A model generated the notes under the pieces. That model was not told the origin of the DNA. It saw nothing but the letters and a program-made list of their open reading frames with translations, and searched no databases. Below are positions 1-64,000 of a stretch of 64,000 nucleotides of DNA, one piece after another. The position numbers and the translations under genes are program-made. Origin of the DNA: a bacterium (lineage in GTDB: Bacteria > AUK180). Within the stretch, counting starts at the first letter, position 1, and every line of letters begins with the position of its first letter. The stretch is from NCBI GenBank assembly GCA_023133295.1, contig JAGLWT010000116.1, positions 13,218-77,217 of the forward strand. Reading direction: 5' to 3'.

Positions 1-170
1 TTCCTTTTGAGTTTGGCGGGCAGTATCCCTTGCGGGTGATCAAATAAAGCAATTTTCTCTATGACAATTTCATTCTCAGTTTCCGGTAACATAATCGGCG
101 AGTCGGTTGTGGCAGAAATAAAGATTTGAGACATTAAGAGAAATATGATTACTGTGATCCTACTTTTCAT
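1..170 (-). CDS. Hypothetical secreted protein, N-terminal part only (the gene continues past the window start)
   Basis: Reverse-strand reading from about 170 gives MKSRITVIIFLLMSQIFISATTDSPIMLPETENEIV..., a signal-peptide-like N-terminus. It is absent from the ORF track, presumably because it is partial and under 60 aa. Coordinates were derived by hand. Confidence 0.25.
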   Translation of the reverse strand, partial: MKSRITVIIFLLMSQIFISATTDSPIMLPETENEIVIEKIALFDHPQGILPAKLKR

Positions 171-224
171 ACCTTTAATAGTGTAACAGATAAGGCTTCT
201 ATTTCCAAACACAGTAGCCAAGCG

Positions 225-420
225 TGCCCATTGTTCATTGTCAATTGTACATTGTTCATTGATTTTTTCTTCTGGATTCCCCACTTCACATAGGCAAATA
301 GCTGGATCTTTCGTTACACTCAAGATGACAAATCCGGATGTGGGTATTATTCCTATTTTCACCTCGTACTTCGCACCTCGTACATCGTACTGGTTTTTAT
401 GGTGTCGGGATGTCAATACT
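225..420. repeat. Intergenic mosaic repeat island (modules A 'cattgttcattgattttttcttctggattc', B 'ggatctttcgttacactcaagatgacaaatcc', E 'cctcgtacttcgcacctcgtacatcgtac')
   Basis: Module A recurs identically at about 10199-10228. Module B recurs reverse-complemented at about 51971-52003. Module E recurs at about 8655-8675. Confidence 0.6.
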
Positions 421-788
421 GCTAAAAGGCGAGCATGTGGCTGTAATTCACCCGAATCCCGTAACAGGCCCTACCGAAGAGGCAATTATGGTGTTCGATC
501 TCAACTGGCTCTTTGATAAGGATGGGTTCGTTATCGCGGGTGTGGGATTAGGGAGAAGTTATGGCATCTGTAATCTGTTCCTCGAGATAATTTATCACTA
601 TGGCTTCATTGACATTAATGAATCGAATCCGACCGCTGAATACATGAACCGCTCACTGATATTGGAATTCGGTATAGGATTTAAATTGAAATAGACAACA
701 ATTCTGTCCGAAGAAGCTTTCAAATTCTGAACACACTTTGACACATACTTGAGAAATGTTATAATTATTCAGATCATAGGAGTTCGAA

Positions 789-1529
789 ATGAGAAAAAGG
801 GGTTCGTTCAGAGATTGCTATTTCATCCTATTGCTTTCTATATTTTTCATTATATTGGGCAGAACAGGATATTCGGATTCATTGAACATGAACTATGTTG
901 GGGGATTTCTGTGTCATAGAGTTGTAGAAACACATGCGACTACGGATACTCTGTATATAGCAACAGAAGAATTGGTAATAGTTGTTGACATCACAGATGA
1001 GAACTATCCATATCAGAAGGGATTCATTGAGCTCGATGCGTCCGTATATTCTATTGATATTGTTGAAAATATGGCGTATGTCGGAACCTATAACGGTCTG
1101 CGGATTTTTGATATCACAGATATTTCCGCACCGGTGGACCACGGGATGTATTCGACTTCCGAACCGGTTTCCAATTTAGAGGCGCAAGGATCCATGGTGC
1201 TTATGGTAGAAAGGGACGAGGGATTCAGACTGCTCGATGTCTCGGACCCGGCAAATCCCGTACTTGATTTCCAGCTGGATTCCTACAATGCCGAAGATGT
1301 ATGTATTCAGGATACCGCAGCATATATGCTTGAAAACGGCGGGCTTCTTATCTACGATATATCAAATTCTCAATCGCCGGCACTGTTAAGCGATACCACA
1401 TATCACAGCAGTCAACAGATAGATGTGGATAGTGATTTCGGAGCGATAATGGCATACAGCACCGTAAGAGTGTTAGACCTCTCGAATCTTACCGGACCTG
1501 TTCAAACCGATACTTTTTCTTACCAATGA
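789..1529 (+). CDS. LVIVD-repeat (beta-propeller) surface protein, N-terminal segment. It ends at an in-frame TGA and continues in the same frame as 1542..3455
   Basis: N-terminal signal peptide (MRKRGSFRDCYFILLLSIFFIILG). Repeated LVIVD-type units (LVIVVDITDENYP, LRIFDITDISAP, LLIYDISNSQSP, VRVLDLSNLTGP). Confidence 0.6.
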   Translation: MRKRGSFRDCYFILLLSIFFIILGRTGYSDSLNMNYVGGFLCHRVVETHATTDTLYIATEELVIVVDITDENYPYQKGFIELDASVYSIDIVENMAYVGTYNGLRIFDITDISAPVDHGMYSTSEPVSNLEAQGSMVLMVERDEGFRLLDVSDPANPVLDFQLDSYNAEDVCIQDTAAYMLENGGLLIYDISNSQSPALLSDTTYHSSQQIDVDSDFGAIMAYSTVRVLDLSNLTGPVQTDTFSYQ

Positions 1530-1541
1530 GATTTCGAAGAA

Positions 1542-3455
1542 TTGAGCATTTCCGGCAGCAAGGTTTATGTGGCATATGATGATGAGGGATTAAGCATACT
1601 TGACATCAGCGATCCGTATGATGTGGTTGAGATCGGGACCCATGACCCCGGCGACAGATTTCCAACATATCTTACAGCCGAAGTCTTTGGAGAATATGCT
1701 TTTATAGGGACATACAGCGGTGTGCGGATATATGATATATCTGTTTCCTCGGCACCCTCCTATTTATCATATTACAATTCTCCGGAATATCCTCACGAAA
1801 CGGTGTCCGTGGGTAATTACTCGTATACCGCAGCTGATGACGATGGTCTTGTGATAATGGACATCACTGACCGACAGCACCCGAAAGCGATAAATTATGT
1901 CTATTATGATATGGGACATTTCTACGGACTTGATGTAAAGGGAGATTACGCTTATGCCACCGACATCGGAACAATTAATATCGCCGCGCTGAAGGTCTTT
2001 GACATCTCAGACCCCTACAATGTGGATTTTGTCGCGTTCTACCCTATTTCCACCGACTGGTTCTGGGGGGTAACTATCTATGGGGATAATGCGTATATCG
2101 CATGTAAGGACCTGGGAATGCTGATCATCGATATCACTGGAACAGGGGTATTGAGCAAAGTAGGGGAATATGTTCCCTCCGGTGATGTCTATGATATCGC
2201 GATAGAAAATGATATCGCGTATGTCGGACACGCATATGGATTTTCCGTGGTAGATATTTCTGAACCGTCAAATCCCCTTGAGATAGGAACACTGAATTCA
2301 ATTGCTCCTGCGGGAAGTATCACATTAACAGGGGACGGGTACTGTTATATAGCATCTCCAGACCGCTTTTCGGTGGTGGACATTGACGACCCCAGGCATC
2401 CGCAATTTATAAAAAGCATAATTCCGGGAAACAATCTGACGTCTGTTTCCATGACGGGAGATTTTCTCTACGCAAGTACTTTTTATGATTATTATAATTC
2501 CAGGGTTATCGCCTATGATATCAGCGATCGGGAAAACCCCGTGCAGTCCGCCTACATGGATGTTCCCGGCTTGGCAATATACACTTCAGCTCATGGCAAT
2601 GAGATATATGCCGGAAACGCATACAGAGGGCTTTTCCTTCTTGACAATGAGTCCGCCGCTGTAATCGCGGGAACTGTTGTCAATACGATGGGGAGCAAGA
2701 TCTCGGAAGTCAAACTTGAGTTCACCACCGCGGGAGGCAGGAAGGTCCTTTGTAAATCGGATGAGGAGGGATACTATTTCACACATTTGAAAAAAGGTGC
2801 GGACTTCGCAGTCACGCCTTTCCATCCGATGTATTATTTGGAACCCGACAGCCGTACATATACGGCGATCAACGGCGATTTTTTAAATGATACTTATACT
2901 GCAATACCGAAAACGGCTTATACGCTTTCTGGGGATATTAAGGATCAGAATGATCAGGGTATTCCTGACGTTGAACTCGATATATATGTCCTCGGGGACC
3001 TGTTCAGGACGGTATTAACGACCGGAACAGGAAGTTATAGCTTCTCAGAACTTTTCGAAGGAGCAACATATACCGTTATCCCGGAAAGGGATTTCTTCCG
3101 GTTTGAACCCGGGCAGGTGGTTATTCCAGGTGTTTCAGGAGACCATATCCAGGATTTTACCGGATTTACGATCAAATCACTTGAATTTGTAAAAGCCTAT
3201 CCGAATCCTGTTATCTACCCCGATGAAGTATATGAGATCGCTTTTGAAGGATACACAGAGGATTGTACAATAAGAATCTTCACTATTTCCGGGGAACTGA
3301 TAATAGAGTTGACACCCGTAGGCCCACAGACCTTCTGGGACCTTAAGAACGATGAAGAGAAACTTATTGCCTCAGGCGTGTATATCTACTCGATCACGGA
3401 TCCTGAAGGCAATAGAATGGCCGGTAAGTTCGCTGTGATCAAAAGCGGGAATTAG
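1542..3455 (+). CDS. LVIVD-repeat protein (continuation) with two carboxypeptidase-regulatory-like domains and a T9SS C-terminal sorting domain
   Basis: More than ten LVIVD-like repeats (LSILDISDPYD, VRIYDISVSSAP, LVIMDITDRQHP, LKVFDISDPYN, LIIDITGTG, SVVDISEPSNP, SVVDIDDPRHP, IAYDISDRENP). CarboxypepD_reg-like segments (GTVVNTMGSKISEVKLEF...GYYFTHL; LSGDIKDQNDQGIPDVELDIYV). C-terminus YPNPV...TIRIFTISGELI...ASGVYIYSI...KFAVIKSGN matches a Por_Secre_tail type-A CTD. The track start is TTG. Probably the same gene as 789..1529. Confidence 0.7.
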   Translation: MSISGSKVYVAYDDEGLSILDISDPYDVVEIGTHDPGDRFPTYLTAEVFGEYAFIGTYSGVRIYDISVSSAPSYLSYYNSPEYPHETVSVGNYSYTAADDDGLVIMDITDRQHPKAINYVYYDMGHFYGLDVKGDYAYATDIGTINIAALKVFDISDPYNVDFVAFYPISTDWFWGVTIYGDNAYIACKDLGMLIIDITGTGVLSKVGEYVPSGDVYDIAIENDIAYVGHAYGFSVVDISEPSNPLEIGTLNSIAPAGSITLTGDGYCYIASPDRFSVVDIDDPRHPQFIKSIIPGNNLTSVSMTGDFLYASTFYDYYNSRVIAYDISDRENPVQSAYMDVPGLAIYTSAHGNEIYAGNAYRGLFLLDNESAAVIAGTVVNTMGSKISEVKLEFTTAGGRKVLCKSDEEGYYFTHLKKGADFAVTPFHPMYYLEPDSRTYTAINGDFLNDTYTAIPKTAYTLSGDIKDQNDQGIPDVELDIYVLGDLFRTVLTTGTGSYSFSELFEGATYTVIPERDFFRFEPGQVVIPGVSGDHIQDFTGFTIKSLEFVKAYPNPVIYPDEVYEIAFEGYTEDCTIRIFTISGELIIELTPVGPQTFWDLKNDEEKLIASGVYIYSITDPEGNRMAGKFAVIKSGN

Positions 3456-3699
3456 CGCAGTTATTTCAAGATAGCGAATTTTCCAGACTTATTTTCAGTT
3501 GAATGCCTTTGTGTTCTTCACTGTTAGGGCGAAGTATCCGATCTTGTCCGTAAGCGCCGATACACTTCAGCCAAAGTCATCCGACTGATGAGGATGGTTG
3601 TCCCGATATCTGCAAACTGCTACGGGATAAATTGCGTTTATTGCAAATTGCTTTATCATCAGATATGATCTCCCATTATCATTATAATTATGTATCATT

Positions 3700-3800
3700 T
3701 TCAGATTGTAATGCAAGAATTGTCTCCATTCCCTGCAGGAGATGGAGTCCCGATCAAGCCGGGAATGACGGAGGACAGGTCAAGCCCTGTCCCTACGATT
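3700..3800. repeat. Intergenic repeat modules C ('gtaatgcaagaat...ccattccctgcaggagatgg') and D ('ccgatcaagccgggaatgacggaggacaggtcaagccctgtccctacg')
   Basis: Near-identical copy at about 8467-8560. Module D recurs reverse-complemented at about 51866-51900, and its first half recurs at about 54813-54835. Confidence 0.6.
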
Positions 3801-3865
3801 TTGCGACAAATGCCATTTATCCAGCACTTTTCAAGAGTGCTGGACTACCGCCACTATTACTTTCC

Positions 3866-4636
3866 CTAAAGTCTTATTATCCAGTTCGCTCCCTTATTGT
3901 TATCACATTCCCCTTTTTCATTAAGGAAAGTGAATTCTACGGTATTAGTTCCTTCAGGTATCTTTATTATGATGATCCACAGATCATCGGAAATATTAAT
4001 CATTCTCCTGTCATGAATGTCCTGCCAGTCATTGAAGCCGGAATGCAGCTTCATCTTGCCCGCTGTGGGAAAGATCGTTCTATAAAGGATATTCGCTTCA
4101 TTCCCCTCTTCATGCGCTGATATTGAAAAACTGATGCTTCCTTTTTCCTTTACTTCCTCCAGCTGCAGGAGTCCGAAGATATCCTTTAGTATCTGCTCTT
4201 TGAATTCACTGCCGGGCTCCCTTTTAAGAAACTCATAATAGTTGGAAATAGTTTCGTTCTTCCGGCGGTTCAAAAGATGGAGGTTGGCGAGATAATAGTA
4301 CGGATCCGGAAAATCCTTGTCCCTATCGATAGAGTTAGTGAACTCCTTCTCCGCTATATCAAGCTTGTCCATCAGATAATAAAGCAGGCCTACATCGAAA
4401 TGAAGTTGGGAATCATCCTCTCCCAATTCAAGAAGTGTGTTGTAATACTTTAGCGATTTATCATAATCAGTCTTTAAATAATATGAATACGCAAGGGAAT
4501 TCAGTACATCAATGTTCTTGCTGTCAATGTCATAAGCTTTCCGAAACTCTTTCAGGGCTTCATCAACAGAATTGTCCTCTAAATACAGTTCTCCCATTTC
4601 GATAAGATCGTTGATATTGCTTTTGTTTTCTTCCAT
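3866..4636 (-). CDS. TPR-repeat protein with a C-terminal CBM48/AMPK-beta-like (glycogen-binding-type) domain
   Basis: N-terminal TPR-like repeats (ALKEFRKAYDIDSKNIDVLNSLAYSYYLKTDYDKSLKYYNTLLEL...). C-terminal region HSGFNDWQDI...W...PEGTNTVEFTFLNEKGECDNNKGANWII resembles a CBM48/CBM20 fold. It lies 30 nt downstream of the second bactofilin gene. Confidence 0.45.
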   Translation of the reverse strand: MEENKSNINDLIEMGELYLEDNSVDEALKEFRKAYDIDSKNIDVLNSLAYSYYLKTDYDKSLKYYNTLLELGEDDSQLHFDVGLLYYLMDKLDIAEKEFTNSIDRDKDFPDPYYYLANLHLLNRRKNETISNYYEFLKREPGSEFKEQILKDIFGLLQLEEVKEKGSISFSISAHEEGNEANILYRTIFPTAGKMKLHSGFNDWQDIHDRRMINISDDLWIIIIKIPEGTNTVEFTFLNEKGECDNNKGANWIIRL

Positions 4637-4666
4637 TTCTTTACACCACTTTGCACAAGACTTATG

Positions 4667-5209
4667 CTATTTCCTTTTCTTGCGCTTAATATTTGGCCCC
4701 ACATTCTTCTTTTCGGATTTCACCTCTGTCTTTTCTTCATTTTTCACTTCTTCTTTCTCTTCTTTCTTTGCTTCGGCTTCTTTTTCCGCTACAGGCTCTT
4801 CTTTCACTTCTTCAACGGGTGCAGGTTCTACTTTTTTCTCTTCGGCAGGCCCGTCCTTTTTGGGAGAAATTTTAAGATCCCCCATATCAATTTTCATCAT
4901 ATCAATATTACCGCGAAATTTAGCTCCATCCTTGATAACAAGCCTTGGTGCCTTGATGTCCCCTATCATTCTACCGGATTCGGTTATCTCGATCTTATCA
5001 TTTACTGTAATGTTCCCGTTTATCCGACCACTGATCTCGGTGTTTTGAGTCTGAACATCCGCCTCAAGCACACCCGTCTCCATTATTGTAAGATTCTTAT
5101 TTAACTTGATCGATCCCTCAACTCTTCCTTCAATGATCAGATCTTCATCACCTTCAAGCTCTCCCTTGATAACAATCGTTTTTCCAATGACAGTATGTTT
5201 ATCTTCCAT
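4667..5209 (-). CDS. Bactofilin-family cytoskeletal protein with a Lys/Glu-rich C-terminal tail
   Basis: Bactofilin beta-helical repeat pattern (VIGKTIVIKGELEGDEDLIIEGRVEGSIKLNKNLTIMETGVLEADVQTQNTEISGRINGNITVNDKIEITESGRMIGDIKAPRLVIKDGAKFRGNIDM). RBS GGAGGA upstream of the ATG at 5209. KE/PAE-rich tail. Confidence 0.85.
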   Translation of the reverse strand: MEDKHTVIGKTIVIKGELEGDEDLIIEGRVEGSIKLNKNLTIMETGVLEADVQTQNTEISGRINGNITVNDKIEITESGRMIGDIKAPRLVIKDGAKFRGNIDMMKIDMGDLKISPKKDGPAEEKKVEPAPVEEVKEEPVAEKEAEAKKEEKEEVKNEEKTEVKSEKKNVGPNIKRKKRK

Positions 5210-5227
5210 GTCCTTCCTCCGTTTGGA

Positions 5228-5632
5228 TTATTCCTTGTCTTCCGCGCTTTTCTGCATATCGATACTCCCACGGAATACCGCACCGTCAGCTAAAACAACT
5301 CTGGGAGATTTGATATCTCCGGTCATTTTTCCATGATCCGTTATCTCAACGCGGTTGGTCGCTATGATATTTCCTGTGAGTTTTCCCGAGACCTTGATCT
5401 CCGAAGTATCAATATCAGCCTTGACATCTCCCGTCATATCAATAAGAAGATGTTTCTTCAAATTAATATTTCCCTCGATCTTACCTTTAATAATAAGATC
5501 CTCTTTACCAGATACCTCCCCTCTTATCAGTATGGATTCTCCAATGACGGTGGGTTTGGATTCGCTTGACGCACCGGTGTTTTTGTATCCCCCGGGCTTA
5601 CCTTGCTCATTTACTTTTCTATTATCATCCAT
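5228..5632 (-). CDS. Bactofilin-family cytoskeletal protein (paralog). Start revised to the internal ATG
   Basis: Bactofilin repeats (VIGESILIRGEVSGKEDLIIKGKIEGNINLKKHLLIDMTGDVKADIDTSEIKVSGKLTGNIIATNRVEITDHGKMTGDIKSPRVVLADGAVFRGSID). The track ORF runs to 5719, but the ATG at 5632 (MDDNRKVNEQ...) is preceded by GAGGAG at -8. Confidence 0.8.
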   Translation of the reverse strand: MDDNRKVNEQGKPGGYKNTGASSESKPTVIGESILIRGEVSGKEDLIIKGKIEGNINLKKHLLIDMTGDVKADIDTSEIKVSGKLTGNIIATNRVEITDHGKMTGDIKSPRVVLADGAVFRGSIDMQKSAEDKE

Positions 5633-5954
5633 GGTTCTATCTCCTCGTAAAATTCTAACACATAACCCGGGATATGTCAATTCTTTGATTGATGCCTGAT
5701 TTGATTGATGCCATAACATATTGACTTTTGCTTCCGATCCATATAGTTCTCCATGTAATACTCTATCGCTGACATTTTCCTTTCCTTTTTACCGATAACG
5801 GACATCTTTATTGAAATATTCCTGCTGTCTTTTCATAATTCCAGCGGACCATCTTTTCTCTCTTGCACATAATGGCGCTCTGTCCTTTTCATGTATGTTA
5901 TCTATTTGTGATAATAACAATTGAATAAGAAAAGCATTTTTGGTATAATTCACC

Positions 5955-8012
5955 ATGATAAACAAGGATCGCTTGCCAAAACTTGATAAACTGCCTTCAT
6001 ATGGCAAATTCGGCTCCCTGATCAAGCTTAATGAGGTAGAGAAACTTGTTTCAAGATACCTTATGGCATTCGACGAACTTTTTAATGAAATTGAAAAATC
6101 GAGAGAATTAAAATCACAGTTCAAAGAATTGAGAGCTGAACATCAAAAGATCCTGAAAAAGAAAGATAGGAATGAGGAAGAATTGCAGAGAAAACTTGGA
6201 CTTGCCAAAGATAGATTCCTGAATATGAAAAGTGAGATCAAGGACCTTAACAAGCAGATCAGCGGCCTCAAAAAACAAACCGACTCGGCAGGCGCATCCT
6301 TTGAAGAAATTGAAAAAGACCGTAATGAAATATACAATGAACTCAAAGCCCTTGAAAATAGCAGTGACGGGGTGAAAAACGACCTGAAGGACACGAAGAA
6401 AGAGAATAGACGGCTGTTAAAGGAAAACACAACCGCGGTGGATGCTTTGGAAAAACTGGAGAATGATCAGAAAGAAAAGACTTCCGAGATTTCCGGATTA
6501 AGATTAAAGATCGACGAGATTCAAGCTGAGAAAGAAAGAATTCAAAACGAGTTCGATGGTCTGAACAATAATTTGTCCGATTATGCTTTTGACAAGGAGA
6601 ACCTGAGCGAGCAGCTTGAAAAGGTCACAACTAAACTATCGGATAATGAAAGCGCTTTGAAGAACAACAACAATATCATCAAAAATCTGAGTGCGACCAT
6701 AGGTGAGCTCAGAGGTGAAATAAAAGACCTTGATAAGGACAAGGATGATCGCAGAATAGAAGTGAAGGAATTGAAATCACTTCAGAAGGCCGCTGACAAA
6801 GATAAGGTAAAACGGGAAAATAAAATTGTCAAATTTGAAAATAAAATTGAAAAACTGGAGTCAGAGAAAAGGGCTGTTGCCAATGAAAGGGATTCTATTT
6901 CAGAAGACTTGAAAAAACAAATAGATAAACTGAATAGCGATATCTCTGAATTTGAGGAACTGCTTTCCGATTCCGAGGTCGACCATGATCGTTTAAAAGG
7001 CGATACCGAAGAAAGTAAAGCTCACATTAAAGAACTTAAGGCTACTATAGATAGCCTCAGAAAGAGTCTTGAAGAAAATGATGAAAAACTAAAAGAGAAC
7101 GAAGCAGAAAAAGAAAGGTGCACTTCTGAACTGAAGAATAATCTAGAATCAAGAGACAGTGAGATCTTAAAAATCAGCAAAGAACTCGATGCAATCACGC
7201 AGGACGATTTAACGGCACAGAATGAGCTCAAGGGAAAAGAACAAGGTATAACCATGCTGAGCACGGAGATAGAAGACAAAGATAAGCAGATCGATCGGCT
7301 CGGAATAAAGCTTGAGGAATTATCCAAGGACGACCTTGATATAAAATCGGAGCTTAAAGAAAAGGCGTCGCTTATTGACAAACTGAGTAAAAACATTTTT
7401 GAAATGACTTCTGAAAATTCCGGGCTTAAGGATGACCTGGAAAAACTGGGCAATGAAAGAGACGAAAAAGAAACTCTTGTCTCAGAGCTGAGTGAAAGGA
7501 TCGGTCAGCTTGAAGGCCAGGACGGCAATATAAAAAGCAGTATTGCTGAAAAAGAAGGGTTGATCGCAAATCTGGAAAAGACTAATGCGGATATCCTGAA
7601 AGAGAGGGAGGATCTTAGTAAAGAAATAAAGATTATCCTCGAAGAGATCAAAAAGGAAAAAGAAAATAACAAAGAATTGAGTAAACAATTGAAATTAAAA
7701 GAAAAGGAAATGGAAGGACTTCTTAAGAAGATAGACGAGGTTCTGGGGACTCAACTTAAGGAGGTCGAGGATCCCCTTGCGGAATATCTGAATCTCCAGA
7801 AACTGGAACCAGAGGAAATACCCAGCGACAAACAAACAACTGGCGGAGATGAATCGGATATGCAAAACAAATTGATGAATACCATGAAGGAAAATAAGGA
7901 ATTGAGAGAGCAGATGACAGAACTGCAGGATATCCTGCAATCCAGGGGGAATGAGATAATCCGTTTCAAAGAGCAAGTGGAAGCTCTTCAGAAAAAACTC
8001 GATGGATCTTGA
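5955..8012 (+). CDS. Long coiled-coil protein (685 aa, Lys/Glu/Leu-rich heptad-like sequence, no ATPase motifs seen)
   Basis: Continuous coiled-coil-type low-complexity sequence (ELKSQFKELRAEHQKILKK..., KELKATIDSLRKSLEENDEKLKENEAEKER...). No Walker A motif, so not a canonical SMC. Divergently transcribed from the bactofilin pair. TATAAT at about 5944-5949, immediately before the ATG. Confidence 0.6.
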   Translation: MINKDRLPKLDKLPSYGKFGSLIKLNEVEKLVSRYLMAFDELFNEIEKSRELKSQFKELRAEHQKILKKKDRNEEELQRKLGLAKDRFLNMKSEIKDLNKQISGLKKQTDSAGASFEEIEKDRNEIYNELKALENSSDGVKNDLKDTKKENRRLLKENTTAVDALEKLENDQKEKTSEISGLRLKIDEIQAEKERIQNEFDGLNNNLSDYAFDKENLSEQLEKVTTKLSDNESALKNNNNIIKNLSATIGELRGEIKDLDKDKDDRRIEVKELKSLQKAADKDKVKRENKIVKFENKIEKLESEKRAVANERDSISEDLKKQIDKLNSDISEFEELLSDSEVDHDRLKGDTEESKAHIKELKATIDSLRKSLEENDEKLKENEAEKERCTSELKNNLESRDSEILKISKELDAITQDDLTAQNELKGKEQGITMLSTEIEDKDKQIDRLGIKLEELSKDDLDIKSELKEKASLIDKLSKNIFEMTSENSGLKDDLEKLGNERDEKETLVSELSERIGQLEGQDGNIKSSIAEKEGLIANLEKTNADILKEREDLSKEIKIILEEIKKEKENNKELSKQLKLKEKEMEGLLKKIDEVLGTQLKEVEDPLAEYLNLQKLEPEEIPSDKQTTGGDESDMQNKLMNTMKENKELREQMTELQDILQSRGNEIIRFKEQVEALQKKLDGS

Positions 8013-8033
8013 TCCGGATATTATCAGGGACGG

Positions 8034-8390
8034 TCAGTCCGAATTTTCATCGATATAATCTGAAATCAATCTGACATCGGTGTCAGACATATTTTTGAAT
8101 TCTATACCGAAATCATACAGAGTCTTATTATTTTCGTGTTTTGTGAAAACCCTCACCACCTGACCCTGACATTCGATTACCTTATCTTCAAATTCAAGAT
8201 CAAAGACAAGCGGTTTAAATACAGAAAGTTCGATCACACTGTCAGTTTCAAGATCTAACTCCAGACAGGTTCCCCCTCCGCTTATATTAATCAATTTGGC
8301 CGAATATTCCTTTTCATCTCCGCCAAACATGAATTTAATATCTGCGCTATGAGTGTGCAACCGTTCATGTTTTCTCTTATTCTCATTCAT
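8034..8390 (-). CDS. PilZ-domain protein (c-di-GMP receptor type). Start revised to the internal ATG with RBS
   Basis: PilZ signature: KRKHERL (RxxxR-like), then DIKFMF, then AKLINISGGGTCLE (DxSxGG-like). The ATG at 8388-8390 is preceded by AAAGGAG at -13 to -7. The track ORF extends to 8501, which runs into a repeat island. Confidence 0.6.
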   Translation of the reverse strand: MNENKRKHERLHTHSADIKFMFGGDEKEYSAKLINISGGGTCLELDLETDSVIELSVFKPLVFDLEFEDKVIECQGQVVRVFTKHENNKTLYDFGIEFKNMSDTDVRLISDYIDENSD

Positions 8391-8464
8391 ATGAATTCTC
8401 CTTTGTATAAAAGCAGTATATAACAAAATACCCGGATTATCAAGATAGCCTGATCCAAAGTTGG

Positions 8465-8690
8465 AGTATTGTAATGCAAGAATCATATCCATTACCTGCA
8501 AGAGATGGATCCTTCGCTCCGCTCAGGATGACGAAAGACCGGTCAAGCCCTGTCCCTACGAAGATCCTCTATTATTTCTCATTTCCCACTTGTGCCCTTG
8601 TCACTTGTGCACTTGTGCTCTGCGAAGCATGTCCATTGTACATTTCTCTTTATCCACCTCGTACTTCGCACTTGCAATAAAACTGGATCC
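8465..8690. repeat. Intergenic mosaic repeat island (modules C, D, E plus 'cacttgtgc' micro-tandem)
   Basis: It matches 3706-3800 (modules C and D) and 358-395 (module E, the cgtac-rich unit). Internal 'cacttgtgcccttgtcacttgtgcacttgtgc' repeats occur at about 8588-8620. Confidence 0.6.
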
Positions 8691-8745
8691 CACGGTCACA
8701 AGCTCCTTCTGGATGACGGAGGACGGGATAAGCTCCGTCTCTATA

Positions 8746-9207
8746 TCAGATGCCAATCCTGTAAACTTTTTGGAAACGCGCAAGGAACCATTTGTATGTC
8801 GCTGATTCGTCCCATGGCAAATATTTTACATTCACATTTTTTATCATTTTCCGGGCTATCGAAATATCCTTTTCCTTACGATTTTTCCTCAAGTCCGATA
8901 CAAATGCATTGTCGTCAAATACTTTCTCAAAGTATAATAGATACAGAAGAAAATTTCCCGGATCGTGGTTGATCTCATCCTCAAGTCTCTGGAGATATGT
9001 CAGATAAATAGGTTTTTTGATCGTACCAGCAGTTAGTCCGGGGCCGATCTTTTGGACATGATAGCCTCGGAGTGATTCCCATTTCGCACTTTTATACAAA
9101 GAACGATAAATAACACTATCGTCTGTTCTTTTATAACTGATAATCAGTGCGAGAACTCCAACTAACAACGCAATTATTGAAATAATTAATGATATTTTTA
9201 TTTTCAT
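8746..9207 (-). CDS. Hypothetical membrane-anchored protein (single N-terminal TM)
   Basis: MKIKISLIISIIALLVGVLALIISY TM anchor followed by a soluble domain. The likely start is the internal Met, placed immediately after the stop of the upstream gene. No recognisable family. Confidence 0.35.
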   Translation of the reverse strand: MKIKISLIISIIALLVGVLALIISYKRTDDSVIYRSLYKSAKWESLRGYHVQKIGPGLTAGTIKKPIYLTYLQRLEDEINHDPGNFLLYLLYFEKVFDDNAFVSDLRKNRKEKDISIARKMIKNVNVKYLPWDESATYKWFLARFQKVYRIGI

Positions 9208-9209
9208 AA

Positions 9210-10022
9210 TCATTCCATTGTGTTGCATACATGCGCACAGTCTACAGTTGAAGAAGTATCTGCCGATCCTTGAGTGCAAGTTACCTGATCACCATATATT
9301 TCTGCACACTTAATTTGACAAGCATCATGCCAATCAATTCCTTCCTTCATATTGGCTTCAACCCCCCAGCCTTTACACAGTTCATTCATTGCGACCTGTT
9401 TGTGCGTGTGACACGCACAGACCAAAATTGTTTGAGGTAAATAAAGATTGCCATCAGGATTCTCTACCATCCAATAAGTGGCCTCTAAATACATTTTGAA
9501 GATTGTCTCAAATTCTGGGTCCTGGATCCATGTTGTATGAATATATAATTCTTCAATCCGCTTCATGGCCGAAAAAAATTGTTTTTTATTTATCAAATGG
9601 GTTACAGCGTTAATTTTATGAGAAACTGCTTTTAAGTGACCAGCAGTATCAAAGCCGACCCAACCAAGATCAATGAAAGTTTGCATTCTTTCCAAAAAAG
9701 CAAAAAACTTAGGGTCTACAGGGATATATTCTCTATCATGCAAATCCCCCTCATCGCCTTTCAAGAAAGGGTTTTGGACCCTATCATGATCCACAGATAT
9801 TTGAATTTGGCATGGGTCTTCTTCATAAAGAAAAATGATATAGCCATTGTCATCAATTTCAAGAATATCAATCATATCTGAGAATTCACTATAATGAAGC
9901 GAATACTCACTACTTGTATTGAACCTATACAATGACTCTTCAGGTGTGGTTAATTCCTTATGTTCCTGACACCCTAAAAAAAAGACACCTAGGAAAACTA
10001 TAATAAGTAGATATTTTCTCAT
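9210..10022 (-). CDS. Hypothetical lipoprotein with a Cys/His-rich C-terminal region
   Basis: MRKYLLIIVFLGVFFLGCQ lipobox-type signal peptide. AGGAGG RBS before this ATG (the track ORF start is at 10070). The C-terminus CACHTHKQ...CKGWG...CQIKC...CTQG...CAHVCN suggests a metal- or disulfide-rich domain. Confidence 0.4.
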   Translation of the reverse strand: MRKYLLIIVFLGVFFLGCQEHKELTTPEESLYRFNTSSEYSLHYSEFSDMIDILEIDDNGYIIFLYEEDPCQIQISVDHDRVQNPFLKGDEGDLHDREYIPVDPKFFAFLERMQTFIDLGWVGFDTAGHLKAVSHKINAVTHLINKKQFFSAMKRIEELYIHTTWIQDPEFETIFKMYLEATYWMVENPDGNLYLPQTILVCACHTHKQVAMNELCKGWGVEANMKEGIDWHDACQIKCAEIYGDQVTCTQGSADTSSTVDCAHVCNTME

Positions 10023-10194
10023 ATCTCCTCCTACTGCCAGCAGTATAACACGGTCTACGATTAATAGCAAGCACCGTTTCTTCCTTTACAGACAATACAT
10101 TCTCCCGCTAAAATGTGGCAGAATGAAAGGCAAAGGGATGGATTCCTGATATTAAACCTTGTCCCTGGGGCATTGGTCCACTGGGTCACTGCTT

Positions 10195-10315
10195 TCAGCA
10201 TTGTTCATTGATTTTTTCTTCTGGATTCTTCTCGTGACACGCTCCACGCCACACCGTATGTGTTTCTATTCTCCTTCCTCAACTATTCACTGTTCACTAT
10301 TCATTATTCACTATT
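10195..10315. repeat. Intergenic repeat island (module A identical to 250-281; module G 'ttcactgttcactattcattattcactat')
   Basis: A 30-nt exact match to 250-281. Module G recurs at about 52150-52210 ('cactattcgttgttcactatactt...cactattcattat'). Confidence 0.6.
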
Positions 10316-10322
10316 TTTAGAT

Positions 10323-10411
<89 letters not shown>

Positions 10412-10450
10412 GATTTGAAAAGGATGCTTTTTCAGCTTCCTTTGAGTTTG

Positions 10451-10861
10451 TTATTTATTGTCTGGCTTTGCTGCCGGAGCAGGTTCTGCTGTTCCTGCCT
10501 TTTCTGCGGGCTCAGGTGTCTCTGTGACCGGTATTGCCGCTGTCTCGCCCTGTCCGGGTAAAGGCATTTCACTTTCCTGTTGAACCTCTGTCTGGCCGGT
10601 TGTCCCCGCCTTTTTCATAAGAGAGGTTTCCGCCTTCTGGGTATTACTCGCAAGGATCAAAGAGATCACAAAAAAGAGTATGGCCAATATGGTCGTAAGT
10701 CTGTTCAGGAACTTGTTCCCTCCGGTAGCACCGAAGAATGAATCTCCGCCGCCGCCGCCAAACAAACTTGACATATTTCCACCCTTGCCTGATTGTAAAA
10801 GAACAGAAATAATGAGTATTATACAAACAATAATGTAGATTGTCAATAAAAGTGCAAACAT
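10451..10861 (-). CDS. secG: Preprotein translocase subunit SecG (with a C-terminal Pro/Ala/Glu-rich extension)
   Basis: MFALLLTIYIIVCIILIISVLLQSGKGGNMSSLFGGGGGDSFFGATGGNKFLNRLTTILAILFFVISLIL is the canonical SecG signature. It sits downstream of tpiA, as in many bacteria. Confidence 0.85.
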   Translation of the reverse strand: MFALLLTIYIIVCIILIISVLLQSGKGGNMSSLFGGGGGDSFFGATGGNKFLNRLTTILAILFFVISLILASNTQKAETSLMKKAGTTGQTEVQQESEMPLPGQGETAAIPVTETPEPAEKAGTAEPAPAAKPDNK

Positions 10862-10863
10862 TC

Positions 10864-11610
10864 TTAATCCTCCCTTGAAAGTCTAGTGATCTGTGCGAAG
10901 GTTTCTGAAGATAAGCTTGCGCCGCCCACCAAAAAACCGTCTATATCTTTCATATTCATTAATTGTTTTGTGTTATCCGGCTTAACGCTGCCGCCATATA
11001 ATATGGATGTGGCATCACCGCAGCCTTTACAGAGTTTTTCAACCGTTTTACGGACAAAAGCATGTGCTTCCTGGGCGATTTCCGGCGTAGCCGTTTCACC
11101 TGTTCCGATAGCCCATACCGGTTCATACGCAATTATCAGGTCTGAGATACATCCGATGGATCTCAAGCCTTCTTTAAGTTGGCGGCCAAGAACATCAAAT
11201 GTTTTGCCTGATTTTCTTTCTTCCAGCGTTTCTCCAATACAGAATATCGGAATAAGATTGTTCTTCAAAGCGGAAATGACTTTGCGATTTAATAATTCGT
11301 CTTTCTCTCCGAAGACATGCCTTCTTTCAGAATGGCCGACAAGGATATATTTGCATCCAAGGTCACGGAGCATTCCGGGAGAGATCTCGCCTGTGAACGC
11401 ACCCTTTTCCTTATCATACATATTTTCTCCGCCATAAAGCATCTTGTCCTGCTCCTGAAAAAGGTGAAGGTAGATCGAAGGAGGAAAAATAATGTTCTTC
11501 ACACCCTCAATATCCGCCACCAATTGCGGAAAATCTTTAATGAAATCGGCAATCGCCAATGAATTCAAATTCATCTTCCAATTGCCTGCAACTATTTTTT
11601 CTCTCATCAT
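10864..11610 (-). CDS. tpiA: Triosephosphate isomerase
   Basis: IVAGNWKMN..., GHSERR, AYEPVWAIGTG and GGASL motifs. Its start overlaps the pgk stop as ATGA. Confidence 0.95.
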   Translation of the reverse strand: MMREKIVAGNWKMNLNSLAIADFIKDFPQLVADIEGVKNIIFPPSIYLHLFQEQDKMLYGGENMYDKEKGAFTGEISPGMLRDLGCKYILVGHSERRHVFGEKDELLNRKVISALKNNLIPIFCIGETLEERKSGKTFDVLGRQLKEGLRSIGCISDLIIAYEPVWAIGTGETATPEIAQEAHAFVRKTVEKLCKGCGDATSILYGGSVKPDNTKQLMNMKDIDGFLVGGASLSSETFAQITRLSRED

Positions 11611-12791
11611 TCCTCCAATGCCCTGAATCCGGGAAGGTTCACTCCCGATAACATCCCCAGCGAAGCTCCACCGCCGGTTGAGATGTGGGACATTTTATCA
11701 CTTTTATTAAATTTCTTTACCGACGAGGCGGAATCTCCTCCACCCACTACGGTAATGCCCTCGCACTCTGCCATCGCGTCAATAACGGCAACAGTGCCCC
11801 GGGCGTATTCATCTATTTCAAAGATCCCCATGGGGCCGTTGAATACAACAGAACCCGATTTAACTATCAGGCCGCTGAATAATTCACAGGTCCGCGGACC
11901 GATATCCACTCCGATATCCGAATCCTGCATGGCATTGACATCCCGGATCTCCTTGTACTTCGGAGATTCAATACTGTCAACCGCGAGAGTATCCAAGGGA
12001 AGTACTAGTTTATCACCCGCTCTTTCCATTATTCTCGATGCGATGTCAAGAGATTCCTCTTCCAGCAAAGACTTTCCGACATTATATCCCTTTGCCTTCA
12101 GGAAAGTGAACATCATTCCACCGCCGATAAGTATATGGTCGGCCTGCACTATCATTGTTTCCAATAGTCCTATCTTGTCCTTGACCTTTGCTCCTCCGCT
12201 TATCACCGAATACGGCCTTTCCGGTGTTGTGAGCTTTTCATTCAAATACATATACTCTTTTTCCACAAGGAAGCCCATCGCTTTGTTCTCCATGGGAAAA
12301 AGTCCGGGCAGAGTGAAGACGGAAGCATGTTCTCTGTGCATTGTACCAAAGGCATCATTCACATAGAATTTCGCGCCGAGGGCAGATAATTGTTTCGCAA
12401 ATTCTGTATCGCCTTTTTTCTCGGCCTTGTGAAACCGGAGATTCTCAAGCAAGAGAATTTGGCCCGGCTGAAGGTCAGAAACGCGGCTGTTGACATCCTC
12501 TCCGATCACTTGCTTCGAATATTTAACATTCGCGCTGCCAAGATACTCCTGTAATTTCTCAAATACGGGCTTCAGAGAAAATCCCTCTTCATAACCGATA
12601 CCGGAAGGGCGGCCCAAATGCGAAGCCACTATTATCCTAGCGTCTTTTTCCAGTAGATATTTGATCGTCGGCAGGGCGGCATCTATCCTTTTAGTATCTT
12701 TAATAATACCGTCTTTAACCGGGACATTGAAATCCACCCTAAGAAAAACTACATCGGCTTTCCCGATGGTAAGCCGCTTTATCGAGTTCAT
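11607..12791 (-). CDS. pgk: Phosphoglycerate kinase
   Basis: ASHLGRP, FHKAEKK, TGGGASL, GGGDS and NGPMG motifs typical of Pgk. Confidence 0.95.
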   Translation of the reverse strand: MNSIKRLTIGKADVVFLRVDFNVPVKDGIIKDTKRIDAALPTIKYLLEKDARIIVASHLGRPSGIGYEEGFSLKPVFEKLQEYLGSANVKYSKQVIGEDVNSRVSDLQPGQILLLENLRFHKAEKKGDTEFAKQLSALGAKFYVNDAFGTMHREHASVFTLPGLFPMENKAMGFLVEKEYMYLNEKLTTPERPYSVISGGAKVKDKIGLLETMIVQADHILIGGGMMFTFLKAKGYNVGKSLLEEESLDIASRIMERAGDKLVLPLDTLAVDSIESPKYKEIRDVNAMQDSDIGVDIGPRTCELFSGLIVKSGSVVFNGPMGIFEIDEYARGTVAVIDAMAECEGITVVGGGDSASSVKKFNKSDKMSHISTGGGASLGMLSGVNLPGFRALEE

Positions 12792-13805
12792 TTATTCTTT
12801 ATCTGCCATGTATTTTATGAGGTCGGCCATTCTACAGGAATAACCCCATTCATTGTCGTACCATGAGAATATCTTTGCCGTCTTTCCCATCACTCTGGTC
12901 ATTGCAGGATCAAATATTGAGGAGTGTGAATTACCGATAAAATCGGTTGAGACCAGCGGATCTTCTTCATATTCCAAAATTCCCTTCAATTCTCCATTGG
13001 CGTATTCTTTCATCTTACCATTGAGCTCTTCTACTGTAACTTCTTTGTTAAGCTCTACCGTAAGGTCGACCATAGAAGCGTCCGGAGTAGGAACTCTGAC
13101 AGCAAGGCCGTCAAGTTTTCCATCCAATTCAGGAATTACAAGGCCAACGGCTTTTGCGGCACCGGTGGTGGTGGGGATCATGGACATAGCCGCGGCACGG
13201 CCTCTTCTGAGGTCACTATGGGGCAGGTCAAGGATCTTCTGATCGTTCGTATAGGCATGTATCGTTGTCATGAACCCGTGGTCCAGTCCGAATTCCTTAT
13301 TCAGAACATAGGCAACAGGGGCAAGACAATTTGTCGTACAGGAAGCATTCGAGATAATGAAATGTTTTGCCGGGTCATAATTTTTATGGTTAACACCCAT
13401 TACAAAGGTCGCGTCCGCACCGGGGGAACCTTTTGCGGGAACACTCAGAACAACACGCTTTGCGCCTGCCTGAAGATGAAGGGATGCCTTCTCATGCGTT
13501 CTGAAGATACCCGTGCATTCCAGCACATAATCTACTCCCAATTCCTTCCAGGGAAGTTTTGAGGGGTCTCTTTCTTTGTATATTCTGTACTTTTCTCCGC
13601 TTATGTTCAGGAAATCGCCCTCAACCTTTACCGGATGGGGAAATTTTCCGTGAACACTATCATATTTCAGAAGATGAGCCAATGTTGCGGGATCGGTCAG
13701 ATCATTAATAGCAACTACATCTATATCCGAAAAGCGATCACAGCTCAATAACCTCTTGAAAACAAGGCGGCCGATTCTACCAAAACCATTAATTGCAACT
13801 TTCAT
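12792..13805 (-). CDS. gap: Type I glyceraldehyde-3-phosphate dehydrogenase
   Basis: [13 protein letters not shown]ossmann start. Catalytic [20 protein letters not shown]-terminal signature. Confidence 0.95.
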
Positions 13806-13831
13806 AAAATAAATCCTCCAATCAAAATAGT

Positions 13832-14782
13832 CTATCTAAACAATAAACTGATTCCTAAATGATTTGTCTCGCCGAGATCACCGAAGGGAACATAGGCATA
13901 ATCGAACTGCAGAGTAAGAATATCAACCTTTCTGTTGCCCTGGGTTTTCTGGAAAGTATGATCAAAACCAAATCCAAAGCCTATACTTCCTATCTCCACA
14001 TTGGAATATCCCACACGAAGAGGAATGGCGCTGAACAAGGAATACTCAAGGCCCACAGAGATCACCGCAGGATTACCCGAAGGTATGGATGCCTGAAGCG
14101 AAAGATCCATTCCTTTGATGAGATTATAATTTCCGCCGATAGTAATATTCATAGGTATCTTTTCTGTCGGTATTTCATAATCGCCCGTGACATCCCGCTC
14201 GTATAAGAGGCCTGAGCCGAGATTCGAAATAGCAAGACCGACATTTCCATTGCCTATCTTATACTTCATACCGATATCCATAAGAAAGGTCTCTGCGAGA
14301 ACATTCGCAAGTTCTTCTTTGTAAAATTTACCCGCAACGGCAAAGGAGAAGTTATCTCCTAATTTTTTCCCGTATGTCAAAAAGAATTGATTGTAACTCA
14401 CATCGAACTGCTCTACCGACTCTTCCCAGCTTCCCCATGTAAATGCGTCTATGGGCTCTGTAAAAAACACATTGACCGCAAGGCCGAAGAAATCTGTTTC
14501 CGTGAAGGGAATGCAGAACGCGAAATATTCCATGGATGTATCCACGAGGTAATTTGTCTGGCCGATTGAAACAGAAGCCGCGGTAAATGATGTTACATTC
14601 GCGGGGTTGTAGAATATCGCCAAGGGTTCATTGCTTGAGGTGACCATAGCATTTCCCAGTGAGAACGCCTTTGCTCCGATGGGCATTAAGAGAAATGATC
14701 CGGAGGTCTCACCGTTAGAAACCGCAAATGTGGATACTGCAAAAAGGATGACCGCCAGCGTTATTATTATTTTTTTCATCAT
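13832..14782 (-). CDS. Outer-membrane beta-barrel protein, FadL/TodX/PorV-like (NPA hatch motif). Putative cognate partner of the upstream T9SS cargo
   Basis: Signal peptide [23 protein letters not shown]-terminal [22 protein letters not shown] motif, like the FadL NPA hatch. Alternating hydrophobic beta-strand pattern. Ends in an aromatic-rich C-terminus. Lies 8 nt downstream of the 1081-aa CTD protein. Confidence 0.5.
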
Positions 14783-14789
14783 TATCTCC

Positions 14790-17700
14790 TTATCTCACTA
14801 TTACAAGTTTCCCTTTCATGACATCCTCGTCATCATCAGGGTTGGTTATAACATAGAAATACAATCCGGTAGCTATCGCTTTGCCGTCCTCATTCATCAG
14901 GTCCCACTTCTCGCCGCCGTCACCATAAGTAGTTTCACTGGTGGCGGAATGCTCAATAGTTCTGATAAGACCGCCCTTAATATCGTAAATAGTAATGGTC
15001 GCATTTTCGGTCAGCTGCACGAATACCATATGATTGTTTTCCTGAAGAGCGTCTGCTGTTCCGTAGATGAAAGGATTGGGAACACAATGCGCCAGTTCAA
15101 GATTCTGCTCCTTATCAAAGTCCTTGGAAACCGTAGCGATATTAGACGGCTTACTTTCAAGATCCGTGGTTCTGTTAAAGGAGGTCACAAAATAGTAATA
15201 TGTAGCATACTCATCAATATAAGTATCAACGAATGTATAGGTGTCGGCTCCCGTGGAAGCCACGGCACCGATTTTCTCGATATAATCCTCATCCAAAGGC
15301 TCTACACTATCGTATATCGCGGCAGTGGAACATCTGTAAACATAGTATCGGAAAATATCTCCGGAAGCCTTATTAAAAGTGAGCGTGACGCTTTTATTGG
15401 TGTCTATAGCAACAAGATTTGTGGGATAGTCCGGATTTGTAAAAACACTCCCTGTTTCTACCGGCAATTCTCCTAATGAAGTGTGGTAGTCATACTTTTT
15501 AACCGTATAATTAACGGTAATGTCTCCGGATAGCTCCGGATATACCCAATCAACCATTATTTCCGGATAAGATGTTAGATACAATGTAGTATCCTGCACC
15601 CAACTATAGCCGTTAGGAAGATCCCACAAAGAATATATTTTTGAACCATCGCTTACTCTGTAAAAAGTAGCACCCCAATCGTCAAGACTTTCCCAAACCA
15701 TTTTCTGTGTATTGGTTTCATAAAAGACGGTTTTAGTAGTCCCATATCCTTCCCAAAAATAATTGACCGGGGAGGTATCTGAAGTGGAAATGGTAAAAGG
15801 CGTACTATTCGCAATTTCCTGCAGACAGAAATTGTTCACAATAATCTTCTCAATATTATTCCCAGCAGAGTAATTATACTCTGAGAGGTCAATTAGCACT
15901 TCCGTAAGAGATGATGTATCAATGTAAGTAACATCACTTAAATTGAATCTGTAATCTTCATCACCATATTTGGCATAAACCACATGATCCGTGGCCGCAG
16001 ATTGCAGATATTCATATGCGCCGTTCTGAACATATACTGTGTGAGCGAGCACGGCATTTCTGGTAATTTCATACTTTTCAATGTCCTTTTCCCGTGAGAG
16101 CGGCTCCGTCCACATCAAACGGAATATATTCGAATTATCGTCCAGATAAAAACTAATCTCACCTATTGCGGTAGTAAAATACGGTTCAAAGGTCATCTCT
16201 AGAAGATACGCGGGAACACTCTCATTAAAATACCCTGAGTAAAAATCCGCAAGATCGGTAGAATAGTTGTAATATGCATCATCATGAGCGGATATGCCGA
16301 AGTTGTATTCACCAGATGCACTTGACACATAATCTGTTGACGACAAAACATAAGAGGTTGAAGTGTACACCGCATAAGACGTCGGAGAATTACTCAGGTA
16401 TCCAGTCAGTCGTTGGAGACCTCCATTATCCCCCAATCTGTGAAAACGGAAATCAGCTTTTCCTCCTGCAAACATAAACACCTGATAACCCGCAGCATAT
16501 GGAACTGTTTCGGACGAATTGAAATCAGCAGGATCCCAGATAAGCCGGAATTCAGTCAAGCAGGTTTCTGGGTTATAATACTCATAGTAATTTGTAAGCG
16601 AGGGGGCGGCCGGAGGGGCAATATCTGCGTAGTTCAGTCCGACATTATGCATATCGGCCATTGCGTCATATGAGGCATCAAGGGCATCAATAGCTGCATC
16701 CAGAGTATCTCCCATGGATTTACCAATAGCAAAAAATACTACTTTCGATTCACCCGCTTCGAGCTCATAAGGACCCGCTGTAAGCGCGATAGCGTAATTG
16801 CCTTTTACAGCTGTATTCGAATCAAATCCTTGACCTACAAAATCGCTATAAGTGGCCACCATAGGGTTCCACGGCATGAGTCCGAATTCTTGTGAACTTA
16901 TGCTGTCGCCAAGAGGCCTGTCAATGGCGTAAGCGACCGGAATATTGTCATCGATCCCATTGGAATCTATGTCAGAATAAGCGGGGTCATAGCTAATTAT
17001 CTTGAATCCTGCTGGAGATTCATCCTTATTGAGAAGTTTTACTCCGAGAACAAAATAAGGATTCTCTCCTGCAGTGGACTGCTCATCATATATCACGCCG
17101 AAATTGCCGGTACGATTGAAGTCGGGCTCAACCCAGGCGGCCATATCATCATTTTGCCCTCCATCGGGTATATAAAAACCAAGTGTTTCGGGCGATCCGG
17201 TGCTATACTCATAGTCTACAACTACAGCCGCCTCACTCCATCTTGTCCTGATATCTGCATCAAGACGCTGGGTAACAAAAACCTCTTTCTCTGAATCACT
17301 ATTATTTGTTATTACATACGCCTTTAGCATGATATTATCAAAATCGGGGTGGTAAAACGCAGGGTTGATATCATAATCCGCCCAATCCAAGGCGACACTT
17401 TCAAAGAAATTATTCGCATTTTCTGATGTATAGGAAAAAGTACGGGCATCGACAGATATTCCTTGAGGACTGTGAGAATATTTGTCCATTATTTTACAGT
17501 ATGACTCCAATGGCGCGTAGATTGCATGTCGAGGCGCAAAGTGCCGGTCATATCTGACCATACCCCAAAAACTATCATTGGCGACCGGACCGCCGCCCTG
17601 ATCCAGAAAATAGTCATGTTCCTGAAGAAAATATGTTTGAATGAAGTTGGCATGGCTGAAATCATTTGCATTCCCATTGCTGCCTTGTAAAAGCCAGCTT

Positions 17701-18035
17701 CCAGAAGAATCAGAAACGATCAAACTTCCCATGTACAGGTGATCATAATCCATATACTCATAATAAGCGCCATAGGCCCCCCAGTCCCTTCCCTGGAAGG
17801 AAGTACCCACGCCAAGGTCGGTGGCGCCCGTAACAAACTGATGATCGAAATAACCGCCGAGAAAAGAAAAATTGGTGCCGTCACATCCAGAATAGATGTA
17901 ATCTGCAAGCCAATGTGTCATATACGGCTTATTCCCGTCATTTCCCCACACCCACTCAGGGGTTTCGTAAGAACAAATTGAAACGCTGAACGCGATTAGC
18001 AAAAGGGACAATAGAACTTTCTTTAAAGCTCCCAT
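14790..18035 (-). CDS. Large secreted protein (1081 aa) with a T9SS C-terminal sorting domain; catalytic or adhesive function unknown
   Basis: Signal peptide MGALKKVLLSLLLIAFSVSICS. C-terminus PNPF...ATITIYDIKGGLIRTI...GLYFYVI...KGKLVIVR matches a Por_Secre_tail type-A CTD. The N-terminal 900 aa are Gly/Tyr/Asp-rich beta-type sequence with no recognised catalytic motif. Confidence 0.7.
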   Translation of the reverse strand: MGALKKVLLSLLLIAFSVSICSYETPEWVWGNDGNKPYMTHWLADYIYSGCDGTNFSFLGGYFDHQFVTGATDLGVGTSFQGRDWGAYGAYYEYMDYDHLYMGSLIVSDSSGSWLLQGSNGNANDFSHANFIQTYFLQEHDYFLDQGGGPVANDSFWGMVRYDRHFAPRHAIYAPLESYCKIMDKYSHSPQGISVDARTFSYTSENANNFFESVALDWADYDINPAFYHPDFDNIMLKAYVITNNSDSEKEVFVTQRLDADIRTRWSEAAVVVDYEYSTGSPETLGFYIPDGGQNDDMAAWVEPDFNRTGNFGVIYDEQSTAGENPYFVLGVKLLNKDESPAGFKIISYDPAYSDIDSNGIDDNIPVAYAIDRPLGDSISSQEFGLMPWNPMVATYSDFVGQGFDSNTAVKGNYAIALTAGPYELEAGESKVVFFAIGKSMGDTLDAAIDALDASYDAMADMHNVGLNYADIAPPAAPSLTNYYEYYNPETCLTEFRLIWDPADFNSSETVPYAAGYQVFMFAGGKADFRFHRLGDNGGLQRLTGYLSNSPTSYAVYTSTSYVLSSTDYVSSASGEYNFGISAHDDAYYNYSTDLADFYSGYFNESVPAYLLEMTFEPYFTTAIGEISFYLDDNSNIFRLMWTEPLSREKDIEKYEITRNAVLAHTVYVQNGAYEYLQSAATDHVVYAKYGDEDYRFNLSDVTYIDTSSLTEVLIDLSEYNYSAGNNIEKIIVNNFCLQEIANSTPFTISTSDTSPVNYFWEGYGTTKTVFYETNTQKMVWESLDDWGATFYRVSDGSKIYSLWDLPNGYSWVQDTTLYLTSYPEIMVDWVYPELSGDITVNYTVKKYDYHTSLGELPVETGSVFTNPDYPTNLVAIDTNKSVTLTFNKASGDIFRYYVYRCSTAAIYDSVEPLDEDYIEKIGAVASTGADTYTFVDTYIDEYATYYYFVTSFNRTTDLESKPSNIATVSKDFDKEQNLELAHCVPNPFIYGTADALQENNHMVFVQLTENATITIYDIKGGLIRTIEHSATSETTYGDGGEKWDLMNEDGKAIATGLYFYVITNPDDDEDVMKGKLVIVR

Positions 18036-18258
18036 AGGACCTCCTATAATAATTGTTTAGATATTATACCAAATATATGTTTTGAATTCAATATGTCAAA
18101 ACTTATTGAGCGGTATTAAGATGCTGAAAAATAATTTCTGCAGTTTTCCTTTCTCCTTCCGAAGTAAAATGAAAATTCTGAGGGTCTCACCATTTCACTC
18201 TCAACTTAATTTTACTTTTGTGGAGCGGCCGGTTTTGGAGATCCGTGAATAATAAGTA

Positions 18259-18591
18259 TTAGTTCTCCTGCTTATTCTCCAGAATAATTTCTATATAGGG
18301 ATTTTTCTCAGAATAAATATCGTTGAGGCCGACATATCTCCATTGCTGTCTGTTTGGAGTTCCGGTACTATCATGCAAAAAAATCAATATTGGCTTATAT
18401 GCTTCTTTGAATTTCAGATAGCATATTAACGTATTTTCATCCTTTCGAAAACTGTACCCCTGAAAAACTACTGGGCCACAATCTCTATTAATCATAATAT
18501 CCGGAGATAAATCTATTTCTGACTTACTTTTCGCACATTTCTGCAGATAGAACTCTGTTGATAACCTATCGAAATAAAATGGATACGCCAA
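18259..18591 (-). pseudogene. Orphan or truncated copy of the C-terminal domain shared by the GT-C-like membrane proteins at 21108..24877
   Basis: YLKFKEAYKPILIFLHDSTGTPNRQQWRYVGLND aligns with FLRFEKYKPIYLFFHDNFEKPTYQKWRYIDYKLLD from the C-terminus of the 601-aa protein. There is no membrane domain upstream. Confidence 0.5.
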
Positions 18592-18884
18592 CTCTGATTT
18601 CGATTCAAAAAAGCTTTCCCGAGAAAAAGGTCGATGGCAGGATCAATGTCACTTCTAAATACTCTTTTATTTTAAAATATCATATGAGTATTGAAGTTAA
18701 CTGAAAGGTTCTCCGAAGAGAGTAAGATCATATCGCTTCTTAATTCTGAAAATATCACCTCGCTGAATCCTATATTGTGAAACCGCCAACGCAGATACCC
18801 GTCAGATATGACTTTAATATTGTGTGGGGACTCAAATGATGGCATTTTTTCAATTAAACCTCTATTGTTGGTATTTTTCCTGCT

Positions 18885-20231
18885 TTGATGTATAATTTAC
18901 CTATGAAGGCAGTAATAATTGGCGCGGGATTAGCCGGTATCAGCGCGGCAAAATCCTTGCATGAAACAACTTTGTTCGACATGATCACATTGCTGGAAAA
19001 GAATCCGTATATTGGCGGAAGCGCCCACTCATTTTCCTTTGACGGTCTTCTATTTGACACTGGACCGCATCGTTTTCACACGCATAGCAAAGAGCTTAAA
19101 TCCGAAATAATATCTCTCTTTCGTGAAAGTGAGTTGGTATTGAAGAAAAAATCCAGCTCGATTTTTTTCAGAGAAAAAATATTGAACTACCCGATAGAAA
19201 TGAGTGATGTTCTCTTCAAACTACCATTAACCGATTCCGTTTCTTCGCTTAGTTCCTACTTATCTTCAAAGATCAGAAATGGCTTCAGACAGCAGGAACC
19301 CGCGAATTTCGAGGAGTATATAATTTCTAATTTCGGAAGAAAACTATATAATATCTATTTCCGCCCGTACACCGAAAAAATGTGGCATATGCCCGCCAAG
19401 GACATCTCCTCTCTCTGGGCAACGGAGAGGATCCCTTTGGCATCTTTTTCAAAGCTACTTCTAAAAACTGTCGTATCTCTATTCAAGCGGCGTTTCAAAG
19501 AGAGCCACCCTCACTCTCCATATGAAACCCTTTTTCTTTATCCCGAAAACGGCATAGAGATGATCTCACAGCGCCTGATACCCGGGGGCATTGAATTATT
19601 AAAAGGATTTGAAGTAAAGAGTGCTGTAAATAACGGAGATAGGCTGACCGCTGTATCTAACGGAGACATGATAGTTGAAGGCGACCTTTTCATTTTTACA
19701 AATCCGCTGCCGCAAACCGCACGGATGTGTTTAAACACCGACGCAGCAGATCTGAAATACCTGCCGATACATATGTTTTTTATTCCGATCGAAACCGCAC
19801 GGATATCCCGTAACCACTGGATATATTTTCCGGATACAAAAGATGTTTTCTACAGGGTATCAGAGATGAAAAATTTCACAAACACATACCCGGAGAACAG
19901 GACCTCGCTCATTGTTGAAGTTGGAGAATTGCACAATGACAGCGTGGACGAAACTTTCGAGCTCATTATCAAGCAGCTTTCAGAAAAGGGACTCCTGCAA
20001 GCCCGGCATATCCGTAAGGGTAATTTTAAATATCATTTTCTGAAGAACGGATATCCTATATATAAAAAGGGTTTTGAAGCAAAAAGGGAAATGATGTACT
20101 CAAAACTCGGCCATATAAAAAATGTAGGCATTGCGGGCAGGCAGGGGCTGTTCTCATATTTGAATATGGACGCGGCAATACTATCCGGCAGAAGGACGGC
20201 GGAAAATTTACTTACAGAGCTTAAGAACTGA
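18885..20231 (+). CDS. FAD-dependent oxidoreductase, UDP-galactopyranose-mutase (Glf)-like
   Basis: MKAVIIGAGLAGISAA dinucleotide-binding motif (the likely true start is the ATG at 18903). GGSAHSFSFDGLLFDTGPHRFHT closely resembles the Glf GG..(x)..GPHIFHT motif. At 448 aa it is longer than canonical Glf. Confidence 0.5.
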   Translation: MMYNLPMKAVIIGAGLAGISAAKSLHETTLFDMITLLEKNPYIGGSAHSFSFDGLLFDTGPHRFHTHSKELKSEIISLFRESELVLKKKSSSIFFREKILNYPIEMSDVLFKLPLTDSVSSLSSYLSSKIRNGFRQQEPANFEEYIISNFGRKLYNIYFRPYTEKMWHMPAKDISSLWATERIPLASFSKLLLKTVVSLFKRRFKESHPHSPYETLFLYPENGIEMISQRLIPGGIELLKGFEVKSAVNNGDRLTAVSNGDMIVEGDLFIFTNPLPQTARMCLNTDAADLKYLPIHMFFIPIETARISRNHWIYFPDTKDVFYRVSEMKNFTNTYPENRTSLIVEVGELHNDSVDETFELIIKQLSEKGLLQARHIRKGNFKYHFLKNGYPIYKKGFEAKREMMYSKLGHIKNVGIAGRQGLFSYLNMDAAILSGRRTAENLLTELKN

Positions 20232-20819
20232 TAATCGTCCTGAAAACGATGAAGCCGTCTTTTTCATATACTTTTTCAAAATTCAGATCTGCAGTCTTTT
20301 CCACCAGGAAGGGTTTTTCAGGGATCCATTGATTAGAATATGCCCGCATATCTTCAAGGCTCACTACCTCTAAAGGAATGAGATTGTTCTTTTTCCCGAA
20401 AAAATACGGGTTGGGAACTATATAATTGATCCGGTTCCTTAAAACCATCTTTTTCATCTCTGCAGGGGTGATATCGGGATGGAAAAAGTCATCGTATTCC
20501 CTTTTTCTATGAAGAACATCCGCGGCCGCGGGATTTGCCACCAGCGGCCATACATGGAATGCGTAATTGTCCGTGGATGTGGCGATATGATAGGCTGTCC
20601 ATTCATCGGAAAGAATATTTTTTTCTCTATTTTATTGTCTGTAAAATAAGTAATGACGCCGGGGAGTTTCGCTTGATCACCCTTGGGTATATGGCGGTTT
20701 AGCAGTGAGAAATTCCGCTTAATGTTGCCTGTATTGAAAAACATCAAAAGGAGTATAATGATACAGATAGTTCCGATAATATAGGGCCGCTTAATTTTCT
20801 TCAGAAGTAACGCCGCCAC
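20221..20819 (-). pseudogene. Frameshifted, N-terminally truncated paralog of the 773-aa membrane protein (26215..28536)
   Basis: Two overlapping track ORFs in different frames. One reads KGDQAKLPGVITYFTDNKIEKK. The other reads NILSDEWTAYHIATSTDNYAFHVWPLVANPAAADVLHRKREYDDFFHPD...NYIVPNPYFF. Together they align collinearly with residues about 500-773 of the 773-aa protein (KLPEIIRYFNKNNIKGGNIISDHWTSYHMAIFTNNYAFAIWPLVADPNAKDVLQREKDYRIFFNE...YIILNPYFY). The frame switches within an A7 homopolymer near 20622-20630. Confidence 0.65.
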
Positions 20820-21107
20820 ATAAGCAATAATAAGAAATACCGTGATAATGTTCGGGAGCTTTGATGCGTATGCACTTGAAATCAGTTTTGATATCAGAGG
20901 AACAAAAAATGGGTTATCGGGTCCCCGATGTAATCGGGGTTTCCAAGGTCACACGCTCAATAACGATAATGACAGTACTTTTTTAGTCATTCCTGTCCCA
21001 TATTAAGCATGTACTCAACTTGATTGGTTGTGCGGGGTAAACTGCATCGTGATAATCTCATTTTCAATTCTTTCCTTATCAACCTACCAACCTATCAACT
21101 TATTTAC

Positions 21108-22913
21108 TTAATTCACTGATATTTCCATTTTGTAATTATTTTTATCTCCAACGGGATAAATGGGCTTCAAATTATCATCGGTAAACAGAATATAGCCATT
21201 TTTGACATCACCTTTAATCTCCATATCAATTTTTACATTTTTTTCTGAATCAAGTAACTTATAGTCAATATATCTCCATTTTTGATAGGTAGGTTTTTCG
21301 AAGTTATCATGAAAAAACAAATATATCGGTTTATATTTTTCAAATCTTAAAAAAGTGATCAGTGTCTTTTTTTCTTCCTTTATTTTTATTGAATAACCTC
21401 TAAATCTAAAATATTTAAAATCCTTATTCAATATATTTTCCGGATTCATTTCAATTCTTTTGTTATTTGCAACTCTATACAATTTTGTATCAATTAAACT
21501 CCGTTCAAAGATAATCGGGAAGGTGTTGTTCCCACATATAAATGTTCCTTTTATAAAAAGATCAAAAGGAAGTTTCGTTTTTCTACTGTAAGATTTCATT
21601 AACATAATATTATACGGTAATTCATTCTTTATAATTAAATTTTCTAAATTTGCATTTGTAGCGATTAACATATCCGCTTTCATTTTTCCAAAATCAAGTT
21701 CCGGAATATTATTTTTATAAAACAAATACCTACTTGCTTCACCGCTTACAGCATAGATTTTCTTATTTTCGTTATCGTTAATTACTTTGTTTCCGACCTC
21801 CGCTGCCGTCTTTGAGTAATCGTAAAATCCTGTAATAAATATTAGAGAAAATGAGATTGCAAATATTAGTTCAAATACACTAAATTTTCTTTTAAATAGA
21901 TTATCTCTTGAATAAAATATAATGAACGGAAATATTAAAGAAAAATTCCTTACCGTTGGCTGCGGATACACAATTATAATTGCAAAAGATATAAAAAGTA
22001 ACCACAAAATATTTTTAAGATCAAATAGCAAAAGGATAGAAATAAGCAAATAGAGAGAAATAATGAATGCAATAATTTTTGAAATATCCGTATTCAAATA
22101 GATACAAAGAAATAATATAGGTAAAAGGAAAAAATACATTTTCTTTTTTCGGGATAAATAGATTAGGATTGGTAATGTAAGAATAGCTAAGTTAATTGGA
22201 ACCGAAAATACTTTTTGAAAAAATCCTATCCTATTTCCGTAATGGTAATCTCCTCTCCATACCAAGGCATCCAAAATAACATTTCCCCCTTTTTCAATAT
22301 AACATATTAGGATATAAAGAAAAATAACAATGATTGGAAAAAAGTAAATGTATACTTTCTTATCTTTTCGTATGATCATATCTATTAGAAAAAACAAGGC
22401 AACTAAAATTATAGCGTAATTTGTTAGAAGTGAAAAGGACAAAAACAAAGATGATAGAATAATATCTTTTAATTTTCTACTTTTTTTATAATCTTCATAT
22501 TTTAAGAAACTTAATATCAGAAAAACAAAGCAGTATGCTTCATGCATAAATGAATTAACAAACAACAAAACAATTGGTGAAATAAATACCAGAAATATTA
22601 GATATTTTTTAGCGGTATATTTTCTAATTATCAGCATAAACACAAAAAGGTAGAGCAAACTTGAAAAAAGATAAAATAAAAATATGTCCTCCTGAATTGG
22701 GAAAAGCGAGGCAAAGAGTAATAAAAGCGGCGGATGCGTATCATTATATACATAAGATTCTTTACCGTAATATGAAAAAGAAGCATTAAATAAACCGCCA
22801 TTTTTGATTGATATCGCGCTAATTAAGTTTTTGGAACTATCCCAAAAGGGAGGGATGAAAATAGTTACTAACACCAGTACGGTTAAAATTATAATGAGAT
22901 ATTTCTTTTTCAC
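21108..22913 (-). CDS. Multi-TM membrane protein, GT-C fold ArnT/PMT-like (GT39/GT83-type) putative glycosyltransferase with a conserved C-terminal soluble domain
   Basis: More than ten predicted TM helices. The first extracytoplasmic loop contains NDTHPPLLLLF, like the HPPL motif of PMT_2/ArnT-type GT-C enzymes. The C-terminal about 110 aa (FLRFEKYKPIYLFFHDN...YQKWRYI...VKNGYILFTDDNLKPIYPVGDKNNYKMEI) is shared with the protein encoded at 22925..24877. Confidence 0.45.
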   Translation of the reverse strand: MKKKYLIIILTVLVLVTIFIPPFWDSSKNLISAISIKNGGLFNASFSYYGKESYVYNDTHPPLLLLFASLFPIQEDIFLFYLFSSLLYLFVFMLIIRKYTAKKYLIFLVFISPIVLLFVNSFMHEAYCFVFLILSFLKYEDYKKSRKLKDIILSSLFLSFSLLTNYAIILVALFFLIDMIIRKDKKVYIYFFPIIVIFLYILICYIEKGGNVILDALVWRGDYHYGNRIGFFQKVFSVPINLAILTLPILIYLSRKKKMYFFLLPILFLCIYLNTDISKIIAFIISLYLLISILLLFDLKNILWLLFISFAIIIVYPQPTVRNFSLIFPFIIFYSRDNLFKRKFSVFELIFAISFSLIFITGFYDYSKTAAEVGNKVINDNENKKIYAVSGEASRYLFYKNNIPELDFGKMKADMLIATNANLENLIIKNELPYNIMLMKSYSRKTKLPFDLFIKGTFICGNNTFPIIFERSLIDTKLYRVANNKRIEMNPENILNKDFKYFRFRGYSIKIKEEKKTLITFLRFEKYKPIYLFFHDNFEKPTYQKWRYIDYKLLDSEKNVKIDMEIKGDVKNGYILFTDDNLKPIYPVGDKNNYKMEISVN

Positions 22914-22924
22914 ATCAATAATCT

Positions 22925-24877
22925 TTATTTTATCTCCATTTTACAGTTATTTTTATCTCCAATGGGATAAATGGGTTTCAAATTATCATTGGTAAACAGG
23001 ATATAACCGTTTTTGACACCACTTTCAATCTCCAGATCAATTCTTACATTTCCGTTCAGATCAAGCAAGTAGTGAGCAATATATTTCCATTTTTGATAAT
23101 CAGGTTTTCCGATATTATCATGAAAAAAAGCATAAGTCGGTTTATATTTTTCAAATCGTACGAAAAGACTCAATATCTTTTCTTGTTCATTCTCTTCAAT
23201 TGAGTAGCCTATAAATTTAAAATACTTAAAATTCATATTTATAATATGTTCCGGTTTCACTTTTCTTGTCTTTATTTTAGCGAAGTGATTTTGTCTATCA
23301 AATCTGAAAATATTAATATTTTCCAATTCAACATTGGATAATGAGTACGGTAATATTCCTAAGTTATTATCATAAAATCCTGCATGTGCCTTGGCGTTCA
23401 TTATTCTATATGGAAACTTACTTTTATAAATAACTTTTTCTATGTGAAGCAGATCCGGTCTAATACTATTTTTTAATTCAGCTGGACATGAATAAGTTGG
23501 AATGATCATTATATCATTTTCCTTTAATTCATTTGAATTCCAGCAATAATATTTAGCATCTATCTTCTCTAAATAGTATCTAAAGCCCCATTCACCCATA
23601 AACCAGACTCTGTTGTTTTTAACAGTAGATTTGATTTCATCAGCAAATCTTTTATAGCTTTCTGCAAATCTATAATCAGCATAAGTAATGCCGATGGTAT
23701 TTCCTAATGTAAGTATTAGCGTAATTGCAATGAACACTTTTTTTAATACTAAATTTAAATTCAAATTTATTAGATCATACGAAATAATAATTGTAATAAC
23801 CGGCAATGTAATTAATAAATATCTTGCAATGCCCAACGGCATAATTAAAGTACAAATGATTAAATACAAAAGAAAGCAAATTGATAAGAATTTTGTAACA
23901 GAATTATTGGGTCTTATAAATTCTTTAATAATTCTAAACATAATTAATAATCCGGAAAATAGAAATATTATAAATAATGACCTGCTTATAAAATTGAAAT
24001 TCCTGGTAAAAAATATCGTACAAGCGATAGTTATTAGTAATTGAATTATTAATAACTTTTTATTTACCGACTTAAGAAGATACAGAGCTATTATTGATAT
24101 GGGGAAAATAGTGGTGGAGCCTATCACTATAATATTTGAAATAAATTTAGGAATGAGCATTGATATAGCCCTTAGCTTTAAATTTGTGTCACCGGGCCAC
24201 ATTAACGCATATAATGGATGTGGAAATCCAAATTTTATTGTTGTGAAGATTATCCAGATCAATATTGATGATAAACAAATTAAAAAGGGTATATAATAAA
24301 TAAATTTCTTTTTTTTGAAAATAAGATAGTACAAAACAAACAAAAAAAGTAGAAATATACCCCGATAATCAATTCCCCATGATATTATTGAAGTAAGTCC
24401 TGATAAAATTAAGAGTAACACATTGTCGTTTTTTACTCCTTTTATAAAAAACAAAAATGCTAATAAAAAAAATGAAAACATTGGAACATCACTCATTATA
24501 CTAATTGACGAAGTAAACAGTATTGAAGAGAAGGAAAACAGAAAGATTGCTGTAAAAGAAAACAAATCAAATTCCTTTAGTATAAAGTACATAGAAACAA
24601 TAGATAAAATATAGAAAATAATATAAAATAAATGAAAATAAGTTTCATTTACCTCTCCTACAATTATATAACAGAAATGACAGTATAAAAAGTTTAGAGG
24701 TGGCTTGGTAAATTTGTAATACGGTACAGTTTCACCAAGAAAATATACATAATTCTCCTTCGAAAAGAAATTCTTTATAGGAACTTGACCATAAGGTGTC
24801 CTCTGAATAGATTCAATTGTCTTATGGTCATCTATATTGAATGGTTTGTTTACAAAAATTAACTGGACTGATAACAT
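22925..24877 (-). CDS. Multi-TM GT-C-like putative glycosyltransferase, tandem paralog of 21108..22913
   Basis: Same architecture. Loop motif YKFTKPPLNFLY. C-terminus FVRFEKYKPTYAFFHDNIGKPDYQKWKYI...GVKNGYILFTNDNLKPIYPIGDKNNCKMEIK. The 3' ends are about 85-90% identical to 21108..22913 at the nucleotide level (compare 21125-21200 with 22935-23010). Confidence 0.45.
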   Translation of the reverse strand: MLSVQLIFVNKPFNIDDHKTIESIQRTPYGQVPIKNFFSKENYVYFLGETVPYYKFTKPPLNFLYCHFCYIIVGEVNETYFHLFYIIFYILSIVSMYFILKEFDLFSFTAIFLFSFSSILFTSSISIMSDVPMFSFFLLAFLFFIKGVKNDNVLLLILSGLTSIISWGIDYRGIFLLFLFVLYYLIFKKKKFIYYIPFLICLSSILIWIIFTTIKFGFPHPLYALMWPGDTNLKLRAISMLIPKFISNIIVIGSTTIFPISIIALYLLKSVNKKLLIIQLLITIACTIFFTRNFNFISRSLFIIFLFSGLLIMFRIIKEFIRPNNSVTKFLSICFLLYLIICTLIMPLGIARYLLITLPVITIIISYDLINLNLNLVLKKVFIAITLILTLGNTIGITYADYRFAESYKRFADEIKSTVKNNRVWFMGEWGFRYYLEKIDAKYYCWNSNELKENDIMIIPTYSCPAELKNSIRPDLLHIEKVIYKSKFPYRIMNAKAHAGFYDNNLGILPYSLSNVELENINIFRFDRQNHFAKIKTRKVKPEHIINMNFKYFKFIGYSIEENEQEKILSLFVRFEKYKPTYAFFHDNIGKPDYQKWKYIAHYLLDLNGNVRIDLEIESGVKNGYILFTNDNLKPIYPIGDKNNCKMEIK

Positions 24878-25390
24878 GATGATCAGTAATAAAAAAAACT
24901 TAATTCCTTTTAAATTATATTTTTCTATAATAACTAACCATCCTTTTCTTTAAGGAACCTTTTCTCGCTTCCTTCGGTCATTTCAGATTTTTTTAAATCT
25001 CCTTCTCTATCGTAAGTCTGCTCCTTTTTGACATATTGCCTTCATTTCATCCGAAAGGACGAATTCCATTTCGCTACGCTGCATTCCATTCGCCCTTCAT
25101 GGTGTAAACTATTGTTTGTCTCACTTTCAAGGGAGAGCAGGACATTGTGACCTATCAGATTAGTTGAAATATATCGGATTTTTCAGAAAAAGTCAAATAA
25201 TTTATTGTTTCTATATATCAAAATATGCGTTTTTTTATTCTAACCATTTTGATTTGATAATATTTTTAAGTTCACGATTGCCTTTAACATTTAAATGATA
25301 AGTTTTATCGAGAGAGAGTTTATCCGGAATAAAAATGCAACTTTTTATATCTAATTCCTTATTAATTTTTTCAATATCATCCACCATTTT

Positions 25391-26218
25391 TTAAAAAAAA
25401 TAATACTTATTATCTTTTTTGTTCTGTGTCAACATATAATTCCCAAGTATAATAATTGACAAATTGTATTCATTCTGAATCTTTTTTATAAGATACCTAT
25501 ACCTATTTAATCCTTCATTATAATCTTTACTGTACTTTTTAAAATATTCATAACTGTCTTCTCCTTGATAGTATTGGCTTTTCTTTTTGTCTTTAATATT
25601 TAATGATAAATACATCGGGTGCAAAAGAGCAATCAATGGATCATTATTTATAATCCAGGGAAATGCTCTTTTATTGGGATAAACTATTGAATATTCATTC
25701 CCATTTTTAACTATTGTCGGGGCTGATCCTGGATAACGAAAGAACTCTCCAAAATCATTTCCTATATAGAAAATAATAAGCACATTTGAACCTTTTGAGA
25801 TATTATATTTTTTAAGTAAAAGATACTCTTGTATCGGCGAATATGTAATAACCCCGAAATTATAAAAATAATACCCATTCCCCTCTTTATTTAACAGAGA
25901 TGTAAAGAGATTGTTGTTTATAACATAATTATCAGTTTGAGAATCTCCCAATACATATATAGGAATCTCATTATCTCTTATTTTTCTGCAATTTCGATTA
26001 CCATATTTCCCTGTTTTGATCTTTGCCTTTGATCGTCGAGCCTGATAAAATTCATTGTGTTTAATTCCAAGTATATTATCATAAACATAGGAACCATATC
26101 CATTTTTACCCTTATTAAAACCACTGATATTACAATGAACAAATAAAATAATATCCAATAATAAAAAACAAATTATAATAAAAAGTAGTATCTTTAAAGC
26201 TTTTTTGAAGATATTCAT
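25391..26218 (-). CDS. SGNH/GDSL-family hydrolase-like protein (possible glycan O-acyl esterase or transferase)
   Basis: N-terminal TM anchor. IPIYVLGDSQTDNYV gives a GDS(x) block-I motif. Overlaps the upstream 773-aa gene by 4 nt. Confidence 0.45.
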   Translation of the reverse strand: MNIFKKALKILLFIIICFLLLDIILFVHCNISGFNKGKNGYGSYVYDNILGIKHNEFYQARRSKAKIKTGKYGNRNCRKIRDNEIPIYVLGDSQTDNYVINNNLFTSLLNKEGNGYYFYNFGVITYSPIQEYLLLKKYNISKGSNVLIIFYIGNDFGEFFRYPGSAPTIVKNGNEYSIVYPNKRAFPWIINNDPLIALLHPMYLSLNIKDKKKSQYYQGEDSYEYFKKYSKDYNEGLNRYRYLIKKIQNEYNLSIIILGNYMLTQNKKDNKYYFF

Positions 26219-28536
26219 TTTAAGTTCACCATTATAAATCTTTTATTTCTAATGGGTAAATACGGTCTATGATTCCTATCTGTAAAAATGATTTTATAGT
26301 CTCCATTATTCTTAGATATCTTAATATGACATTTAACAAAAGACCATACACCCATTTCTTCCATAGTTAATGAGTGCCAATTTTGTACTACAAGTTTATC
26401 ATCCTTATAATTATGAATAAACATAACCAGATCATCATCTATTTCCTTCATCTTTAAATATATTTCATAGATATAATTATTTTCTTTTTCAATCTTGTTA
26501 TACCCTAAAAAAATGAATTTTCTATAATTTAAATTTACTTTATGTTTATAATCCAAAGCTATTTTTTTGCTTTTATCTAACATTTGATTGCTATGGAAAT
26601 TCATCTTAAAAATATAATATCCATTTTCACAAAAAACCTGTTCTGCATTTAACTTTAAAACTTTATCTACAATAAAATTCCGATCCGGGCCCCATTGTAA
26701 AGAGTGTTTCCACATATTTTCAATAGAATTTACTTCAATGGCTTTAACATTTCGTTCCGGTTTATAAAAATAGGGATTTAATATTATATACTTTATACCC
26801 CATTTTTTTAAGATTTCATCCATTTCTTTTACTTTAGTTTTCTCATTAAAAAAGATTCTATAATCTTTCTCCCGTTGTAGAACATCTTTGGCATTGGGAT
26901 CAGCTACGAGTGGCCAAATTGCGAAAGCATAATTATTTGTAAATATAGCCATGTGATATGAAGTCCAGTGGTCTGATATTATATTTCCCCCTTTTATATT
27001 ATTTTTATTAAAATATCGTATAATTTCGGGCAACTTGCTTTTTTGTGATACACCTATATTATTCTTTATCAGTTTATAATCGCGTACCAAATTCTTAAAG
27101 ATTTTGGGACTTATAATCAGCAAAAAACATATTAGCAAAAAACCGAAATATTTTGTCTTCAATTTCTTTTTCAATTCAAGAATTATAAAAGCCAAAATTA
27201 AAAAAGCAGGTACAAATATACTTAATTTCGAAGCATAAGCACTACTGATTATTTTTGATAAACCTACTACAAGAATTGGATTTAACAACAACAAAGGAGA
27301 AAGGACTGCTGTTGATATCATAAATTGTAAAGTAGTGTTTCTTCTAATTTTTTTAATAAAAAACAATATTCCTAAAAAAGCTATCAATGGAGTAATCGGA
27401 TAAATTGTAGGTGGTAGTGTAAACATAATATAGATTTGGCGAAAGACAAATTTTGGATGAATAATAAACAGATTTTTTGTAAGAAAGACGAGGTGATCCG
27501 GAAGAAAGAAAGCTTGCTGTGCAAGTTGTGGATCATAATGTAATGGATTGTGAATACCATAAGATAACCATTTTAGAATGTAATAAGGAATATTGAAAAT
27601 CGTAACATAGAAAAAGATCTCTATAACCCTTCTATTACTTTTATCCCTCAATAATATTTTCACAAGAAATATCGCAAAGAGCGAAAGATAGAAAAGAATC
27701 ATATAGAATATCTGAAATTCCGTCAATATCAAAGAAATAATTATTGTAGTCCAAAGGTATTTTTTATCACTGCTGTCAAGGTATTTAATCATTTCAATTA
27801 GTGCCAACGGCAATATCGTATACATTGCAATAGCATCCGCGAGTGCAAATTTTCTCAATATCAATCGCTCATACCCTATTCCCCCGAAATGAAAAATAAA
27901 TACTAATACTACAAGTAAACCACCAAGATTTTTCTTCAAAAGATGTTTCCCAAAACAATATTGGGCAAATATAGCAATAAAGCTCATATACGCCGGAAGA
28001 TTTATCCATATTTTTAAAGGATCCAATCCGGAAATTTTGCTGTAAATCAATATCATAAAATGGTAAAGGCTAAAAGAGAATCTCGGATCCATCCCTTCAT
28101 TACTATAGACAAAATTCTTGTTTTGCACTATATTGTTAAAAAGAGATTTGTAAATTATGGAAAGGTTGTTAAGATCGTTTGCAATATCTCCTTTAATAAT
28201 ATAAAGCAATATTACATAAACCAGTGCTATACCAATTGTAACAGATGAATAAGTGTTAAGCGGTATGATTTTTGTGCTTTTTATTTTTTTTGAAAGCAAT
28301 AGAAACAAAAAGAACATTACTAATAAAATATATATTACATATACTAAAAATACCGTTTTTTTAAGCGATAGCTCAAAAAGAAACCCTAAACCACAAGGGA
28401 TATAATAAATTAAAAGGGAAAGCACAAAGAAATACGGAACTTTTTCAATACCTAATTCCTGAGAAAAGAAAATTCTATATATGACGATGCCTGGAACAAT
28501 AAATAAAAAAATAAAATAGAGTAATTCAATTATCAT
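26215..28536 (-). CDS. Large multi-TM membrane protein (773 aa), GT-C/YfhO-like putative glycosyltransferase, with a related C-terminal soluble domain
   Basis: About 14 TM helices followed by a roughly 280-aa C-terminal soluble region. The last 80 aa (DDLVMFIHNYKDDKLVVQNWHSL...GDYKIIFTDRNHRPYLPIRNK) resemble the C-terminal domain of the 601-aa and 650-aa proteins. The pseudogene at 20221..20819 is a paralog. Confidence 0.4.
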   Translation of the reverse strand: MIIELLYFIFLFIVPGIVIYRIFFSQELGIEKVPYFFVLSLLIYYIPCGLGFLFELSLKKTVFLVYVIYILLVMFFLFLLLSKKIKSTKIIPLNTYSSVTIGIALVYVILLYIIKGDIANDLNNLSIIYKSLFNNIVQNKNFVYSNEGMDPRFSFSLYHFMILIYSKISGLDPLKIWINLPAYMSFIAIFAQYCFGKHLLKKNLGGLLVVLVFIFHFGGIGYERLILRKFALADAIAMYTILPLALIEMIKYLDSSDKKYLWTTIIISLILTEFQIFYMILFYLSLFAIFLVKILLRDKSNRRVIEIFFYVTIFNIPYYILKWLSYGIHNPLHYDPQLAQQAFFLPDHLVFLTKNLFIIHPKFVFRQIYIMFTLPPTIYPITPLIAFLGILFFIKKIRRNTTLQFMISTAVLSPLLLLNPILVVGLSKIISSAYASKLSIFVPAFLILAFIILELKKKLKTKYFGFLLICFLLIISPKIFKNLVRDYKLIKNNIGVSQKSKLPEIIRYFNKNNIKGGNIISDHWTSYHMAIFTNNYAFAIWPLVADPNAKDVLQREKDYRIFFNEKTKVKEMDEILKKWGIKYIILNPYFYKPERNVKAIEVNSIENMWKHSLQWGPDRNFIVDKVLKLNAEQVFCENGYYIFKMNFHSNQMLDKSKKIALDYKHKVNLNYRKFIFLGYNKIEKENNYIYEIYLKMKEIDDDLVMFIHNYKDDKLVVQNWHSLTMEEMGVWSFVKCHIKISKNNGDYKIIFTDRNHRPYLPIRNKRFIMVNLK

Positions 28537-28786
28537 TTTTAGTTATTATATAAATCTTGGAAATCCCGAAAAACCATGAATAAGCATTTTTTATCAGGGA
28601 TTTTATGATTTTTTTAAAGCGGAGTGTAACAATACTGATATAATTTTCCTTATTATGGTAAGGGCTTTTTATCCCAAAAAGTAAACGAAAATATGGATTT
28701 GAATTTAAAACAAATCTGGACTGTATCCATGTAAACTTAAATATCAGTTTATTTTGAAATATTCTTTCTATTACGGTCATAGTCAT
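28526..28786 (-). CDS. Small hypothetical protein (86 aa) whose start and stop both overlap the neighbouring genes
   Basis: The ORF overlaps the start of the 773-aa gene (28526-28536) and the stop of the methyltransferase gene (28783-28786), consistent with translational coupling. No recognisable family. It could also be a spurious bridging ORF. Confidence 0.3.
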   Translation of the reverse strand: MTMTVIERIFQNKLIFKFTWIQSRFVLNSNPYFRLLFGIKSPYHNKENYISIVTLRFKKIIKSLIKNAYSWFFGISKIYIITKNDN

Positions 28787-29646
28787 CTACCCTCTACTTT
28801 TTTTGCATAAATTGTTGCCACATCAAAAAGATTGAGATATATTTTAATCTTTCCTATCTTATTTTTCAATAAAAATAAATATATCGCTTTAAATATAGGA
28901 AATTTTCTTTGAATATGATAAAAGATATGTCTTGAATAATAAAATTTCCCGTAATATTTAATAGATTTAATTTCAAACCCATTATTATTACAAAAGTATT
29001 TAATACTTTTCTTTGTAAAATAATTTAAATGATATGGGGGTATAAAAAGGTACCATTTTCTCCCCATTATTCGAGCAAATAGTGAATCTATCAGAGGAAC
29101 TGTTAATATGAGCGCTCCATTTGCATTAAGATCTTTACCTATGTTACGGAGCATTCGCGCGGGGTATTTTACATGTTCAAATATATCAAATGCGGTGATA
29201 ATATCATATTTCGTATCTTGTGAAGAGGTTTCGTAATTATGAACTTTCAGGTCAAGAAAGTATCTTTCCTTTCCAAGGGCAATAATCTCCTCTCCTATAT
29301 CAACACCCTGAAGCTGCATATTCGAAATTTCGGAAATGGAGTAAAGAAACTCACCGGAAGCACAACCGATATCTAAAAGAGAAGATGCTCGCTTGGAAAC
29401 ATGTTTCACAAGCCTTCTGAAAATCTGACACCAATTTCCATCAATGCAATCGTCAATATAATTTCCGTATCCTTCGTCACTATTTGGATTTACAAAGGAG
29501 TCCAGATTATATAGATCGTCATATCGTATATCTGCAAAACCCTCATAGAACACCGAGCCGCAATTTGAACATTTTACATGCTTTTTCACAATCTCTCTTT
29601 TCAATATCATAAGGGAGTTGCAGCCGCATAATTTACATTTTTTCAT
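28783..29646 (-). CDS. Class I SAM-dependent methyltransferase with an N-terminal zinc-ribbon (sugar C/O-methyltransferase-like)
   Basis: CKLCGC...CSNCGS zinc ribbon. LLDIGCASGEFL matches motif I (GxGxG-like). A later D..FEH(V) acidic motif is typical of Methyltransf_11/12-family enzymes. Confidence 0.65.
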   Translation of the reverse strand: MKKCKLCGCNSLMILKREIVKKHVKCSNCGSVFYEGFADIRYDDLYNLDSFVNPNSDEGYGNYIDDCIDGNWCQIFRRLVKHVSKRASSLLDIGCASGEFLYSISEISNMQLQGVDIGEEIIALGKERYFLDLKVHNYETSSQDTKYDIITAFDIFEHVKYPARMLRNIGKDLNANGALILTVPLIDSLFARIMGRKWYLFIPPYHLNYFTKKSIKYFCNNNGFEIKSIKYYGKFYYSRHIFYHIQRKFPIFKAIYLFLLKNKIGKIKIYLNLFDVATIYAKKVEGR

Positions 29647-29750
29647 ATTTAAATATTTAGTTTTCCATGATTCTGAACAACTCTACTCCTTCACATCGAG
29701 GAGAAGAGAAATAATTATTGTAAAGCAAAAGACTGCTTTTGCTATTTATT

Positions 29751-31412
29751 TCATTTCTCAATTTTATAATCTCCCATTACGAGAATATCGATCCCTGTGC
29801 CGCTAAATGTATTTATCGCATCCTGAGGAGTGCATACGATCGGCTCTCCCCTGATATTGAAAGAGGTATTCAAAACCAACGGGATGCCCGTAAGTTTTTC
29901 AAATTCCCGTATTAGAGAATAATATCTCCCATTCTGTTCTTTACTTACCGTTTGAACCCTTGCCGTTCCGTCGACATGTACAACTGCAGGTATTTCTTTC
30001 CGCTTTTGCTGAACTGTATCGAAAACAATTGTCATATAAGGAGATTTACCGCAGCCGATAAAATAATCTCCGGCTTTTTCCTCAAGAACACTTGGTGCAA
30101 ACGGGCGGAAACCCTCTCGATGCTTGACCTTTTCATTAATAAGGTCTTTCATGTCCTTCTTTCTGGGATCCGCAAGAATGCTTCTGTTGCCGAGGGCGCG
30201 TGGTCCGAATTCCATTTTCCCCTGATACCAACCGACTATTTTCCCCCTGCTTATTTCCAAAGCCGTATCCTTTTCTATTTCACTTGATCTTGTAAAATGA
30301 AGTTTATTCTTTTTGAGAACATTCAATATCTCTTCATTGTCAAAAGCAGGACCCAGATAGGCATTATTCAACGGCAATTTACTTTCATTACCAAGTATAT
30401 TATAGTATCCGTACAGAGCGGCGCCAAGCGAAGTTCCCGCGTCATTGGAAGCGGGCTGGACATACATATCTTCGATATCGGTTTCTCTGAGCAACCGTCC
30501 ATTAGCAACCGAGTTCAGGGCGACGCCTCCTGCCATACAGAGATATTTCAAGGAGTATTTGTTGAGATAATACCGTACTACCTCTAGAAGCACTTCCTCT
30601 GTAACTTTTTGTAAAGAAGCGGCCATATCCATTTCAAGATCCGTAAATTCAGTAGCATTGTCATGGGGATAGAAGTTATGCTTTCTTTCAAATTTTTCAG
30701 TGATATAACTCTCCCAGCCATGTGAGAGATTGAATTTTGAAAGATCAAAAGAAAACCGTCCTTTGCCTACCCTTACAAGTGACATGATCTCAGAAAAATA
30801 CTTCGGTGTACCGTAAGGAGCCAGGCCCATGAGCTTACCTTCTCCATTATGTGCTTTGAACCCAAGATACTGAGTGATATCAGAATACAGCATTCCCAGG
30901 GAATGAGGGTAGTTCACATGTGCCACCTGTTCAATAAGGTTACCCCTTCCGATTCCAACGGTCATCGTCTCGAATTCCCCTGAATGATCAATTGATAGTA
31001 TAAGGGATTCGTCGAAGCCGCTCGGATAGAAAGCGGAGGCCATATGCGCCATATGATGTGATATCTTGACAAAGCGGGCATCTCTTAATATATCAATAGC
31101 CCTTACCTTTTTCCTGATGCCCAAAAGAGATGATACATATGAGCTCCTGGAATGAAGGTATTTTAACGATGAGGGAAATCGCAGCAGAAGAAATCCCGCC
31201 CGCTGAAACAGCATGGGAGTATTGAGCCAGGGAAAAACGATCAGCTCAGGAGAAGTATCATACTTGTTGCCGATAAGCTCAAGGGATTCATGCGGAAAAA
31301 CCGATGTATGTTTTTCTCTTGAAAGACGCTCCTCCTCGATCGAGAATACGGATTCCCCTGAGATCACAGTTATAGAAGAATCATGTGTATAACAATTCAA
31401 TCCCAGTATCAT
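29751..31412 (-). CDS. Carbamoyltransferase, NodU/CmcH family
   Basis: MILGLNCYTHDSSITVI...EEERLSREKH...HHMAHMASAFYPSGFDESLILSIDHSGE...ALNS...SFN matches the NodU/CmcH N- and C-terminal domains along its length. Confidence 0.85.
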   Translation of the reverse strand: MILGLNCYTHDSSITVISGESVFSIEEERLSREKHTSVFPHESLELIGNKYDTSPELIVFPWLNTPMLFQRAGFLLLRFPSSLKYLHSRSSYVSSLLGIRKKVRAIDILRDARFVKISHHMAHMASAFYPSGFDESLILSIDHSGEFETMTVGIGRGNLIEQVAHVNYPHSLGMLYSDITQYLGFKAHNGEGKLMGLAPYGTPKYFSEIMSLVRVGKGRFSFDLSKFNLSHGWESYITEKFERKHNFYPHDNATEFTDLEMDMAASLQKVTEEVLLEVVRYYLNKYSLKYLCMAGGVALNSVANGRLLRETDIEDMYVQPASNDAGTSLGAALYGYYNILGNESKLPLNNAYLGPAFDNEEILNVLKKNKLHFTRSSEIEKDTALEISRGKIVGWYQGKMEFGPRALGNRSILADPRKKDMKDLINEKVKHREGFRPFAPSVLEEKAGDYFIGCGKSPYMTIVFDTVQQKRKEIPAVVHVDGTARVQTVSKEQNGRYYSLIREFEKLTGIPLVLNTSFNIRGEPIVCTPQDAINTFSGTGIDILVMGDYKIEK

Positions 31413-32374
31413 TCAATTCTCCGTATATGATCGGCCAGAACCCCTGCAATATATCTATTGCCTTCCGGAGAAAAGTGAATATCATCCACATAAAGGTCAT
31501 CATAAAGCAAGAGATCGGTTTTGCGCATTTCCTGTGAGATATCCACAAAATCTACTCTGCATTCCTGAAACACTTCCCTCATTACTTCCTGATATGAAAA
31601 GTCCGCTCTATTGAGTAATTGATATCTTAGCGGAGTAATTATAAATATGGGGTGGATCTTTCTCTTCTCGCAGGTCATTTTTATTCTCTCTATCTTCTTT
31701 GTCAGATCTTTGCGCAAATACGGATCATTATATTTCATGGCAGCGGAAGCGTAAAATTCTTTGCTGTTATAAGCTTTTTCATAATTTCCGGCAAAGAGGA
31801 GCTTTGCTAATGCAAATAAATATGAATACGAAAAAGGGCGCTTTGTTACTATAACCTCGGCGTCTGTGTCAAGTTCCAGAAAACCTATCCCGTTCAGATG
31901 AAATGCATAAAGTATATCATCGATAAAATACTGCCATACTACAATTTCGGGGGGATTTTTCTGGAGATTCTTCTCCAATATCACAATATTTTGATCAAGT
32001 CCATAGCCGCAAACCCCCATATTGTGAACATTGAATTCTTTCAATTCGCCTTGAAGAAACACCGGGTAGGTTTCATCGTCCTCAACTCCCAGGCCGGCAG
32101 TAATGGAATCGCCTATGCAGATAATGTTTTTTTCTGACTTCTCTATGGTATTCAAATTCCTGTACCCTGATGAATTTATTGTAAATTTCTTATTTCGCCA
32201 CATATATGACGATGATTTTCTATAACGATATCCAAGTTCACTGTCTTTTTCGAAAATTCTTCTGTCATAATCCTGTAGCTTTGATATGGGGTCCAATAGT
32301 CTTGCAAGGCCTTCAAAAAGCAGAAAAAGGATCAAAAAAAACAATAAATACTTAGACAGCCGTTTTATCAACAA
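31409..32374 (-). CDS. SGNH/GDSL-family hydrolase-like protein
   Basis: N-terminal TM. IICIGDSITAGLGV block-I motif. Later DDIHFSPEG, similar to the DxxH catalytic block. Overlaps both flanking carbamoyltransferase genes. Confidence 0.55.
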   Translation of the reverse strand: MLIKRLSKYLLFFLILFLLFEGLARLLDPISKLQDYDRRIFEKDSELGYRYRKSSSYMWRNKKFTINSSGYRNLNTIEKSEKNIICIGDSITAGLGVEDDETYPVFLQGELKEFNVHNMGVCGYGLDQNIVILEKNLQKNPPEIVVWQYFIDDILYAFHLNGIGFLELDTDAEVIVTKRPFSYSYLFALAKLLFAGNYEKAYNSKEFYASAAMKYNDPYLRKDLTKKIERIKMTCEKRKIHPIFIITPLRYQLLNRADFSYQEVMREVFQECRVDFVDISQEMRKTDLLLYDDLYVDDIHFSPEGNRYIAGVLADHIRRIE

Positions 32375-34043
32375 TTAAATAATCTCCTAATATAAGCACA
32401 TCAATATCTGTTTTCAAGAATGTCTCTATCGCCTCGGCAGGAGAGTTGACGATAGGTTCTCCCCTGATATTAAATGAGGTGTTCAATACAACCGGAACAC
32501 CTGTGATCATTTCAAATTCTCTGATAAGATCATAGTATCCCGGATTTTGCTTTCTATTTACCGTCTGAACCCTGGCCGTACCGTCAATATGCACTACCGC
32601 GGGAATATCATTTTTCTTTTCATCCAATACATCAAAAACAAAAAGCATAAATGGAGAAGAGACACACCCTTTAAAATACTCCCCTGCCTTCTCTTCGAGA
32701 ATGCTCGGCGCAAAAGGTCGAAATCCCTCGCGATGCTTTACCCTTTCATTCAGAATATCTTTCATTTCCCCTTTTCGGGGATCCGCAAGAATACTTCTAT
32801 TGCCAAGGGCGCGGGGGCCGAATTCCATCTTTCCCTGATACCAGCCGACTATCTTGCCGCGGCTTAATTCCTGAGCTGCTGCTTTTTCAATATTAGCCCG
32901 CTTACTATAGGGAAGTTTATTCTTATGGAGTTGAATCTTGATATCATCATCACTGTAGCTGGAACCAAGGTATGCATTATCCATGATATATTTCCGTTCC
33001 CGCCCCAATATTGAATGTTGAACATATAGCGCTGCTCCGAGCGCGGTTCCCGCATCATTTGCCGACGGTTGAACAAAAATATCCTCAAAGGGACCTTCCC
33101 TTTGAATGAGACCGTTTGCAACCGAGTTCAGCGCCACGCCCCCAGCAAGGCAGAGTTTTTTCTCGCCGGTCTCTTCATAGAGATTCTCGGAAAGCAAAAG
33201 CATATACTTCTCCAGTATTCTCTGAAGGGATGCTGCCATATTCTCATGGAATGTTGTTATTTCGCTTTCCGGGTCTCTTCTTGGACCGAATCGGCGGATG
33301 AACTTCTTTGAGATATCCCTTTCTACTGAATTCTGAAATTCAAAATAACTGAGGTCTATTCTCATCCTATTTTCCTTCACGGTGATCATCTCATCAAGAT
33401 CATTGAAATACTCCGGCTTTCCGTAAGAAGAAAGGCCCATTACCTTTCCATCGCCGGAATGCACCTGAAACCCCAGATATCTTACAATGGCGGAATAAAA
33501 ATAGCCTAATGAATGGGGAAATGGATTTTCGTATATTTTCTCGATACGGTTTTTCGATCCCTTTGCCAAAAGATAGGTGGATCTTTCTCCGGAACCGTCA
33601 ATTGACAATATTGCCGCGCTGTTAAAAGGTGTGGGAAAGAAAGAAGATGCCGCATGGGCAAGGTGATGTTCTACAAAATATGTCTTTTTTACTTTCAGCG
33701 GAATATATTTTCTGACATTCAGCATCTTAAAAAAATCTCCGCCATGTGTTCTACCCCAACTCAGGCTTTTTGGGAAATTCCTTATTATGGTGGGTAGTCT
33801 TCCCTGAATTCCCAGGAGAGGTTTCACATAATATGCAAGGATAATCTCCTCATCCTTTGCCAATATTCCATTTTTAAAAAGATAATCAAATATTCCATGC
33901 GGAAATTTTCCGGTGTATTTTTCTCTGTTGAAACGCTCCTCTTCGGCTGCGAAGAGGATACTGCCGCCTTCATCGATGACGGCAACAGAGCTAAGATGCC
34001 TAAAGCAATTCAATCCGATTATTTTCATCTGTAAATTATACAT
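32352..34043 (-). CDS. Carbamoyltransferase, NodU/CmcH family (paralog)
   Basis: IIGLNCFRHLSSVAVIDEGGSILFAAEEERFNREKYTGKFPH...HHLAHAASSFFPTPFNSAAILSIDGSGE. The C-terminal 170 aa are nearly identical to the first carbamoyltransferase (RALGNRSILADPRK...KHREGFRPFAPS...LNTSFNIRGEPIV). Confidence 0.85.
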   Translation of the reverse strand: MYNLQMKIIGLNCFRHLSSVAVIDEGGSILFAAEEERFNREKYTGKFPHGIFDYLFKNGILAKDEEIILAYYVKPLLGIQGRLPTIIRNFPKSLSWGRTHGGDFFKMLNVRKYIPLKVKKTYFVEHHLAHAASSFFPTPFNSAAILSIDGSGERSTYLLAKGSKNRIEKIYENPFPHSLGYFYSAIVRYLGFQVHSGDGKVMGLSSYGKPEYFNDLDEMITVKENRMRIDLSYFEFQNSVERDISKKFIRRFGPRRDPESEITTFHENMAASLQRILEKYMLLLSENLYEETGEKKLCLAGGVALNSVANGLIQREGPFEDIFVQPSANDAGTALGAALYVQHSILGRERKYIMDNAYLGSSYSDDDIKIQLHKNKLPYSKRANIEKAAAQELSRGKIVGWYQGKMEFGPRALGNRSILADPRKGEMKDILNERVKHREGFRPFAPSILEEKAGEYFKGCVSSPFMLFVFDVLDEKKNDIPAVVHIDGTARVQTVNRKQNPGYYDLIREFEMITGVPVVLNTSFNIRGEPIVNSPAEAIETFLKTDIDVLILGDYLIVDKTAV

Positions 34044-34083
34044 TATCTAATAATTTATGCAAGATTCTTCCGATTGGAGGAAA

Positions 34084-34788
34084 TCATTTTTTCAGTCTTT
34101 CGCTGAAGAGGACAAAAAAGGCATAAATAGCATCTATCCAATGAATTTTGCTTTCCTCGACCTTTCTCGGAGTATAAGATATCGGGATCTCACAGAATCT
34201 ATAATTGAATTTAAAGATCTTTGCTGTGATCTCACACTCCATTTCAAATCCGTCATATTTCAGATTCAACGACTCCAGAATGCCTTTTCTGAACACCTTA
34301 TAGCCCGATGCTTCATCTGTAATATTTTTTCCATATAGTATCCGCACCGTCAGATTAATGAGTTTATTCGCCAGGAGCCGGGGAATTGATTTCATTTTTA
34401 CTTTTTTCAAAAATCTTGAACCGTATACAACATCGGCCTGCCCTGCTATGATCGGGAGTAACAAACCGGATATCTCTTCCGGATAATACTCCAGATCGGC
34501 ATCCTGAATAACAACAATATCACCGGAAGACACTTTCAAGCCTTTTTTTATTGAATAACCCTTTCCTCTGTTCACGCGGTTTTCACAAAGGATATCATAA
34601 AGATTGAAGTTCTCTTTCAATATTGCGTTCGAACTGTCTGTCGAACCGTCGTCCACTACGATGACTTCATGTTTAAATGAAAGCTTGGCGATCCGCTCAA
34701 GGACCTTCAGGATAGTTTCCGATTCATTGAAAGCCGGAATGATTATCGAGATCATCGCGTCAAATTCCGCGTTCTTCATATTTCTCAT
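34084..34788 (-). CDS. Family-2 glycosyltransferase, polyprenol-phosphate sugar synthase (Dpm1/ArnC/GtrB)-like
   Basis: ISIIIPAFNESETI, VIVVDDGSTDSS, VVIQDADLEYYPEE (DAD) and GSRF motifs at 234 aa are typical of Dpm1-like GT2 enzymes, which supply lipid-linked monosaccharide donors to GT-C enzymes. Confidence 0.7.
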   Translation of the reverse strand: MRNMKNAEFDAMISIIIPAFNESETILKVLERIAKLSFKHEVIVVDDGSTDSSNAILKENFNLYDILCENRVNRGKGYSIKKGLKVSSGDIVVIQDADLEYYPEEISGLLLPIIAGQADVVYGSRFLKKVKMKSIPRLLANKLINLTVRILYGKNITDEASGYKVFRKGILESLNLKYDGFEMECEITAKIFKFNYRFCEIPISYTPRKVEESKIHWIDAIYAFFVLFSERLKK

Positions 34789-37310
34789 TTTTCATCCCAT
34801 AAGATCCGGTACAATAAGGGGTAGTTGCTTCTATCTTCTATTGTGATATCGGGAAGGGATGATCCTTGGTCATTAAAATCGTAGTAGGTGAACAAATATC
34901 TAAAATAATCCTCCATTACAAGCGTCTTAGCACTCGCAAATTCATTGTATATCTTCAATGAATCAGCAGGACCCCAATCCTTATCAATATATTTTTTTGT
35001 GTACATCTCAATGGTAGTCCTTATAAGATCTTTTTCATCCTGATTCAGTCTTTTCTCCTCCTTTAGAAGAAAGGGAAAAAGTTCAGGAAAAAATAGACCG
35101 ACAGAACGAAGATCCCTGATAAACCCCTCGCCCAGGACAGAATATGTGTTTCCGTATAATTTATTATGACGCAGAGCAAAGCGGCAAGGTTCAATAATGC
35201 TACTTTTCATTATTTTTTCGTAAAGTTCCTTGAAAGCAGAACTTTCCGAAGGATTTATCAGGTATTTAAGATAGGGATATTCTGAAAATTCTCCTTCAAG
35301 TATCATACTCGCAAAAGAACTGGTGCAATCTGGATCGATCCTGTACGGGAGATTCCATATGGTGTAAAGCGGCCCTTTCAGGTAGGAGTAGGAAGAGAAA
35401 TATTCCGCTAAGACAACGATATTCTCTTTTTCGGCAATCTTCGTATCGAAATTAAATAAGTAATAGAGCGGATTGAAAATATTCTCTTCGGAATCCTTCA
35501 GAAAAGGAGGAAAAGGGCTGTAAAGGTCTTTCAGGAGAAGATATTTTCTGTCTTTTTCAATTCTAACGAGAGCCGATATTTTATCAAATCTCTTTTTGCC
35601 AAATCCAAATGGTGAATTTCTTAAGGATATTATTTCCTCGATCTCCTTCCTTCTGTCTGATAATTCCCCATAAGTCCTTGCGGCTTCATAATTTCCAAGC
35701 AGTATATTTATTACCGCTATATTTTCTGTGGTATATATCGGTTTGCGAAGCAGTCCTTTTCCCTCGCCGTATTCACCTGTTCGGAATTTAGCGATTGCCA
35801 ATGAAAAAAAGTTTTCCGCGGAGGGGTCGTATTTGACCAGCTCCTCAAGTTCGTCTGAGATCTGCTGCCATCTATTTTCAAAGCGGTAGTATTTCAAAAG
35901 CATTTTCCTTGTGTGTTTCAGTTCCGGTACCAGATATTTAGAAAAAAGGAGTAATTCTTCCGCCTCGCTTTTCTTTCCGCGCTGAAGCAGAATTTCTGCT
36001 TTCAGATTTAAAAGTTCTGGATAAAGATCCTCATCCAATGCAGAATCAATATATTTAATCGCCTGTTCATAATCACCTTTTTTATAGGATTCCACTGATT
36101 TTGCATTGAATTCAAGATAGCGCTTATAAAAGATCTGATGATTTCCAAGTTCGCCTGTGAACTGGATTATATTAATAGAGATCGGGATCAGCAGGAGTGC
36201 CCATTTTATGCTTCCGGGCAGGGCTATGCTCCGGATTTTATATTTGAACGGATAAAATAGGAGTATGAAGATCAAGACAGCGATCGGCTGATGCAAAGGA
36301 AAATCAAATATAAGGGATATTAAAAATGCCAGAAGGGGGGCGCTTCGGGATGTTGCCTGACCAAGAAGATATTCTGATAAGGAAATAAATACGATCAGAA
36401 ATAAGAAAATGCCGATGAATCCTCCCTCAACACCCATGTGTATGATCTCGCTATGGGCGCGCCTGACCAGAAATTTGGAGGTGGAGTAAAGCCCTTTTTC
36501 TTTACTTACTGCAGCAAGGTTCTTCTTATATGCCGATGGAAACCTGCCTAGGCCGGTGCCGAAAGGATTTTCAATTACTGTTTTCAAGCCGGTCCTGATT
36601 ACGGTTCTTCTGGTATTTAAAGGGTGAGCAACGGTTATTACAAGGAAAAATCCCAGAATGATGGCAGTATAGAATATTATTCTCCTCAGAATACTTTTTT
36701 TGATTAATGAGATCAAAATAGACAGCAGGGTTATTGCTATCATTATTTTAGAAAATGTCATCAAAAGAGCTATCCCTGAAACAAATAGAAAAAAGTAATT
36801 TCTCTTTTTGAAAAAGAACATTTCTGCAAGAAATCCCATCGTCAGTACTACCGCCAGTTCATTAGGATTCCCCATAGTCGAGAACACACGCTTACCCGAC
36901 CAGTCAAATTCCCAGAATGAAAAATCTATCTTGAAAAATTGCAGGACTGCGTACAGCGAAACAAGGAATATCGAAACACGCAGCCAACGATAAAGAATAT
37001 CGGTATTGAAACTGGATTCCGAGATCAAAAGAAAAAGCAATACCTGAACAAGGCAGAAAAATCCACACCAGGATGGATTGACAGCAAAGAAGACCAGAGC
37101 GGCGAAAAAGATCAGAATCGATCTGAATGTAACCCTCTTAATAGTAAAAACCACGGGCAAAAAAGATATTAACAGTAATTTGGGAAGAAGAAAAGAACTT
37201 TTAAGTATTGGAAGAAATATCAGTACCGATAGAAATATCAATGCCCCGGCAAAATGTACGGTATATGTTTTCTTTCCCATTGATTTTTTTTCTACATCTT
37301 GTTTCTGCAT
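34785..37310 (-). CDS. Wzy_C (O-antigen ligase / PglL-type oligosaccharyltransferase)-like polytopic membrane protein with C-terminal TPR repeats
   Basis: About 10-12 TM helices with a HSEIIHMGVEGGFIG loop, resembling the Wzy_C His/Arg catalytic loop. The C-terminal about 450 aa contain TPR-like repeats (YEQAIKYIDSALDEDLYPELLNLKAEILLQRGKKSEAEELL...). Confidence 0.5.
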   Translation of the reverse strand: MQKQDVEKKSMGKKTYTVHFAGALIFLSVLIFLPILKSSFLLPKLLLISFLPVVFTIKRVTFRSILIFFAALVFFAVNPSWCGFFCLVQVLLFLLISESSFNTDILYRWLRVSIFLVSLYAVLQFFKIDFSFWEFDWSGKRVFSTMGNPNELAVVLTMGFLAEMFFFKKRNYFFLFVSGIALLMTFSKIMIAITLLSILISLIKKSILRRIIFYTAIILGFFLVITVAHPLNTRRTVIRTGLKTVIENPFGTGLGRFPSAYKKNLAAVSKEKGLYSTSKFLVRRAHSEIIHMGVEGGFIGIFLFLIVFISLSEYLLGQATSRSAPLLAFLISLIFDFPLHQPIAVLIFILLFYPFKYKIRSIALPGSIKWALLLIPISINIIQFTGELGNHQIFYKRYLEFNAKSVESYKKGDYEQAIKYIDSALDEDLYPELLNLKAEILLQRGKKSEAEELLLFSKYLVPELKHTRKMLLKYYRFENRWQQISDELEELVKYDPSAENFFSLAIAKFRTGEYGEGKGLLRKPIYTTENIAVINILLGNYEAARTYGELSDRRKEIEEIISLRNSPFGFGKKRFDKISALVRIEKDRKYLLLKDLYSPFPPFLKDSEENIFNPLYYLFNFDTKIAEKENIVVLAEYFSSYSYLKGPLYTIWNLPYRIDPDCTSSFASMILEGEFSEYPYLKYLINPSESSAFKELYEKIMKSSIIEPCRFALRHNKLYGNTYSVLGEGFIRDLRSVGLFFPELFPFLLKEEKRLNQDEKDLIRTTIEMYTKKYIDKDWGPADSLKIYNEFASAKTLVMEDYFRYLFTYYDFNDQGSSLPDITIEDRSNYPLLYRILWDEK

Positions 37311-37352
37311 CTATATTTCACCCGAAGAATGATCTACAGGTTCTTTCTGTTA

Positions 37353-40253
37353 TCAGAATTCATGCTGAAGATCCGCGATCTCCATATCGCCCGAGGAATT
37401 GCCGGAAGTAAATCTCAGTAATTTGCCGTCACGGATCTTATATCTTACATAACCCACAGAGAGATCGTAGAAGTTAGTACCGGCCTTATCCTTCAGATAA
37501 CTAAAATCCTTCTGGAATTGAGCAAGTTCCTTGCCCTTGTTGAAATAATCAATATGGAAAAGCATGTCCATGGGCAATGCGAGATTCAGCATATCCTTGA
37601 GTTTGTAATTATACAGAAAGCGTGTGGGCATAAGCACCACATCGACCTTATCGAAATACTGCTTGTATGACATCAATTTATCCACTTCCCCCCTGTCCAG
37701 ATCAGCGGCTAATAAAAACTGTTTTCTTGAGATCTCAATACCCTTTTTCTTCAAGATATAATCGGCCTTAAGTACCATATTATCCTGAAAATAATCCTCT
37801 TTGCCGCTGCTTTCCGGGTATATAGCGTATATCTCAAACACATATTCACTGCTTCCCACTTTCTTACTCTCTTTCAGAATATAATCACCTGCCTTTACCA
37901 CTTCATAGGGTATTTTACTGGACAATAGGGTGTTGCTTACCTTTTGACATGTTTCATATCTGCTTTTTACCCAATAAGCCTGGCCTCTTTCAAGTAAATA
38001 CTCATTATCAGTAGATTTCAAGAAGTCTTCATATGTAGATGCGGATGCTTTTTGCACATTTGTGGGAAGATATACCTTTCCCACGGGATATTCTCTTAGT
38101 ATTGTAGTAACCGCCGAATTATTATCCTGAGAGTAATCCGTCAGGATCAGATCGTCTATGCGGTTGATACCGTAAGACATCAAAATGCTCATGACCACAC
38201 GGTCGGCCTCGTCCCATTCCCTTCTGTTATAGAGAGAATGTTTCCCCGCATTTATCAATACATTTCTCCCCGAAGGCGTTTTGATGAAAACGACATTGCC
38301 TTTGGAAAGGGAGAAGAAGGTTATGTCAACTTCATTATCCCTCTTTGTTGGTATCAGCAGAAGTATGGAGCCCAGAAGTACAATGGCGATTATGATCGCG
38401 GGCAGAAACTTAAATATACGCGCCCTCTTGTCGTGTTTCTGTTTGAATACCGTCAATTTATATTTATAGTCAAGCCATTTACTTTTGATATACGGCAGAT
38501 TGATAATGATAAGCAGCGCTATAAAATAGAATATCAGCCCGCCGAAGGTGAACTTCTTCACATATGGATATGGAAAAGTGGTCGAAAAGAAATGCGCGGA
38601 CTGTATGAAGAGCTTCAACAGCAGATAATTAGCGGCATTGATGAACAGTCCCATATAGATACCGACAACGGGTATCAGAGACAGAATTGCCGCGATCATC
38701 CCCAATTGAACATTGATACCGATGAGGGGTATGGCGATATAATTGGCGTACATACCCGCAATTGGATATCTGCCGAAATAATATGCGGAAAGCGGGATCA
38801 TCATTCCCAGCTGTATCGCGAATTGTGCCGATATAAAGGAGATCAGCCAAGGTGGCATCTTCCTGTAGGATGGAGCGGCAAGTTGCTTTTTTTCCTCAAA
38901 TTTATTGGATAAATACAAAAACACCCCGGAAGCGGCAAAAAATCCCCACAGAAATAGTGAATTAAAGAAATAACTCTTGAAGATGATGATCAGCGCGGTG
39001 AAGGAGGCGAAAACAAAGCAAGCCGCCCAAAAGGTATATCCGATCAGATACTTCTTGAAAATATCATCCAGAAACGGCGTGATAAGGACAAGAGACAGCA
39101 CCGCTCCAAACGATAGAGTAAAGGATGCCTCTCTCAATAGAAGCGGGTTCACAAATAATATCATAAGAGCGGCAACGGAAATACCCACCTCGATCGAGGT
39201 TCGCAGACCCTTGCCGGAAAGTACCCAGGCCATCAGCACGGCACTGTTCATTATTACAGCACGGAGAGTGGATGGCCGTCCGCCGGTGATTATCGCGAAG
39301 ATCACTAAAAAGAGTATTGTAATAACGGCATAAACTCTCCTCGGTACGCCTATCAATGAAAAGATCCCCACAAATAATATCATAAGGATCGTAACATGAA
39401 GCCCCGACACTGCCAGTACATGATTCACGCCCGCCCTTTTGAACTCATCCTTTATCTGATATCGGGCATCGGGCAAGAAGATCCCGTCCATGCCGTATCT
39501 CAGCCCCAGAGTAATACCGCCTAAAAATGCCGACTCCGGGTATTTCACCGTTCTTCGAATGGTCTTCAAGAACTTCTGCTTAATACCCAACGAGAAGGCT
39601 ACAAAGGGATTCTTCTTTGTCAGCTCATCAGGGGTGATGCGTGACGCATCCTTGAAATATGCTGTATAATATACTCCGGTGCTTTCCAGAAATTTTCTAT
39701 AATCAAAGCCGCCCGGATTCGTTGCTTTCTGCGGCCTCTTCAAGTCTGTCTCAAAGGTGATATAGTGGCCGTATGAGAGAAACTCCGGGTATTTGCCTTT
39801 CTTGAACGAATAATTAAGAAGGATCTTCCCCTTTTTTACTTCTTTCGAACGGGCGCCGTTGACCGAGATCTTCAGGGGCTTGATATAAACCCGCATCCTG
39901 TTCTCAAAATATTCGGGCTCTCTGTACACATATCCTTCGACCGTTGCGGATACGAGATCTTCTCCACCGGTAACGGTCAGTATATGCCCTTTTCTGTCAA
40001 TATTCAGAGCATTGTGCGTAAAGGCAAGGCCCAGTACAAATGGCAGAAGGTAAAAAGCCATCAGCATAGGTATCTTCTTGATATAACCCCAGCGCTTATA
40101 GCTATAAAAACCCACAGCTACAGCCGCGAGAAGAATCGCGGCAGAGAGGGCAAAAAAGATAAGCGGAGAGGCCAAAGGAAAGACGCCGAAACTGATGAGG
40201 ATGCCGAGGACAAAGAACAATGTAAAGAGATAGAGTTTATTTTCCCAATACAT
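37353..40253 (-). CDS. comEC: ComEC/Rec2-family DNA internalisation channel with N-terminal DUF4131-like region and a degenerate C-terminal metallo-beta-lactamase domain
   Basis: Competence domain signature AGVNHVLAVSGLHVTILMILFVGIF...RPSTLRAVIMNS. The C-terminal MBL-like fold has DDLILTDYSQDNNSAV where canonical ComEC has LVLTHxDxDHxGG, so the HxHxDH metal ligands are missing. Confidence 0.75.
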   Translation of the reverse strand: MYWENKLYLFTLFFVLGILISFGVFPLASPLIFFALSAAILLAAVAVGFYSYKRWGYIKKIPMLMAFYLLPFVLGLAFTHNALNIDRKGHILTVTGGEDLVSATVEGYVYREPEYFENRMRVYIKPLKISVNGARSKEVKKGKILLNYSFKKGKYPEFLSYGHYITFETDLKRPQKATNPGGFDYRKFLESTGVYYTAYFKDASRITPDELTKKNPFVAFSLGIKQKFLKTIRRTVKYPESAFLGGITLGLRYGMDGIFLPDARYQIKDEFKRAGVNHVLAVSGLHVTILMILFVGIFSLIGVPRRVYAVITILFLVIFAIITGGRPSTLRAVIMNSAVLMAWVLSGKGLRTSIEVGISVAALMILFVNPLLLREASFTLSFGAVLSLVLITPFLDDIFKKYLIGYTFWAACFVFASFTALIIIFKSYFFNSLFLWGFFAASGVFLYLSNKFEEKKQLAAPSYRKMPPWLISFISAQFAIQLGMMIPLSAYYFGRYPIAGMYANYIAIPLIGINVQLGMIAAILSLIPVVGIYMGLFINAANYLLLKLFIQSAHFFSTTFPYPYVKKFTFGGLIFYFIALLIIINLPYIKSKWLDYKYKLTVFKQKHDKRARIFKFLPAIIIAIVLLGSILLLIPTKRDNEVDITFFSLSKGNVVFIKTPSGRNVLINAGKHSLYNRREWDEADRVVMSILMSYGINRIDDLILTDYSQDNNSAVTTILREYPVGKVYLPTNVQKASASTYEDFLKSTDNEYLLERGQAYWVKSRYETCQKVSNTLLSSKIPYEVVKAGDYILKESKKVGSSEYVFEIYAIYPESSGKEDYFQDNMVLKADYILKKKGIEISRKQFLLAADLDRGEVDKLMSYKQYFDKVDVVLMPTRFLYNYKLKDMLNLALPMDMLFHIDYFNKGKELAQFQKDFSYLKDKAGTNFYDLSVGYVRYKIRDGKLLRFTSGNSSGDMEIADLQHEF

Positions 40254-40402
40254 TATTTTTCTTCCAAAAACCCGTAATACGATTCATTGGACCTGAGATT
40301 TCCCTCGATCGTATAATTCTTATCAAAGGCCAGAACCAGGATCGCGGCAATCGCAATGATAATTATCCCTATTAAAATAAAGGCCTTCTTTCCTTTTTTC
40401 AT
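40253..40402 (-). CDS. Small single-pass membrane protein (49 aa), not in the supplied ORF track
   Basis: The reverse complement reads MKKGKKAFILIGIIIIAIAAILVLAFDKNYTIEGNLRSNESYYGFLEEK. Its ATG overlaps the stop of the 663-aa gene as TAATG. Its TAA overlaps the ComEC ATG as TAATG. It fills the only gap in the operon exactly. Confidence 0.5.
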   Translation of the reverse strand: MKKGKKAFILIGIIIIAIAAILVLAFDKNYTIEGNLRSNESYYGFLEEK

Positions 40403-42393
40403 TAACTTCTCCAGTCAAGATAGAATTTGAAAGCCCTCTGCGGAACCGTATTATCAGCCCTTGCCGAATTATCCTGAATATAATACCTTCTTTTGTACCC
40501 TATTTTCAGCTTCAGATTCTTCCACCAGAGTTTTCTGCTGTAATCAACCGACCATTCACGGTATTCCTCAGAGGTGGATGAGTCCGACTTCCTGTAGATA
40601 TTATTATCCGTGGATTTAAACGAGAACAGGAAGTTACCCAGGGCGGGTTTCCAATTCGCCTTCAGCTGATAGGATGCATTGGCCTTTCTCTGAGGCAGAG
40701 AATGTTCCATATAGGTATTGAAGCGGTAAATGCCTGTCAGGCGCAATTTCTCGGACAAGTTGTAATTAAAAGTCACATAAGTCCTTGTGCTTTTGTCCGA
40801 TTCGGAATAATCCGTAATATATGAATCATTCAAGTTCCTTGCTACATCATTATCTTTATACCGCTGCGTCACCGCCATATCAACAAGCGGCGTTATCGGA
40901 TATTGAAATTTTATCGAGCCGTCGAAATTGGTCTGAAGAGTTGAATAATACCTCCAGATATCCGCCTTGGGAGTGATCTCCAATTTTCCCAATTTTAAAA
41001 GCGCATCGAATTTAATACCCCTTTCGTTCTGGGCGGAAAGCTCCGCAGGAGATTCATATGTGGCGAATGTATATGAATAGGGATTTTCAAATTCCCTGTG
41101 GAAATCCCTGTAAATAAAATTGATCCGCGCGGTTTTCTTTTTCATGGTCATCTTCAATAAGAAGCCGTGAGCGCCTGATTCCAATTGCCCGAATTCCGCC
41201 TGAATAGCCGACTTTTTAAAAGGAGTCCACCGCATATTCAATCCCCATACCCATGCATCGAACATGCCTTCAGAGTAATTATTCGGCTTGTAGAGGTCAG
41301 AGGCATAGATCTCCTTATTGTGGTAAACGGTCATTCCGATAAAATTGTCCTCTCCGCCGATGCGCATATGCCCGCCGAAAATGGTCTTGTTAACATAATT
41401 CGGAATGGAAAGAGCGATCGTATCTTCGTCAAAATCGCTCTCTGAATACGCCGATTCATCCGCGCTGAAATCGGCCGAACTGACCAGAAGATGTGAATAC
41501 TGATAGAGCTTGTCCTGTATCTGTGACGCGAAGATGAATATCTCCGCCGGTCCCAGCACCGTTCGCATACCGGCACCAAGGAGGTTCAGATTGAAATCGG
41601 AAGTAACATCACTGGAACGGTCGCCCTTGAAGCCGTACAGATTCTTGTTATCGGATTCATTAAAGACCACGCCAAGACCGAAGCCCGCCATATAATTTCC
41701 CGTGATCAATTGGAAGTTCTTTGTATTCCAGTTTATAAATACCTTAGGCAGAGGCCATACCGTTTTCTTCGGGTCAACGATAACTTCGCCCGGCTGAAGG
41801 AAGATCTCGCCGTTTTCATCATAGGTAACAGGCCCGTCATATTCCTCAAAGCTGTATGTGGCGTATCTGCGTTCCTGAAGAATTCCTATATCCAATACCT
41901 TTCCGAGACGGAAGCGGTATTTGAACTGTACATAAGGCGTCTCTTCTGATTTGGTCGTGGAAGAAACCTCGTCCCTGAATTTAAAGTTGAGGTCGGTTTT
42001 CCTTTTCAATACCTTCTTACCCTTGACCTTCTTTATCTTTACCGGGGGAATGATGCGCATAAATCCCTCAACAAAACTGAAGTCTGTACGCCCGAGGATC
42101 CTTTTGAGGGGCTTGTCATCTTTAAATGGCCGGTTCTTGATGATCTCATCAGCGATCTCAAGGGTTACCTTGGGAAGCCGCAGCAGCTCACTCTTAGGAG
42201 CGCTATTGACCTCTATAGGATTTGAGTAAAGTTCCCAAAGCATAATATACTGCTCTTGATCGATATCTCCGGACTCGTACAGATCGGCGATCTCGTCTTC
42301 CGTAGATATGGGTATCGAAAGATCATAATCCTGAGCAAATGCAAAAGAGGCCAAAAACAAAACGATCAGAAATAGTATTCTACCTTTCATCAT
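40402..42393 (-). CDS. Secreted or outer-membrane protein with an N-terminal ComEA-like helix-hairpin-helix motif followed by a large beta-rich (putative beta-barrel) domain
   Basis: Signal peptide MMKGRILFLIVLFLASFAFA. Then IEVNSAPKSELLRLPKVTLEIADEIIKNRPF, a ComEA-type HhH (NxNxA..eLxxLPGIg.xxAxxIixxR). Then about 550 aa of alternating beta-strand-like sequence rich in Tyr/Phe/Asn. Its start overlaps the stop of the upstream gene as ATGA. Confidence 0.5.
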   Translation of the reverse strand: MMKGRILFLIVLFLASFAFAQDYDLSIPISTEDEIADLYESGDIDQEQYIMLWELYSNPIEVNSAPKSELLRLPKVTLEIADEIIKNRPFKDDKPLKRILGRTDFSFVEGFMRIIPPVKIKKVKGKKVLKRKTDLNFKFRDEVSSTTKSEETPYVQFKYRFRLGKVLDIGILQERRYATYSFEEYDGPVTYDENGEIFLQPGEVIVDPKKTVWPLPKVFINWNTKNFQLITGNYMAGFGLGVVFNESDNKNLYGFKGDRSSDVTSDFNLNLLGAGMRTVLGPAEIFIFASQIQDKLYQYSHLLVSSADFSADESAYSESDFDEDTIALSIPNYVNKTIFGGHMRIGGEDNFIGMTVYHNKEIYASDLYKPNNYSEGMFDAWVWGLNMRWTPFKKSAIQAEFGQLESGAHGFLLKMTMKKKTARINFIYRDFHREFENPYSYTFATYESPAELSAQNERGIKFDALLKLGKLEITPKADIWRYYSTLQTNFDGSIKFQYPITPLVDMAVTQRYKDNDVARNLNDSYITDYSESDKSTRTYVTFNYNLSEKLRLTGIYRFNTYMEHSLPQRKANASYQLKANWKPALGNFLFSFKSTDNNIYRKSDSSTSEEYREWSVDYSRKLWWKNLKLKIGYKRRYYIQDNSARADNTVPQRAFKFYLDWRS

Positions 42394-43868
42394 TCACCTC
42401 CCTGGCCATTATCAACAGCGGGATCGTATTCTCCCGCTTTTATCATATTTCTCATATTCTCAAAGGTCTTGGGACCTATTCTGGGAACATTCATAATATC
42501 CTCTATGTTCTTAAATCCGCCGTTTTGCTTCCTGTAGGAAAGAATGTTCGCCGCTGTCTTCACTCCTACGCGCGGAAGTTTCTGCAGCTCCGCACTGTCC
42601 GCGGAGTTGATATCTATTAACGGTCCGCTGTAAGAGGTTTTCGAGGAGGTGGAAGTGGCCGAGGAACTGCGTGACGGCACAATTTGAGTCGATGACTCAT
42701 ATTTACTGCCAACGGTAATATGGGACCGTATTTTTTCAACGGTCTTAACGCCTATTCTAGAGACATTCTGCAGGTCTTCCACTCTTCTGAACGGCCCGTT
42801 CACCTTCCGGTATTCCACTATACGCTCTGCTGTCTTGCTGCCTATGCCCGGGATCGCGGAAAGCTCCTCCGCATTTGCAAGATTAATATTTATCCTGCCG
42901 TTGATCACCGAGAGTTCGGGTTTGGATTCTTTGTTTCCGAGTCCAAAGGCAAAGGTATGTGTGGCGCCCAGCTCCGGATGTACCTTCAAAGCATATGAAA
43001 CTGCCATTCCGCCGCCGTAAATTCCGAGGCCGGCAGAATAGGAAAAACGCTCCGAGTGAAGATATTCAATGCCGCCAAAGAGAGCAAAGTTATCTGTCAT
43101 ATCGTACTTGATACCAAAATGATATTCGGAGTAAAGGTCCCGTTTAGCCGCGAAATTTTCCAGATATGCGTCATAGTCGGCAAAATCACCGACCGCTTCT
43201 TCTATCTCCGCTTCCTCGGCATCGGTATAACTCCCGAGTCCGTAAGTATGTTTCAGAAACGATGCGGGAATATTCGCGATAAGGTTGAAATAGATATTTA
43301 ATTGGGTAAAAGGGGTATATGAAACCCCTATGCCGACATCCCTCGCCATGTATTCCTGGCCGATATACGGTGCTGAAACATTTCTGAATCTTGCTCCGAA
43401 ATAAAGATCGTTATTTACAAAGAGCACCATTCCCATATCCAGGGCAAGTGTGGATGCCGAACCGATCTCGTCGATAACGACACTCATATACTTCCCCTTG
43501 AAACCAAGCGCGAAATTGGAGCCCACATTGAATGCGCCGGCAAATTGTATTTGCTGTTCCGCATACAGCCATGAGCCGAATTTTACAAGGTTCAGGCCCA
43601 TTGTCATCGAGCCGAAGCGCTTGATATAATTTGCTGAGGTGTTTGCCAGTTCATCCATGCCGTATAGCCGGGATGTGGTAAAATTCAAATGGACATTCTC
43701 CAGATAGGCCAGCATGGCGGGATTATTGTATATCGCCTCAGGTCCCATAAGCACCAGATTGGCTCCACCGGTAGCAAGGTTGAGGGGCATATTCCCCTCA
43801 AATTCAAAGGCAGTCCATCCATTGATGGCTAGAATGATCGAGAAAACTACTATTATTATTTTTTTCAT
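42390..43868 (-). CDS. Fusion protein: FadL/PorV-like outer-membrane beta-barrel (NPA motif) plus two C-terminal ComEA-type HhH DNA-binding domains
   Basis: Signal peptide. GGANLVLMGPEAIYNNPAMLAYLEN N-terminal hatch-like motif, paralogous to the proteins at 13832..14782 and 46947..47831. About 320 aa of barrel-like sequence. Then ININLANAEELSAIPGIGSKTAERIVEYRKVNGPFRRVEDLQNVSRIGVKTVEKI and IDINSADSAELQKLPRVGVKTAANILSYRKQNGGFKNIEDIMNVPRIGPKTFENM, two full ComEA HhH domains separated by a Ser-rich linker. Confidence 0.6.
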   Translation of the reverse strand: MKKIIIVVFSIILAINGWTAFEFEGNMPLNLATGGANLVLMGPEAIYNNPAMLAYLENVHLNFTTSRLYGMDELANTSANYIKRFGSMTMGLNLVKFGSWLYAEQQIQFAGAFNVGSNFALGFKGKYMSVVIDEIGSASTLALDMGMVLFVNNDLYFGARFRNVSAPYIGQEYMARDVGIGVSYTPFTQLNIYFNLIANIPASFLKHTYGLGSYTDAEEAEIEEAVGDFADYDAYLENFAAKRDLYSEYHFGIKYDMTDNFALFGGIEYLHSERFSYSAGLGIYGGGMAVSYALKVHPELGATHTFAFGLGNKESKPELSVINGRININLANAEELSAIPGIGSKTAERIVEYRKVNGPFRRVEDLQNVSRIGVKTVEKIRSHITVGSKYESSTQIVPSRSSSATSTSSKTSYSGPLIDINSADSAELQKLPRVGVKTAANILSYRKQNGGFKNIEDIMNVPRIGPKTFENMRNMIKAGEYDPAVDNGQGGE

Positions 43869-43877
43869 GGCAGCCCC

Positions 43878-46800
43878 CTACATCCTTTTCCCAATGGCAA
43901 CGACTTCTTTCTTATAAATAGATTTCGTTTCATTTCTCAATTCGATATATAGAATATACACACCCATTGGCAGCGGCCGGTTGCGATTATCATCGCCGAT
44001 CCATTTCACAGAGAAAGGCCCCGGCGGAAGAACTGTCTTTTCCGATAATGTCTTTACTTCTCTTCCGGCAATGTCATATACACGCAGCGTGAGCACTCCC
44101 TCGGAAACAACATGCAGGGAGATCTCGGTATATAATCTATTCGGATCGCTGCCGTCATTAACAAAGCTCCTCGGGGAGATCTCGATCTGCGTAATATTGC
44201 CGGCGGGTATCTCCGTTTCATCGCAAGGCCTTCCCATCGTGGGGTTTTCCGTGATCGTCCAATCGGCAAGCGTGTTCGTATCCGTAAATTCCGCATCACG
44301 CGTTATAGATGATTCTTCCTCCACATTATTTGATCTGATGGCATTGGTAGCGGCATAGATCCAATCGTAAATATATCCGCTGTCCGGCTGCTCGCCAAGA
44401 GGATAATCGGGATACTTCGCCATATTGGGGAAAAATTTATAGATCTCTCCGTCCCAATGATATGCTCCTAATTTGGGATCGGATGAAAAATATACCTCAT
44501 AGAAATCGCTGTATTCAATATAAGAGATATCTATCAATTCTGAAACGACCCATGTCGACGCGGCGGGAACCACCTGTCCGTCGGCTATAAGATCGCCGTT
44601 CTCGTCAAAGGGGAATATTTGTTCTTCTGAATTTCTTTCAGCCCATACAACGGCATCTTTGATATTTCCGGAAAAATCCCGGAACTCAAGGTTCTCATCC
44701 GTGCTGGAAAGCGAGAGTTTCGAAAGATAGATCGTTAATATTCCGTCACTTCCCGCGGTAAGTTCGCTGTCATTTTCATTTCCTACGGTGATAATGACAA
44801 ATTCACCGGTTTTCAAGGTCGTTCCGGGCTGAATTATCGCAATTACGCTGTCCGTCAGCATGAAACAACCACCGACATCAACACCTGCTCCGGAATTGCC
44901 GTCATCCTTGCAATAAAGCTCTATCCAATCCGGAAATCCTGAGGGTGAGTAAAAATAAACCTCTGAGATCACGATATCCGTTTCGGCGGGCAATGTATCG
45001 ATCGGATGGCCGTAACCCGGCGTAACGACCAGGGTATTCTTCCAGTCAACTTTATCATTGGTATCCGTATTGTAATAATCTCTGACAATAGAGCCCTTTG
45101 AAAAATCCGATGAAACACAGTCGATCTCTTCGCCGTCAACGGGAGAGCCGTAGCCTATGTTCCATTGGCCGACAGCAAAAGCTTCCTCAAAGTCATCATC
45201 GGACAGGGAGCCGCCCTGATCCGCCCAGCAGACAAGGTCTATCAATTCGCCATTCGGCGTAAATATGCCCATTTGCTCGTCCGAATCGGTTATCCCCGTA
45301 TCGGCGGTCGTCACAAAATACGATGCCTTGGTCAGGGGAAGTTTCCAGTCATCCGCATTATCATATATCAATAATCCGTAATCTCCTGTGCGGAAGATAC
45401 CGGATGAAAGTTTTTTATCGGCTTTTTCGTTCAGGTCCGTAATGGAGGCGCGGGTGCCGTAAGTGGATATCGAATCAAGATCATCAAGATAAAATCCTTT
45501 AAGGTCGATACCGTTTCCATTATTACCGTCATCGATCATGTAAAACTCCACAAAATCCTCGCCATATGTCCCGATAGAATCTACTTCGGTAATTAGGATC
45601 ACAGGGTCCTTTACCGTTATGGACTCTAAATAGTCCGAAACAGAATTTCCGGTGTCCGAGATCGCATTTGCTTTTTGATCCGCTCCCGTGACCCAGAAAC
45701 CTATGATCGAGAGATTGGGTATATCCACGGTAGAACCCTTGGTAAGGTCAGCTCCGCCTTTATAAACCAGGGTATTTCCCCATATAATGCCGTCTTCGCT
45801 GCCGTCAGCGCCGGAGCTGTAGGCGAGTGTTACCGTGCCGGAATCTACGAATACTCCAGTAGAGGTCTTGATCTCATACCATAAACTCAAGGTAGATGTA
45901 TCTTCAATACCGCCCTCTTCTGAAAGTATCAGCTCAAACGATGTGGCTGAAAGAGAAACACGGGGGAAATCTCCCGAAGGAGACATGGAAACAGGAGAGG
46001 GGCCCGTAATATCTATCGGCAAGACCGTAAGGTCCGCGGAAACAATACCATCCACTCCTGTATTTTCCGGTGTTATTTCAATAACTCCCGAAGACAGGCA
46101 TCCGCCGAAATCAACCGTACCCTCACCATTGATCAAGGTCAGCGCGATCGTGTCAGTGCCTCCCGAAAAATGTCCGGTTCCGGCAGGAGAAGCGGATATC
46201 GTAATATCTAGTGTCGGAGACGAGGTATAGACGGAGTAGTTCTCATCAAGAAGCTTAACCGTGACCGTCGTGGTCTCCGGCGTACCCCCGGTAACTTCGA
46301 TCCTTGTGGGGTATACAAAAGCACGGAGATTGATCGAGGACTCGGTAGGCCCGACCGAATTGGGGTGGCGCGGCGTGCCGTAGATAGGGTTGCCCAGATA
46401 ATCGGTGCCGTATATGGTAATAAGATCATTATCCGCCCAATTGGAAGAATCGTTGCCGTCCTTTCCGAGAATGATCTTTTCCATGGAAACGCCGCCCGAC
46501 TGGCCGGCGAACCATCCATCTGAGCAGTCGACTTGATCAATGAGATTAGCGGAGTTATCATACAGGCGGAGGTTTTCTCCGTCATTTGAAAGTTTGCTGT
46601 AGCCAAGGTCTTCAGAATCGCTTTCGATATCGGCGATCGCCTGTTTTACCGGCTCGGTACTGCTTCTGTATTCTATCAGATAATATGCTCCCGATCTGAT
46701 CGTGGTTGTGTTAGCAGTGGTAAGGTCAACAATTATTCCACCGCTATCCCAAATATACCATCCGGTAAGATCGATATCGGAACCCGTGGGATTGTAAAGC

Positions 46801-46940
46801 TCGATCCATTCGTACCCGCTCTGGGCAATGGTCCCGCTCCATGAAAGCTCTGAAATAACAACATCACCGCTTGAAGCGGAATGTATCGCAAGGGGCAGTA
46901 TCGAAAGGATGATCAACAATGCTAATATTTTTTTCATCAT
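43878..46940 (-). CDS. Large secreted multi-domain protein (1020 aa) with at least three lamin-tail-domain (LTD) repeats and a T9SS C-terminal sorting domain
   Basis: Signal peptide. LTD signatures: GDVVISELSWSG...GYEWIELYNPTGSDIDLTGWYIWD; PVILITEVDSIGTYGEDFVEFYMIDDGNNGNGIDLKGFYLDD; DIVISEVYFYSPSGFPDWIELYCKDDGNSGAGVDVGGCFML. C-terminus LTLRVYDIAGREVKTL...GVYILYIEL...KKEVVAIGKRM matches a Por_Secre_tail. Confidence 0.65.
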   Translation of the reverse strand: MMKKILALLIILSILPLAIHSASSGDVVISELSWSGTIAQSGYEWIELYNPTGSDIDLTGWYIWDSGGIIVDLTTANTTTIRSGAYYLIEYRSSTEPVKQAIADIESDSEDLGYSKLSNDGENLRLYDNSANLIDQVDCSDGWFAGQSGGVSMEKIILGKDGNDSSNWADNDLITIYGTDYLGNPIYGTPRHPNSVGPTESSINLRAFVYPTRIEVTGGTPETTTVTVKLLDENYSVYTSSPTLDITISASPAGTGHFSGGTDTIALTLINGEGTVDFGGCLSSGVIEITPENTGVDGIVSADLTVLPIDITGPSPVSMSPSGDFPRVSLSATSFELILSEEGGIEDTSTLSLWYEIKTSTGVFVDSGTVTLAYSSGADGSEDGIIWGNTLVYKGGADLTKGSTVDIPNLSIIGFWVTGADQKANAISDTGNSVSDYLESITVKDPVILITEVDSIGTYGEDFVEFYMIDDGNNGNGIDLKGFYLDDLDSISTYGTRASITDLNEKADKKLSSGIFRTGDYGLLIYDNADDWKLPLTKASYFVTTADTGITDSDEQMGIFTPNGELIDLVCWADQGGSLSDDDFEEAFAVGQWNIGYGSPVDGEEIDCVSSDFSKGSIVRDYYNTDTNDKVDWKNTLVVTPGYGHPIDTLPAETDIVISEVYFYSPSGFPDWIELYCKDDGNSGAGVDVGGCFMLTDSVIAIIQPGTTLKTGEFVIITVGNENDSELTAGSDGILTIYLSKLSLSSTDENLEFRDFSGNIKDAVVWAERNSEEQIFPFDENGDLIADGQVVPAASTWVVSELIDISYIEYSDFYEVYFSSDPKLGAYHWDGEIYKFFPNMAKYPDYPLGEQPDSGYIYDWIYAATNAIRSNNVEEESSITRDAEFTDTNTLADWTITENPTMGRPCDETEIPAGNITQIEISPRSFVNDGSDPNRLYTEISLHVVSEGVLTLRVYDIAGREVKTLSEKTVLPPGPFSVKWIGDDNRNRPLPMGVYILYIELRNETKSIYKKEVVAIGKRM

Positions 46941-46946
46941 ATACTC

Positions 46947-47831
46947 CTACCACCGATACCCAAGGCCGGCTGATACCGTTCCCGGTAAAAGCGATCCGAA
47001 CCCGTATGAGACATCGATCTCCAGCTTGTTCAATCCGATCTGAACACCGAAGAGAATATTTCTTGTGGTATCATTCAATGCATCACTCGCGCCGAATCTC
47101 AATTTTATCCATTTAGTAATATTAAAAGCTAAGCCCGAATTCAAGATCATTGAAGATTCCCTGATAACCGCCTGTGTCAAGAGGGTCAGCGCCATGCCTC
47201 CGTCACCCATTTGCCGTTTATATCGAAAGCCGATACCTCCGGATATAGAAGGGAACGCGCCTTCCTGTTCAAATTCCAGCTTCGTACCCCAATTATTTAC
47301 AAAAAGTCCTATCAGAAGCTTTTTCATCTTAAAGGCAAGGCCGAGGTCAATTAAAAAAGAGTCCGCTGTATATGTATCGATACGGCTGAAAAGGTATTTT
47401 ATATTTACACCGGCATATGTATTCTGGCCGATGGCATCGCCGAAAGAAAGCACAAGTCCAAGGTCGGAAGAATGGAATTGCCCGGTAACCGTGCCTATCT
47501 CATCCCGGGAATCCTGATATCCCCAATTGCCGTAAATGGCAGAGATCCCGACATTGCCGAAATTCTCAAGATACACCGCCGTTGATATTAAAGAGACATC
47601 CATCTCCTCATAATATTTTCTGTAGCTGGTTTTAAAATAATTCCAGCCCGAGATAGGCATCAATGCCGGATTGACCAGTATGGAACCAAAATCATCAATA
47701 TCAACGCCGAGAACGGACCCGCTGCCGCGTGCTCCCGAAGTCGGGTCAATATTAAAAACATTGGAAGAGCCCATTGCGGCAATGCAAACCGAGATCAAGA
47801 GAACCATTATGAATATTACAGATCTCTTCAT
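46947..47831 (-). CDS. Outer-membrane beta-barrel protein, FadL/PorV-like (NPA motif). Putative partner of the adjacent LTD cargo proteins
   Basis: Signal peptide MKRSVIFIMVLLISVCIAA. GSILVNPALMPISG NPA motif. Beta-strand alternation. C-terminal ...GLGYRW. Paralog of the proteins at 13832..14782 and the N-terminal domain at 42390..43868. Confidence 0.5.
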   Translation of the reverse strand: MKRSVIFIMVLLISVCIAAMGSSNVFNIDPTSGARGSGSVLGVDIDDFGSILVNPALMPISGWNYFKTSYRKYYEEMDVSLISTAVYLENFGNVGISAIYGNWGYQDSRDEIGTVTGQFHSSDLGLVLSFGDAIGQNTYAGVNIKYLFSRIDTYTADSFLIDLGLAFKMKKLLIGLFVNNWGTKLEFEQEGAFPSISGGIGFRYKRQMGDGGMALTLLTQAVIRESSMILNSGLAFNITKWIKLRFGASDALNDTTRNILFGVQIGLNKLEIDVSYGFGSLLPGTVSAGLGYRW

Positions 47832-47834
47832 GAT

Positions 47835-50800
47835 CTACCTCACCACCGAGAACTTAACCATCGCGGTGAAGCTATCCGCTTTTACCAGGCCGAAATATAT
47901 CCCCGCGGGGATCTTTCTCCCGTATCTGTCCTTCAAATCCCAACTTATCTGATGGAATCCCGCAGAAAGCACAGCATCGTGTATCTCAATCACCTTTCTC
48001 GCATCCAATGTCAAGATCGTCAGCGTAACATTGGATTCTTCCAGTATGTTTATCTCAAATGTTATCGTGTCGACATCCGGAGTTGCCGGATTCGGATATG
48101 GAGTATATATATTATTCCCGTCAAATGAGGTGTCAATGAAATACTCCAGCAGGTCAACACATGTGAATTCAACTATATGCTTTCCCGCCTCGGAGGCCAG
48201 GGTCAATGTGAATGACGCCGAGCCGTCGGTGCCGGTCCGGGCGGAGGATGGGGCGATAGACGCACCCAAAGGAGTGTCGATAAGAGAGGTGGCGACATCC
48301 GCACCATACAATCCCAATCCGGTATCAGAAGTGATATAGACCAAGATATCCCGATCCTTCCCGGGAGCGGTATGCGGATCTTCCGCGGGGTCAAATGTCA
48401 TTACCGCGGGAGAAAGGACATCAAATTCAGGCGAATTCAGTTCAACAAGGTCTGTACCGTTCTCTAAAATGCTTATCCCGAATTCGTATATTCCTTCCGC
48501 ATCAGGGAAATCATAACCATTGAAATCTATGCTCACCGAGCTTGCCGCGGTTATCCCGGGAATGGTAATGGTGGAGCCGGAAACCGTATAGGCGACCGTA
48601 TTGGAAGCATCGACGGTTACCGTCAGATTTGCCAATGTGGGTTGAGTAAAACTTGAATGAACAACAATATACAGATCATCGTCTCCATCCAGCTTGGGAT
48701 AACCTACCGTATAATCAATACCCAGATCTCCATTGCCGCCTTGGCAAAGCGGGACATTGGGAGTTTTTGAAATGCCATAAGAGCCGGAAACCGCAGAATC
48801 CACATTGCCGAAAGGCGAGGAATTGCCTGATTCATCAAGGGCCTTCACCGAAATATAATATGTTGTGCCGGCAGGCAGCATCGTCAGTGCATGCTCCTCT
48901 GTCTGAGTCGGCAGAAGCGGTGTTATCCCCGAAGTATCGTATTTATCCGCAGCGATAAAGTCAGCGTCATCAGAGATCGGGGCGGTGGAATAAGCGATCT
49001 CATAACTATCACATTGAGATACGCCAAGTCCGTTCTCGCCCACTGCGGTAAAGTTTATTCTGATACCGCCGATCGTAGGATGGGAATATGCGCTAAGGTC
49101 ATTGATCACCGATGGCGATCGATTATCGATGGTATTGAAAGAGAAGAGATAATCTCCACCGGGAGCGCCGTCATTATCTCCGTCAAGGCCGTTGCCTGAT
49201 ATATCCATCGCTCTAGAGTAAACGGTAATATCATATGAGGTGTCTTCTGTAAGCGGAGCCGTAAGGGTCATCGTTAATGTCTCATTGCCGGCATCCCAGG
49301 AAAGCGTATATGCTACAGCCGGCACTATCTCAAGCGATAAATCCACCGATACGGTATTCATTTCCTCTGAGAATGTGATGATAATATCGGTCACTGTATC
49401 TATATTCACTCCCGAATCGATCGGAGATGTGTATAGAACGGTCGGTGAGGCATAATCTCCACAGCTTGTACTGTAATTTGAGTTTTCAGCACAGGGTGTG
49501 GCATTAAGCGGATTATTGTCGGCATCAAGGCCGTTTATTGTAATTCCGTCATTGGAACCCCAGTTACCGGCGACCGAACCGCCGACACATGGATCTATTC
49601 TCTCCATTGTGAAATAATTAGGGGATCCCGTACCTGCGTACCAACCGGCACTACAATCGACCAGATCAACTGTCACATTGGATGAATTCTTTAAAGTTAT
49701 CGTCACACCGGTGTTGCTCAAACTGAGAGATGTATCCACAAGTCCGCCCGCAACATCATTCACGGTATCCTCGGAATTTTCAATAAGGTAATATCCGAAA
49801 GCGGGAATAGTTCCCGAAAGCGTTTCCGTCGAGAACCCGACTCCCTGAACATACCAGCCGGTAAGGTCGATCCCCTCACCTGTCGGATTGTACAGCTCTA
49901 TCCACTCATCGGAAGATGAGTGCAATGTACCGCCGAAGGCGACTTCATTTACAACAACCTTTCCGGTCATTGACTCATATACTTCGATCAAGGGAGATGC
50001 TCCGATCGCCGAAAGCGTCCCTGTGCCTTTTGATCTTACGGTATAGGTATATGTTCCGAGCGTGTCGCACATAGCACCGGGCGAACCCGAAGACATATCT
50101 CCATAAATGAATACTAATGTATTTCCGGTATCGAGCGTAGTAATATCCGCTATTATCTCCCAACCAGTGGTCTCATTTCCCGTAATGGAAGCGATCGATG
50201 CCGCGGCATCGCCGGAAAGGGAAAGATATCCTTCCGATGCAGGAGCTCCGTCCTGCGGCTGTGACCAATTCGCGGGAATATATAGCGCGACCTGCCCGCC
50301 TGCCATATCAAGCGATGCGGTATAGATCACATTTACGCTCTGATGATTATCCTTGAGAATATTAGAGGGATATGCGACCGCCGTACCGGTACCGTCACCG
50401 TATTGCGATGTCTGAAAACTGAATGTATATGTATCTCCGCCCGAATCATCCACTGAAGCGGAGTCAGCCAGCGTATTGCCCGCTACATCCGCAACTATGG
50501 TCTTATCGATCTCAATATAATATGTCGCCCCGAATGACAGTGTATTATGTGTGATCGTAAGTGTTTGTGTAGTATTTGACCATGCATATCCTTCTCCTCC
50601 GGGTGAGGGTGATATAATTATCCCCAAAGTGGAGGTATCCGCCATTTCCTCGTCAAAATCTATTGTGATATCGGCCAAGGGGTTGACCGCCGACGCGCCG
50701 TTAACCGGGGCCGTCGCGGTTATGGTCGGAGCTTGCGTATCCGCAGCTGCACCGCCGCAGGTCGAAACCATACAGGAATTGTCCTGACCTGGAGTACCGT

Positions 50801-51371
50801 GAATGGCATTTGAACCAGAATCCGCTCCATTTATGGTAACTCCATCATTTGTAGCCCAATTGGAACACACATTTCCGGGCGAGCACGGGTCTATCCTTTC
50901 CATCGTATATTCTCCGGTAGTATTTCCTGCACACCATGCCCCGCTATTGTCATCAGCAACATCGATCACATTGCCGGTAGCGTCCTGGCCATCGTATAAG
51001 ATAATACTGTCTCCGCCGGCGTTCATTCCTATCGTAAGGTCCCAGATCTCAATTGTAGCTCCCGAAGTGAATACTCCGGCATCATTTGCGTATATCAGAT
51101 AGCCATTGGCGGGAATGATAGTGGTATTGTTTCCGTCGGCTGCTGAAATATTCAGGACAACCCCGGTATCAGCGCCATAGATCGACCAAGCGGCTATATC
51201 GATCGGTGCATCTGTGGTATTATAGAACTCTATCCATTCATCACTTGCCGAATCCGTGGTTCCGTCATAGGCGATCTCATTGATGACAACATCACCGGGA
51301 GTCGCCGCTTCCGCGATCTGCATAGATATCAAAAGCAAGGCGGCAATAAATATGATCGTTATTTTCTTCAT
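47835..51371 (-). CDS. Large secreted protein (1178 aa) with two lamin-tail-domain (LTD) modules, Ig-like/beta-rich repeats and a T9SS C-terminal sorting domain
   Basis: Signal peptide MKKITIIFIAALLLISMQIAEA. LTD signatures: GDVVINEIAYDGTTDSASDEWIEFYNTTDAPIDIAAWSIYG and GKVVVNEVAFGGTLHSSSDEWIELYNPTGEGIDLTGWYVQG. C-terminus VTLTILTLDARKVIEIH...ISWDL...GIYFGLVKAD...KFSVVR matches a Por_Secre_tail. Confidence 0.65.
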   Translation of the reverse strand: MKKITIIFIAALLLISMQIAEAATPGDVVINEIAYDGTTDSASDEWIEFYNTTDAPIDIAAWSIYGADTGVVLNISAADGNNTTIIPANGYLIYANDAGVFTSGATIEIWDLTIGMNAGGDSIILYDGQDATGNVIDVADDNSGAWCAGNTTGEYTMERIDPCSPGNVCSNWATNDGVTINGADSGSNAIHGTPGQDNSCMVSTCGGAAADTQAPTITATAPVNGASAVNPLADITIDFDEEMADTSTLGIIISPSPGGEGYAWSNTTQTLTITHNTLSFGATYYIEIDKTIVADVAGNTLADSASVDDSGGDTYTFSFQTSQYGDGTGTAVAYPSNILKDNHQSVNVIYTASLDMAGGQVALYIPANWSQPQDGAPASEGYLSLSGDAAASIASITGNETTGWEIIADITTLDTGNTLVFIYGDMSSGSPGAMCDTLGTYTYTVRSKGTGTLSAIGASPLIEVYESMTGKVVVNEVAFGGTLHSSSDEWIELYNPTGEGIDLTGWYVQGVGFSTETLSGTIPAFGYYLIENSEDTVNDVAGGLVDTSLSLSNTGVTITLKNSSNVTVDLVDCSAGWYAGTGSPNYFTMERIDPCVGGSVAGNWGSNDGITINGLDADNNPLNATPCAENSNYSTSCGDYASPTVLYTSPIDSGVNIDTVTDIIITFSEEMNTVSVDLSLEIVPAVAYTLSWDAGNETLTMTLTAPLTEDTSYDITVYSRAMDISGNGLDGDNDGAPGGDYLFSFNTIDNRSPSVINDLSAYSHPTIGGIRINFTAVGENGLGVSQCDSYEIAYSTAPISDDADFIAADKYDTSGITPLLPTQTEEHALTMLPAGTTYYISVKALDESGNSSPFGNVDSAVSGSYGISKTPNVPLCQGGNGDLGIDYTVGYPKLDGDDDLYIVVHSSFTQPTLANLTVTVDASNTVAYTVSGSTITIPGITAASSVSIDFNGYDFPDAEGIYEFGISILENGTDLVELNSPEFDVLSPAVMTFDPAEDPHTAPGKDRDILVYITSDTGLGLYGADVATSLIDTPLGASIAPSSARTGTDGSASFTLTLASEAGKHIVEFTCVDLLEYFIDTSFDGNNIYTPYPNPATPDVDTITFEINILEESNVTLTILTLDARKVIEIHDAVLSAGFHQISWDLKDRYGRKIPAGIYFGLVKADSFTAMVKFSVVR

Positions 51372-51595
51372 ATATTTCCTCTCGAACCCTCATTGAGTTC
51401 ATCTTTTATTTTTTTCATTTTCTCCAGACGGGCCTTCGTCTCGTCCGCGTCAATGGAAATGTCAACATTCAGAACATCTCCTTCCTTAACCCCTTGCGGA
51501 AGATGCGCGATGGGGATGAGCATTTCTCCGCCACGGTCAAGGACCACAACGGCGAGCTCTTCTTCAAATCTGTCTATAACTGCTGTGAGAATCAT
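51368..51595 (-). CDS. Small DUF3006-like protein (75 aa)
   Basis: MILTAVIDRFEEELAVVVLDRGGEMLIPIAHLPQGVKEGDVLNVDI resembles the DUF3006 consensus (IDRFEGdfAVlel.dG..l.vP...LP.gakEGDVL). Its start overlaps the stop of the upstream LTD gene by 4 nt. Confidence 0.4.
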   Translation of the reverse strand: MILTAVIDRFEEELAVVVLDRGGEMLIPIAHLPQGVKEGDVLNVDISIDADETKARLEKMKKIKDELNEGSRGNI

Positions 51596-51849
51596 AGGTC
51601 TCCTCCATATTTATTTATTATTTTGCGTAGTTTGGGATTGCGCGCCTGCGGCGCAGGCTGTGAACTCAAGAGAAACATCGATAATGTTGTCTTTCTCATA
51701 TATTTTCAGTTAAATTCTAACCTTTTTGAGAATGAAATGCAAATAAATATGGTTCTTTATTATCCTTATAGTGTTCTGACAGACTATATAAGGCAATGCA
51801 AGACAAAGAAATACTAAATACCAAAAACGATTTCACTTACAGCGGAAAT

Positions 51850-52260
51850 ATTGGTAGAATGAATTATCACAGGGACAGAGATTGACCTGTCCTCCGTCAT
51901 TATCGTTATTGGGCGTGTCACCTTGGAAACCCCGATTACATCGGGGACCCGATAACCCATCTTTCTTGCTGTTTGTCAGCTTGAGTGTAACGAAAGATCC
52001 ATCTTTATTTCCTTCTCTCCAGCTTTTAACCTTGAACATTTGAACTTTTGAACAATCCTATCCGTTTCACACGAAAACATTCTCCACACATCTTTGATTG
52101 TCATTCCAGCGAAAGCGGGAATCCATCTGATATTTGCTTCTTGTGTTTTCCCCACTATTCGTTGTTCACTATACTTAAGCCTATCAACCATTTCTACACT
52201 ATTCATTATATTCTGTCATCCTGAGCTTCTCCGCGAAGGATCCTTCCCCCCGGAAGTTCG
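51850..52260. repeat. Repeat-rich intergenic island: reverse-complement copies of modules D and B, palindromic 'gtcattccagcgaaagcgggaatcc', 'gtcatcctgagcttctccgcgaaggatcc', and module G
   Basis: About 51866-51896 is the reverse complement of 'atgacggaggacaggtcaa(g/t)c(c/t)ctgtccctg' (compare 3768-3800). About 51971-52003 is the reverse complement of 301-333. The 52097-52124 unit is an inverted repeat (gtcattcc...gggaatcc). About 52150-52210 matches 10283-10312. Confidence 0.6.
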
Positions 52261-52509
52261 CTAATTCAATTCAAATAAAAAATAAAGACAAGTGATCTTA
52301 TCTTAATTTGCAACAAATGCAATTTATCCCGTAGCTGCTTGGAGGTATCGGGACAACCATCCCCGTCAGTAGTCCCCGTCAGTACCCAGTCAAGCCTTCT
52401 TCTCAATTACGATATGGAATATTTTTTCAAGAAAGCTTTTTTCGTTATCCATCAAAACCCCCGACATTTGTATAGAAAATCTGGAGACCGGAGAGCAGCG
52501 CCTGTATTT

Positions 52510-54663
52510 CTATCTGTTGTTGATGATGCCAACAGTTTCCTCAATGGAAAAGGTCCCATCTTTCATTATTCGGAGTCTGCTTTCAGGTCCTGATCTCTCT
52601 TTATTAAAAATACCAATTACAACCTTGTATTTGCCCTTTGGGGCATCTTTTGGAAATATGAAGGCTAGATTTTCTCTGATGAATCCCCTTCCGGAAATGA
52701 TTTGGTTTGAGAGAAAATCCATATGGGGTTCATGGTCAATATTATACCGGTATGCCTTTTCATTATAGTCCATTTCTATATGTACCATGATAGAAAAAGC
52801 TCTATCGATAACCTCTTTGGGTTCCCAGTAGAAGTCAAAGTCGAACATTCCATTGGAATCATTGTAGCTATGTTTAAATCCCCGGAAAAGGACTTTTCCT
52901 TCAAAATCCAGCGTAGTATCTTCAATGCTGTCAGGAAGTTCAGACAGGATCGCATCACCTTCAGTGAAGAGCTTTCCTTTGTTGACTTTGTATAATGTGA
53001 ATGATAACTCAAATTCTTTCAATAAATCCCGTATAATTTCTTTGCTGTTGCGAATCTTCTTATATGACGGAAGGTCAAACCATGTATCAAGATTGTCAGC
53101 TGAATATTTCCCCATGTATGTCAGAAAGTCTGTTTCGTCGTTCTCCCTGTCAAGAAAATCGAGTTTTTCATTAACAAGCCACCAGCCAGTGTTCGCCCGA
53201 TTAAACAGTAAATAGTCGGGATTTGTTTTCATGAGATACCGCTTCAAGTCATCTATATCCATACCATGGACATAAGTCACTTCCTCTCCCTCAGCATAAA
53301 AGATGATCTCAGGAGGAAACGCCATTATTTTGGAATGTTCCGGAATATTTGATCTAATATCCAGGCCGATGTTTTTTGCCATCATCCCCAGCTTGAGATA
53401 ATACTCGAAGTTGTTTGCCTTGGGGGGGATATTGAACAGAGAGAAAAGGAGAAATACAGCCATAGTAATAACCGATATCAGCTTGGAACGTTCAGATAAA
53501 AGAAATATCACATATGCCTGAATCCCTGCTATCAAAGGAAGAAGGTATATCAAATATCGGGTAGCTAGTGACTTCCATGGCACAAAGAATGGGATGGTCA
53601 TCGTAAAAAGCATTACAGGGGTAAGCAGTTTCAGCAAAGGACTCTTCTTGTATATGATAATCAGAAAACCGAAGATCAGAAGCAGTATTTTCAGTATATT
53701 GTTGTTGAAGAGCTTTGGAATTACCCAGCCAAACATCTGACTCAGGTTGTTTATGTATCTAAGTGAGAGGTTTTTTACATCTGAAAGGGTAAGTTCTCTC
53801 CGATTATGCATGAGGTGCATCTTGGATATGTTCTGGTCATCATCGTATTCATAGAGGGTTTCTGTGTAAGTGGAATCCTTGAAGAACCTCCTCAAAGCGT
53901 GGGTTTTGCCGCTCAAGGTCCATCGTCCGGTTTTCTTATGTAAGAAGTTTATATATGGCAAGGAAAAAATAGTAAAGATTAACATATACAATAAAACGAC
54001 CGGTAGGTATCTCTTAAGACTGACTTTGCCCAACCCTTTCGTCAGAAAAATGAATATGGGGATAATAAAGAGTAGAAAAAAACCTTCAACCCTGGTCATA
54101 TAAGCAAGCGAAGACGCTATCCCCGAAAAGAAAATAAGCAGGACGCCTTTTCTGCAGTCAAGGCTCATGACGGTAAACATCAATGAAAGAAAGAATAAAA
54201 ACGCAAAGACAGTGCTTTCCCCGTTCTGAATTGAATATTCGATCAGGATCGGATCAAATGTTAGAAGTACTACGAAAAGGATCGCGGCGGGCCGGTTTAG
54301 GAGTTTTTTCAAAATTGCATAAGCAGGAATAAACACAGCACTACCGAAAATGATCGCGGGGATCTTCGCTGCAAGAATCGGGATATCGGTGATTTTTAAC
54401 ATGACGGCCAGGAGGAAGGGGAAAACAGGAGGTTTAAATACATTGAAGAGAGCTCCATTGCCATCTAGCCAGTTGGTCGCGATTTGATACTTCACAATAT
54501 CGTCAAAATTGGTAAAGAAAGTGAAATAGTCAATGAGAGACAGCCTGATCGCCACATTTACGAATAGTACCGCCAGAAGAAAATACTTATCGGCCTTGAG
54601 GGGTTTATGGCTAAAAATGAACGAGTTTACTGGCTTAAAAATTCCCATAATGATTCTATCCAT
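52510..54663 (-). CDS. Multi-TM GT-C-like (ArnT/PMT-type) putative glycosyltransferase with a C-terminal soluble domain (native-composition paralog)
   Basis: About 12 TM helices. The first-loop motif NVFKPPVFPFLLAV compares with HPPL/KPPL in the other GT-C-like proteins. The C-terminal about 250 aa are beta-rich and soluble. The likely start is the ATG at 54661-54663 (MDRIIMGIFKP) with AGGAG upstream; the track ORF extends to 54756. Confidence 0.4.
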   Translation of the reverse strand: MDRIIMGIFKPVNSFIFSHKPLKADKYFLLAVLFVNVAIRLSLIDYFTFFTNFDDIVKYQIATNWLDGNGALFNVFKPPVFPFLLAVMLKITDIPILAAKIPAIIFGSAVFIPAYAILKKLLNRPAAILFVVLLTFDPILIEYSIQNGESTVFAFLFFLSLMFTVMSLDCRKGVLLIFFSGIASSLAYMTRVEGFFLLFIIPIFIFLTKGLGKVSLKRYLPVVLLYMLIFTIFSLPYINFLHKKTGRWTLSGKTHALRRFFKDSTYTETLYEYDDDQNISKMHLMHNRRELTLSDVKNLSLRYINNLSQMFGWVIPKLFNNNILKILLLIFGFLIIIYKKSPLLKLLTPVMLFTMTIPFFVPWKSLATRYLIYLLPLIAGIQAYVIFLLSERSKLISVITMAVFLLFSLFNIPPKANNFEYYLKLGMMAKNIGLDIRSNIPEHSKIMAFPPEIIFYAEGEEVTYVHGMDIDDLKRYLMKTNPDYLLFNRANTGWWLVNEKLDFLDRENDETDFLTYMGKYSADNLDTWFDLPSYKKIRNSKEIIRDLLKEFELSFTLYKVNKGKLFTEGDAILSELPDSIEDTTLDFEGKVLFRGFKHSYNDSNGMFDFDFYWEPKEVIDRAFSIMVHIEMDYNEKAYRYNIDHEPHMDFLSNQIISGRGFIRENLAFIFPKDAPKGKYKVVIGIFNKERSGPESRLRIMKDGTFSIEETVGIINNR

Positions 54664-54938
54664 GTCTTCATAGCTCCTATAATGAACATTTATCATAAAA
54701 TGAGAAAAATTGCAAAGCATTTCGCAAATACATGTTTTCGATTTGATCGAGGCCAACCCGCAACTTAAGCAACTTGTTGGGCGGGAGAAGTGAGAGGGTG
54801 AGGCCTGGATTCCCGATCGAGCCGGGAATGACGAATGGAAAGAAGATAGGTGCCCGATCCACGATAGTAAGCAGGATTCCTGAAGTCACAGGCTTAGGAA
54901 TGGCGAAATATATTATTTAACCCGAGATATTTCCCTAA

Positions 54939-56510
54939 CTAGACCGATGGAGGAATTCTTTTTCTGAATATCCTGATAAATTTGGAAGGCCCGACAAAGA
55001 GCATATACGGAAGCATATTGATCATAAGCAGTACTATGGATATTAATGTATTAGCAAAAAATACCGGCATTCTCGGCGTAAAGAACGCATTCAGATGAGC
55101 ACCGGAATATTTTAAAAGAAAATACGAGACAGCAAACGCGGGGATCAATTTGATCATCTTGGAAATATTCAATGTCAGTCCGAACATTTTCTTCAGATAG
55201 ATCCATAGGAACACCACATTTACAGCAGCCGATAGCGCAGATGCCAAGGCGAGTCCGGACGCTCCCATATATCGTATGAATATCATATTCAATTCAATAT
55301 TTATCAGCATCGCAACTGATGTGAATATCACAGGATATTTCACCTGCTTGTAGGCATAAAATACCTGGCCAAATAATTTTGCCAGCGAGTAAAATATGAT
55401 CCCCGCAGCATAAAAGGTGAGCAGAGAAGCGGTTATAGCCGAGGAGGCAAGGTCGAACTCCCCTCTTTGAAAAAGTGCCTTGACGGGGTAAATTCCCGCT
55501 GCCATAAGATAACTGGATACGGGCAGTATCACATACATAAGGGAATTAAAGCTCGTCTGCAAGTCTTTTTGGGGGCTTTCCCCCTTGGAGACTTTTCTGG
55601 AAAAGATCGTCAGTGATACTGTCGCTATGCTGATCGCGAATATTCCCATCGGAAGCTGCATAAGACGGGTCGAATAATACATCGCGGAAATGACACCCGA
55701 GGATAACATCACAGCAAAGAGATTATCCGCGATCAGATTTATCTCGATGATGGCTTGGCCGAATATGGCAGGTGTTATTATCTTCACCAAGCGCTTGATC
55801 GCTGGTCTCTCCTCTTTCAGATTAAACTTGAACGGCCGTTTGAGGCGGGAAGAAAAATACCATTGAGAAAGCATTTGAACTCCGCCGGCACCGATCACGC
55901 CCCATGCGGCAATATATATCTGCCGTATCTGATCCTTCTCCTTGAAGAGCATCAGCAGGATCAGAATAAAAGTTATATTATAAAATATCTGTCCCGCAGC
56001 CGGGCGGGCAAAGGAATTGTGCGATTGCTGAACACCCATGAAAAAAGCAGAGATACCGACCAGAATAAGATACCAGAAAGTTATGCGCAGCAATCCCGTT
56101 GCATTGTCCCGGAATATATGATTATCCGGAGCGAATACCGTTATCGCCTTGATGATATACGGTGACAGCAATGTACCCGCAAGAGATACCAGAAAAAGGA
56201 CAAATGAAAAGCGCAGAAAGAGATTGCCGAGAAAGAGGCCTTCGCGCCTCTTGTCATCTTTGCTTACATATCCGGAATATACCGGAATGAACGCGGAGTT
56301 GAAGGCGCCCTCTCCCAAAAGGCTTCTTAGTGTATTGGGTATTCTATATGCCAAAAAATACGCATCAGCAAGTGTTGAAGTGCCAAAGAAAGCTGCCAGA
56401 ATGATATCTCTTAGAAATCCGAATATCCGGGAAATAAAGACCATTATGCTCATCAAAAGCGAGCTACGGTAAAAATTCTTTTCCCGCATCGGGATTCTCC
56501 ATAAAAACAA
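54939..56510 (-). CDS. murJ: Lipid II flippase MurJ (MviN)
   Basis: SRIFGFLRDIILAAFFGTSTLADAYFLAYRIPNTLRSLLGEGAFNSAFIPVYS is the canonical MurJ N-terminal signature. 14-TM topology. The likely start is the second Met (MREKNF...) at about 56489. Confidence 0.85.
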   Translation of the reverse strand: MFLWRIPMREKNFYRSSLLMSIMVFISRIFGFLRDIILAAFFGTSTLADAYFLAYRIPNTLRSLLGEGAFNSAFIPVYSGYVSKDDKRREGLFLGNLFLRFSFVLFLVSLAGTLLSPYIIKAITVFAPDNHIFRDNATGLLRITFWYLILVGISAFFMGVQQSHNSFARPAAGQIFYNITFILILLMLFKEKDQIRQIYIAAWGVIGAGGVQMLSQWYFSSRLKRPFKFNLKEERPAIKRLVKIITPAIFGQAIIEINLIADNLFAVMLSSGVISAMYYSTRLMQLPMGIFAISIATVSLTIFSRKVSKGESPQKDLQTSFNSLMYVILPVSSYLMAAGIYPVKALFQRGEFDLASSAITASLLTFYAAGIIFYSLAKLFGQVFYAYKQVKYPVIFTSVAMLINIELNMIFIRYMGASGLALASALSAAVNVVFLWIYLKKMFGLTLNISKMIKLIPAFAVSYFLLKYSGAHLNAFFTPRMPVFFANTLISIVLLMINMLPYMLFVGPSKFIRIFRKRIPPSV

Positions 56511-57315
56511 TTCTTTTCTCCGCGTTCACATTCTCGGACATCTCTTTGAGCTTCTTATATACCTTTTGTCTTTCGGCAAATACATATCTGTACTTCCCGT
56601 CTTCTCCAAGAAATAATTCACCCCTTAGGCGGCCGCGCATCGGAGTTTGCGACACCCTCTGCAAAAATATATCCTTCATCCCCTTGGTGAGGCGGAGAAG
56701 TCCTATCCCCAATCTGTCAATATGATCAAAAGCGCTTTCAATTGATCTGAATATCTGAATATACTCTTTTTCCCAGTCATCGTACAGGATCACAGGGTCT
56801 AAAATAACGCCGATCCTATAGCCCTTTTGCTGAAATTTCTTCAAAGCGGAAATACGCTGATCGACCGGTGATGTGCCTTTCTCAAGATAATGTGAGATCG
56901 CGTATCCTGAAATCGTAGAGGTAAAGACAATATTTTCCGGGGGGCTGAATTTTAATAATTCAAGAACACCGCCGCTTTTAAACCGTATCTCAAAGGTCTT
57001 CTGCGGAAAGCGGGAAAGGATCTTGAATACTGCTGAGATATCGTCCTTCAAAAGAGGCAGCATGCTTCCGTCGCATGTAACCGTGAGATTGAATTCGTCG
57101 CCGCTGCTTTCTTGAAGCTCTTTTTCCAGATCCATGGGGTTTGAAAATATGACAATAAGGTCTGCATTGAGATAGTCATCCAGAAAGCAGTAAGCACAAT
57201 GCGAGGAGCATCCCTCGATCAGGTCGATCTGATATCTGCAGCCCGGAGGATATTCCGGATGAGAAGTGAAATCCTTTATGAATCTCCCTTTATTTTCTCT
57301 GGTGTTCTGCTTCAT
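56464..57315 (-). CDS. Radical SAM protein, SplB/DNA-photolyase-like family
   Basis: CSSHCAYC fits CxxxCx(Y)C, the 4Fe-4S radical-SAM cluster motif. At about 283 aa with a downstream GYRIGVILDP, it resembles COG1533-type enzymes. Confidence 0.45.
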   Translation of the reverse strand: MKQNTRENKGRFIKDFTSHPEYPPGCRYQIDLIEGCSSHCAYCFLDDYLNADLIVIFSNPMDLEKELQESSGDEFNLTVTCDGSMLPLLKDDISAVFKILSRFPQKTFEIRFKSGGVLELLKFSPPENIVFTSTISGYAISHYLEKGTSPVDQRISALKKFQQKGYRIGVILDPVILYDDWEKEYIQIFRSIESAFDHIDRLGIGLLRLTKGMKDIFLQRVSQTPMRGRLRGELFLGEDGKYRYVFAERQKVYKKLKEMSENVNAEKRIVFMENPDAGKEFLP

Positions 57316-57329
57316 AAATCCGCTGACAA

Positions 57330-57760
57330 TTGTTCGCGAGGGTTCGCGTGTAACGTATGACGTGTAACGTGTGAGGTGGAAATGAAAACAATATCCACAT
57401 CCGTAACCGAATATAGATATGGGACATGTCGTACGCCACCGGCGTTCGTCTGTCCCGATGTAAAAGTACCAAGCAAAGAGTTGACAGGAAGCGGAGCGTG
57501 TAAACTCTTTGCCTCGCTAGAACCACCTGGAAACAGTATCCGCATATGTTTTTCCGTTATTTCCGCTTTCGCGGGAATGACAGAGGAAATGGATTCTTCG
57601 GTCGCTACCGCTTTTTCAGAATGACAAATATAATGCTTCTCAGCTTCACAATTATTCATTCTTTTTTCCTATTCATTGTATTTTCCCACTTTACACTTCA
57701 CACTTGCTTTTGTATTTATTCCCCTCTGCACTAACCTCCAACCTCCAACCTCATATTTAT
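57330..57760. repeat. Repeat-rich intergenic island ('cgtgtaacgt' tandem, reverse-complement copy of the 'gtcattcccgcgaaagcgg' module, 'cctccaacctccaacctc' tandem)
   Basis: About 57565-57592, 'cgctttcgcgggaatgacagaggaaatgg', is the reverse complement of the 52097-52124 module type. Short tandem motifs lie at 57340-57380 and 57730-57750. The track ORFs here are probably spurious. Confidence 0.5.
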
Positions 57761-58027
57761 GGAGCTGCTCGCTAGTGTCCTGTCTCGTAAATACAATGGC
57801 AATGGAATGTTTAGATTTGAGGCAATTCCAACGAACAAGGAGCGTTGCGTACCCTTTGTGGTCCGTAAGCGAAGAGAGAGGAAGAAATTGACCAAAGATG
57901 ATATTCCCTTCGGGCTGAAGCTCTTTTTCGGTCTTTTCATACCGCAGTGGGTATTCGGAGTTCACTGCGCCTCTCATGCTGAATATAATAGCTTCAGCCA
58001 TTGTAAATGTATTTACGAGACAGTACA

Positions 58028-60685
58028 CTATTGAATACTCTCAAGATTCTCTTCGATCCTCTTTATAAGCTCCTGATTCGCCCTTAATGTCTCGCGAACA
58101 CCTTCTACAACTGATTTCGGAGCTTTGTTAATAAAATTTTCATTAGACAATTTATTTTCACTCATGGAGATGAACTTATCCACCTCGGCTCTCTGGGCTT
58201 TCAGCCGGGATCTTTCCTTTTCAATATCAATGAGCCCTTGAGCCGGAATATACGATGTAATGCCTTCTGTGATCACATTTATACTGCCGCCGGGTTTCTC
58301 TGTCATTGTAAAATCCAAGGCGGATGCTTTAACAAATGTTGTCAGCTCCTCATTCATTTGGAGCATCAATTTCTTTATCTTTTCATCCGCTTGCAAGATA
58401 ACCTTTAATTCCGATGACGGCTTGATATTGAACTCCTTTCTTGATCTTCTTACCGCTGTGATCCATTCGAGGATTGAAGCCATCAGTTCCTCTCCGGAGA
58501 TATCGATATCGTCCTTTTTAGGCATAAAGACGGGTTCGTCCATTATCCCGGTGTCCGTGCGGAAATTTTTCGGAAGATAGTCATATAGAACTTCACTGAG
58601 AACAGGCATTGCCGGATTAAGATATATCAGAAATCGCTTTGCGATATACAGTAGATTCTGCAGAGTTTCCTTTTTATCCAGATTCTTTTTGCTTGCCTCT
58701 ATATACCAATCGCAGAACTCATCCCAGAAGAAGTGATAAAGCGTATCCGCATATTCAGAAAAATTGTATTCGTCGAGAGCGGCCTTCATCTTCGCGGCTG
58801 CTTGGGAGAATCGTGAATATATCCACTTGTCAAATGGAGTTCTTTGATTGAATTCATCGACATACTCAACGCTTTCATCGATATTCATCAAGATAAAACG
58901 CATGGCGTTCCATATTTTATTGGAAAAATTTCTACCCATTTGAAATTTATTCTCCGACAAAGAGATATCCTGGCCGAATGTTGTGAGAGATATCAATGAA
59001 AAACGAACCGCGTCTGCGCCGTATTTATCCGCCATCTCGATCGGATCGATCCCATTGCCCAATGATTTAGACATCTTTCTTCCTATCTCATCAAGTATGG
59101 TGCCGTGAATATAAACATCAAAAAACGGTTTCTTGTCCATGAATTTCAGGCCCATCATTATCATTCTCGCGACCCAGTTAAAAATGATGCCCCGATCCGT
59201 TATCAATACCGAGGTAGGATAATATTCGCTGAGGAGTTCTGTTTTCTCCGGCCAGCCCATTGTTGAGAACGGCCACAATGCGGATGAGAACCAGGTGTCA
59301 AGAACATCTTCGTCCTGATGGATATCGGAGGATCCGCATTTCGGGCATTCTTGCGGAACTTCCTTGGAAACCCATTTTTCATCGCATTCATCGCAGTAGA
59401 AAACCGGGATCCTGTGTCCCCACCAGAGTTGCCTTGATATACACCAGTCCCTGATATTCCGCATCCAATTCAAGTAATATTTTTTCCATTTCTCGGGATA
59501 GAAGGTTATCGAGCCGTCCTCCACGGCCTTGATCGCGGGCTGCGCCAGGCTTCTCATGGACACGAACCATTGATTTGACACCAAGGGCTCTAAAATAGTA
59601 TCACAGCGGTAACATGTCGAAACAGAATGTACATGCTCTTCTGTTCTTACAAGATAGCCCTTTTCCTTCAGGAGTTTAACTATCACCGTCCTTGCGTTAT
59701 CGCGGTCAAGATTCTCAAAGTCCGGAGGTATATCTCCGGTCATCATACCTTCTTCATCAATGACCTTGACAAATTCAAGCGCATGTCTTTTTCCCATTTC
59801 ATAATCATTGGGGTCGTGATAAGGCGTGACCTTGACAGCGCCTGTGCCGAATTCCATCTCAACTGCAGAATCGCCTATTATCGGTATCTCCTTGTCCTGT
59901 ATCGGCAGGATCAGTGTTTCACCGATCAGGAATTTATATCTTTCGTCTTCGGGGTTCACTGCAACCGCGGTATCGCCAAGCATTGTTTCCGGACGAGTTG
60001 TGGCAACCGTCAGATGTGTCAGGCCTTTGATCTCCTTTTTTAACGGATATTGAATATACCAGAGATTGCCATTGCGCTCCATATGCTCCACTTCCGTATC
60101 CGCCAATGCCGTTTGACATCTTGGGCACCAATTGATTATATAATTTCCTTTATAAATGAGGCCTTCCTCAAAAAGCGTTTCAAAAACCTTATATACCGCA
60201 TGGGACAAACCCTCATCAAGAGTGAATCTTTCCTTTGACCAGTCGGGGAGAACGAGTATTCTTCTCAATTGCTTCATAATAATATCGCCCGATTCCTCTT
60301 TCCATTTCCAGATCTCTTTGACAAAATCTTCCCTTCCGATGTCCCATCTTGTCTTTCCCTCTTCCTTTGCCAATTTCTTCTCGACAACCGTATGGGTGGC
60401 AATGCCGGCATGATCCATGCCCGGGATCCAGAGCGAGTTCTCTGACAGATGACGGTGGTATCTGATGAGTATATCCTGAAGCGTATTATTCAGCGCATGA
60501 CCGATGTGCAGCATACCGGTGACATTCGGCGGCGGCATTACGATAGAATAATTCCCGTTCTTCGCTGTACCTTTGACCTTGAAGGCCTCTGTTTTTTGCC
60601 AGTTCTCATAAATTCTCCGCTCATGCTCTTTTGGTATATAGTGTTTCTCTAATTCCATAACTACCTCACATATTTTCCGGGGCAT
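58028..60685 (-). CDS. valS: Valine--tRNA ligase
   Basis: PPPNVTGMLHIGHALNNTLQD (HIGH motif), KMSKSLGN (KMSKS motif), the editing-domain region and the C-terminal coiled coil are typical of ValS at 885 aa. Confidence 0.95.
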   Translation of the reverse strand: MPRKICEVVMELEKHYIPKEHERRIYENWQKTEAFKVKGTAKNGNYSIVMPPPNVTGMLHIGHALNNTLQDILIRYHRHLSENSLWIPGMDHAGIATHTVVEKKLAKEEGKTRWDIGREDFVKEIWKWKEESGDIIMKQLRRILVLPDWSKERFTLDEGLSHAVYKVFETLFEEGLIYKGNYIINWCPRCQTALADTEVEHMERNGNLWYIQYPLKKEIKGLTHLTVATTRPETMLGDTAVAVNPEDERYKFLIGETLILPIQDKEIPIIGDSAVEMEFGTGAVKVTPYHDPNDYEMGKRHALEFVKVIDEEGMMTGDIPPDFENLDRDNARTVIVKLLKEKGYLVRTEEHVHSVSTCYRCDTILEPLVSNQWFVSMRSLAQPAIKAVEDGSITFYPEKWKKYYLNWMRNIRDWCISRQLWWGHRIPVFYCDECDEKWVSKEVPQECPKCGSSDIHQDEDVLDTWFSSALWPFSTMGWPEKTELLSEYYPTSVLITDRGIIFNWVARMIMMGLKFMDKKPFFDVYIHGTILDEIGRKMSKSLGNGIDPIEMADKYGADAVRFSLISLTTFGQDISLSENKFQMGRNFSNKIWNAMRFILMNIDESVEYVDEFNQRTPFDKWIYSRFSQAAAKMKAALDEYNFSEYADTLYHFFWDEFCDWYIEASKKNLDKKETLQNLLYIAKRFLIYLNPAMPVLSEVLYDYLPKNFRTDTGIMDEPVFMPKKDDIDISGEELMASILEWITAVRRSRKEFNIKPSSELKVILQADEKIKKLMLQMNEELTTFVKASALDFTMTEKPGGSINVITEGITSYIPAQGLIDIEKERSRLKAQRAEVDKFISMSENKLSNENFINKAPKSVVEGVRETLRANQELIKRIEENLESIQ

Positions 60686-62252
60686 TGAACCCGATCATAT
60701 TAAGAATATCTTTGACCATCGTACCCAGAGCGGAGACGAATTTTAAATATTCTGCCTCTTCATCCGAACCGATGATCTTGCTTTCGTGATAAAAACGGTG
60801 AAACTCCGTGGCAAGGGCATTCAGATAAGTGATCACCATCGCAGGCTCCCTTTTTAAGAGCGCTTCTTTCATCGCGTTTTCAAAAAGGAATATCGAATAC
60901 AGGAGTTTTTTCTCGGCATCAAGCACTTTACTGATCCCGTCTTTGTCCGGGCGGCCCGCCTTTTCCAAGATGCTGTTGATACGAGCAAACATATATTGAA
61001 CATAGAATACCGGTGATTTTTCCCCTTCTTTCTCAAAACGGTCCAATGAAAAATCCACATGCTGATTAGCGCCCTTGGAAAGGAAGAAATACTTGGCGGC
61101 ATCCGCGCCGACGCTATCTACTATGTCATTTAACTGAATATAATTGCCGCTTCTTTTGGACATCACCAGTTTTTCTCCATCCTTGATAAGATTGACCTGC
61201 TGAAGAATAATGATCTCCAGAAAATCCTCGGGAATATCGAAGGCGGTGAGGGCAAGTTGAAGCCGGCGAACACCGCCGTGATGGTCCGGGCCCCAGATAT
61301 TTATCGCCTTATCGAATCCCCTCTCGAATTTATTGATATGATACATAATGTCTCCGAAAAGGTATGTGTATTCGCCGTTGGATTTTTTCAACACCCAGTC
61401 CTGAGAATCTCCCAAAGCGGTATTTTTAATAAAGAGAGCGCCGTCCTTTTCATATGAAAGGGATTTTTCCTTCAATATCGATAATACGCGATCGGCTAAT
61501 TGGGCATTCTCATATAAAGAAGATTCGGAGAACCACACATCGAAAGAGAGGTCTATTCTCTCCAGTATCTTCTTGTTCAATGCTACCGTATGGCCGATAG
61601 CAGCATCTTTTAAAAAGGCCTTGGGGTCGGACGCGGACCGTATCTCTTCGCTGAAATGCTCCGCAAGCTCACGGACATAGGCATTATTGTATTCATTTTC
61701 CTCAAAGTTCACCGTTTGTTTCTCGAATTTCTCCAGATACGCCTTATAAATAGAATTTGTGAAGATATTTATCTGATTACCGGCATCGTTGATATAGTAT
61801 TCTTTTGTAACTTCCCAACCTGCATATTCAAAAAGGTACGACAATGCCCTGCCAAAAGCGGCGGCACGGCCGGATACCACATTCAGCGGCCCGGTGGGAT
61901 TGGCGGAGATGAATTCGATATTGACTTTTTTACCGTTCTTGCTGCGGCAAATGGAAGAAAAATCATTGAAATGTTGAAGGTAGACATTTTCTGAAAGGGT
62001 GATATTCAGAAATCCGGGCTTTACGGCTTCCAGGCGGATAATTCCATCCGCCTCTATGGATGTAAGCTCCTCGGCGATCTCCAATGGAGATCTTTTCAGT
62101 TCGCGGGAGAGCTGCAGGGGAAGCGATGTGTAGAATTCAACGCCCTCGATCGTTCCCTTTTGTATTACGGGATCGACCGTGAGAGAATATTTATCTTTGA
62201 AATGATTTTTTATCCGCTGTGAAAGGCCTTTAAGAATATCTCTATCTGACAT
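60666..62252 (-). CDS. argS: Arginine--tRNA ligase
   Basis: FISANPTGPLNVVSGRAAAFGRAL (class I HIGH-region variant of ArgS) and the C-terminal DALR-type anticodon-binding region. Confidence 0.9.
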   Translation of the reverse strand: MSDRDILKGLSQRIKNHFKDKYSLTVDPVIQKGTIEGVEFYTSLPLQLSRELKRSPLEIAEELTSIEADGIIRLEAVKPGFLNITLSENVYLQHFNDFSSICRSKNGKKVNIEFISANPTGPLNVVSGRAAAFGRALSYLFEYAGWEVTKEYYINDAGNQINIFTNSIYKAYLEKFEKQTVNFEENEYNNAYVRELAEHFSEEIRSASDPKAFLKDAAIGHTVALNKKILERIDLSFDVWFSESSLYENAQLADRVLSILKEKSLSYEKDGALFIKNTALGDSQDWVLKKSNGEYTYLFGDIMYHINKFERGFDKAINIWGPDHHGGVRRLQLALTAFDIPEDFLEIIILQQVNLIKDGEKLVMSKRSGNYIQLNDIVDSVGADAAKYFFLSKGANQHVDFSLDRFEKEGEKSPVFYVQYMFARINSILEKAGRPDKDGISKVLDAEKKLLYSIFLFENAMKEALLKREPAMVITYLNALATEFHRFYHESKIIGSDEEAEYLKFVSALGTMVKDILNMIGFNAPENM

Positions 62253-62631
62253 AGGTCTTTCCTTTTGATGTGCAGTAGAATCTGTAAAGCTGTTCCATGA
62301 ACATCAGCACCGTCAGCTCGGATGTCATTGTCAACGGTGACAGTGAGATCATTTTCTTCGACGGAATATCTTCTTTAAACCCGGAAGGCGGGCCGATAAG
62401 AAAACCTACGGGCGCGCCCTTGCTGCCTTTTACAAATAATGAAGAAAGTTCTTCCGGGCCGATAGCCCTTCCCCTTTCCGAAAGTATGTAGTCGGTATCA
62501 CCGGCGGTTTTATGATTTTCACGGAGATTCACCTGCCAGCCCTTGGTATTGATCCTTTTCAGGTATTCATTGACGCCCTGACGGATAAAATCATTCTTTA
62601 TTTTACCCATATAACGGATATCAATCCTCAA
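62242..62631 (-). CDS. rlmH: 23S rRNA (pseudouridine1915-N3)-methyltransferase RlmH (SPOUT family)
   Basis: [25 protein letters not shown] matches E. coli RlmH [38 protein letters not shown]...[24 protein letters not shown] matches LLIGGPEGL...[24 protein letters not shown]. Confidence 0.8.
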   Translation of the reverse strand: [129 protein letters not shown]

Positions 62632-62959
62632 AACTTATCCTTTTTCCACTCCCCCAGATACGCTCCAGGTCATAATACTCCCTTTTTTCGGCAGAAAAAC
62701 AGTGAACAATTATGTCATTATAATCAATGATTATCCAGCCGGATGCGGGGTCACCCTCCATGCTGAGGGGAAGCTCATCCTCTTCATGTTTCATATCATA
62801 CTTCACCTCTTCCTTCAATTGTTTAAGATGAGGAGTGGACATTGCTCCGGTAATGATGAAGTAATTTGCAAATGTAGCCATTTCGCTGATGTCAATGATT
62901 ACAGTATTCTGGCCGTTCTTGGCCTCGAGCAAACGATAAAGTTTTTCAAGTCTTTCCAT
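62621..62959 (-). CDS. rsfS: Ribosome silencing factor RsfS (Iojap family)
   Basis: DYFIITGAMSTPHLKQL...GWIIIDYNDIIVHCFSAEKREYYDLERIW matches the DUF143/RsfS consensus (gWvllDygdvvvHvf..e.ReyYdLE.lW). Sits upstream of rlmH as in many bacteria. Confidence 0.85.
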   Translation of the reverse strand: MERLEKLYRLLEAKNGQNTVIIDISEMATFANYFIITGAMSTPHLKQLKEEVKYDMKHEEDELPLSMEGDPASGWIIIDYNDIIVHCFSAEKREYYDLERIWGSGKRISFED

Positions 62960-63959
62960 GTTTTAGTATTTCTTCTCCGGCGATCGAGATCTTTTCAAGC
63001 ATGCTGTAAAGTATTCCCGTCCCCAATGTAACAGTAGGCAGAATAATCTCTTCTTCAACTATACTGCCGCAGGAAAATGTAAAAAGGCCCATATCAAAAG
63101 TGGGCGTGCCGGAGGCATTTATCAATGAGCCGTCCAGAGGAAGCCCTGTTTCAATAGGCAATAATGTGATCTTCTCCATTTTCGCAATATCATTTACGGT
63201 ACTCTCAAAGAATTCTCTCAATATTCCACCCATTGGATTGGCTCTCGGGCCGATCCGCTGTACTATATTAAAATCCGCACCAGTGGATTTCAGGTAATTT
63301 TTTAACTTTTTAATAAGAAATGAAGGTTCTAATTTCGGAGAGGAAAATAGAAGATCGCCAAAGGCCATTTTCGGAATAATGCCCTTCCGACCCTGATGAA
63401 TGAGTTTTTTTATCATTACATGCCAGTCCGTTGTACTTTTTTCTATTTCATAAAGCATTTTACACAACTCGAAATACGGGTCCTTTCTTCCTGAGTTCTT
63501 ATACACGCGCAAATGCACATATGACAAGGGTTTGATGCCCATTCTGTTAACCGAGTGCTGATTCATGGTAAGGCATATGTCAAAGGTCCTGTTCTTCAGG
63601 AAATAATGCAGCCCTTCATTGTTGGAATTCTGTCCCCGGTGAAATAGAAAAGTGATCTTCAGGCCTTTTAAAAGTTTTTCTTTTTCTATCACCGAAAGAA
63701 ATTTGATCAGTATAACAAGGCGAATATCATCAATAATACCGATACCAAATAAATTCTTTTTATATATCTTGATCCTTCGGTCGATTGAGGCGAAAATGCC
63801 ATCATCGAGTCCGGCGGCAATGCATATATGCAGCGGGCCCGAGCCCAATGTACAGGTAATGTTGCCTACCTCATCTTTATTAGCGGAAGCAGGAAGACGA
63901 TGAATAATAAAATTCTCTCTTTGTTCGGTGTCCATCATCGAGCCGTTAAACGAGGTCAA
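62946..63959 (-). CDS. Hypothetical protein (337 aa, family not recognised)
   Basis: A long ORF in operon position upstream of rsfS. No motif I can assign with confidence. Starts about 40 nt from the window end. Confidence 0.3.
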   Translation of the reverse strand: MTSFNGSMMDTEQRENFIIHRLPASANKDEVGNITCTLGSGPLHICIAAGLDDGIFASIDRRIKIYKKNLFGIGIIDDIRLVILIKFLSVIEKEKLLKGLKITFLFHRGQNSNNEGLHYFLKNRTFDICLTMNQHSVNRMGIKPLSYVHLRVYKNSGRKDPYFELCKMLYEIEKSTTDWHVMIKKLIHQGRKGIIPKMAFGDLLFSSPKLEPSFLIKKLKNYLKSTGADFNIVQRIGPRANPMGGILREFFESTVNDIAKMEKITLLPIETGLPLDGSLINASGTPTFDMGLFTFSCGSIVEEEIILPTVTLGTGILYSMLEKISIAGEEILKHGKT

Positions 63960-64000
63960 TTTATAAAAATCATCGATTATCTCGCTATTTCTTTCTTTAA

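Follow-up and report, generated by a model that had tools for sequence, protein, structure and literature searches.

The locus and its genes

Three intact genes on the minus strand of the window (the whole stretch of DNA that was analysed, 64,000 nucleotides) encode proteins of 601, 650, and 773 residues (Table 1). Their open reading frames are exact and the last ~110 residues of all three align, bearing out the proposal of the earlier note that they share a C-terminal domain, here also called the tail. The 601-aa protein is identical to the library protein P0010. The locus has a GC content of 27% and a strongly biased amino-acid composition, and the domain-bearing genes form a low-GC block within a larger cluster. 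This cluster contains a GT2 resembling polyprenyl-phosphate sugar synthases, two carbamoyltransferases, a methyltransferase, SGNH proteins, and a Wzy_C-like protein.

The gene for one SGNH-like protein overlaps the 773-aa gene by 4 nt. Homologs of this protein are found in the two other genomes that carry the domain (discussed later), one adjoining P0012 (50% identity) and one ~3.4 kb upstream of P0014 (31%); its presence near the domain-bearing GT-Cs is conserved in all three genomes. The GT2 has its best NCBIfam likenesses to AglJ, ArnC (PRK10714), PpgS, and dolichyl-phosphate hexose transferase, none of which reaches its equivalog cut-off. Its location in the same cluster is circumstantial support for the idea that it likely supplies a lipid-linked donor to the GT-C enzymes.

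Table 1. Features of the domain-bearing locus, with positions counted along the window
Feature	Positions	Strand	Evidence
Pseudogene: 601-type linker and full domain, in-frame TAA at 18259-18261	18187..18591	-	Read-through translation; tblastn
Frameshifted, 5'-truncated remnant of 773-type body, residues 419-645	20236..20915	-	tblastn; six-frame view
601-aa GT-C (PMT_2-like) glycosyltransferase	21108..22913	-	ORF; body homology to 650-type
Predicted beta-sandwich domain of 601-aa protein, ~residues 494-601	21111..21434	-	Alignments A2, A5
650-aa GT-C glycosyltransferase	22925..24877	-	Homologs elsewhere without tail domain
Predicted beta-sandwich domain of 650-aa protein, ~residues 544-650	22928..23248	-	
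275-aa TM-anchored SGNH/GDSL-like protein	25391..26218	-	Lipase_GDSL match weak, E 0.002
773-aa multi-TM protein with divergent domain copy	26215..28536	-	ORF
Divergent domain copy of 773-aa protein	26218..26535	-	Profile match; hhalign
234-aa GT2, polyprenyl-phosphate sugar synthase-like	34084..34788	-	Pfam Glycos_transf_2, 1.6e-30
748-aa PMT_2 GT-C, comparator outside the family	52510..54756	-	PMT_2 at 44.4 bits

Sequence of the shared domain

The tails of the 601- and 650-aa proteins have 64-68% amino-acid identity and 82% DNA identity, and the tail of the 773-aa protein is 24% identical to either. The divergent copy was nevertheless recovered at 35.9 bits (E 1.8e-10) from all six-frame ORFs of the window by a profile made without it, and no further ORF among them was matched by the domain profile. 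This match and the independent carriers described later show that the likeness of the copies is not due to chance. When the 773-aa protein is aligned to A3 with hhalign, only the C-terminal domain region aligns. The consensus given in the earlier note, F.RFEKYKP.Y.FFHDN...YQKW.YI...VKNGYILFT.DNLKPIYP.GDKNN.KMEI, fits the 601/650 pair well and the 773 copy only loosely. Three residues, Tyr29, His57, and Gln66, are invariant in all six domain copies, and a fourth, Trp68, occurs in five. Between the 601 and 650 tails, dN is 0.195 and dS 0.646. The resulting dN/dS of ~0.3 suggests purifying selection on the tail, which would be a sign of function.

The membrane bodies

The 601 and 650 bodies had been taken for GT-C enzymes, an assignment that agrees with their homology in hhalign and a conserved Asp after TM1. 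The 601 body aligns with the 650-type family at 99.7% probability (E 6e-26). Asp16 of the 650-aa protein, within an IDD motif after TM1, is invariant in all 13 sequences of A3, and Asp25 of the 601-aa protein ('FWDSS') aligns with it, as does the 'LDS' of P0012 and P0014. Both a multi-helix membrane body of the GT-C fold and, following TM1, a conserved acidic residue in the first extracytoplasmic loop are found. The 650-aa protein matches Pfam PMT_2 (PF13231) at 26.4 bits, with a cut-off of 26.1; the 601- and 773-aa proteins have no PMT_2 match even at E 10, and a PDB sequence search with a 13-sequence full-length profile gave no match. The proper start of the 650-aa gene may be missing, together with part of TM1 (the stretch concerned, 24878-24960, has a T8 tract), and the protein is therefore possibly not fully functional.

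In the 773-aa protein, ~11 hydrophobic segments precede a soluble region of 289 residues. Its body has no match in Pfam (PMT_2 included), NCBIfam, or PDB sequences, and gives an hhalign probability below 1% with the 601, 650, and 748 bodies. It is possibly a GT-C as well, as its multi-TM layout and shared tail argue. At least two of the three tail-bearing proteins are glycosyltransferases.

Tail exchange and pseudogene remnants

Identity between the 601 and 650 bodies is 27%, with a third-codon identity of ~0.3 and saturated synonymous sites (pS 0.78), whereas the tails have a third-codon identity of ~0.75 and a pS of 0.43. This step in identity coincides with the domain boundary, and six 650-type homologs end before the domain. 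Given tails that are 68% identical on bodies that are 27% identical, and 650-type homologs elsewhere that have no tail, the comparison indicates that the tail was transferred recently, as a module, between the two genes. The pair provides a natural experiment, in which one module sits at these identities on two bodies and relatives of one body are without it.

Two decayed sequences lie nearby. What had been described as a stand-alone truncated copy at 18259-18591 is instead a pseudogene of the full-length domain, in which an in-frame TAA is followed by 'YLLFTDLQNRPLHKSKIKLRVKW' to ~18190; it belongs to the 601 type, with 35% identity to residues 464-586 of the 601-aa protein (tblastn E 1.4e-16). 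Likewise, the decayed paralog that had been placed at 20221-20819 holds no domain copy and is a remnant of a 773-type body; tblastn matches it in two frames, with one piece at 43% identity (E 2.7e-30) and the other at 36% (E 4e-10). The two remnants were also considered as a single gene split by a 448-aa oxidoreductase gene. This reading was rejected, since one belongs with the 773 type and the other with the 601 type, and the last strand before the linker is present in both pieces.

Predicted fold and placement of the tail

The tail is predicted with good confidence to be an Ig-like, eight-strand beta-sandwich of ~110 residues, the AF2 model of the domain having eight strands and a pLDDT of 83.9. 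The structures that it matches best are accessory domains of carbohydrate-active enzymes, but such matches are generic, with Ig and FN3 domains scoring level with CBMs at ~10% identity. By a crude hydropathy count there are 8-11 TM segments, and the tail is rich in Lys and Arg. The full-length model places the tail, at a low pLDDT of 35-55, after the soluble region that follows the last TM helix, joined through a low-confidence linker. In solved GT-Cs, the corresponding soluble region faces the periplasm or the lumen. Taken from the GT-C fold, the position of the tail would accordingly be on the periplasmic side.

Rarity and relatives

The earlier note could not match the domain to a known one by eye, and Pfam, NCBIfam, and PDB sequences are likewise all without a match. 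None of the six copies has a Pfam match above chance, there is no NCBIfam match, and a PDB sequence search with the domain returned nothing below E 0.26. The one Pfam candidate, DUF1684 (PF07920), was matched by the 601 copy alone, at 16.3 bits (E 0.012 to 0.002) where the cut-off is 25; this hit, which none of the other five copies shares, was judged to be chance. The tail was also suspected to be a divergent member of a widespread 'LLGY...LYW'-type C-terminal module of PMT_2 proteins. With the shallow profiles used, this idea found no support: A5 aligned by hhalign with the C-terminal regions of P0004 and the 748-aa protein at a probability of 0.2%. Between these two regions themselves, blastp finds no significant similarity (E 0.85), and the domain profile does not match that of the 748-aa protein, which, as had been noted for 52510-54756, differs from the domain.

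The domain alignment had no match among 5.8 billion proteins in a word-indexed search, and JGI metagenome contigs yielded no relatives with either the domain alignment or the whole 773-aa protein. Among GTDB genome contigs, that of P0012 was the sole match. In a whole-library HMMER search, P0012 (E 7.5e-20) and P0014 (E 2e-8) emerged as independent carriers, both of them orthologs of the 601-aa protein with the domain present; the 601 type is the native carrier of the domain. A further match, to the 1869-aa repeat protein P0013 in nine stretches, is spurious, its 'EYQNWEYVKP' repeat mimicking the YQKWKY motif. The domain is extremely rare, the family being known from three uncultivated genomes only.

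The two other genomes in which the domain is kept have GC contents of 29% and 45%. Retention in genomes of such different GC was counted as a sign of function.

The suggestion that the domain may be novel holds for the sequence family and fails for the fold, which is an ordinary Ig-like/CBM-like beta-sandwich. Pfam, NCBIfam, and PDB sequences gave no confident assignment to a known family with established function, and for this reason the idea of the earlier note stands, though it is unremarkable.

Proposed function and alternatives

GT-C enzymes act outside the cytoplasm to decorate the surface glycans of bacteria, and their choice of acceptor is, to our knowledge, poorly understood. The reading favoured here, with modest confidence and by analogy, is that the locus is a chromosomal surface-glycan decoration cluster of an uncultivated bacterium, and that the tails are CBM-like modules. 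The ArnC/AglJ-like GT2 would probably load a sugar onto polyprenyl phosphate. After flipping, the 601- and 650-aa proteins, and possibly the 773-aa protein, would transfer the sugar to the glycan at the outer face of the cytoplasmic membrane. The Ig-like beta-sandwich in which each of the three is predicted to end, after its periplasmic domain, would keep the acceptor polymer close to the active site, as the tails of EmbC, AftD, and GT136 ORF12 are reported to do. Within this scheme, we infer the periplasmic location, the glycan binding, and the donor pathway. Because very different bodies carry one tail, the tail would set the polymer that is decorated and the body the sugar or linkage that is added. 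The view of the earlier note, that the module probably determines acceptor recognition, is a reasonable analogy.

A further proposal, tentative and rather doubtful, is that the tail is a portable acceptor-targeting cassette, moved by recombination between otherwise unrelated membrane glycosyltransferase bodies, with the 773 body lying outside described families. If this were true, the lineage would re-aim new transferase chemistries at one surface polymer, diversifying its glycan coat combinatorially, and the adjacent pseudogene copies would be debris of this turnover. The scope of the work is limited: the architecture, a C-terminal Ig-like CBM on a GT-C, is already known, the fold is common, and the genomes are three and uncultivated. 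The domain is a new sequence family within that known architecture.

The finding of an SGNH-like homolog near a domain-bearing GT-C in three of three genomes, and of one tail on three very different bodies, would also fit a protein-docking module that joins the GT-C bodies to a common partner (the SGNH-like protein, a polymerase, or an export complex), so that several modifying enzymes would share one assembly line. This is unlikely, since the same gene neighbourhood is equally expected of enzymes acting on one glycan, the closest fold matches come from accessory domains of carbohydrate-active enzymes, and the C-terminal sandwiches of characterised GT-Cs bind glycan. More unlikely still is a passive structural element (a spacer, stabiliser, or folding cap) with no specific ligand, kept since its loss destabilises the enzyme. 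Copying onto a body whose relatives are without such a cap would be unexpected, as would purifying selection there (dN/dS ~0.3) and the residues invariant in six of six copies (Tyr29, His57, and Gln66) or shared by five (Trp68), even though no binding motif is recognisable, 650-type homologs exist without the tail, and the CBM of GT136 ORF12 is non-essential.

Finally, a GC content of 27%, a strongly biased amino-acid composition, and adjacent pseudogene copies raise the question of whether the similarity is an artefact of assembly chimerism, of low-complexity AT-rich coding sequence, or of a decaying, non-functional extension. This explanation is effectively refuted. The ENA and Logan assemblies independently give the same gene order, the domain copies have diverged and are not identical, the profiles give strong E-values, other genomes contain independent carriers, the AF2 fold is confident and compact, and dN/dS is well below 1.

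Comparison with known systems

The favoured reading, in which the tail holds an acceptor glycan, can be set beside several known systems. At the level of fold, the tail is like the Ig-like beta-sandwich of GH2 glycosidases (3bga, 8dhl, 5t9a; 8-10% identity), and it matches neither Pfam Glyco_hydro_2 nor any other Pfam family. The 650-aa protein resembles the ArnT/PMT_2 family (PF13231) in its PMT_2 match at threshold and the acidic residue after TM1, but ArnT and most 650-type relatives end after an alpha/beta periplasmic domain, without a beta-sandwich tail.

GT-C enzymes with C-terminal Ig-like CBMs are known, namely EmbC, AftD, and GT136 ORF12 (PMC3044687, PMC11127046). The C-terminal domain of EmbC is described as a lectin-like CBM (PMC3044687), and the mycobacterial arabinofuranosyltransferases EmbA/B/C and AftD as GT-Cs whose periplasmic C-terminal beta-sandwich binds acceptor glycan (PMC3044687, PMC11127046); the predicted placement here is alike. 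However, the soluble parts of the Emb proteins and AftD are much larger, consist of several modules, and have no sequence similarity to the proteins here, and they belong to another lineage and act on another glycan.

GT136 ORF12 is the GT-C of a three-component extracytoplasmic glycosylation system in Citrobacter youngae O1 (Kelly et al. 2024, PMC11127046). Its C-terminal Ig-like CBM binds the unmodified acceptor O-polysaccharide and is dispensable for activity (PMC11127046). No sequence relationship to it was detected, the bodies here being PMT_2/ArnT-like rather than GT136; the putative donor synthase is an ArnC/AglJ-like GT2 rather than a phosphoribose synthase, and no flippase was identified beside the genes here. 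The tail lies after the last TM helix, as C-terminal CBMs of GT-Cs do, but does not belong by sequence to a described CBM or Ig-like family. GT136 ORF12 clusters with a polyprenyl-phosphate sugar synthase, as the proteins here do with a synthase-like GT2, and combines, as they are predicted to, a multi-TM GT-C body with an Ig-like beta-sandwich after the last TM helix.

A shared C-terminal domain and its transfer

The final ~110 amino acids of three neighboring membrane proteins of 601, 650, and 773 residues can be aligned with one another, as the earlier note had claimed. The tails of the 601- and 650-aa proteins are 64-68% identical, and that of the 773-aa protein is 24% identical to either. 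When all six-frame ORFs of the window were searched with a profile made from the other five of six domain copies, the 773 tail was recovered at 35.9 bits (E 1.8e-10). No further window ORF scored, including the fourth GT-C (membrane glycosyltransferase) protein, of 748 residues, consistent with the claim that its C-terminal domain is a different one. The soluble C-terminal region of this PMT_2 protein spans ~300 aa, and its gene directly follows that of a MurJ-family flippase on the minus strand (region 52510-56510).

An AF2 model of the domain, based on the four window copies, is all-beta with eight strands (pLDDT 83.9, pTM 0.78). Foldseek against the PDB, a check proposed earlier, returned only generic fold-level matches (FN3 and cytokine-receptor domains; CBM56, CBM21, and CBM9; a SusE-like protein), the best at E 5e-3. 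No Pfam family was hit in two or more of the six copies, the single match being sub-threshold, and a PDB sequence search gave no match. These results point to a predicted fold that is an ordinary Ig-like/CBM-like sandwich and, judged by sequence, to an undescribed family; the suggestion that the domain may be novel thus holds for the family but not for the fold.

The most useful finding is a recent transfer of this domain between paralogs. The 601- and 650-aa proteins are 27% identical in their bodies and 68% in their tails (82% in tail DNA); identity at third codon positions is ~0.3 in the bodies and ~0.75 in the tails, and pS is 0.78 (saturated) and 0.43, respectively. The shift is abrupt, in a single step that coincides with the domain boundary. 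Between orthologs, domain and body have diverged similarly: the 601-aa protein and P0014, its counterpart in another genome, share 33% identity in the domain and 31% in the body. Nine 650-type homologs align to just the first 80% of the 650-aa protein, and six of them terminate there; the 650-type homologs P0004, P0008, and P0009 have unrelated C-terminal extensions. Most parsimoniously, recombination or gene conversion would have given the 650 gene the tail of the neighboring 601-type lineage. The 650 tail has been under purifying selection since the transfer (dN 0.195, dS 0.646 between the two tails).

Enzyme bodies

The earlier view of a GT-C family stands for two of the three bodies. The 650-aa protein barely passes the Pfam PMT_2 threshold (26.4 vs 26.1 bits), and its AF2 model, made from 18 sequences, reaches a pLDDT of 77 overall and close to 90 in the membrane body. 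When the 601-aa protein is taken together with its orthologs P0012 and P0014, their body proves homologous to the 650-type family (hhalign 99.7%, E 6e-26, 465 columns). The catalytic acid of GT-C enzymes usually sits just after TM1, and an Asp directly following TM1 is invariant in 13 sequences. The 773-aa protein has ~11 hydrophobic segments followed by a 289-aa soluble tail; its body matches neither Pfam, NCBIfam, or PDB sequences nor the 601 and 650 bodies, which leaves it a candidate GT-C.

If translation begins at its first ATG, the 650-aa protein has only MLSVQLIFVNKPF ahead of the catalytic-loop IDD motif, where homologs have a full TM1. The upstream frame is open for 25 codons (RKGWLVIIEKYNLKGIKFFLLLII), contains a T8 run, and lacks ATG, GTG, and TTG, suggesting a non-canonical ATT/ATA start, a lost start codon, or a length-variable tract.

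Distribution

The domain family is very narrowly distributed. A word-indexed search of 5.8 billion proteins with the domain alignment found no match. Five proteins came out of an exhaustive HMMER search in which the profile was run against 1.84 billion representatives of ~15 billion proteins; two of the five are the window's own 601- and 773-aa proteins. Carriers elsewhere, sought at the earlier note's suggestion, are P0012 (598 aa, E 7.5e-20) and P0014 (619 aa, E 2e-8); no others turned up in scans of GTDB genomes or JGI metagenomes. The remaining match, P0013, is a repeat protein and was rejected as spurious. P0012 comes from a MAG (bacterium isolate AUK180; 2.8-kb contig, 29% GC), and P0014 from a 54-kb Logan contig of 45-48% GC, syntenic with the window (HHH_3, ComEC, then glycan genes). 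The 650-aa protein is missing from both large protein libraries, in which its 601- and 773-aa neighbors are present with identical sequences.

Gene neighborhood and pseudogenes

Features of the window; numbers follow minus-strand gene order
Order	Feature	Coordinates	Strand	Remarks
1	ComEC		minus	
2	841-aa protein	34785-37310	minus	directly downstream of ComEC; weak Wzy_C (O-antigen ligase/polymerase) match, TPR repeats
3	234-aa GT2		minus	closest to AglJ, ArnC, PpgS, Dol-P-hexose transferases
4-6	carbamoyltransferase, SGNH protein, second carbamoyltransferase	29751-34043	minus	carbamoyltransferases NodU/CmcH-type (553, 563 aa)
7	methyltransferase		minus	
8	773-aa protein	26215-28536	minus	ORF
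9	275-aa SGNH/GDSL-like protein	25391-26218	minus	TM-anchored
	open frame upstream of 650-aa gene	24878-24952	minus	
10	650-aa protein	22925-24877	minus	ORF
11	601-aa protein	21108-22913	minus	ORF
12	pseudogenes	20236-20915; 18259-18591	minus	after 601-aa gene
	448-aa FAD/NAD-binding oxidoreductase	18885-20231	plus	between the pseudogene remnants
	three very large predicted secreted proteins	14790-18035; 43878-46940; 47835-51371	minus	
	748-aa GT-C	52510-54756		
	MurJ-family flippase	54939-56510	minus	
	low-GC block	21100-29650		26-32% GC; contig 42-47%

The two carbamoyltransferase genes around an SGNH gene suggest a carbamoylated, otherwise heavily decorated glycan, for which the 841-aa Wzy_C-like protein is a candidate polymerase or ligase. 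Within the low-GC block lie the three domain-bearing genes together with those for the SGNH-like protein and the methyltransferase; the contig of the relative P0012 is 29% GC throughout, hinting that the block was acquired from a low-GC donor. The three large secreted proteins have Lamin-tail (LTD), Big_5, and fn3 domains and FlgD_ig/T9SS-like C-terminal tails, which hint at an FCB-group source organism.

Both pseudogenes differ from their earlier description. The supposed truncated stand-alone copy is a pseudogenised 601-type linker with a complete domain (35% identity to the 601-aa protein, E 1.4e-16, tblastn), reading through an in-frame TAA into YLLFTDLQNRPLHKSKIKLRVKW to ~18190. The decayed paralog, placed at 20221-20819, is what remains of a 773-type body after frameshift and 5' truncation; it matches residues 419-645 (tblastn) and lacks the domain. 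The end of the oxidoreductase gene overlaps this remnant; its product belongs to the PRK07208 family, with N-terminal similarity to UDP-galactopyranose mutase. A NAD_binding_8 gene adjoins P0012 on its contig, and its product has no significant similarity to the oxidoreductase by blastp.

Possible role of the domain

If the locus works like three-component extracytoplasmic glycosylation systems, the GT2 would make a polyprenyl-phosphate sugar, and the GT-C enzymes would move the sugar onto a surface glycan outside the cytoplasm. The tail would be a CBM-like module holding that acceptor glycan. A tail common to different bodies fits a division of labor, the polymer being chosen by the tail and the chemistry by the body. 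The analysis establishes the sandwich fold as predicted, the family's rarity, the GT-C assignment of two bodies, and the tail transfer; topology, ligand, and sugar donor are inferred, so that the earlier note's interpretation is partly supported.

In the main rival reading, the tail would dock the enzymes onto the conserved SGNH partner or some other complex. In each of the other two genomes, a homolog of the 275-aa SGNH/GDSL-like protein is encoded close to the domain-bearing GT-C, at 2362-2847 of the P0012 contig (50% identity) and 5641-6642 of the P0014 contig (31% identity), and this protein may work together with the GT-C, for instance by adding O-acyl groups to the glycan or removing them. 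A passive structural role for the tail is less likely than either glycan binding or docking. That the shared tail is an artefact is excluded; the locus was assembled twice independently, in a 125-kb ENA metagenome scaffold that includes the window and in a Logan contig.

Comparison with known systems

The domain is new as a sequence family; its fold is common, and the architecture in which it occurs has been described before. GT136 ORF12 is a GT-C enzyme with an Ig-like C-terminal module, as are the 601- and 650-aa proteins. This CBM binds unmodified O-polysaccharide and is dispensable for activity (PMC11127046); acceptor binding, seen in ORF12, would apply here by analogy. The C-terminal domain of EmbC, described as a lectin-like CBM (PMC3044687), may likewise be an analogue of the tail.

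Follow-up and report, generated by a model that had tools for sequence, protein, structure and literature searches.

The locus carries two genes for class III O-carbamoyltransferases, here designated CT-A and CT-B, on either side of a gene for a membrane-anchored SGNH/GDSL protein (Table 1). A preliminary description of the window, by which we mean the whole 64-kb stretch of DNA that was analysed, had called these three genes, and the calls were correct, with all three on the minus strand. Complete Carbam_trans_N and Carbam_trans_C domains were present in two open reading frames (E 1e-56 to 1e-75), and the reading frame between them matched Lipase_GDSL_2. The overlaps given for them were likewise confirmed, at 4 nt for SGNH/CT-A and 23 nt for CT-B/SGNH; the latter becomes 20 nt if translation of the SGNH gene begins not at the first but at the second TTG of a tandem pair, which is the choice of the public annotation. 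The TTG start of the SGNH gene is preceded by GGAG at a distance of 10–13 nt. The longest reading frame of CT-B encodes 563 aa, and its start is most likely the second ATG at 34028, rather than the one at 34043. The resulting 558-aa form is a 100% match to the public protein P0002, and CT-A is identical to the public protein P0001.

Table 1. Coordinates of the genes and sequence segments of the carbamoyltransferase locus in the window.
Feature	Position	Strand	Evidence
Three multi-pass membrane proteins completing the operon	21108..28536 (26215-28536, 22925-24877, 21108-22913)	-	11–13 hydrophobic segments each
Second SGNH of the same family (u275), N-terminal anchor, GDSQT block	25237..26218	-	
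SAM-dependent methyltransferase, 104 nt downstream of CT-A	28783..29646	-	Methyltransf_23 1.7e-22 (Pfam)
CT-A, class III O-carbamoyltransferase, 553 aa	29751..31412	-	Carbam_trans_C 1.7e-75, Carbam_trans_N 8.7e-56 (Pfam)
Excess-similarity segment, CT-A aa 323-551 (end of Kae1-like domain, linker, YrdC-like domain)	29760..30446	-	Max-excess segment test
Island of highest similarity, CT-A aa 389-418, RGKIVGWYQGKMEFGPRALGNRSILADPRK	30159..30248	-	30/30 aa, 76/90 nt identical
Membrane-anchored SGNH/GDSL protein, 320-321 aa	31409..32374	-	Lipase_GDSL_2 1.7e-13 (Pfam)
CT-B, class III O-carbamoyltransferase	32352..34043	-	Carbam_trans_N 1.3e-57, Carbam_trans_C 4.5e-75 (Pfam)
CT-B partner of the excess segment	about 32373-33059	-	
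Partner island in CT-B	32772..32861	-	Register offset 2613 nt
Small, soluble 234-aa GT2, directly upstream of CT-B	34084..34788	-	Glycos_transf_2 1.6e-30 (Pfam)
Membrane protein, 841 aa, ~10 hydrophobic segments	34785..37310	-	Weak Wzy_C (O-antigen ligase/polymerase-like) and TPR, below gathering scores

Genes adjoining the carbamoyltransferases

The highest NCBIfam similarities of the GT2 were to AglJ, ArnC, PpgS, and Dol-P-hexose transferase, and the protein is probably a polyprenyl-phosphate sugar synthase. A GT2 gene also adjoins the carbamoyltransferase gene in CT-B's close relatives P0003, P0025, and P0131, and one relative of CT-B lies in a GT2-PMT_2-CT trio; in the wider carbamoyltransferase (CT) family this adjacency is rare (2/73 upstream neighbors). 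The gene of the 841-aa membrane protein overlaps that of the GT2 by 4 nt. On the other side, the methyltransferase gene is the first of a low-GC block, with a GC content of 32% versus 43% for CT-A, followed by the three multi-pass membrane genes at 26–28%, of which 22925-24877 encodes a PMT_2/GT-C-like protein (Pfam PMT_2 8.9e-6). This downstream block (26–32% vs. 38–43% GC) may have a separate origin. It also holds u275, whose reading frame is interrupted by a TAA codon within a T8A6 tract; block V (DKTYHLNVKGN) then follows in the same frame. We infer coupling of these genes at the operon level, counting the tight spacing and the overlaps in support.

Family membership and catalytic residues

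The assignment of CT-A and CT-B to the NodU/CmcH/TobZ-type class III O-carbamoyltransferases was borne out by Pfam domains and PDB sequence matches. In both proteins, Carbam_trans_N and Carbam_trans_C scored above the Pfam gathering scores, giving a single polypeptide with a Kae1-like domain at its N terminus and a YrdC-like domain at its C terminus, and full-length matches were obtained to NovN, GdmN, and TobZ with E values of 1e-74 to 1e-91. The catalytic residues were mapped to GdmN and NovN by motif alignment. Residues H10, H119, H123, D142, and D324 (CT-A numbering) are present in both proteins and show no or almost no variation across 193 relatives; in GdmN, the metal ligands are H133, H137, D156, and D333 and the base is H27, as reported together with the domain roles of carbamoyltransferases (PMC9633730).

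CT-A and CT-B have the two-domain architecture, metal ligands, and general base of TobZ, GdmN, and NovN, whereas their identity to these antibiotic-tailoring enzymes is about 30–35%. Like TobZ, they are without a C-terminal dimerization domain, a lack that has been associated with polar acceptors (PMC9633730), while the GdmN clade carries an extra dimerization domain of ~100 aa. Orthology to NodU was rejected, since NCBIfam NF041651 gave only partial matches of 173.5 and 176.1 bits against a cut-off of 1000 bits.

Neither protein has lost any of the invariant columns in the carbamoyl-AMP-forming core of the YrdC-like domain, which run from W395 to P440 and beyond; F396Y and R399K are the only departures from the majority residue there, and the two proteins have both of them in common. 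The Kae1-like domains are each substituted at positions that are otherwise >94% conserved. Unique to CT-B is D11L, a Leu where 94% of relatives have Asp; as this position adjoins the general-base His, transfer activity could be altered.

The SGNH protein and its recurrent pairing with carbamoyltransferases

The middle gene indeed encodes an SGNH hydrolase (Lipase_GDSL_2, 51.9 bits vs. a cut-off of 32.9), with a weak Pfam match to ALGX and an N-terminal hydrophobic helix. Conserved residues include G87, D88, and the nucleophile S89 of the block I GDS, N117 and G119 of the oxyanion blocks, and H299 of block V; in keeping with a flavodoxin-like fold, Foldseek matched the AlphaFold model (pLDDT 68) to TesA, acetyl-xylan esterases, and PatB with E values of 1e-6 to 1e-4. 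Against a profile of CT-adjacent SGNH proteins it scored 238 bits (1e-73), and a hydrophobic segment is present at the N terminus in 31 of the 37 members of this CT-adjacent family.

The gene directly downstream of a CT was Lipase_GDSL_2 in 12/74 genomes and SxtJ in 17/74. With a profile seeded by the SGNH protein of the window, family members were found at most 5 kb from a CT in 27/80 loci of unrelated genomes, 12 of these 27 having the SGNH gene directly downstream on the same strand, and a Terriglobales MAG showed the gene order SGNH-CT-SGNH-CT. In the saxitoxin genes sxtI-sxtJ-sxtK-sxtL, an O-carbamoyltransferase, two small proteins of unknown function, and a GDSL lipase are encoded (PMC2679770, PMC2885083, PMC2684587), and a decarbamoylase activity of SxtL has only been proposed (PMC2679770). 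The window shares with this set a class III carbamoyltransferase directly associated with a GDSL/SGNH gene, and the set of SxtJ-like protein, ~50-aa reading frame, CT, and SGNH adjoins this CT family in 19/80 unrelated genomes. It differs in having two carbamoyltransferases, which lie in a proposed glycan operon rather than an alkaloid cluster. The 64-kb window contains no SxtJ or SxtK homologue, the SxtJ profile giving no match in any of its six frames, and 8/27 SGNH-bearing CT loci are likewise without SxtJ. The SGNH gene is the positional equivalent of the SxtL-type SGNH genes downstream of carbamoyltransferases, and the order of a CT followed by a membrane-anchored SGNH, which the preliminary description had missed, is a recurrent module related to sxtI...sxtL. 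The evidence for the link to SxtL is one of gene order and of Pfam families in common.

Unequal divergence of CT-A and CT-B

The CT-A and CT-B proteins are 51% identical, and the unequal divergence of their parts was found to be real, with 40% identity over residues 1–370 and 69% over residues 371–553, the acceptor-binding Kae1-like domains being only 38–40% identical. The 3′ halves of the genes had been described as near-identical, which they are not. The 3′ 796 nt share 69% nucleotide identity, a repeat search of the window returned the pair at 69% over 300 nt, the longest exact run in common is 15 nt, and 60-nt windows range from 55% to 78% with the exception of one island at 30141–30260 (80–88%). 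A stretch of about 85–90% identity does exist in this island, where 30170–30240 matches 32783–32853 at 87%, but the partner originally given, 32790–32860, has an ungapped identity of only 30% and is therefore 7 nt out of register. Nucleotide identity in the island is 84–88% over ~90 nt. Since all 30 residues are identical, all 14 nucleotide differences are synonymous and none is non-synonymous. In 37 unrelated CT genes, the same island has a mean identity of 76% at the amino acid and 65% at the nucleotide level, and it encodes the most conserved motif of the carbamoyltransferase family, an invariant core kept by purifying selection.

Silent sites were also compared. The C-terminal segment had a dN of 0.25 and a dS of 1.75, the N segment had a dN of 0.66 with saturated dS, and the dS of the island was 1.47. 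Along CT-A and CT-B, we found no tract with markedly lowered synonymous divergence relative to its flanks, the lowest dS being 1.25–1.75. In the C half, the same-codon fraction was 0.51 where 0.38 was expected, and in the N half it was 0.43 where 0.39 was expected; this excess is only weak, with a z of 3.15 for CT-A/CT-B and up to 3.0 for comparisons with unrelated genomes.

The identity profile of the pair tracks conservation in the whole family (r = 0.92), and the identity of CT-A to other family members is 37% for the N part against 60% for the C part. On the basis of homology, the YrdC-like domain at the C terminus would form carbamoyl-AMP from carbamoyl phosphate and ATP, and carbamoyltransferase chemistry would use an Fe/His-His-Asp-Asp site and the general-base His. 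Formation of the adenylate is chemistry common to all these enzymes, which explains the family-wide conservation of the 3′ parts, whereas the acceptor site varies among enzymes and the 5′ parts therefore diverge; together these account for most of the 5′/3′ pattern described earlier. The similar 3′ parts are mainly a catalytic domain conserved throughout the family, rather than a product of recent copying.

Nevertheless, over their last ~230 residues CT-A and CT-B show a modest surplus of similarity compared with what the family background would predict. Identity in the excess segment was 66.8% against 54.8% expected (max-excess segment test, simulated p =.005), compared with 38.1% observed and 38.6% expected outside it, and the first 322 residues showed no excess. 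The C-terminal identity of the pair (66–69%) lies above that of all 670 composition-matched family pairs of similar N-terminal identity, for which purifying selection alone is insufficient, and the N/C contrast also exceeds that of comparable family pairs. The excess is absent from three other pairs of CT genes that share a genome, so co-residence in itself does not produce it.

Origin of the excess similarity

One quite possible history, if short of probable, is free of recombination: the two genes arose by plain tandem duplication or were acquired independently as two family members, and their acceptor-binding domains then diverged at an accelerated rate. Sub- or neofunctionalization would have driven this divergence, and the C-terminal excess would be the surviving signal of sisterhood in a slow-evolving domain. 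This fits the close match of the identity profile to family conservation, and CT-B is the top overall match of CT-A, with 51% versus at most 48% for others. The N domains of both copies are further from the family than those of typical members (identity to relatives 36.7% and 41.1%, family median 44.3%), that of CT-A being especially fast-evolving, and copy-private substitutions at columns of at least 85% conservation all fall in the N domain. However, three database proteins from other organisms outscore CT-A as matches to CT-B; CT-A is only narrowly its relative, a point absent from the preliminary description. Sisterhood in the N domain moreover has only 5% bootstrap support, and by a rough estimate, under half of the shortfall in the N domain is explained by the acceleration visible in identities to other family members.

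Ancient partial gene conversion or domain-level recombination, with separate histories of the N and C parts, is a slightly less likely reading that fits as well. The last ~230 codons of the tandem genes, and perhaps the first ~40 too, would have been homogenized long ago, or one copy would have gained a foreign central acceptor-binding segment. Neighbor-joining trees place CT-A and CT-B as sisters in the C domain (81% bootstrap) and not in the N domain, and when 192 proteins are ranked by similarity to CT-B, CT-A comes first with its C part and 128th with its N part. Their C identity is matched by 0.04% of the 7,693 family pairs with an N identity of 38–43% and by none of the 670 composition-matched pairs. 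The max-excess segment at aa 323–551, the shared derived states F396Y and R399K, and the lack of comparable excess in the three other co-resident pairs point the same way, as do a same-codon excess that occurs only in the C half (z 3.1) and over the first 40 codons (z 3.4) and a dS that can be measured for the C part but is saturated for the N part. Against this, both N domains are fast evolvers relative to every relative, and seen from CT-A, the N part of CT-B still ranks 8/192, within one standard error of the top match. In a rough rate-aware estimate, shared ancestry made up ~11% of the path for the N part versus ~29% for the C part, a difference of only ~2 standard errors. An equal synonymous excess is seen for CT-B versus an unrelated Nitrospirota gene (z 3.0), and a tract of low silent divergence is missing. 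The partial gene conversion suggested earlier stands only as an ancient event; the modest excess at residues 323–551 could stem from such an event or from domain-level recombination, and equally from duplication with faster divergence of the acceptor domain.

That recent or ongoing conversion holds the 3′ halves near identity, the strong form of the earlier suggestion, is highly improbable despite the one ~90-nt island and was rejected, as the silent sites are near saturation (dS about 1.5–1.75, including 14 synonymous differences in the island's 30 identical codons), the identity over the 3′ 796 nt is 69%, and the longest exact run is 15 nt.

Proposed role of the locus

We consider it likely that the locus is the minus-strand tailoring block of a cell-envelope glycan operon, in which two old class III O-carbamoyltransferase paralogues flank a membrane-anchored SGNH protein. 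The adjacent GT2 would probably assemble the glycan unit on polyprenyl phosphate, and its transfer to the final acceptor would probably fall to the GT-C-like membrane proteins encoded downstream. ArnC/ArnT- and GtrB/Gtr-type systems consist of a small GT2 polyprenyl-phosphate sugar synthase and a GT-C transferase. The window is similar in that its GT2 resembles ArnC, AglJ, PpgS, and Dol-P-hexose synthases and PMT_2/GT-C-like proteins are encoded in the same operon; it differs in that the scores are all under the curated cut-offs and no flippase was identified. We know of no description of the carbamoylation of a lipid-linked sugar.

CT-B and the SGNH protein form the recurrent pair of the carbamoyltransferase/SxtL type. 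The SGNH domain probably faces outward and serves as an esterase or acyl-transfer enzyme editing an O-acyl or O-carbamoyl substituent. Since this topology is predicted for the SGNH protein and the carbamoyltransferases need cytoplasmic ATP, they may not act on the same intermediate.

A precedent for glycan O-carbamoylation is WapO (PA5005), a putative heptose 7-O-carbamoyltransferase of the LPS core in Pseudomonas (PMC8005017). It is likewise a carbamoyltransferase within an envelope-glycan biosynthesis cluster, but only one copy is present, its neighbors are glycosyltransferases and kinases of the core, and no partner of the SGNH type has been described. A model for two enzymes acting on two sites is provided by the Nod-factor carbamoyltransferases of rhizobia, NodU (6-O-, at C-6) and NolO (3-O-, at C-3), which are two paralogues of the same family in one organism that modify different hydroxyls of one sugar (PMC5080398). 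Unlike these, CT-A and CT-B are not NodU orthologues (174–176 bits vs. 1000), and the window is without nod genes. CT-A and CT-B would most likely differ in the hydroxyl, or else in the sugar, that each carbamoylates, and the two carbamoylation sites or two substrates proposed in the preliminary description would be a reasonable inference from the presence of both enzymes.

Genes and context of the carbamoyltransferase locus

Two class III O-carbamoyltransferase (CT) genes, CT-B and CT-A, enclose the gene of a membrane-anchored SGNH/GDSL protein (SGNH) within one close row of co-directional genes, many junctions of which overlap by 4-23 nt. The overlaps with neighbouring genes, put at 4 and 23 nt in the preliminary description, were confirmed, at 4 nt and 20-23 nt. 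The largest gaps in the row were 104 nt, between CT-A and the methyltransferase gene, and 514 nt, after the second SGNH-family gene. CT-B probably starts at its second ATG (34028) and would then have the 558 aa of the public protein P0002, and the SGNH gene has a GGAG motif ahead of two tandem TTG start codons, the second of which is used in the public annotation. Pfam searches with the antisense ORFs in the CT genes and with the 86-aa ORF returned no family match, and the Rfam search returned only a single tRNA, distant from the CT locus.

Features of the locus and of neighbouring regions
Feature	Position	Strand	Remarks
Row 1, ComEC, and two helix-hairpin-helix (ComEA-like) proteins	37353-43868	minus	ComEC with DUF4131 and Competence domains; directly upstream of the glycan operon
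Row 2, membrane protein			about 10 segments; weak Wzy_C match and TPR repeats
Row 3, small soluble GT2	34084-34788
Row 4, CT-B	32352-34043	minus	Carbam_trans_N and Carbam_trans_C complete
Row 5, SGNH/GDSL protein	31409-32374	minus	Lipase_GDSL_2 above gathering score
Row 6, CT-A	29751-31412	minus	Carbam_trans_N and Carbam_trans_C complete
Row 7, methyltransferase
Row 8, 86-aa ORF
Row 9, 773-aa protein			13 hydrophobic segments
Row 10, second SGNH-family gene	25237-26218	minus	in-frame TAA at 25391-25393
Row 11, PMT_2/GT-C-like protein
Row 12, 601-aa protein			11 hydrophobic segments
Low-GC part	21108-29646		GC 26-32%
Conserved block in CT-A	30141-30260		80-88% identity in 60-nt windows
Island, CT-A aa 389-418	30159-30248		partner in CT-B at 32772-32861
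Excess segment, CT-A residues 323-551	29760-30446
tRNA	10326-10411	minus	far from the CTs; side regions 10326-11610 and 13832-18035
TIM, PGK, GAPDH	10864-13805		consecutive
PorV-like ORF			weak; after the GAPDH row
1081-aa protein			follows the PorV-like ORF; weak FlgD_ig (E 6e-4, under gathering score)

Full-length matches of both CTs to NovN, GdmN, and TobZ, whose structures are solved, had E values of 1e-74 to 1e-91. The metal ligands H119, H123, D142, and D324 and the general-base histidine H10 (CT-A numbering) are kept in both, and no invariant column of the C-terminal core is changed in either. Residue 11 of the 558-aa CT-B (33996-33998), which adjoins the general-base histidine, is a leucine found in no other of the 193 relatives, 181 of which carry aspartate; the changes unique to CT-A are L48G, G246N, and R250H.

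The best NCBIfam matches of the GT2 were polyprenyl-phosphate sugar synthases (AglJ, ArnC, PpgS, and Dol-P-hexose transferase), all under the curated cut-offs. Of the four closest relatives of CT-B looked up, three have a small GT2 directly ahead of the CT, one of these in a GT2-PMT_2-CT trio, and a CT-A-like relative was found in a nonulosonic-acid-type sugar cluster. The gene context, the likeness of the GT2, and the neighbourhoods of the relatives thus point to envelope-glycan tailoring, possibly of a glycan built on a lipid carrier. Glycan O-carbamoylation has precedents in WapO of the Pseudomonas LPS core (PMC8005017) and in the Nod factors, where NodU and NolO act at C-6 and C-3 (PMC5080398). 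Literature searches on carbamoyltransferase with SGNH and on O-antigen carbamoylation returned nothing relevant. The CT/SGNH/GT2 block has a GC content of 38-43% (41% for the whole window) versus the much lower values of the part beginning at the 104-nt spacer; this low-GC operon part, which encodes three multi-pass GT-C-like membrane proteins, seems to have been acquired separately.

Similarity of the 3′ parts follows the conserved catalytic core

The two CT proteins are 51% identical overall. BLASTN aligned only the 3′ 796 nt of the genes (69% identity), and the repeat search gave 69% over 300 nt; at the in-register offset of 2613 nt, identity in 60-nt windows of this part was 55-78% outside a single island, and the longest exact run was 15 nt. 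The 3′ halves are therefore not near-identical, as had been described. A conserved block does exist; the stretch 30170-30240 has an 87% identical partner, but at 32783-32853, 7 nt away from where it had been placed. Within a database of 5.8 billion sequences, no protein was more than 53% identical to CT-A or CT-B. Three proteins of other organisms (P0130, P0025, and P0003) outscored CT-A as matches to CT-B, so that CT-A and CT-B are no simple tandem duplicate of recent origin.

An alignment of 118 and then 193 family members, found by searches with CT-A and CT-B, accounts for most of this pattern: identity between the two proteins correlated along their length with conservation across the family (r = 0.92). 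Toward other members of the family, CT-A has 37% identity in its N part and about 60% in its C part. No block of the whole family is better conserved than the island (about 76% identity). In class III carbamoyltransferases, carbamoyl-AMP forms from carbamoyl phosphate and ATP in the YrdC-like domain; acceptor binding and carbamoyl transfer fall to the Kae1-like domain, whose substrate pocket differs among enzymes (GdmN paper, PMC9633730). The greater likeness of the 3′ parts than of the 5′ parts is consistent with this mechanism, and the conserved 3′ block is the catalytic core of the family. CT-A and CT-B are old paralogues and, as tailoring enzymes, an ordinary pair. A conserved catalytic domain with a diverged substrate domain is expected of such enzymes, so this finding adds little, and the points of wider interest are only a mild mosaic signal and a recurrent, uncharacterised CT/SGNH(/SxtJ/K) module.

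Residual mosaic signal

After allowing for family conservation, a mild mosaic signal persists in the alignments. In the C part, CT-A and CT-B are reciprocal best matches among 192 relatives at 69.4%, with the next best at 66-67%, and in the N part CT-B ranks 8th for CT-A and CT-A 128th for CT-B. In neighbor-joining trees they were sisters when the C domain was used (bootstrap 81%), whereas the N domain did not group them (5%). The C identity of 7,693 family pairs with similar N identity was 56.7 ± 4.0%, and only 0.04% of them reached the value of the window pair. A maximum-excess scan delimited CT-A residues 323-551 (simulated p = 0.005), where 66.8% identity was observed versus 54.8% expected, the values outside being 38.1% and 38.6%. 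The minority states F396Y and R399K are common to both proteins.

This signal could stem from an ancient event, either conversion or domain-level recombination, in the C-terminal part; equally, the acceptor domains could have diverged at an accelerated rate after a duplication. Speaking for the acceleration are the N part of CT-A, which is fast against all members (median identity 36.7%; family median 44.3%), that of CT-B, which is also below the family median (41.1%), and the private substitutions of one copy at highly conserved columns, which all lie in the N domain; moreover, the domains differ by only about two standard errors in our rough rate-aware estimate.

Recent or ongoing conversion was examined at synonymous sites. 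The case illustrates that a family-wide conserved motif can mimic a conversion tract in nucleotides and that the count of synonymous differences decides. All 30 residues of the island are identical, and all 14 differences among its 90 nucleotides are synonymous (Nei-Gojobori dN about 0.01, dS 1.47); residues 323-551 gave dN 0.25 and dS 1.75, and residues 1-322 dN 0.66 with saturated dS. In the C half, 51% of identical amino acids had the same codon, where codon usage predicts 38% (z 3.1); in the N half the values were 43% and 39% (z 1.1). When CT-A or CT-B was compared with CT genes of 81 unrelated genomes as a control (162 comparisons), the C-half z had a mean of 0.37, an sd of 0.98, and a maximum of 3.02 (a Nitrospirota gene), so the silent-site signal of the pair is faint at most. 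The synonymous differences, a dS of at least 1.25, and the codon-use controls, together with 69% identity over the 3′ part and exact runs of at most 15 nt, exclude a recent or ongoing event. The partial gene conversion earlier thought plausible is thus retained only as an ancient one, which fits the residual signal.

Shared genome composition was rejected as the cause of the likeness, since none of 670 pairs of compositionally similar members attained the same C-terminal identity. General homogenisation of co-resident CTs was likewise rejected, because three other such pairs (loci L010, L038, and L039) were without C-terminal excess.

SGNH partner proteins

The window SGNH keeps the catalytic-block serine and histidine. 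Its model (pLDDT 68) matched only generic SGNH esterases and transferases, among them the acetyltransferase PatB, and the fold search did not tell hydrolase from transferase. The positive-inside rule suggests an outward-facing SGNH domain, which would be apart from the ATP-dependent CT step. A word-index search returned nine relatives, and the three examined adjoin sulfatases or unrelated genes rather than CTs; the CT-SGNH association emerged only from the profile search of CT neighbourhoods. The second SGNH-family gene matched the CT-associated profile at E 2e-20. Its in-frame stop codon lies within a T8A6 homopolymer, with the catalytic block V (DKTYHLNVKGN) downstream in the same frame, and the interruption could reflect a pseudogene, a slippage-prone tract, or an assembly error.

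A recurrent CT/SGNH/SxtJ/SxtK gene set

One genome per species was surveyed, yielding 80 loci with CT relatives (38-47% identity) from many bacterial phyla and archaea, with a second CT within 10 kb in four. Directly downstream of the CT (74 loci), Pfam identified SxtJ in 17, Lipase_GDSL_2 in 12 (five also ALGX), and DUF5989 in three; directly upstream (73 loci), SxtJ was found in seven and Lipase_GDSL_2 in two. A profile seeded with the window SGNH and iterated across CT neighbourhoods gave 37 members spread over 27 of the 80 loci; 31 members have an N-terminal hydrophobic segment, and 12 directly follow the CT on its strand, 2-155 nt away. Searching ORFs below 230 aa with an SxtJ profile detected SxtJ-like small membrane proteins in 38 loci, 19 of which also have an SGNH. 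The usual order is SxtJ-like, an ORF of about 50 aa, CT, and SGNH (for example L030, L048, L056, and L063), the same gene set as sxtJ, sxtK, sxtI, and sxtL of saxitoxin clusters, and it is spread over archaea as well as many phyla of bacteria. To our knowledge, this set is known only from those clusters and has never been characterised. SxtJ was absent throughout the 64 kb of the window, although the CT-B/SGNH pair is present. The functions of sxtJ and sxtK are unknown, and the GDSL lipase SxtL is only a proposed decarbamoylase (PMC2679770, PMC2885083, PMC2684587).

A Terriglobales MAG (L038, 7330-14969) has a sulfotransferase, SGNH, CT, SGNH, and CT in a row, the sulfotransferase echoing sxtN of saxitoxin clusters. 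The two CTs of this MAG share only 31% identity, and it is the first of them that both CTs of the window resemble; the CT-SGNH-CT sandwich is thus not one conserved inherited unit and arose independently. As separate observations, an Omnitrophica MAG (L010, 2798-11740) resembles the window in content, with a CT, a GT2, a methyltransferase, and a second CT about 3.5 kb on, but its CTs lack the excess of the window pair. A Nanoarchaeota CT (P0013, 900 aa) carries an extra PF14528 domain inside an otherwise normal CT, which suggests an inserted element, for example an intein or homing endonuclease.

With low confidence, we propose that CT and SGNH, elsewhere joined by SxtJ and SxtK, might form a widespread bacterial and archaeal module that installs and edits envelope-glycan O-carbamoyl groups across the membrane and was borrowed by the saxitoxin pathway; here it would be doubled (two CTs and two SGNHs), with CTs sharing an adenylate-forming C domain via ancient domain-level recombination and differing in their acceptor domains. 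The gene set accompanies the CT clade in a quarter to half of the sampled genomes, across many phyla and mostly in glycan contexts. Consequently, the biochemical role of SxtJ, SxtK, and SxtL could be studied in ordinary glycan systems, and envelope-glycan O-carbamoylation may be commoner than the known cases, the Pseudomonas core heptose and the Nod factors, imply.

Follow-up and report, generated by a model that had tools for sequence, protein, structure and literature searches.

O-antigen ligases and protein O-oligosaccharyltransferases (O-OTases) can rarely be separated by sequence alone. The ligase WaaL of Cupriavidus metallidurans (PDB 7TPG/7TPJ; CAZy GT121) ends after TM12, at 413 aa, without a periplasmic C-terminal domain, and its residues R265 and H313 have been assigned the roles of second pyrophosphate-binding Arg and acceptor-activating His, respectively (PMC10920833). 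The HMMs that separate PglL/PglS from WaaL are PglL_A and Wzy_C_2 co-occurring with the ligase domain (PMC12645811, PMC3643930), and a C-terminal domain that follows the ligase core and faces the periplasm is a further mark of the PglL/PglS class. The pilin O-OTases TfpO/PilO adjoin their pilin gene, and WsfB, the S-layer O-OTase of Paenibacillus alvei, carries Wzy_C together with a C-terminal TPR motif (PMC2943079).

The ORF considered here lies in a 64-kb window, this being the whole stretch of DNA that was analysed. Its product is very probably a functional ligase of the WaaL/PglL superfamily (Pfam Wzy_C; GT-C_B fold; CAZy GT121-like), in which a predicted periplasmic TPR-like module is followed by a conserved helical domain specific to the family. 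As to the acceptor, we lean towards a protein, which would make the enzyme a PglL/TfpO-like O-OTase, with a chance that we put a little short of even. The finding is a modest one, since NCBI already lists the 841-aa protein under the name 'O-antigen ligase family protein' (MCK4643712.1) and nothing here contradicts current knowledge.

The ORF and its WaaL-like membrane domain

The ORF is genuine (Table 1), and since its dN/dS against a 95%-identical copy in L005 is 0.195, it is under purifying selection. The initial annotation had placed it in a 4-nt overlap with a Dpm1-like GT2 gene and 42 nt after comEC, and both distances proved exact: the overlap is ATGA, and the comEC stop lies at 37353. 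The identities of the two neighbours were borne out as well, that of comEC by its domain matches and that of the GT2 product by a PF00535 match at 1.6e-30 and by best NCBIfam matches that are all polyprenyl-phosphate sugar synthases. A promoter/terminator scan of 20-40 kb gave no convincing terminator in the gap between comEC and the ORF.

Table 1. Position of the ORF, its encoded parts and its surroundings in the window
Feature	Position	Strand	Remarks
Wzy_C/TPR ORF	34785..37310	minus	single ATG ORF, 841 codons/841 aa
Membrane domain, residues 1-388	36147..37310	minus	~13 TM helices
K188 codon	36747..36749	minus	position of first pyrophosphate-binding Arg (WaaL R191 / PglL R224)
Pfam Wzy_C (PF04932) match, residues 174-305	36396..36791	minus	below threshold
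Long periplasmic catalytic loop, residues 227-287	36450..36632	minus	R234 (NTR), G251-x-G253-x-G255-R-F, H286 (RAHSE)
DFPLHQP motif, residues 336-342	36285..36305	minus	periplasmic turn TM11-TM12
Degenerate TPR-like module, residues ~398-564	35619..36119	minus	~five helix pairs + capping helix, predicted periplasmic
Family-specific C-terminal helical domain, residues 565-841	34788..35618	minus	conserved in all full-length relatives
GT2 gene, Dpm1/AglJ/ArnC-like, 234 aa	34084..34788	minus	start codon overlaps ORF stop (ATGA)
comEC	37353..40253	minus	PF03772, PF13567, TIGR00361; conserved flank
Strain-variable glycan island	18036..37352	.	~19 kb; ORF at its edge

In the membrane domain a 12-TM core like that of WaaL is followed by an additional helix, TM13 (residues 366-388). 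The Pfam score alone is weak evidence for the Wzy_C-type domain that had been proposed, as the ORF protein reaches 22.7 bits against a PF04932 gathering score of 31.7, but the assignment is secured by homologues and by structure. The gathering score is exceeded by the homologues in L008 (38.7 bits), L006 (32.7 bits) and P0002 (41.6 bits), and PF04932 is matched at E <= 0.001 by 51 of 52 aligned sequences, the ORF protein being among the 52. The structure model used was an AlphaFold model from this 52-sequence alignment; a single-sequence model (pLDDT 42) was discarded. The ORF protein has the 12-TM WaaL-like fold, in which a long periplasmic loop lies towards the C-terminal end of the core. 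Searched against the PDB by sequence, the membrane-domain profile matched chain A of 9RMK best (E 1.9e-17), and it scored slightly higher on this PglL-like chain than on WaaL.

In the predicted topology four TM helices lie C-terminal to the catalytic loop, and the short loops hold 14 K+R inside versus 4 outside. From the 13 TM helices, the positive-inside rule and the periplasmic anchor residues, the C-terminal part is predicted to be periplasmic, so that by predicted topology a periplasm-facing domain follows the ligase core, as in PglL/PglS. The initial annotation had named two findings on which its reading would fall, a cytoplasmic TPR domain and the loss of the conserved Wzy_C loop residues. 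Topology points away from the first, and the alignment with WaaL and PglL disposes of the second. Within the loop, R234, G251 and G253 are invariant in all 52 aligned sequences and H286 is found in 44. Residue by residue, R234 aligns with WaaL R265 and PglL R298, and H286 with WaaL H313 and PglL H349, so that the positions of the second pyrophosphate-binding Arg and of the acceptor-activating His are both occupied. At the position of WaaL R191 the charge is conserved but not the residue: position 188 is Lys in 6/6 sequences of the close-family alignment, whereas the wider set has Arg in 30/52. Together, K188, R234 and H286 fill the Und-PP phosphate-binding and acceptor-activating positions of WaaL, all on the periplasmic face. 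The DFPLHQP motif stands where PglL has the PglL_A motif residues H400/E404/P406.

The C-terminal region

The C-terminal region had been described as a TPR extension of roughly 450 aa. The TPR-like part proved to be about a third of that length, and the remainder is a separate conserved helical domain in which TPR signal is lacking. No Pfam TPR model matched the ORF protein at threshold, and all matches fell within residues 407-454. The family profile matched TPR proteins only over residues ~387-545 (E 7e-9), and the AlphaFold model shows ~11 paired helices between residues 398 and 564.

The invariant residues of the C-terminal helical domain include D595, P601, N613, P614, L634, F638 and L644, and its last ~45 residues were modelled at low confidence. 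No homologue of residues 565-841 was found in Pfam, in the PDB (profile search) or in the databases searched. A word-indexed profile search with this domain alone also gave no match, a weak result since the same search missed known family members.

Relatives and genomic setting

Only five close representatives were found among 1.84 billion cluster representatives. This rarity rests on an exhaustive phmmer search of those representatives; the 90%-identity cluster of the ORF protein is itself represented by a 132-aa fragment, and a word-indexed search with the whole protein, which gave one weak match and missed the ORF protein itself, is hence uninformative on rarity. Three more distant relatives have the gene among housekeeping genes (dnaN-gyrBA-mutS2) and not in an LPS locus. 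Out-group homologues used for context (24-31% identity, E about 1e-8 to 5e-6) adjoin a pilin/prepilin-peptidase or signal-peptidase gene in five of the six cases looked up, and none of the six lies in an LPS locus. Three of them (P0007, P0009 and P0016; 24-28% identity) have the tfpO-like layout pilin - Wzy_C+TPR - pilD, and the prepilin motif is present beside the out-group homologues in L019 and L021. The G-F-T-L-I-E prepilin motif is absent from the six frames of the window and of L008, L001, L003 and L006, and no pilin or other obvious acceptor gene was found in the window or at the loci of the close relatives. An ORF of 145-183 aa upstream of the gene in relatives was considered as a pilin-like acceptor and rejected, as it has no Pfam or PDB match, no similarity to the out-group pilins and no prepilin motif.

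The ORF stands at the edge of a strain-variable glycan island. From the comEC side, the island encodes the ORF protein, the GT2, a carbamoyltransferase, an SGNH protein, a second carbamoyltransferase and a methyltransferase, then proteins of 773 and 275 aa, a PMT_2 GT-C protein (650 aa), a 601-aa polytopic protein and an FAD oxidoreductase; its core at 21.1-29.6 kb is low in GC. Elsewhere the window encodes a 1081-aa surface protein (14790-18035) and LTD proteins (43878-51371), which would be candidate substrates if the acceptor is a protein. DNA identity with a sister strain stops exactly at the comEC stop codon, and in a near-conspecific strain the allele is 29% identical and lies in a different island. 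The strains that exchange the island are ~94-97% identical elsewhere. We also considered whether adjacency to comEC might be a functional link (cf. ComP/PglS in Acinetobacter), and rejected this because comEC only marks where the island meets its conserved flank, and because the L008 homologue lies ~6 kb from comEC. Adjacency to the GT2 gene is not conserved either, the distance being ~5 kb in L008 and no such gene standing beside the homologues in L001, L003 and L006. No lipid A, core, lpx, waa, wzx, wzz or initiating phosphoglycosyltransferase gene was found in the window, and neither island version held Wzx, Wzz or PCP domains or a Wza-type gene.

Acceptor, donor and likeness to known systems

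We propose that TM13 brings all that follows it to the periplasmic side, and that some five degenerate TPR repeats and the ~280-aa family-specific helical domain lie there beside the active site. The donor would be a flipped Und-PP-linked glycan whose decoration is set by the surrounding variable island, and the glycan would be transferred with inversion onto an acceptor gripped by the TPR/C-terminal module. The likeliest single acceptor would be Ser/Thr of a periplasmic or surface protein. The preference of the initial annotation for an O-OTase over an O-antigen ligase draws on the PglL/WsfB-like layout, on the slightly better 9RMK score and on the pilin/PilD or signal-peptidase contexts of the out-group. 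Against it stand the lack of PglL_A and Wzy_C_2 matches in the ORF protein, the lack of an adjacent acceptor gene, the strain-variable island and the low identity (24-31%) of the out-group homologues that supply the context, and it is kept here as a tentative preference. Sequence cannot by itself decide between an O-OTase and a lipid ligase.

The best-surviving alternative, although in our judgement unlikely, is a WaaL-type ligase that transfers the island-specified Und-PP-linked glycan onto lipid A-core or another envelope glycolipid or polymer, the TPR/C-terminal module then binding transport machinery or a co-polymerase instead of a protein substrate. The variable island and the 29%-identical allele fit a glycan- or core-specific ligase, or a polymerase, at least as well as they fit a promiscuous O-OTase. 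Such a ligase sits poorly with the form of the characterised WaaLs, which have no periplasmic C-terminal domain, and with the window, in which lipid A, core, wzx, wzz and initiating phosphoglycosyltransferase genes were not found. The dnaN-gyrBA-mutS2 setting of the three more distant relatives also argues against it, as do the protein-maturation loci of the out-group.

A Wzy-type polymerase of Und-PP-linked surface polysaccharide repeats, with the TPRs as a scaffold for export in the manner of BcsC, PelB and AlgK, appears improbable. Both Pfam Wzy_C and CAZy clan GT-C1 include polymerases, and the 29% identity between the alleles of two strains would be typical of Wzy, for which identities down to 16% have been found between serotypes of one species (PMC10920833). 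TPRs are also a hallmark of polysaccharide-export scaffolds, a periplasmic role that appears in the reference list of PMC2943079. However, the acceptor-activating position is His (H286), which is the residue of ligases and O-OTases, and not the Asp/Glu of the clan's polymerase families; the PDB profile matches were a ligase and an O-OTase; and neither island version has a wzx, wzz/PCP or Wza-type gene.

Least probable of all is a non-canonical donor: the translationally coupled GT2 would make a polyprenyl-monophosphate-linked sugar, which the enzyme would transfer singly, and K188 would reflect the change of donor. The ATGA overlap, the Lys fixed throughout the close family and the presence in both island versions of Dpm1-like GT2 genes with no recognisable phosphoglycosyltransferase or Wzx speak for it. 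Lys is still positively charged, however, the GT2 adjacency is not conserved, and such donors would be expected to serve the PMT_2-type GT-C proteins of the island; nor is any member of the WaaL fold class known to take a monophosphate donor (PMC10920833, table).

Returning to an en-bloc ligase with a protein acceptor, its most far-reaching form is a long shot: a general protein O-glycosylation system, its transferase equipped with a ~280-aa periplasmic acceptor-recognition domain not seen before, that is cassette-swapped along with its glycan-tailoring genes between near-identical strains of an uncultured lineage. In a still less conventional version, the Lys fixed in place of Arg and a translation coupled to that of the Dpm1-like GT2 would point to a WaaL-fold enzyme working on a polyprenyl-monophosphate donor. 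The cassette swap, if true, would mean that a glycoproteome switches serotype. What is new is that the known Wzy_C+TPR architecture is extended by a conserved extra domain, predicted to be periplasmic, and that the enzyme is exchanged between strains together with a glycan-tailoring island. If the acceptor is a protein, the locus would offer a compact model for the co-evolution of glycan type and transferase and possibly a new O-OTase scaffold for glycoengineering; if it is a lipid, the enzyme would be a serotype-specific ligase of the ordinary kind, apart from its unusual tail.

Of the described systems, WaaL shares the core, but the ORF protein scores under the Pfam Wzy_C threshold and has no LPS-core gene context. 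The gene layout of TfpO is matched by the nearest out-group homologues, although the window and the loci of the close relatives have neither pilin gene nor prepilin motif. The comparison with PglL is closer. In 9RMK chain A, deposited as 'Oligosaccharyltransferase', Q178, N180, R298, H349, H400, E404 and P406 match the NmPglL numbering (PMC3643930), and the Arg and His positions of Neisseria PglL are common to the ORF protein. The N-containing motif of the TM5-6 loop is GNPN in the ORF protein and GQRN in PglL, and the TM11-12 turn follows polar-x3-polar-x-P in both (DFPLHQP and HSMLEYP). Both proteins have the same plan, a WaaL-like core and then a periplasmic helical C-terminal part. They differ in that the first Arg is replaced by Lys in the ORF protein, and in that its C-terminal part comprises ~450 aa, whereas the 9RMK chain has ~170 aa past residue 440 and no counterpart of the ~280-aa domain. 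In addition, a profile of the close family by itself fails to find PglL, and PglL_A (PF15864) and Wzy_C_2 (PF11846) gave no match at E <= 10 in the ORF protein, L008, L006 or P0002, Wzy_C_2 being matched by one of the 52 aligned sequences. WsfB, which can be likened by its description, comes from a Gram-positive S-layer glycosylation cluster but has the same domain combination, and the idea of TPR-mediated protein recognition is likewise shared. The layout of the ORF protein, a WaaL-like core, an extra TM helix and periplasmic helical repeats, is that of the PglL/WsfB type and not that of a canonical WaaL of ~410 aa.

The gene and its membrane domain

The gene is a single ATG-start ORF whose exact product already has an NCBI entry, MCK4643712.1, on a 125.5-kb MAG contig and under the name 'O-antigen ligase family protein [bacterium]'. 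Near-identical fragments in other assemblies carry the submitter labels Candidatus Calescamantes or Atribacteria. Its positions are as initially annotated: the TGA stop shares ATGA with the ATG of the next gene, and 42 nt separate its start from the stop of the 966-aa upstream gene, which is indeed comEC (PF03772, PF13567, TIGR00361). The downstream gene is a GT2 (PF00535, E 1.6e-30), and the label 'Dpm1-like' is fair since its best NCBIfam matches (AglJ 4.4e-37, ArnC-type 7.6e-22, PpgS 1e-19), none reaching the equivalog cutoff, are all polyprenyl-phosphate sugar synthases. Against the 95%-identical copy L005, dN/dS was 0.195 for ORF residues 1-419 and 0.045 for comEC; the ORF is functional, but under less constraint than comEC.

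The Wzy_C-type membrane domain is supported by homologues, a structure model and PDB profiles, although the protein's own Pfam match (residues 174-305) stays below threshold, at 22.7 bits where the gathering score is 31.7. Among 1.84 billion cluster representatives, searched exhaustively with phmmer, there were only five close relatives (E <= 1e-30; 30-41% identity, and 90% for one fragment), besides 55 distant matches (E 1e-8 to 1e-3). Three close-family members exceed the gathering score (38.7, 32.7 and 41.6 bits), and Wzy_C was found at E <= 0.001 in 51 of the 52 aligned sequences. Word-indexed homology search misses the query together with its family, since the 90%-identity cluster to which the full-length 841-aa protein belongs has a 132-aa fragment (P0006) as its representative. 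An AlphaFold model from the single sequence was useless (pLDDT 42); with the 52-sequence alignment, pLDDT was 83.7 and pTM 0.78.

A membrane-domain-only profile matched exactly two PDB chains, 9rmk_A (E 1.9e-17), deposited as 'Oligosaccharyltransferase', and WaaL 7tpg_B (E 1.2e-14). The motif residues of 9rmk_A carry the N. meningitidis PglL numbering of PMC3643930. PglL R224, R298 and H349 are the conserved equivalents of the WaaL key residues (PMC3643930), and residue-level profile alignments to both chains place K188, R234 and H286 of the query at those positions. The Wzy_C loop residues are therefore present, with Lys at the first Arg position. R234 is invariant (52/52) and H286 occurs in 44/52, while position 188 is Lys in 6/6 close-family alignment sequences; in the wider set, 30/52 have Arg there.

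Topology and the C-terminal domain

Residues 1-388 form 13 TM segments, taken from the helices of the confident AlphaFold model; the short loops proposed to be cytoplasmic contain 14 Lys+Arg, versus 4 for those on the opposite side. Homology requires a periplasmic position for the catalytic loop (227-287). The four helices after it (288-317, 321-335, 342-355, 366-388) are separated by loops that include KYKIR and a conserved DFPLHQP turn, the latter aligned with the periplasmic PglL_A motif region. Given a periplasmic loop followed by four helices, residues 389-841 are predicted to be periplasmic, in keeping with the initial proposal. Since WaaL (413 aa) stops after its twelfth helix, it would be the thirteenth that exports the tail.

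The tail is not the 450-aa TPR array originally described. Pfam TPR models matched only within residues 407-454, all below threshold, and gave no match to the allele of the near-conspecific sister strain L008 even at E <= 10. A close-family profile matched consensus TPR proteins and MamA (E 7e-9 to 1e-5), confining TPR similarity to approximately residues 387-545. Residues 565-841, without a TPR match, are helical and well conserved across every full-length relative, the invariant positions including D595, P601, N613/P614 and F638. This region has no match in Pfam or PDB and no independent homologue in the exhaustive phmmer search of 1.84 billion representatives, nor in a profile search whose recall was poor, known family members also being missed.

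A strain-variable island

The comEC-ORF junction is shared at 95% DNA identity with L005, an independent assembly, and is therefore not an assembly artefact. L008 is 93.6% identical in DNA as far as the comEC stop codon, where similarity stops exactly, returning only within the 1081-aa surface-protein gene; L014-L018, from several samples, have the arrangement of L008. Between these borders lie different islands. In the window, the ORF and GT2 are followed by carbamoyltransferase, SGNH, carbamoyltransferase and methyltransferase genes and then a low-GC core. L008 has a hypothetical protein, GNAT, methyltransferase, WbqC and a fused MFS/spermidine-synthase-like protein, then the 841-aa ORF homologue, an SGNH-like protein, two polytopic proteins and two GT2 genes. 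Only three families are common to both, with protein identities of 27-29%: the ORF, the Dpm1-like GT2 and one whose member has 275 aa in the window and 383 aa in L008. Since the differing islands are bounded at the comEC stop and each has its own version of the ORF, the gene is one component of a cassette in a surface-glycan locus that varies between strains, and comEC only marks the conserved border. Nowhere in the 64-kb window was a wzx, wzz, initiating phosphoglycosyltransferase or LPS-core gene recognisable.

The paired carbamoyltransferase genes suggest that the island glycan is carbamoylated, and the low-GC core probably encodes periplasmic glycosyltransferases of the GT-C type and probably came from a donor of lower GC. 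The 1081-aa protein is only 36% identical to its sister-strain counterpart despite a stretch of ~370 nt near the 3' end at 84%, and is thus a diversifying surface protein at the island flank. The region upstream of comEC, kept at >93% with sister strains, may be a DNA-binding/uptake surface module, and the bactofilin region is possibly a cytoskeletal/c-di-GMP cluster unrelated to the ORF.

Features of the window and of related loci (L numbers) in other assemblies
Locus	Positions	Strand	Feature
Window	3866-8501		Two adjoining bactofilin genes, TPR protein, 685-aa coiled-coil (crescentin-like) protein, PilZ-domain protein
Window	13832-14782		PorV-like gene, adjoining the next
Window	14790-18035	-	1081-aa surface protein, weak FlgD_ig/T9SS-CTD-like C-terminus
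Window	15067-15435		Similarity to L008 returns
Window	21108-29646		Low-GC core (26-32% GC vs 38-44% around): three ~12-TM proteins (601, 650 (PMT_2), 773 aa), 275-aa protein, methyltransferase
Window	29751-34043	-	SGNH/GDSL gene between two NodU/CmcH-type carbamoyltransferase genes (553, 563 aa)
Window	34084-34788		GT2
Window	34785-37310	-	ORF, 841 codons
Window	37353-40253		comEC
Window	40402-51371	-	663-aa protein (weak HHH_3), 492-aa ComEA-like protein (two HHH_3), giant lamin-tail-domain proteins of 1020 and 1178 aa (the latter also Big_5 + fn3)
L008	7762-9975		737-aa fused MFS/spermidine-synthase-like membrane protein (NF037959) preceding Wzy_C-TPR gene, alternative island
L002	1-1345		As L008
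L001	9484-10020		Small 145-183-aa ORF
L003	9583-10020		Small 145-183-aa ORF
L006	9454-10005		Small 145-183-aa ORF
L004	2870-3172		Small 145-183-aa ORF
L021	4055-6985		Nearest out-group: Wzy_C+TPR gene between type IV pilin gene (KGFTLIELMIVVAI...) and pilD; pilB and pilC also precede
L019	6455-10408		Nearest out-group, pilin and pilD as L021
L023	569-3010		Nearest out-group, pilin and pilD as L021
L020	546-9829		Five Wzy_C+TPR paralogues head to tail (537, 615, 648, 690, 620 aa), one 10-kb contig
L022	471-4751		Out-group: TolB_like - Peptidase_S26 (signal-peptidase-I-like) - Wzy_C
L025	3920-7743		Out-group, as L022

Three more distant family members (L001/L007, L003/L009, L006/L004) have the gene after dnaN-dciA-gyrB-gyrA-TPR-mutS2, where a conserved small membrane ORF (2-3 TM) precedes and overlaps its start; neither Pfam nor PDB gave a match for this small ORF, and the window lacks a counterpart.

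The acceptor and known ligases

It is very probable that the protein is an en-bloc glycan ligase of the WaaL/PglL superfamily with a periplasmic recognition module. Within that reading, a protein acceptor, that is the O-OTase first proposed, falls a little short of an even chance, the evidence bearing it out only in part. Wzy_C/WaaL-like domains cannot tell O-OTases from ligases, and PglL/PglS are recognised through the additional PglL_A and Wzy_C_2 models (PMC12645811, PMC3643930). Since neither model matched the ORF family, we do not file the protein as a PglL-class member. Three further points weigh against a protein as the acceptor: the ORF has no acceptor gene beside it, its variable-island setting would suit a glycan-specific ligase or polymerase, and periplasmic TPRs serve polysaccharide export as well.

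In favour, the membrane-domain profile scored the PglL-like chain at 66.5 bits versus 57.3 for WaaL, and GNPN and DFPLHQP lie at the positions of PglL-specific Q178/N180 and H400/E404/P406, although GNPN-type motifs are widespread among Wzy_C proteins. The contexts of the six out-group homologues looked up also lean to a protein acceptor. Type IV pilus loci account for three of them, where the gene follows a canonical pilin gene and/or immediately precedes the one for prepilin peptidase; two directly follow a signal-peptidase-I-like gene and one is within a tandem array of five paralogues. None of the six is in an LPS locus. The tfpO/pilO-like layout in L021, L019 and L023 suggests that these homologues are pilin O-OTases with TPRs and form a clade as yet uncharacterised.

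A lipid or glycan ligase, which the variable-island setting would suit if glycan-specific, is the less likely alternative. The same setting fits a glycan-specific polymerase, but where ligases have His, the Wzy polymerase families in this clan are reported to have Asp/Glu (PMC10920833); by this criterion His286 fits the ligase/O-OTase pattern. A polymerase is improbable. An unconventional transferase using a monophosphate donor is more improbable still.

The Wzy_C+TPR combination is common, being found in about half of the distant homologues, and protein recognition by TPR is an idea already in the literature. What is new is a very small, divergent subfamily with a conserved extra C-terminal domain and an Arg-to-Lys change fixed at the first phosphate-binding position, together with documented cassette exchange between near-identical strains. 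In PglL and WsfB, as in the ORF protein, the core is followed by one more TM helix and by helical repeats in the periplasm, which we count for a protein acceptor, whereas WaaL is without this architecture.

Follow-up and report, generated by a model that had tools for sequence, protein, structure and literature searches.

A tightly packed operon of eight genes, located on the minus strand at 37353-51595 of the window (the whole 64-kb stretch of DNA analysed here, from an uncultivated bacterium), may encode an apparatus for DNA uptake without a pilus, in which double-stranded DNA is captured at the cell surface, led through the outer membrane (OM) and delivered to ComEC. This is the reading of the sequence towards which we lean. 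Because the gene order recurs in relatives in which the flanking genes differ, the arrangement is not due to chance.

Operon layout and conservation

All eight open reading frames lie at the coordinates below, listed in gene order and preceded by the upstream region.

51596..51867, minus strand: upstream region of 272 nt, conserved with the operon in the nucleotide comparison with relative L003
51371..51595, minus strand: DUF3006 protein (PF11213, E 1e-20), 75 aa, without signal peptide, at the start of the operon
47838..51371, minus strand: LTD protein 1, 1178 aa, with signal peptide, two LTD domains, two Big_5 domains, a segment resembling fn3 and a beta-sandwich at the C-terminus
46950..47831, minus strand: barrel 1, PorV/PorQ-like OM barrel (NF033709, PorQ), 294 aa, with signal peptide and C-terminal ...GYRW
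43881..46940, minus strand: LTD protein 2, 1020 aa, with signal peptide, LTD domain at the N-terminus, one or more additional LTD-like domains and a C-terminal domain resembling FlgD_ig/CTD
42393..43868, minus strand: barrel-HhH fusion, 492 aa, with signal peptide, 14-strand barrel of PorV/FadL fold (residues ~20-310) and HhH domains at 324-385 and 420-480
40405..42393, minus strand: HhH-big-barrel protein, 663 aa, with signal peptide, N-terminal ComEA-like HhH domain (residues ~58-101) and a predicted barrel of ~24 strands reaching the C-terminus
40256..40402, minus strand: conserved protein of 49 aa with one transmembrane helix, encoded between the big-barrel and comEC genes
37356..40253, minus strand: ComEC, 966 aa, with DUF4131/OB domain, Competence channel and C-terminal MBL-like domain

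The initial annotation had described a single co-oriented, coupled gene string, and the junctions read from the sequence bear this out, with overlaps of 1 or 4 nt and gaps of at most 9 nt. The DUF3006 and LTD protein 1 genes share a 4-nt ATGA overlap; gaps of 3, 6 and 9 nt separate LTD protein 1 from barrel 1, barrel 1 from LTD protein 2, and LTD protein 2 from the barrel-HhH fusion; the fusion overlaps the big-barrel gene by 4 nt; and TAATG junctions with a 1-nt overlap join the big barrel to the 49-aa gene and the latter to comEC.

A search for the same order in related MAGs, which had been suggested from the window, recovered it at 97%, 51%, 45% and about 30% identity, and the operon is present in at least four GTDB species. 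In L003, 92% nucleotide identity extends exactly over 51867..37353 of the window and stops at both sides. The 272-nt upstream region is probably a promoter and leader; promoter and terminator scans of the operon gave no signal above chance. The full eight-gene order was found in L001 (51% identity) between unrelated flanks, and L007 (51%) has the same order up to its contig end. The core, consisting of barrel-HhH fusion, big barrel, a protein of 48-50 aa and ComEC, was found in L005 (45%) and L048 (about 30%), whose contigs begin inside a large gene directly upstream of the fusion; of these two partial genes, only the L048 fragment gives a CTD-like (FlgD_ig) match. The DUF3006 gene, whose product also has a weak S1_2/OB-like match (E 7e-4), is the first gene in L001-L004 as well.

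LTD proteins and their barrels

The two large proteins had been annotated as LTD-containing cargo of the T9SS. The LTD domains hold, with 107.5 bits in LTD protein 1 and 80.7 bits in LTD protein 2 (cut-off 34.3), along with Big_5 at 87.7 bits in the former and a third LTD-like segment (E 3e-4) in the latter; the sorting signals, however, are weak. The C-terminal beta-sandwich of LTD protein 1 resembles a T9SS type-A CTD and scores 20.3 bits against TIGR04183 (E 4e-4; cut-off 23), and at the C-terminus of LTD protein 2 there are just two matches, one FlgD_ig-like (E 2.6e-4) and one PorU-CTD-like (E 2.7e-3). The sole CTD in the window that passes the TIGR04183 cut-off belongs to an LVIVD protein at 1542-3452 (23.7 against 23); both LTD proteins align weakly with it, LTD protein 1 at a blastp E of 8e-6. 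A second pair, consisting of a large CTD-like protein and a PorV-family barrel, is located at 13835-18035, and this paralogous barrel (13835-14782) passes the NF033709 cut-off with 115 bits. This pair and the LVIVD CTD indicate that the organism uses a cargo-plus-barrel logic. No core T9SS genes were seen within the 64-kb window. T9SS display of the LTD proteins may be considered plausible, if weakly evidenced.

Whole-protein and segment scans found no nuclease domain in either LTD protein, and no PDB relative was found for either. We assume that the LTD domains of both proteins bind DNA. Vibrio Xds, Shewanella ExeM/NucH, Haloferax Hvo_1477 and the haloarchaeal LTD-MBL protein 'ComA' are likewise secreted or surface LTD proteins with a role in extracellular DNA. 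In haloarchaea, LTD domains are linked to extracellular DNA metabolism and, as in the operon, to ComEC-type MBL proteins through genomic or domain association (PMC5118699). Unlike the Xds/ExeM type, the LTD proteins of the operon contain no catalytic nuclease domain (EEP, SNase).

Barrel 1 matches NF033709 (PorV_fam) with 77.6 bits (E 1.2e-21) and its orthologues with 83-87 bits, all below the cut-off of 90, and it matches PorQ at E 2e-23. The barrel of the 492-aa protein in the window is missed by NF033709, which its orthologues match at E 4e-10 to 4e-18, and an HMM made from this barrel matches barrel 1 (E 1e-11). The small barrel has the 14-strand FadL-type fold. The earlier description of the barrels as FadL-like thus survives as to fold but not as to identity with FadL transporters, since by sequence they probably belong to the T9SS PorV/PorQ family. 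In this assignment, each barrel is paired with one LTD protein. In comparison with PorV/PorQ, the shuttle and attachment barrels of the T9SS, and with its cargo-specific PorP/SprF-like partners, the barrels of the operon score below the curated PorV_fam cut-off. Barrel 1 is proposed to be the partner or anchor of LTD protein 1.

HhH-bearing barrels and ComEC

In the 492-aa protein, a Ser/Thr-rich linker joins two HhH domains (HHH_3, PF12836, twice, E 1.4e-45), and their annotation as ComEA-type agrees with 123.9 bits against TIGR00426, the ComEA HhH region (cut-off 53.1); the score against full-length comE (TIGR01259) is 124.3 bits, below the cut-off of 152. We know of no description of C-terminal ComEA HhH domains on a PorV/PorQ protein. 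On the usual topology of barrels, the HhH domains most likely lie in the periplasm, attached to the OM from within, and are not, as the initial annotation had it, part of a capture device at the surface.

The 663-aa protein shows a weak HHH_3 match (E 9e-5) that is found in all five orthologues (best E 6e-9), followed by a barrel portion of about 530 residues and about 24 predicted strands, which is proposed as an OM conduit for DNA. Judging from database searches, the protein is a member of a wider, unnamed family: an exhaustive search gave 258 matches at E<1e-10, dozens of them full-length (650-830 aa), reaching distant high-GC lineages that include at least one member of the Myxococcota. 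The barrel body is conserved in these distant lineages (motifs GSYxAGFGxGLTFD and FDNPHSRG), where the HhH-barrel adjoins LTD genes, often with overlapping start codons. Among the scanned neighbours at distant loci, 12 of 12 large ones are LTD proteins and 8 of 8 small upstream ones are nucleases (seven PLDc_2, PLD/NucT-like, and one SNase), which are biased frequencies because the neighbours were hand-chosen from crude ORF calls, by visual judgement of which were likely to be genuine. The nucleases carry lipoprotein signal peptides, and the LTD proteins have MYXO-CTERM-like tails or lipoboxes. At five loci of the wider barrel family (L014, L016, L030, L033 and L050), LTD or nuclease neighbours are absent. 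The swap of nuclease type and the differing surface anchors speak for DNA processing at the OM as the conserved function. The DNA-related reading of the operon is strengthened by this linkage of distant HhH-barrels to LTD proteins and lipoprotein nucleases.

The 49-aa protein also lies between big barrel and ComEC in L001, L005, L007 and L048, and shares the motif KNYTI..NL.SN..YYEFL; it has no family match in Pfam or NCBIfam and is proposed to be an inner-membrane accessory of ComEC. The ComEC assignment stands for the Competence domain (PF03772, 132.9 bits, cut-off 23) and the N-terminal OB-fold DUF4131 (83.5 bits, cut-off 31.6), and the protein matches the solved ComEC 30bt at E 5e-47, scoring 159.6 bits against TIGR00361 (below the cut-off of 190). 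The expected Lactamase_B domain does not stand, as Pfam gave no match. The C-terminal domain still aligns with the MBL domains of 30bt (residues 534-636, E 1.5e-10) and 9ic4, but the metal-binding motif STHPDADHIGG of the solved protein is replaced by LTDYSQDNNSA, so that H-x-D-x-D-H is lost; the motif is likewise degenerate in all four aligned orthologues. With this nuclease motif lost, strand degradation would fall to another factor. No nuclease encoded in the operon was found.

A possible route for DNA and its alternatives

In the proposed mechanism, the two LTD proteins would be exported, probably by the T9SS, and each would be retained at the surface by a PorV/PorQ-like barrel, the product of the gene immediately 3' of its own, so that the operon would hold two cargo-plus-barrel pairs. 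The LTD proteins would serve as DNA receptors, and the 663-aa protein would form a ~24-strand OM barrel acting as the DNA conduit. Three ComEA-type HhH domains, of which the large barrel bears one N-terminally and the second PorV-like barrel two C-terminally, would be periplasmic and, tethered to the OM, may bind incoming DNA and rectify its diffusion. ComEA is a periplasmic DNA-binding ratchet; in Vibrio cholerae it is soluble and rectifies DNA diffusion. ComEC, perhaps with the 49-aa membrane protein, would then move the DNA through the inner membrane. We infer both the T9SS dependence and the direction of transport in this system, and the DNA may be imported for transformation or for nutrition. 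It is also possible, although we are more inclined to doubt than to accept it, that the 663-aa protein founds a widespread family of OM DNA translocons composed of a signal peptide, a periplasmic HhH domain, a ~24-strand barrel and a surface LTD receptor, with either a lipoprotein nuclease (feeding) or ComEC (import) as the output; T9SS PorV-type barrels would in addition have been recruited in this lineage as trans-envelope adaptors, with an LTD receptor kept on the outer side and ComEA domains on the inner. Such a family would be a third route for DNA through the Gram-negative OM, independent of pili and TonB.

Several other explanations were weighed against uptake through the large barrel. 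The barrel may not be a conduit at all, if a pilus and secretin are encoded elsewhere and the operon supplies only OM-tethered equivalents of ComEA together with ComEC. The barrel could be a mere membrane anchor for HhH, the genes were read within a 64-kb window, and in Gram-negative bacteria canonical competence relies on PilQ and a pilus (PMC8459023). Nevertheless, about 530 residues and about 24 strands would be expensive for an anchor, distant lineages conserve the barrel body and have it beside an LTD protein of the surface and a lipoprotein nuclease, and pilus genes were found neither in the annotated +/-10-kb flanks of the distant loci nor in the 64-kb window; we regard this explanation as unlikely. 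It is quite improbable, in our view, that two unrelated neighbours have been read as one system, namely ordinary T9SS LTD cargo with PorV-like barrels beside a separate comEA-like/comEC cluster, with the LTD proteins having no part in DNA uptake. LTD domains do occur in proteins not related to DNA, the LTD proteins of the operon have neither a nuclease domain nor, apart from LTD itself, a recognised DNA-binding domain, and the cargo and barrel at 13835-18035 have no DNA-related genes with them. However, two ComEA HhH domains are part of the very barrel that partners LTD protein 2, the LTD genes still lie upstream of the HhH barrels at 51% identity (L001, L007), and distant HhH-barrels again adjoin LTD proteins and nucleases, often with an overlapping start codon.

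Anchoring or remodelling of an eDNA matrix, in which adhesion would depend on the binding of biofilm eDNA by LTD proteins and HhH barrels, with ComEC merely co-regulated, seems to us just as improbable. In their large size, their many domains and their Ig-like repeats the LTD proteins are like adhesins, and LTD proteins and nucleases have been linked to biofilm eDNA in haloarchaea (PMC5118699) and through Bacteroides ddbF (PMC12478041), but by standard barrel topology the HhH domains would face the periplasm, where there is no matrix DNA, and the tight, conserved TAATG coupling to ComEC points to import. Export of nucleic acid or another polymer, with the HhH domains guiding DNA outward for eDNA release, is very unlikely. 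Direction is not readable from sequence and large barrels are often exporters (LptD, PelB, ushers); on the other hand, ComEC is to our knowledge solely an importer, the NucT-like and SNase partner nucleases of distant loci are typical of eDNA scavenging, and the operon genes include no ATPase or export motor.

Uptake through the large barrel, as preferred here, shares with canonical competence (pilus, PilQ, ComEA and ComEC, as in Vibrio cholerae and Neisseria) the ComEA-type HhH domain and the OB (DUF4131) and channel (Competence) domains of ComEC, and presumably the logic of periplasmic DNA binding followed by passage through ComEC. In contrast to the canonical system, the HhH domains are joined to OM barrels and are neither soluble nor fixed in the inner membrane, ComEC has lost its MBL nuclease motif, and surface LTD proteins and PorV-like barrels are added. 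As the initial annotation had noted of pilin and secretin, neither is present: Pfam and NCBIfam scans found no pilin, PilQ secretin or PilB/PilT pilus ATPases in the operon or in the other scanned ORFs of the 64-kb window.

The claim that no such system had been described holds in part: a literature search found no published LTD/barrel-HhH/ComEC arrangement, whereas pilus-free uptake through an OM barrel is known in Bacteroidota. Riemerella anatipestifer (RA0C_RS04915/04920/02645 and ComEC; PMC8459023) takes up DNA, and Bacteroides ddbABCDEF (PMC12478041) serves its uptake or utilisation, in a pilus-independent manner through an OM barrel and a surface partner. The shared concept is an OM beta-barrel, a surface partner and HhH protein(s) without a pilus; some versions also include nucleases, and the one for transformation includes ComEC. 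The parts are non-homologous: in the Bacteroidota systems the barrel is a SusC-like TonB-dependent transporter (Plug, CarboxypepD_reg) and its partner a DUF5689 protein, whereas the operon has PorV-like barrels, the unnamed HhH-barrel family and LTD surface partners; no Plug, TonB_dep_Rec, CarboxypepD_reg, DUF5689 or TonB-dependent features were detected in it.

The distant relatives of the big barrel differ from the LTD nucleases in having the nuclease (PLD/NucT-like or SNase) as a small lipoprotein of its own. The one PLD nuclease scanned against NCBIfam, encoded beside an HhH-barrel homologue in the distant L012, has NucT as its best match (E 9e-13, sub-threshold), a gene not present in the operon of the window. 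In Helicobacter pylori, NucT is a PLD-family nuclease associated with the OM, with links to transformation and to the salvage of purines, and DNA uptake uses the ComB type IV secretion system, not such barrels.

Operon organisation and genomic setting

The initial annotation described a co-oriented, translationally coupled string of eight genes, and this was borne out: eight ORFs were read from the sequence on the minus strand (51595-37353), separated by overlaps of 1-4 nt or gaps of no more than 9 nt.

Genes of the operon in order, with the junction to the next gene
Gene 1, minus: DUF3006 protein, 75 aa, Pfam E 1e-20; ATGA, 4-nt overlap
Gene 2, minus: LTD1, 1178 aa, two lamin-tail domains (LTD) and two Big_5; gap of 3 nt
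Gene 3, minus: barrel 1, 294 aa, barrel protein; gap of 6 nt
Gene 4, minus: LTD2, 1020 aa, LTD; gap of 9 nt
Gene 5, minus: barrel-HhH fusion, 492 aa, two HHH_3 domains; ATGA, 4-nt overlap
Gene 6, minus: big barrel, 663 aa, single weak HHH_3 match; TAATG, 1-nt overlap
Gene 7, 40256-40402, minus: 49-aa protein, one hydrophobic helix; TAATG, 1-nt overlap
Gene 8, minus: ComEC, 966 aa, Competence 132.9 bits, DUF4131 83.5 bits

Most of the earlier domain calls were confirmed by Pfam and NCBIfam in an HMM check, with LTD scores of 107.5 and 80.7 bits in the two LTD proteins and 123.9 bits for the ComEA HhH region on TIGR00426 (cut-off 53.1). Signal-peptide-like N-termini are present on the operon proteins, except for the DUF3006 protein and ComEC, which have none, and the 49-aa protein, which has a membrane helix. 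Promoter- and terminator-like sites within the operon are not commoner than in shuffled sequence, and an Rfam scan of the window found one tRNA only. The DUF3006 protein has no PDB relative that we could find and only two homologues in a word-indexed search, and none of the papers found mentions DUF3006. The 49-aa protein matches no described family. All relatives examined encode it, with the motif KNYTI..NL.SN..YYEFL, between the big barrel and ComEC.

Few full-length homologues of the 492-aa fusion exist (eight in a word-indexed search), and the 663-aa gene is present in four GTDB species representatives. The gene order is kept in related genomes: in full in L001 and as a core in L005 and L048.

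Operon loci in relatives
L001, 234-kb contig, 51% identity: order of all eight genes kept; flanked by RNase III/radical-SAM genes on one side and a methyltransferase on the other, both unrelated to the flanks of the window
L007, 9-kb contig, 51% identity: same order as far as the contig extends (partial LTD1, barrel 1, LTD2, barrel-HhH, big barrel, 48 aa, start of ComEC)
L005, 45% identity: core kept (barrel-HhH, HhH-big-barrel, 48 aa, ComEC)
L048, about 30% identity in the 663-aa protein: core kept as in L005, with the end of a protein bearing a C-terminal sorting domain (CTD) before it
L006, JGI contig, 26% identity: PorV-like/HhH fusion adjoining an 816-aa HhH protein

Nucleotide similarity to L003, a strain 92% identical, extends over precisely 51867..37353 (the operon plus 272 nt upstream) and ends at the ComEC stop codon. 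Judged by this comparison, the operon is conserved as a whole, amid glycan-related genes that vary. In the window it is flanked by a 748-aa PMT_2-type glycosyltransferase upstream (52510-54756) and a Wzy_C/TPR protein downstream (34785-37310); in L003 both flanks differ, with a methyltransferase and other genes, which argues for a conserved operon within a strain-variable glycan region.

Several other features of the window were recorded. A low-GC island at about 20000-30000 (27-31% GC versus about 42-47% around it) contains ORFs of 601, 650 and 773 aa without a family match among glycan-related genes; this is probably a surface-polysaccharide cluster gained by horizontal transfer. A 685-aa coiled-coil protein with low-level SMC/Rad50-like matches (5955-8012, plus strand) lies in a region with a GC skew of +0.21 and an AT skew of +0.36, where the neighbouring 2-kb bins are negative. 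A spore-photoproduct-lyase-like (PF20903) radical-SAM protein (56464-57315) adjoins MurJ, and the small ORFs include a PilZ-domain protein and two bactofilins.

Small barrels, LTD proteins and sorting signals

The small barrels had been annotated as FadL-like. Barrels are indeed present, but their sequence profiles point to PorV/PorQ rather than Toluene_X. Barrel 1 matches the NCBIfam models PorV_fam (E 1e-21, 77.6 bits, cut-off 90) and PorQ (E 2e-23), and its orthologues reach 83-87 bits on PorV_fam against the same cut-off of 90. The barrel part of the window's 492-aa protein has no PorV_fam match; those of its orthologues match at E 4e-10, 4.5e-7 and 4e-18, and a profile built from the 492-aa barrel recovers both barrel 1 (E 1e-11) and the window's cut-off-passing PorV-family protein (E 4e-10). 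Toluene_X is matched weakly, in one distant homologue only; FadL membership was thus set aside and PorV/PorQ preferred.

The LTD content of the proposed T9SS cargo proteins is confirmed; their sorting signals are weak. The LTD1 tail scores 20.3 bits on TIGR04183, below the cut-off of 23, and the LTD2 tail has FlgD_ig-like and PorU-CTD-like matches only. Both tails align weakly to the CTD of an LVIVD protein, the sole cut-off-passing tail in the window. A search for a hidden nuclease in LTD1 and LTD2 found none. A PorV-like barrel gene directly follows each LTD gene, so that the operon consists of two cargo-plus-barrel pairs, followed by a further barrel and ComEC. Related features lie elsewhere in the window.

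Other T9SS-related features
789-3455, plus: two LVIVD-repeat (choice-of-anchor-B-like) proteins, T9SS type-A CTD on the second
1542-3452, plus: the second of these LVIVD-repeat proteins, its T9SS type-A CTD barely above cut-off and resembling the PorZ CTD (E 2e-14)
13835-14782, minus: 316-aa PorV/PorQ-family protein, 115 bits (cut-off 90)
14793-18035, minus: 1081-aa protein with a CTD-like tail and no Pfam family, its gene followed by that of the 316-aa PorV/PorQ-family protein

Since the window holds a second cargo-barrel pair and a CTD-bearing LVIVD protein, the organism appears to use T9SS-type sorting, and its large secreted proteins seem to be paired with dedicated PorV-like barrels. T9SS proteins are known to attach to PorV/PorQ and to PorP/SprF-like barrels, an attachment comparable to the cargo-barrel pairing found here.

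ComEC and a putative route for DNA

ComEC matches a solved ComEC structure (30bt) at E 5e-47. Its C-terminal domain (residues ~640-966; 37356-38330) is homologous to the beta-lactamase-like domain of solved ComEC; the metal-binding stretch STHPDADHIGG is replaced by LTDYSQDNNSA (THPDADH to TDYSQDN). Judged from these residues, the protein probably cannot work as a conventional nuclease. As the loss of the motif is common to all four orthologues aligned, the domain resembles a pseudo-enzyme that has been kept.

Family scans across the 64-kb window detected no pilin, secretin or pilus ATPase family, which agrees with the initial annotation as to pilin and secretin, and the operon shares with canonical competence only a ComEA-type domain and ComEC. 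Its nearest conceptual counterpart is the pilus-independent uptake of Bacteroidota. Uptake in Riemerella anatipestifer requires ComEC, the SusC-like barrel RA0C_RS04915, a DUF5689 surface protein and an HhH protein (PMC8459023), and the related Bacteroides locus ddbABCDEF is involved in DNA degradation and uptake (PMC12478041). Families specific to these systems (SusC-like, DUF5689) were not detected in the operon by Pfam scan; the likeness is therefore one of logic, not descent. The earlier statement that no system of this kind had been described holds for the combination of parts, for which no description was found in a literature search of incomplete coverage, but not for the pilus-independent concept. 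LTD has been linked to DNA by haloarchaeal LTD-nuclease and LTD-MBL proteins (PMC5118699).

Comparative genomics and fold evidence lend good support to a DNA-related reading of the operon, and we infer that it encodes a system for DNA uptake whose outer-membrane module is new. Both termini of even-stranded bacterial outer-membrane barrels are periplasmic, so all three HhH domains would lie in the periplasm, tethered to the outer membrane. In the detailed mechanism that we infer, the PorV-like partners would display the LTD proteins on the surface, where these would bind DNA; the DNA would enter via the large barrel; the tethered ComEA-type domains would bind it and block back-sliding, as the soluble ComEA of Vibrio cholerae reportedly does; and ComEC and the conserved 49-aa protein would import it. 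To our knowledge, only two ways of bringing DNA through the outer membrane that do not use a type IV pilus and secretin are known: the ComB system of Helicobacter and, as has become clear only recently, the SusC-like transporter of Bacteroidota. The operon points to a third solution with different parts, and offers as candidates a large barrel that includes a ComEA-like domain, PorV-type barrels with ComEA domains attached, and LTD proteins as putative surface DNA receptors.

The wider HhH-barrel family

An exhaustive HMMER search with a profile of the 663-aa protein returned 1335 proteins at E<=1e-3 and 258 at E<=1e-10. Many short matches are multi-HhH proteins only, and dozens of proteins of 650-830 aa cover most of the profile. 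An alignment of 20 members revealed a common design: a signal peptide, a conserved acidic segment, one HhH and a long beta-rich body with motifs such as GSYxAGFGxGLTFD, R.Y...FDNPHSRG and RDRDExG. The C-terminal Phe typical of outer-membrane barrels is present in 15 of the 20. Structure prediction of the 663-aa protein, from an alignment of five sequences only, was poor. The identification of the large barrel as a TonB-dependent receptor was rejected, as no Plug or TonB_dep_Rec matches were found.

One family member occurs in a Myxococcota MAG, where a 167-aa PLD-family protein is followed by the barrel and then by a 609-aa LTD protein, the last two with a stop-start overlap. A metagenome scan with a narrower family alignment found 31 further HhH-barrel loci, with neighbours taken as plus-strand ORFs that we called. 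Among neighbours picked by eye as looking real, and hence not giving unbiased frequencies, all 12 large ones scanned are LTD proteins and all eight small upstream ones are nucleases (seven PLDc_2, one staphylococcal-nuclease homologue). The best NCBIfam match of the L012 PLD protein is Helicobacter NucT, and the staphylococcal-nuclease homologue (L039) is NucI-like, both sub-threshold. The nucleases have lipoprotein signal peptides, and the LTD partners have MYXO-CTERM-like tails or lipoboxes. This triad of nuclease, HhH-barrel and LTD protein (L012, L018, L020, L022-L025, L039) belongs to high-GC lineages, one of them Myxococcota, and has no ComEC adjoining. Nuclease type, LTD anchoring and ComEC presence vary across lineages, and the HhH-barrel and LTD pair is constant, the pattern expected of a functional DNA-handling module at the outer membrane. 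In other phyla nucleases accompany the pair; the module may therefore have a bearing on how many uncultivated environmental bacteria scavenge DNA and exchange genes horizontally.

One branch of the family (L014, L016, L030, L033) lacks LTD and nuclease partners and carries genes for a giant HEAT-repeat protein and a ThiS-like protein; L050 stands alone. At L014/L015, L030 and L033, the HEAT-repeat protein (1180-1520 aa, with the C-terminal sequence ...GVEGVL) and the ThiS-like protein of 76-91 aa lie upstream of the HhH-barrel, and an unannotated protein of 373-793 aa lies downstream.
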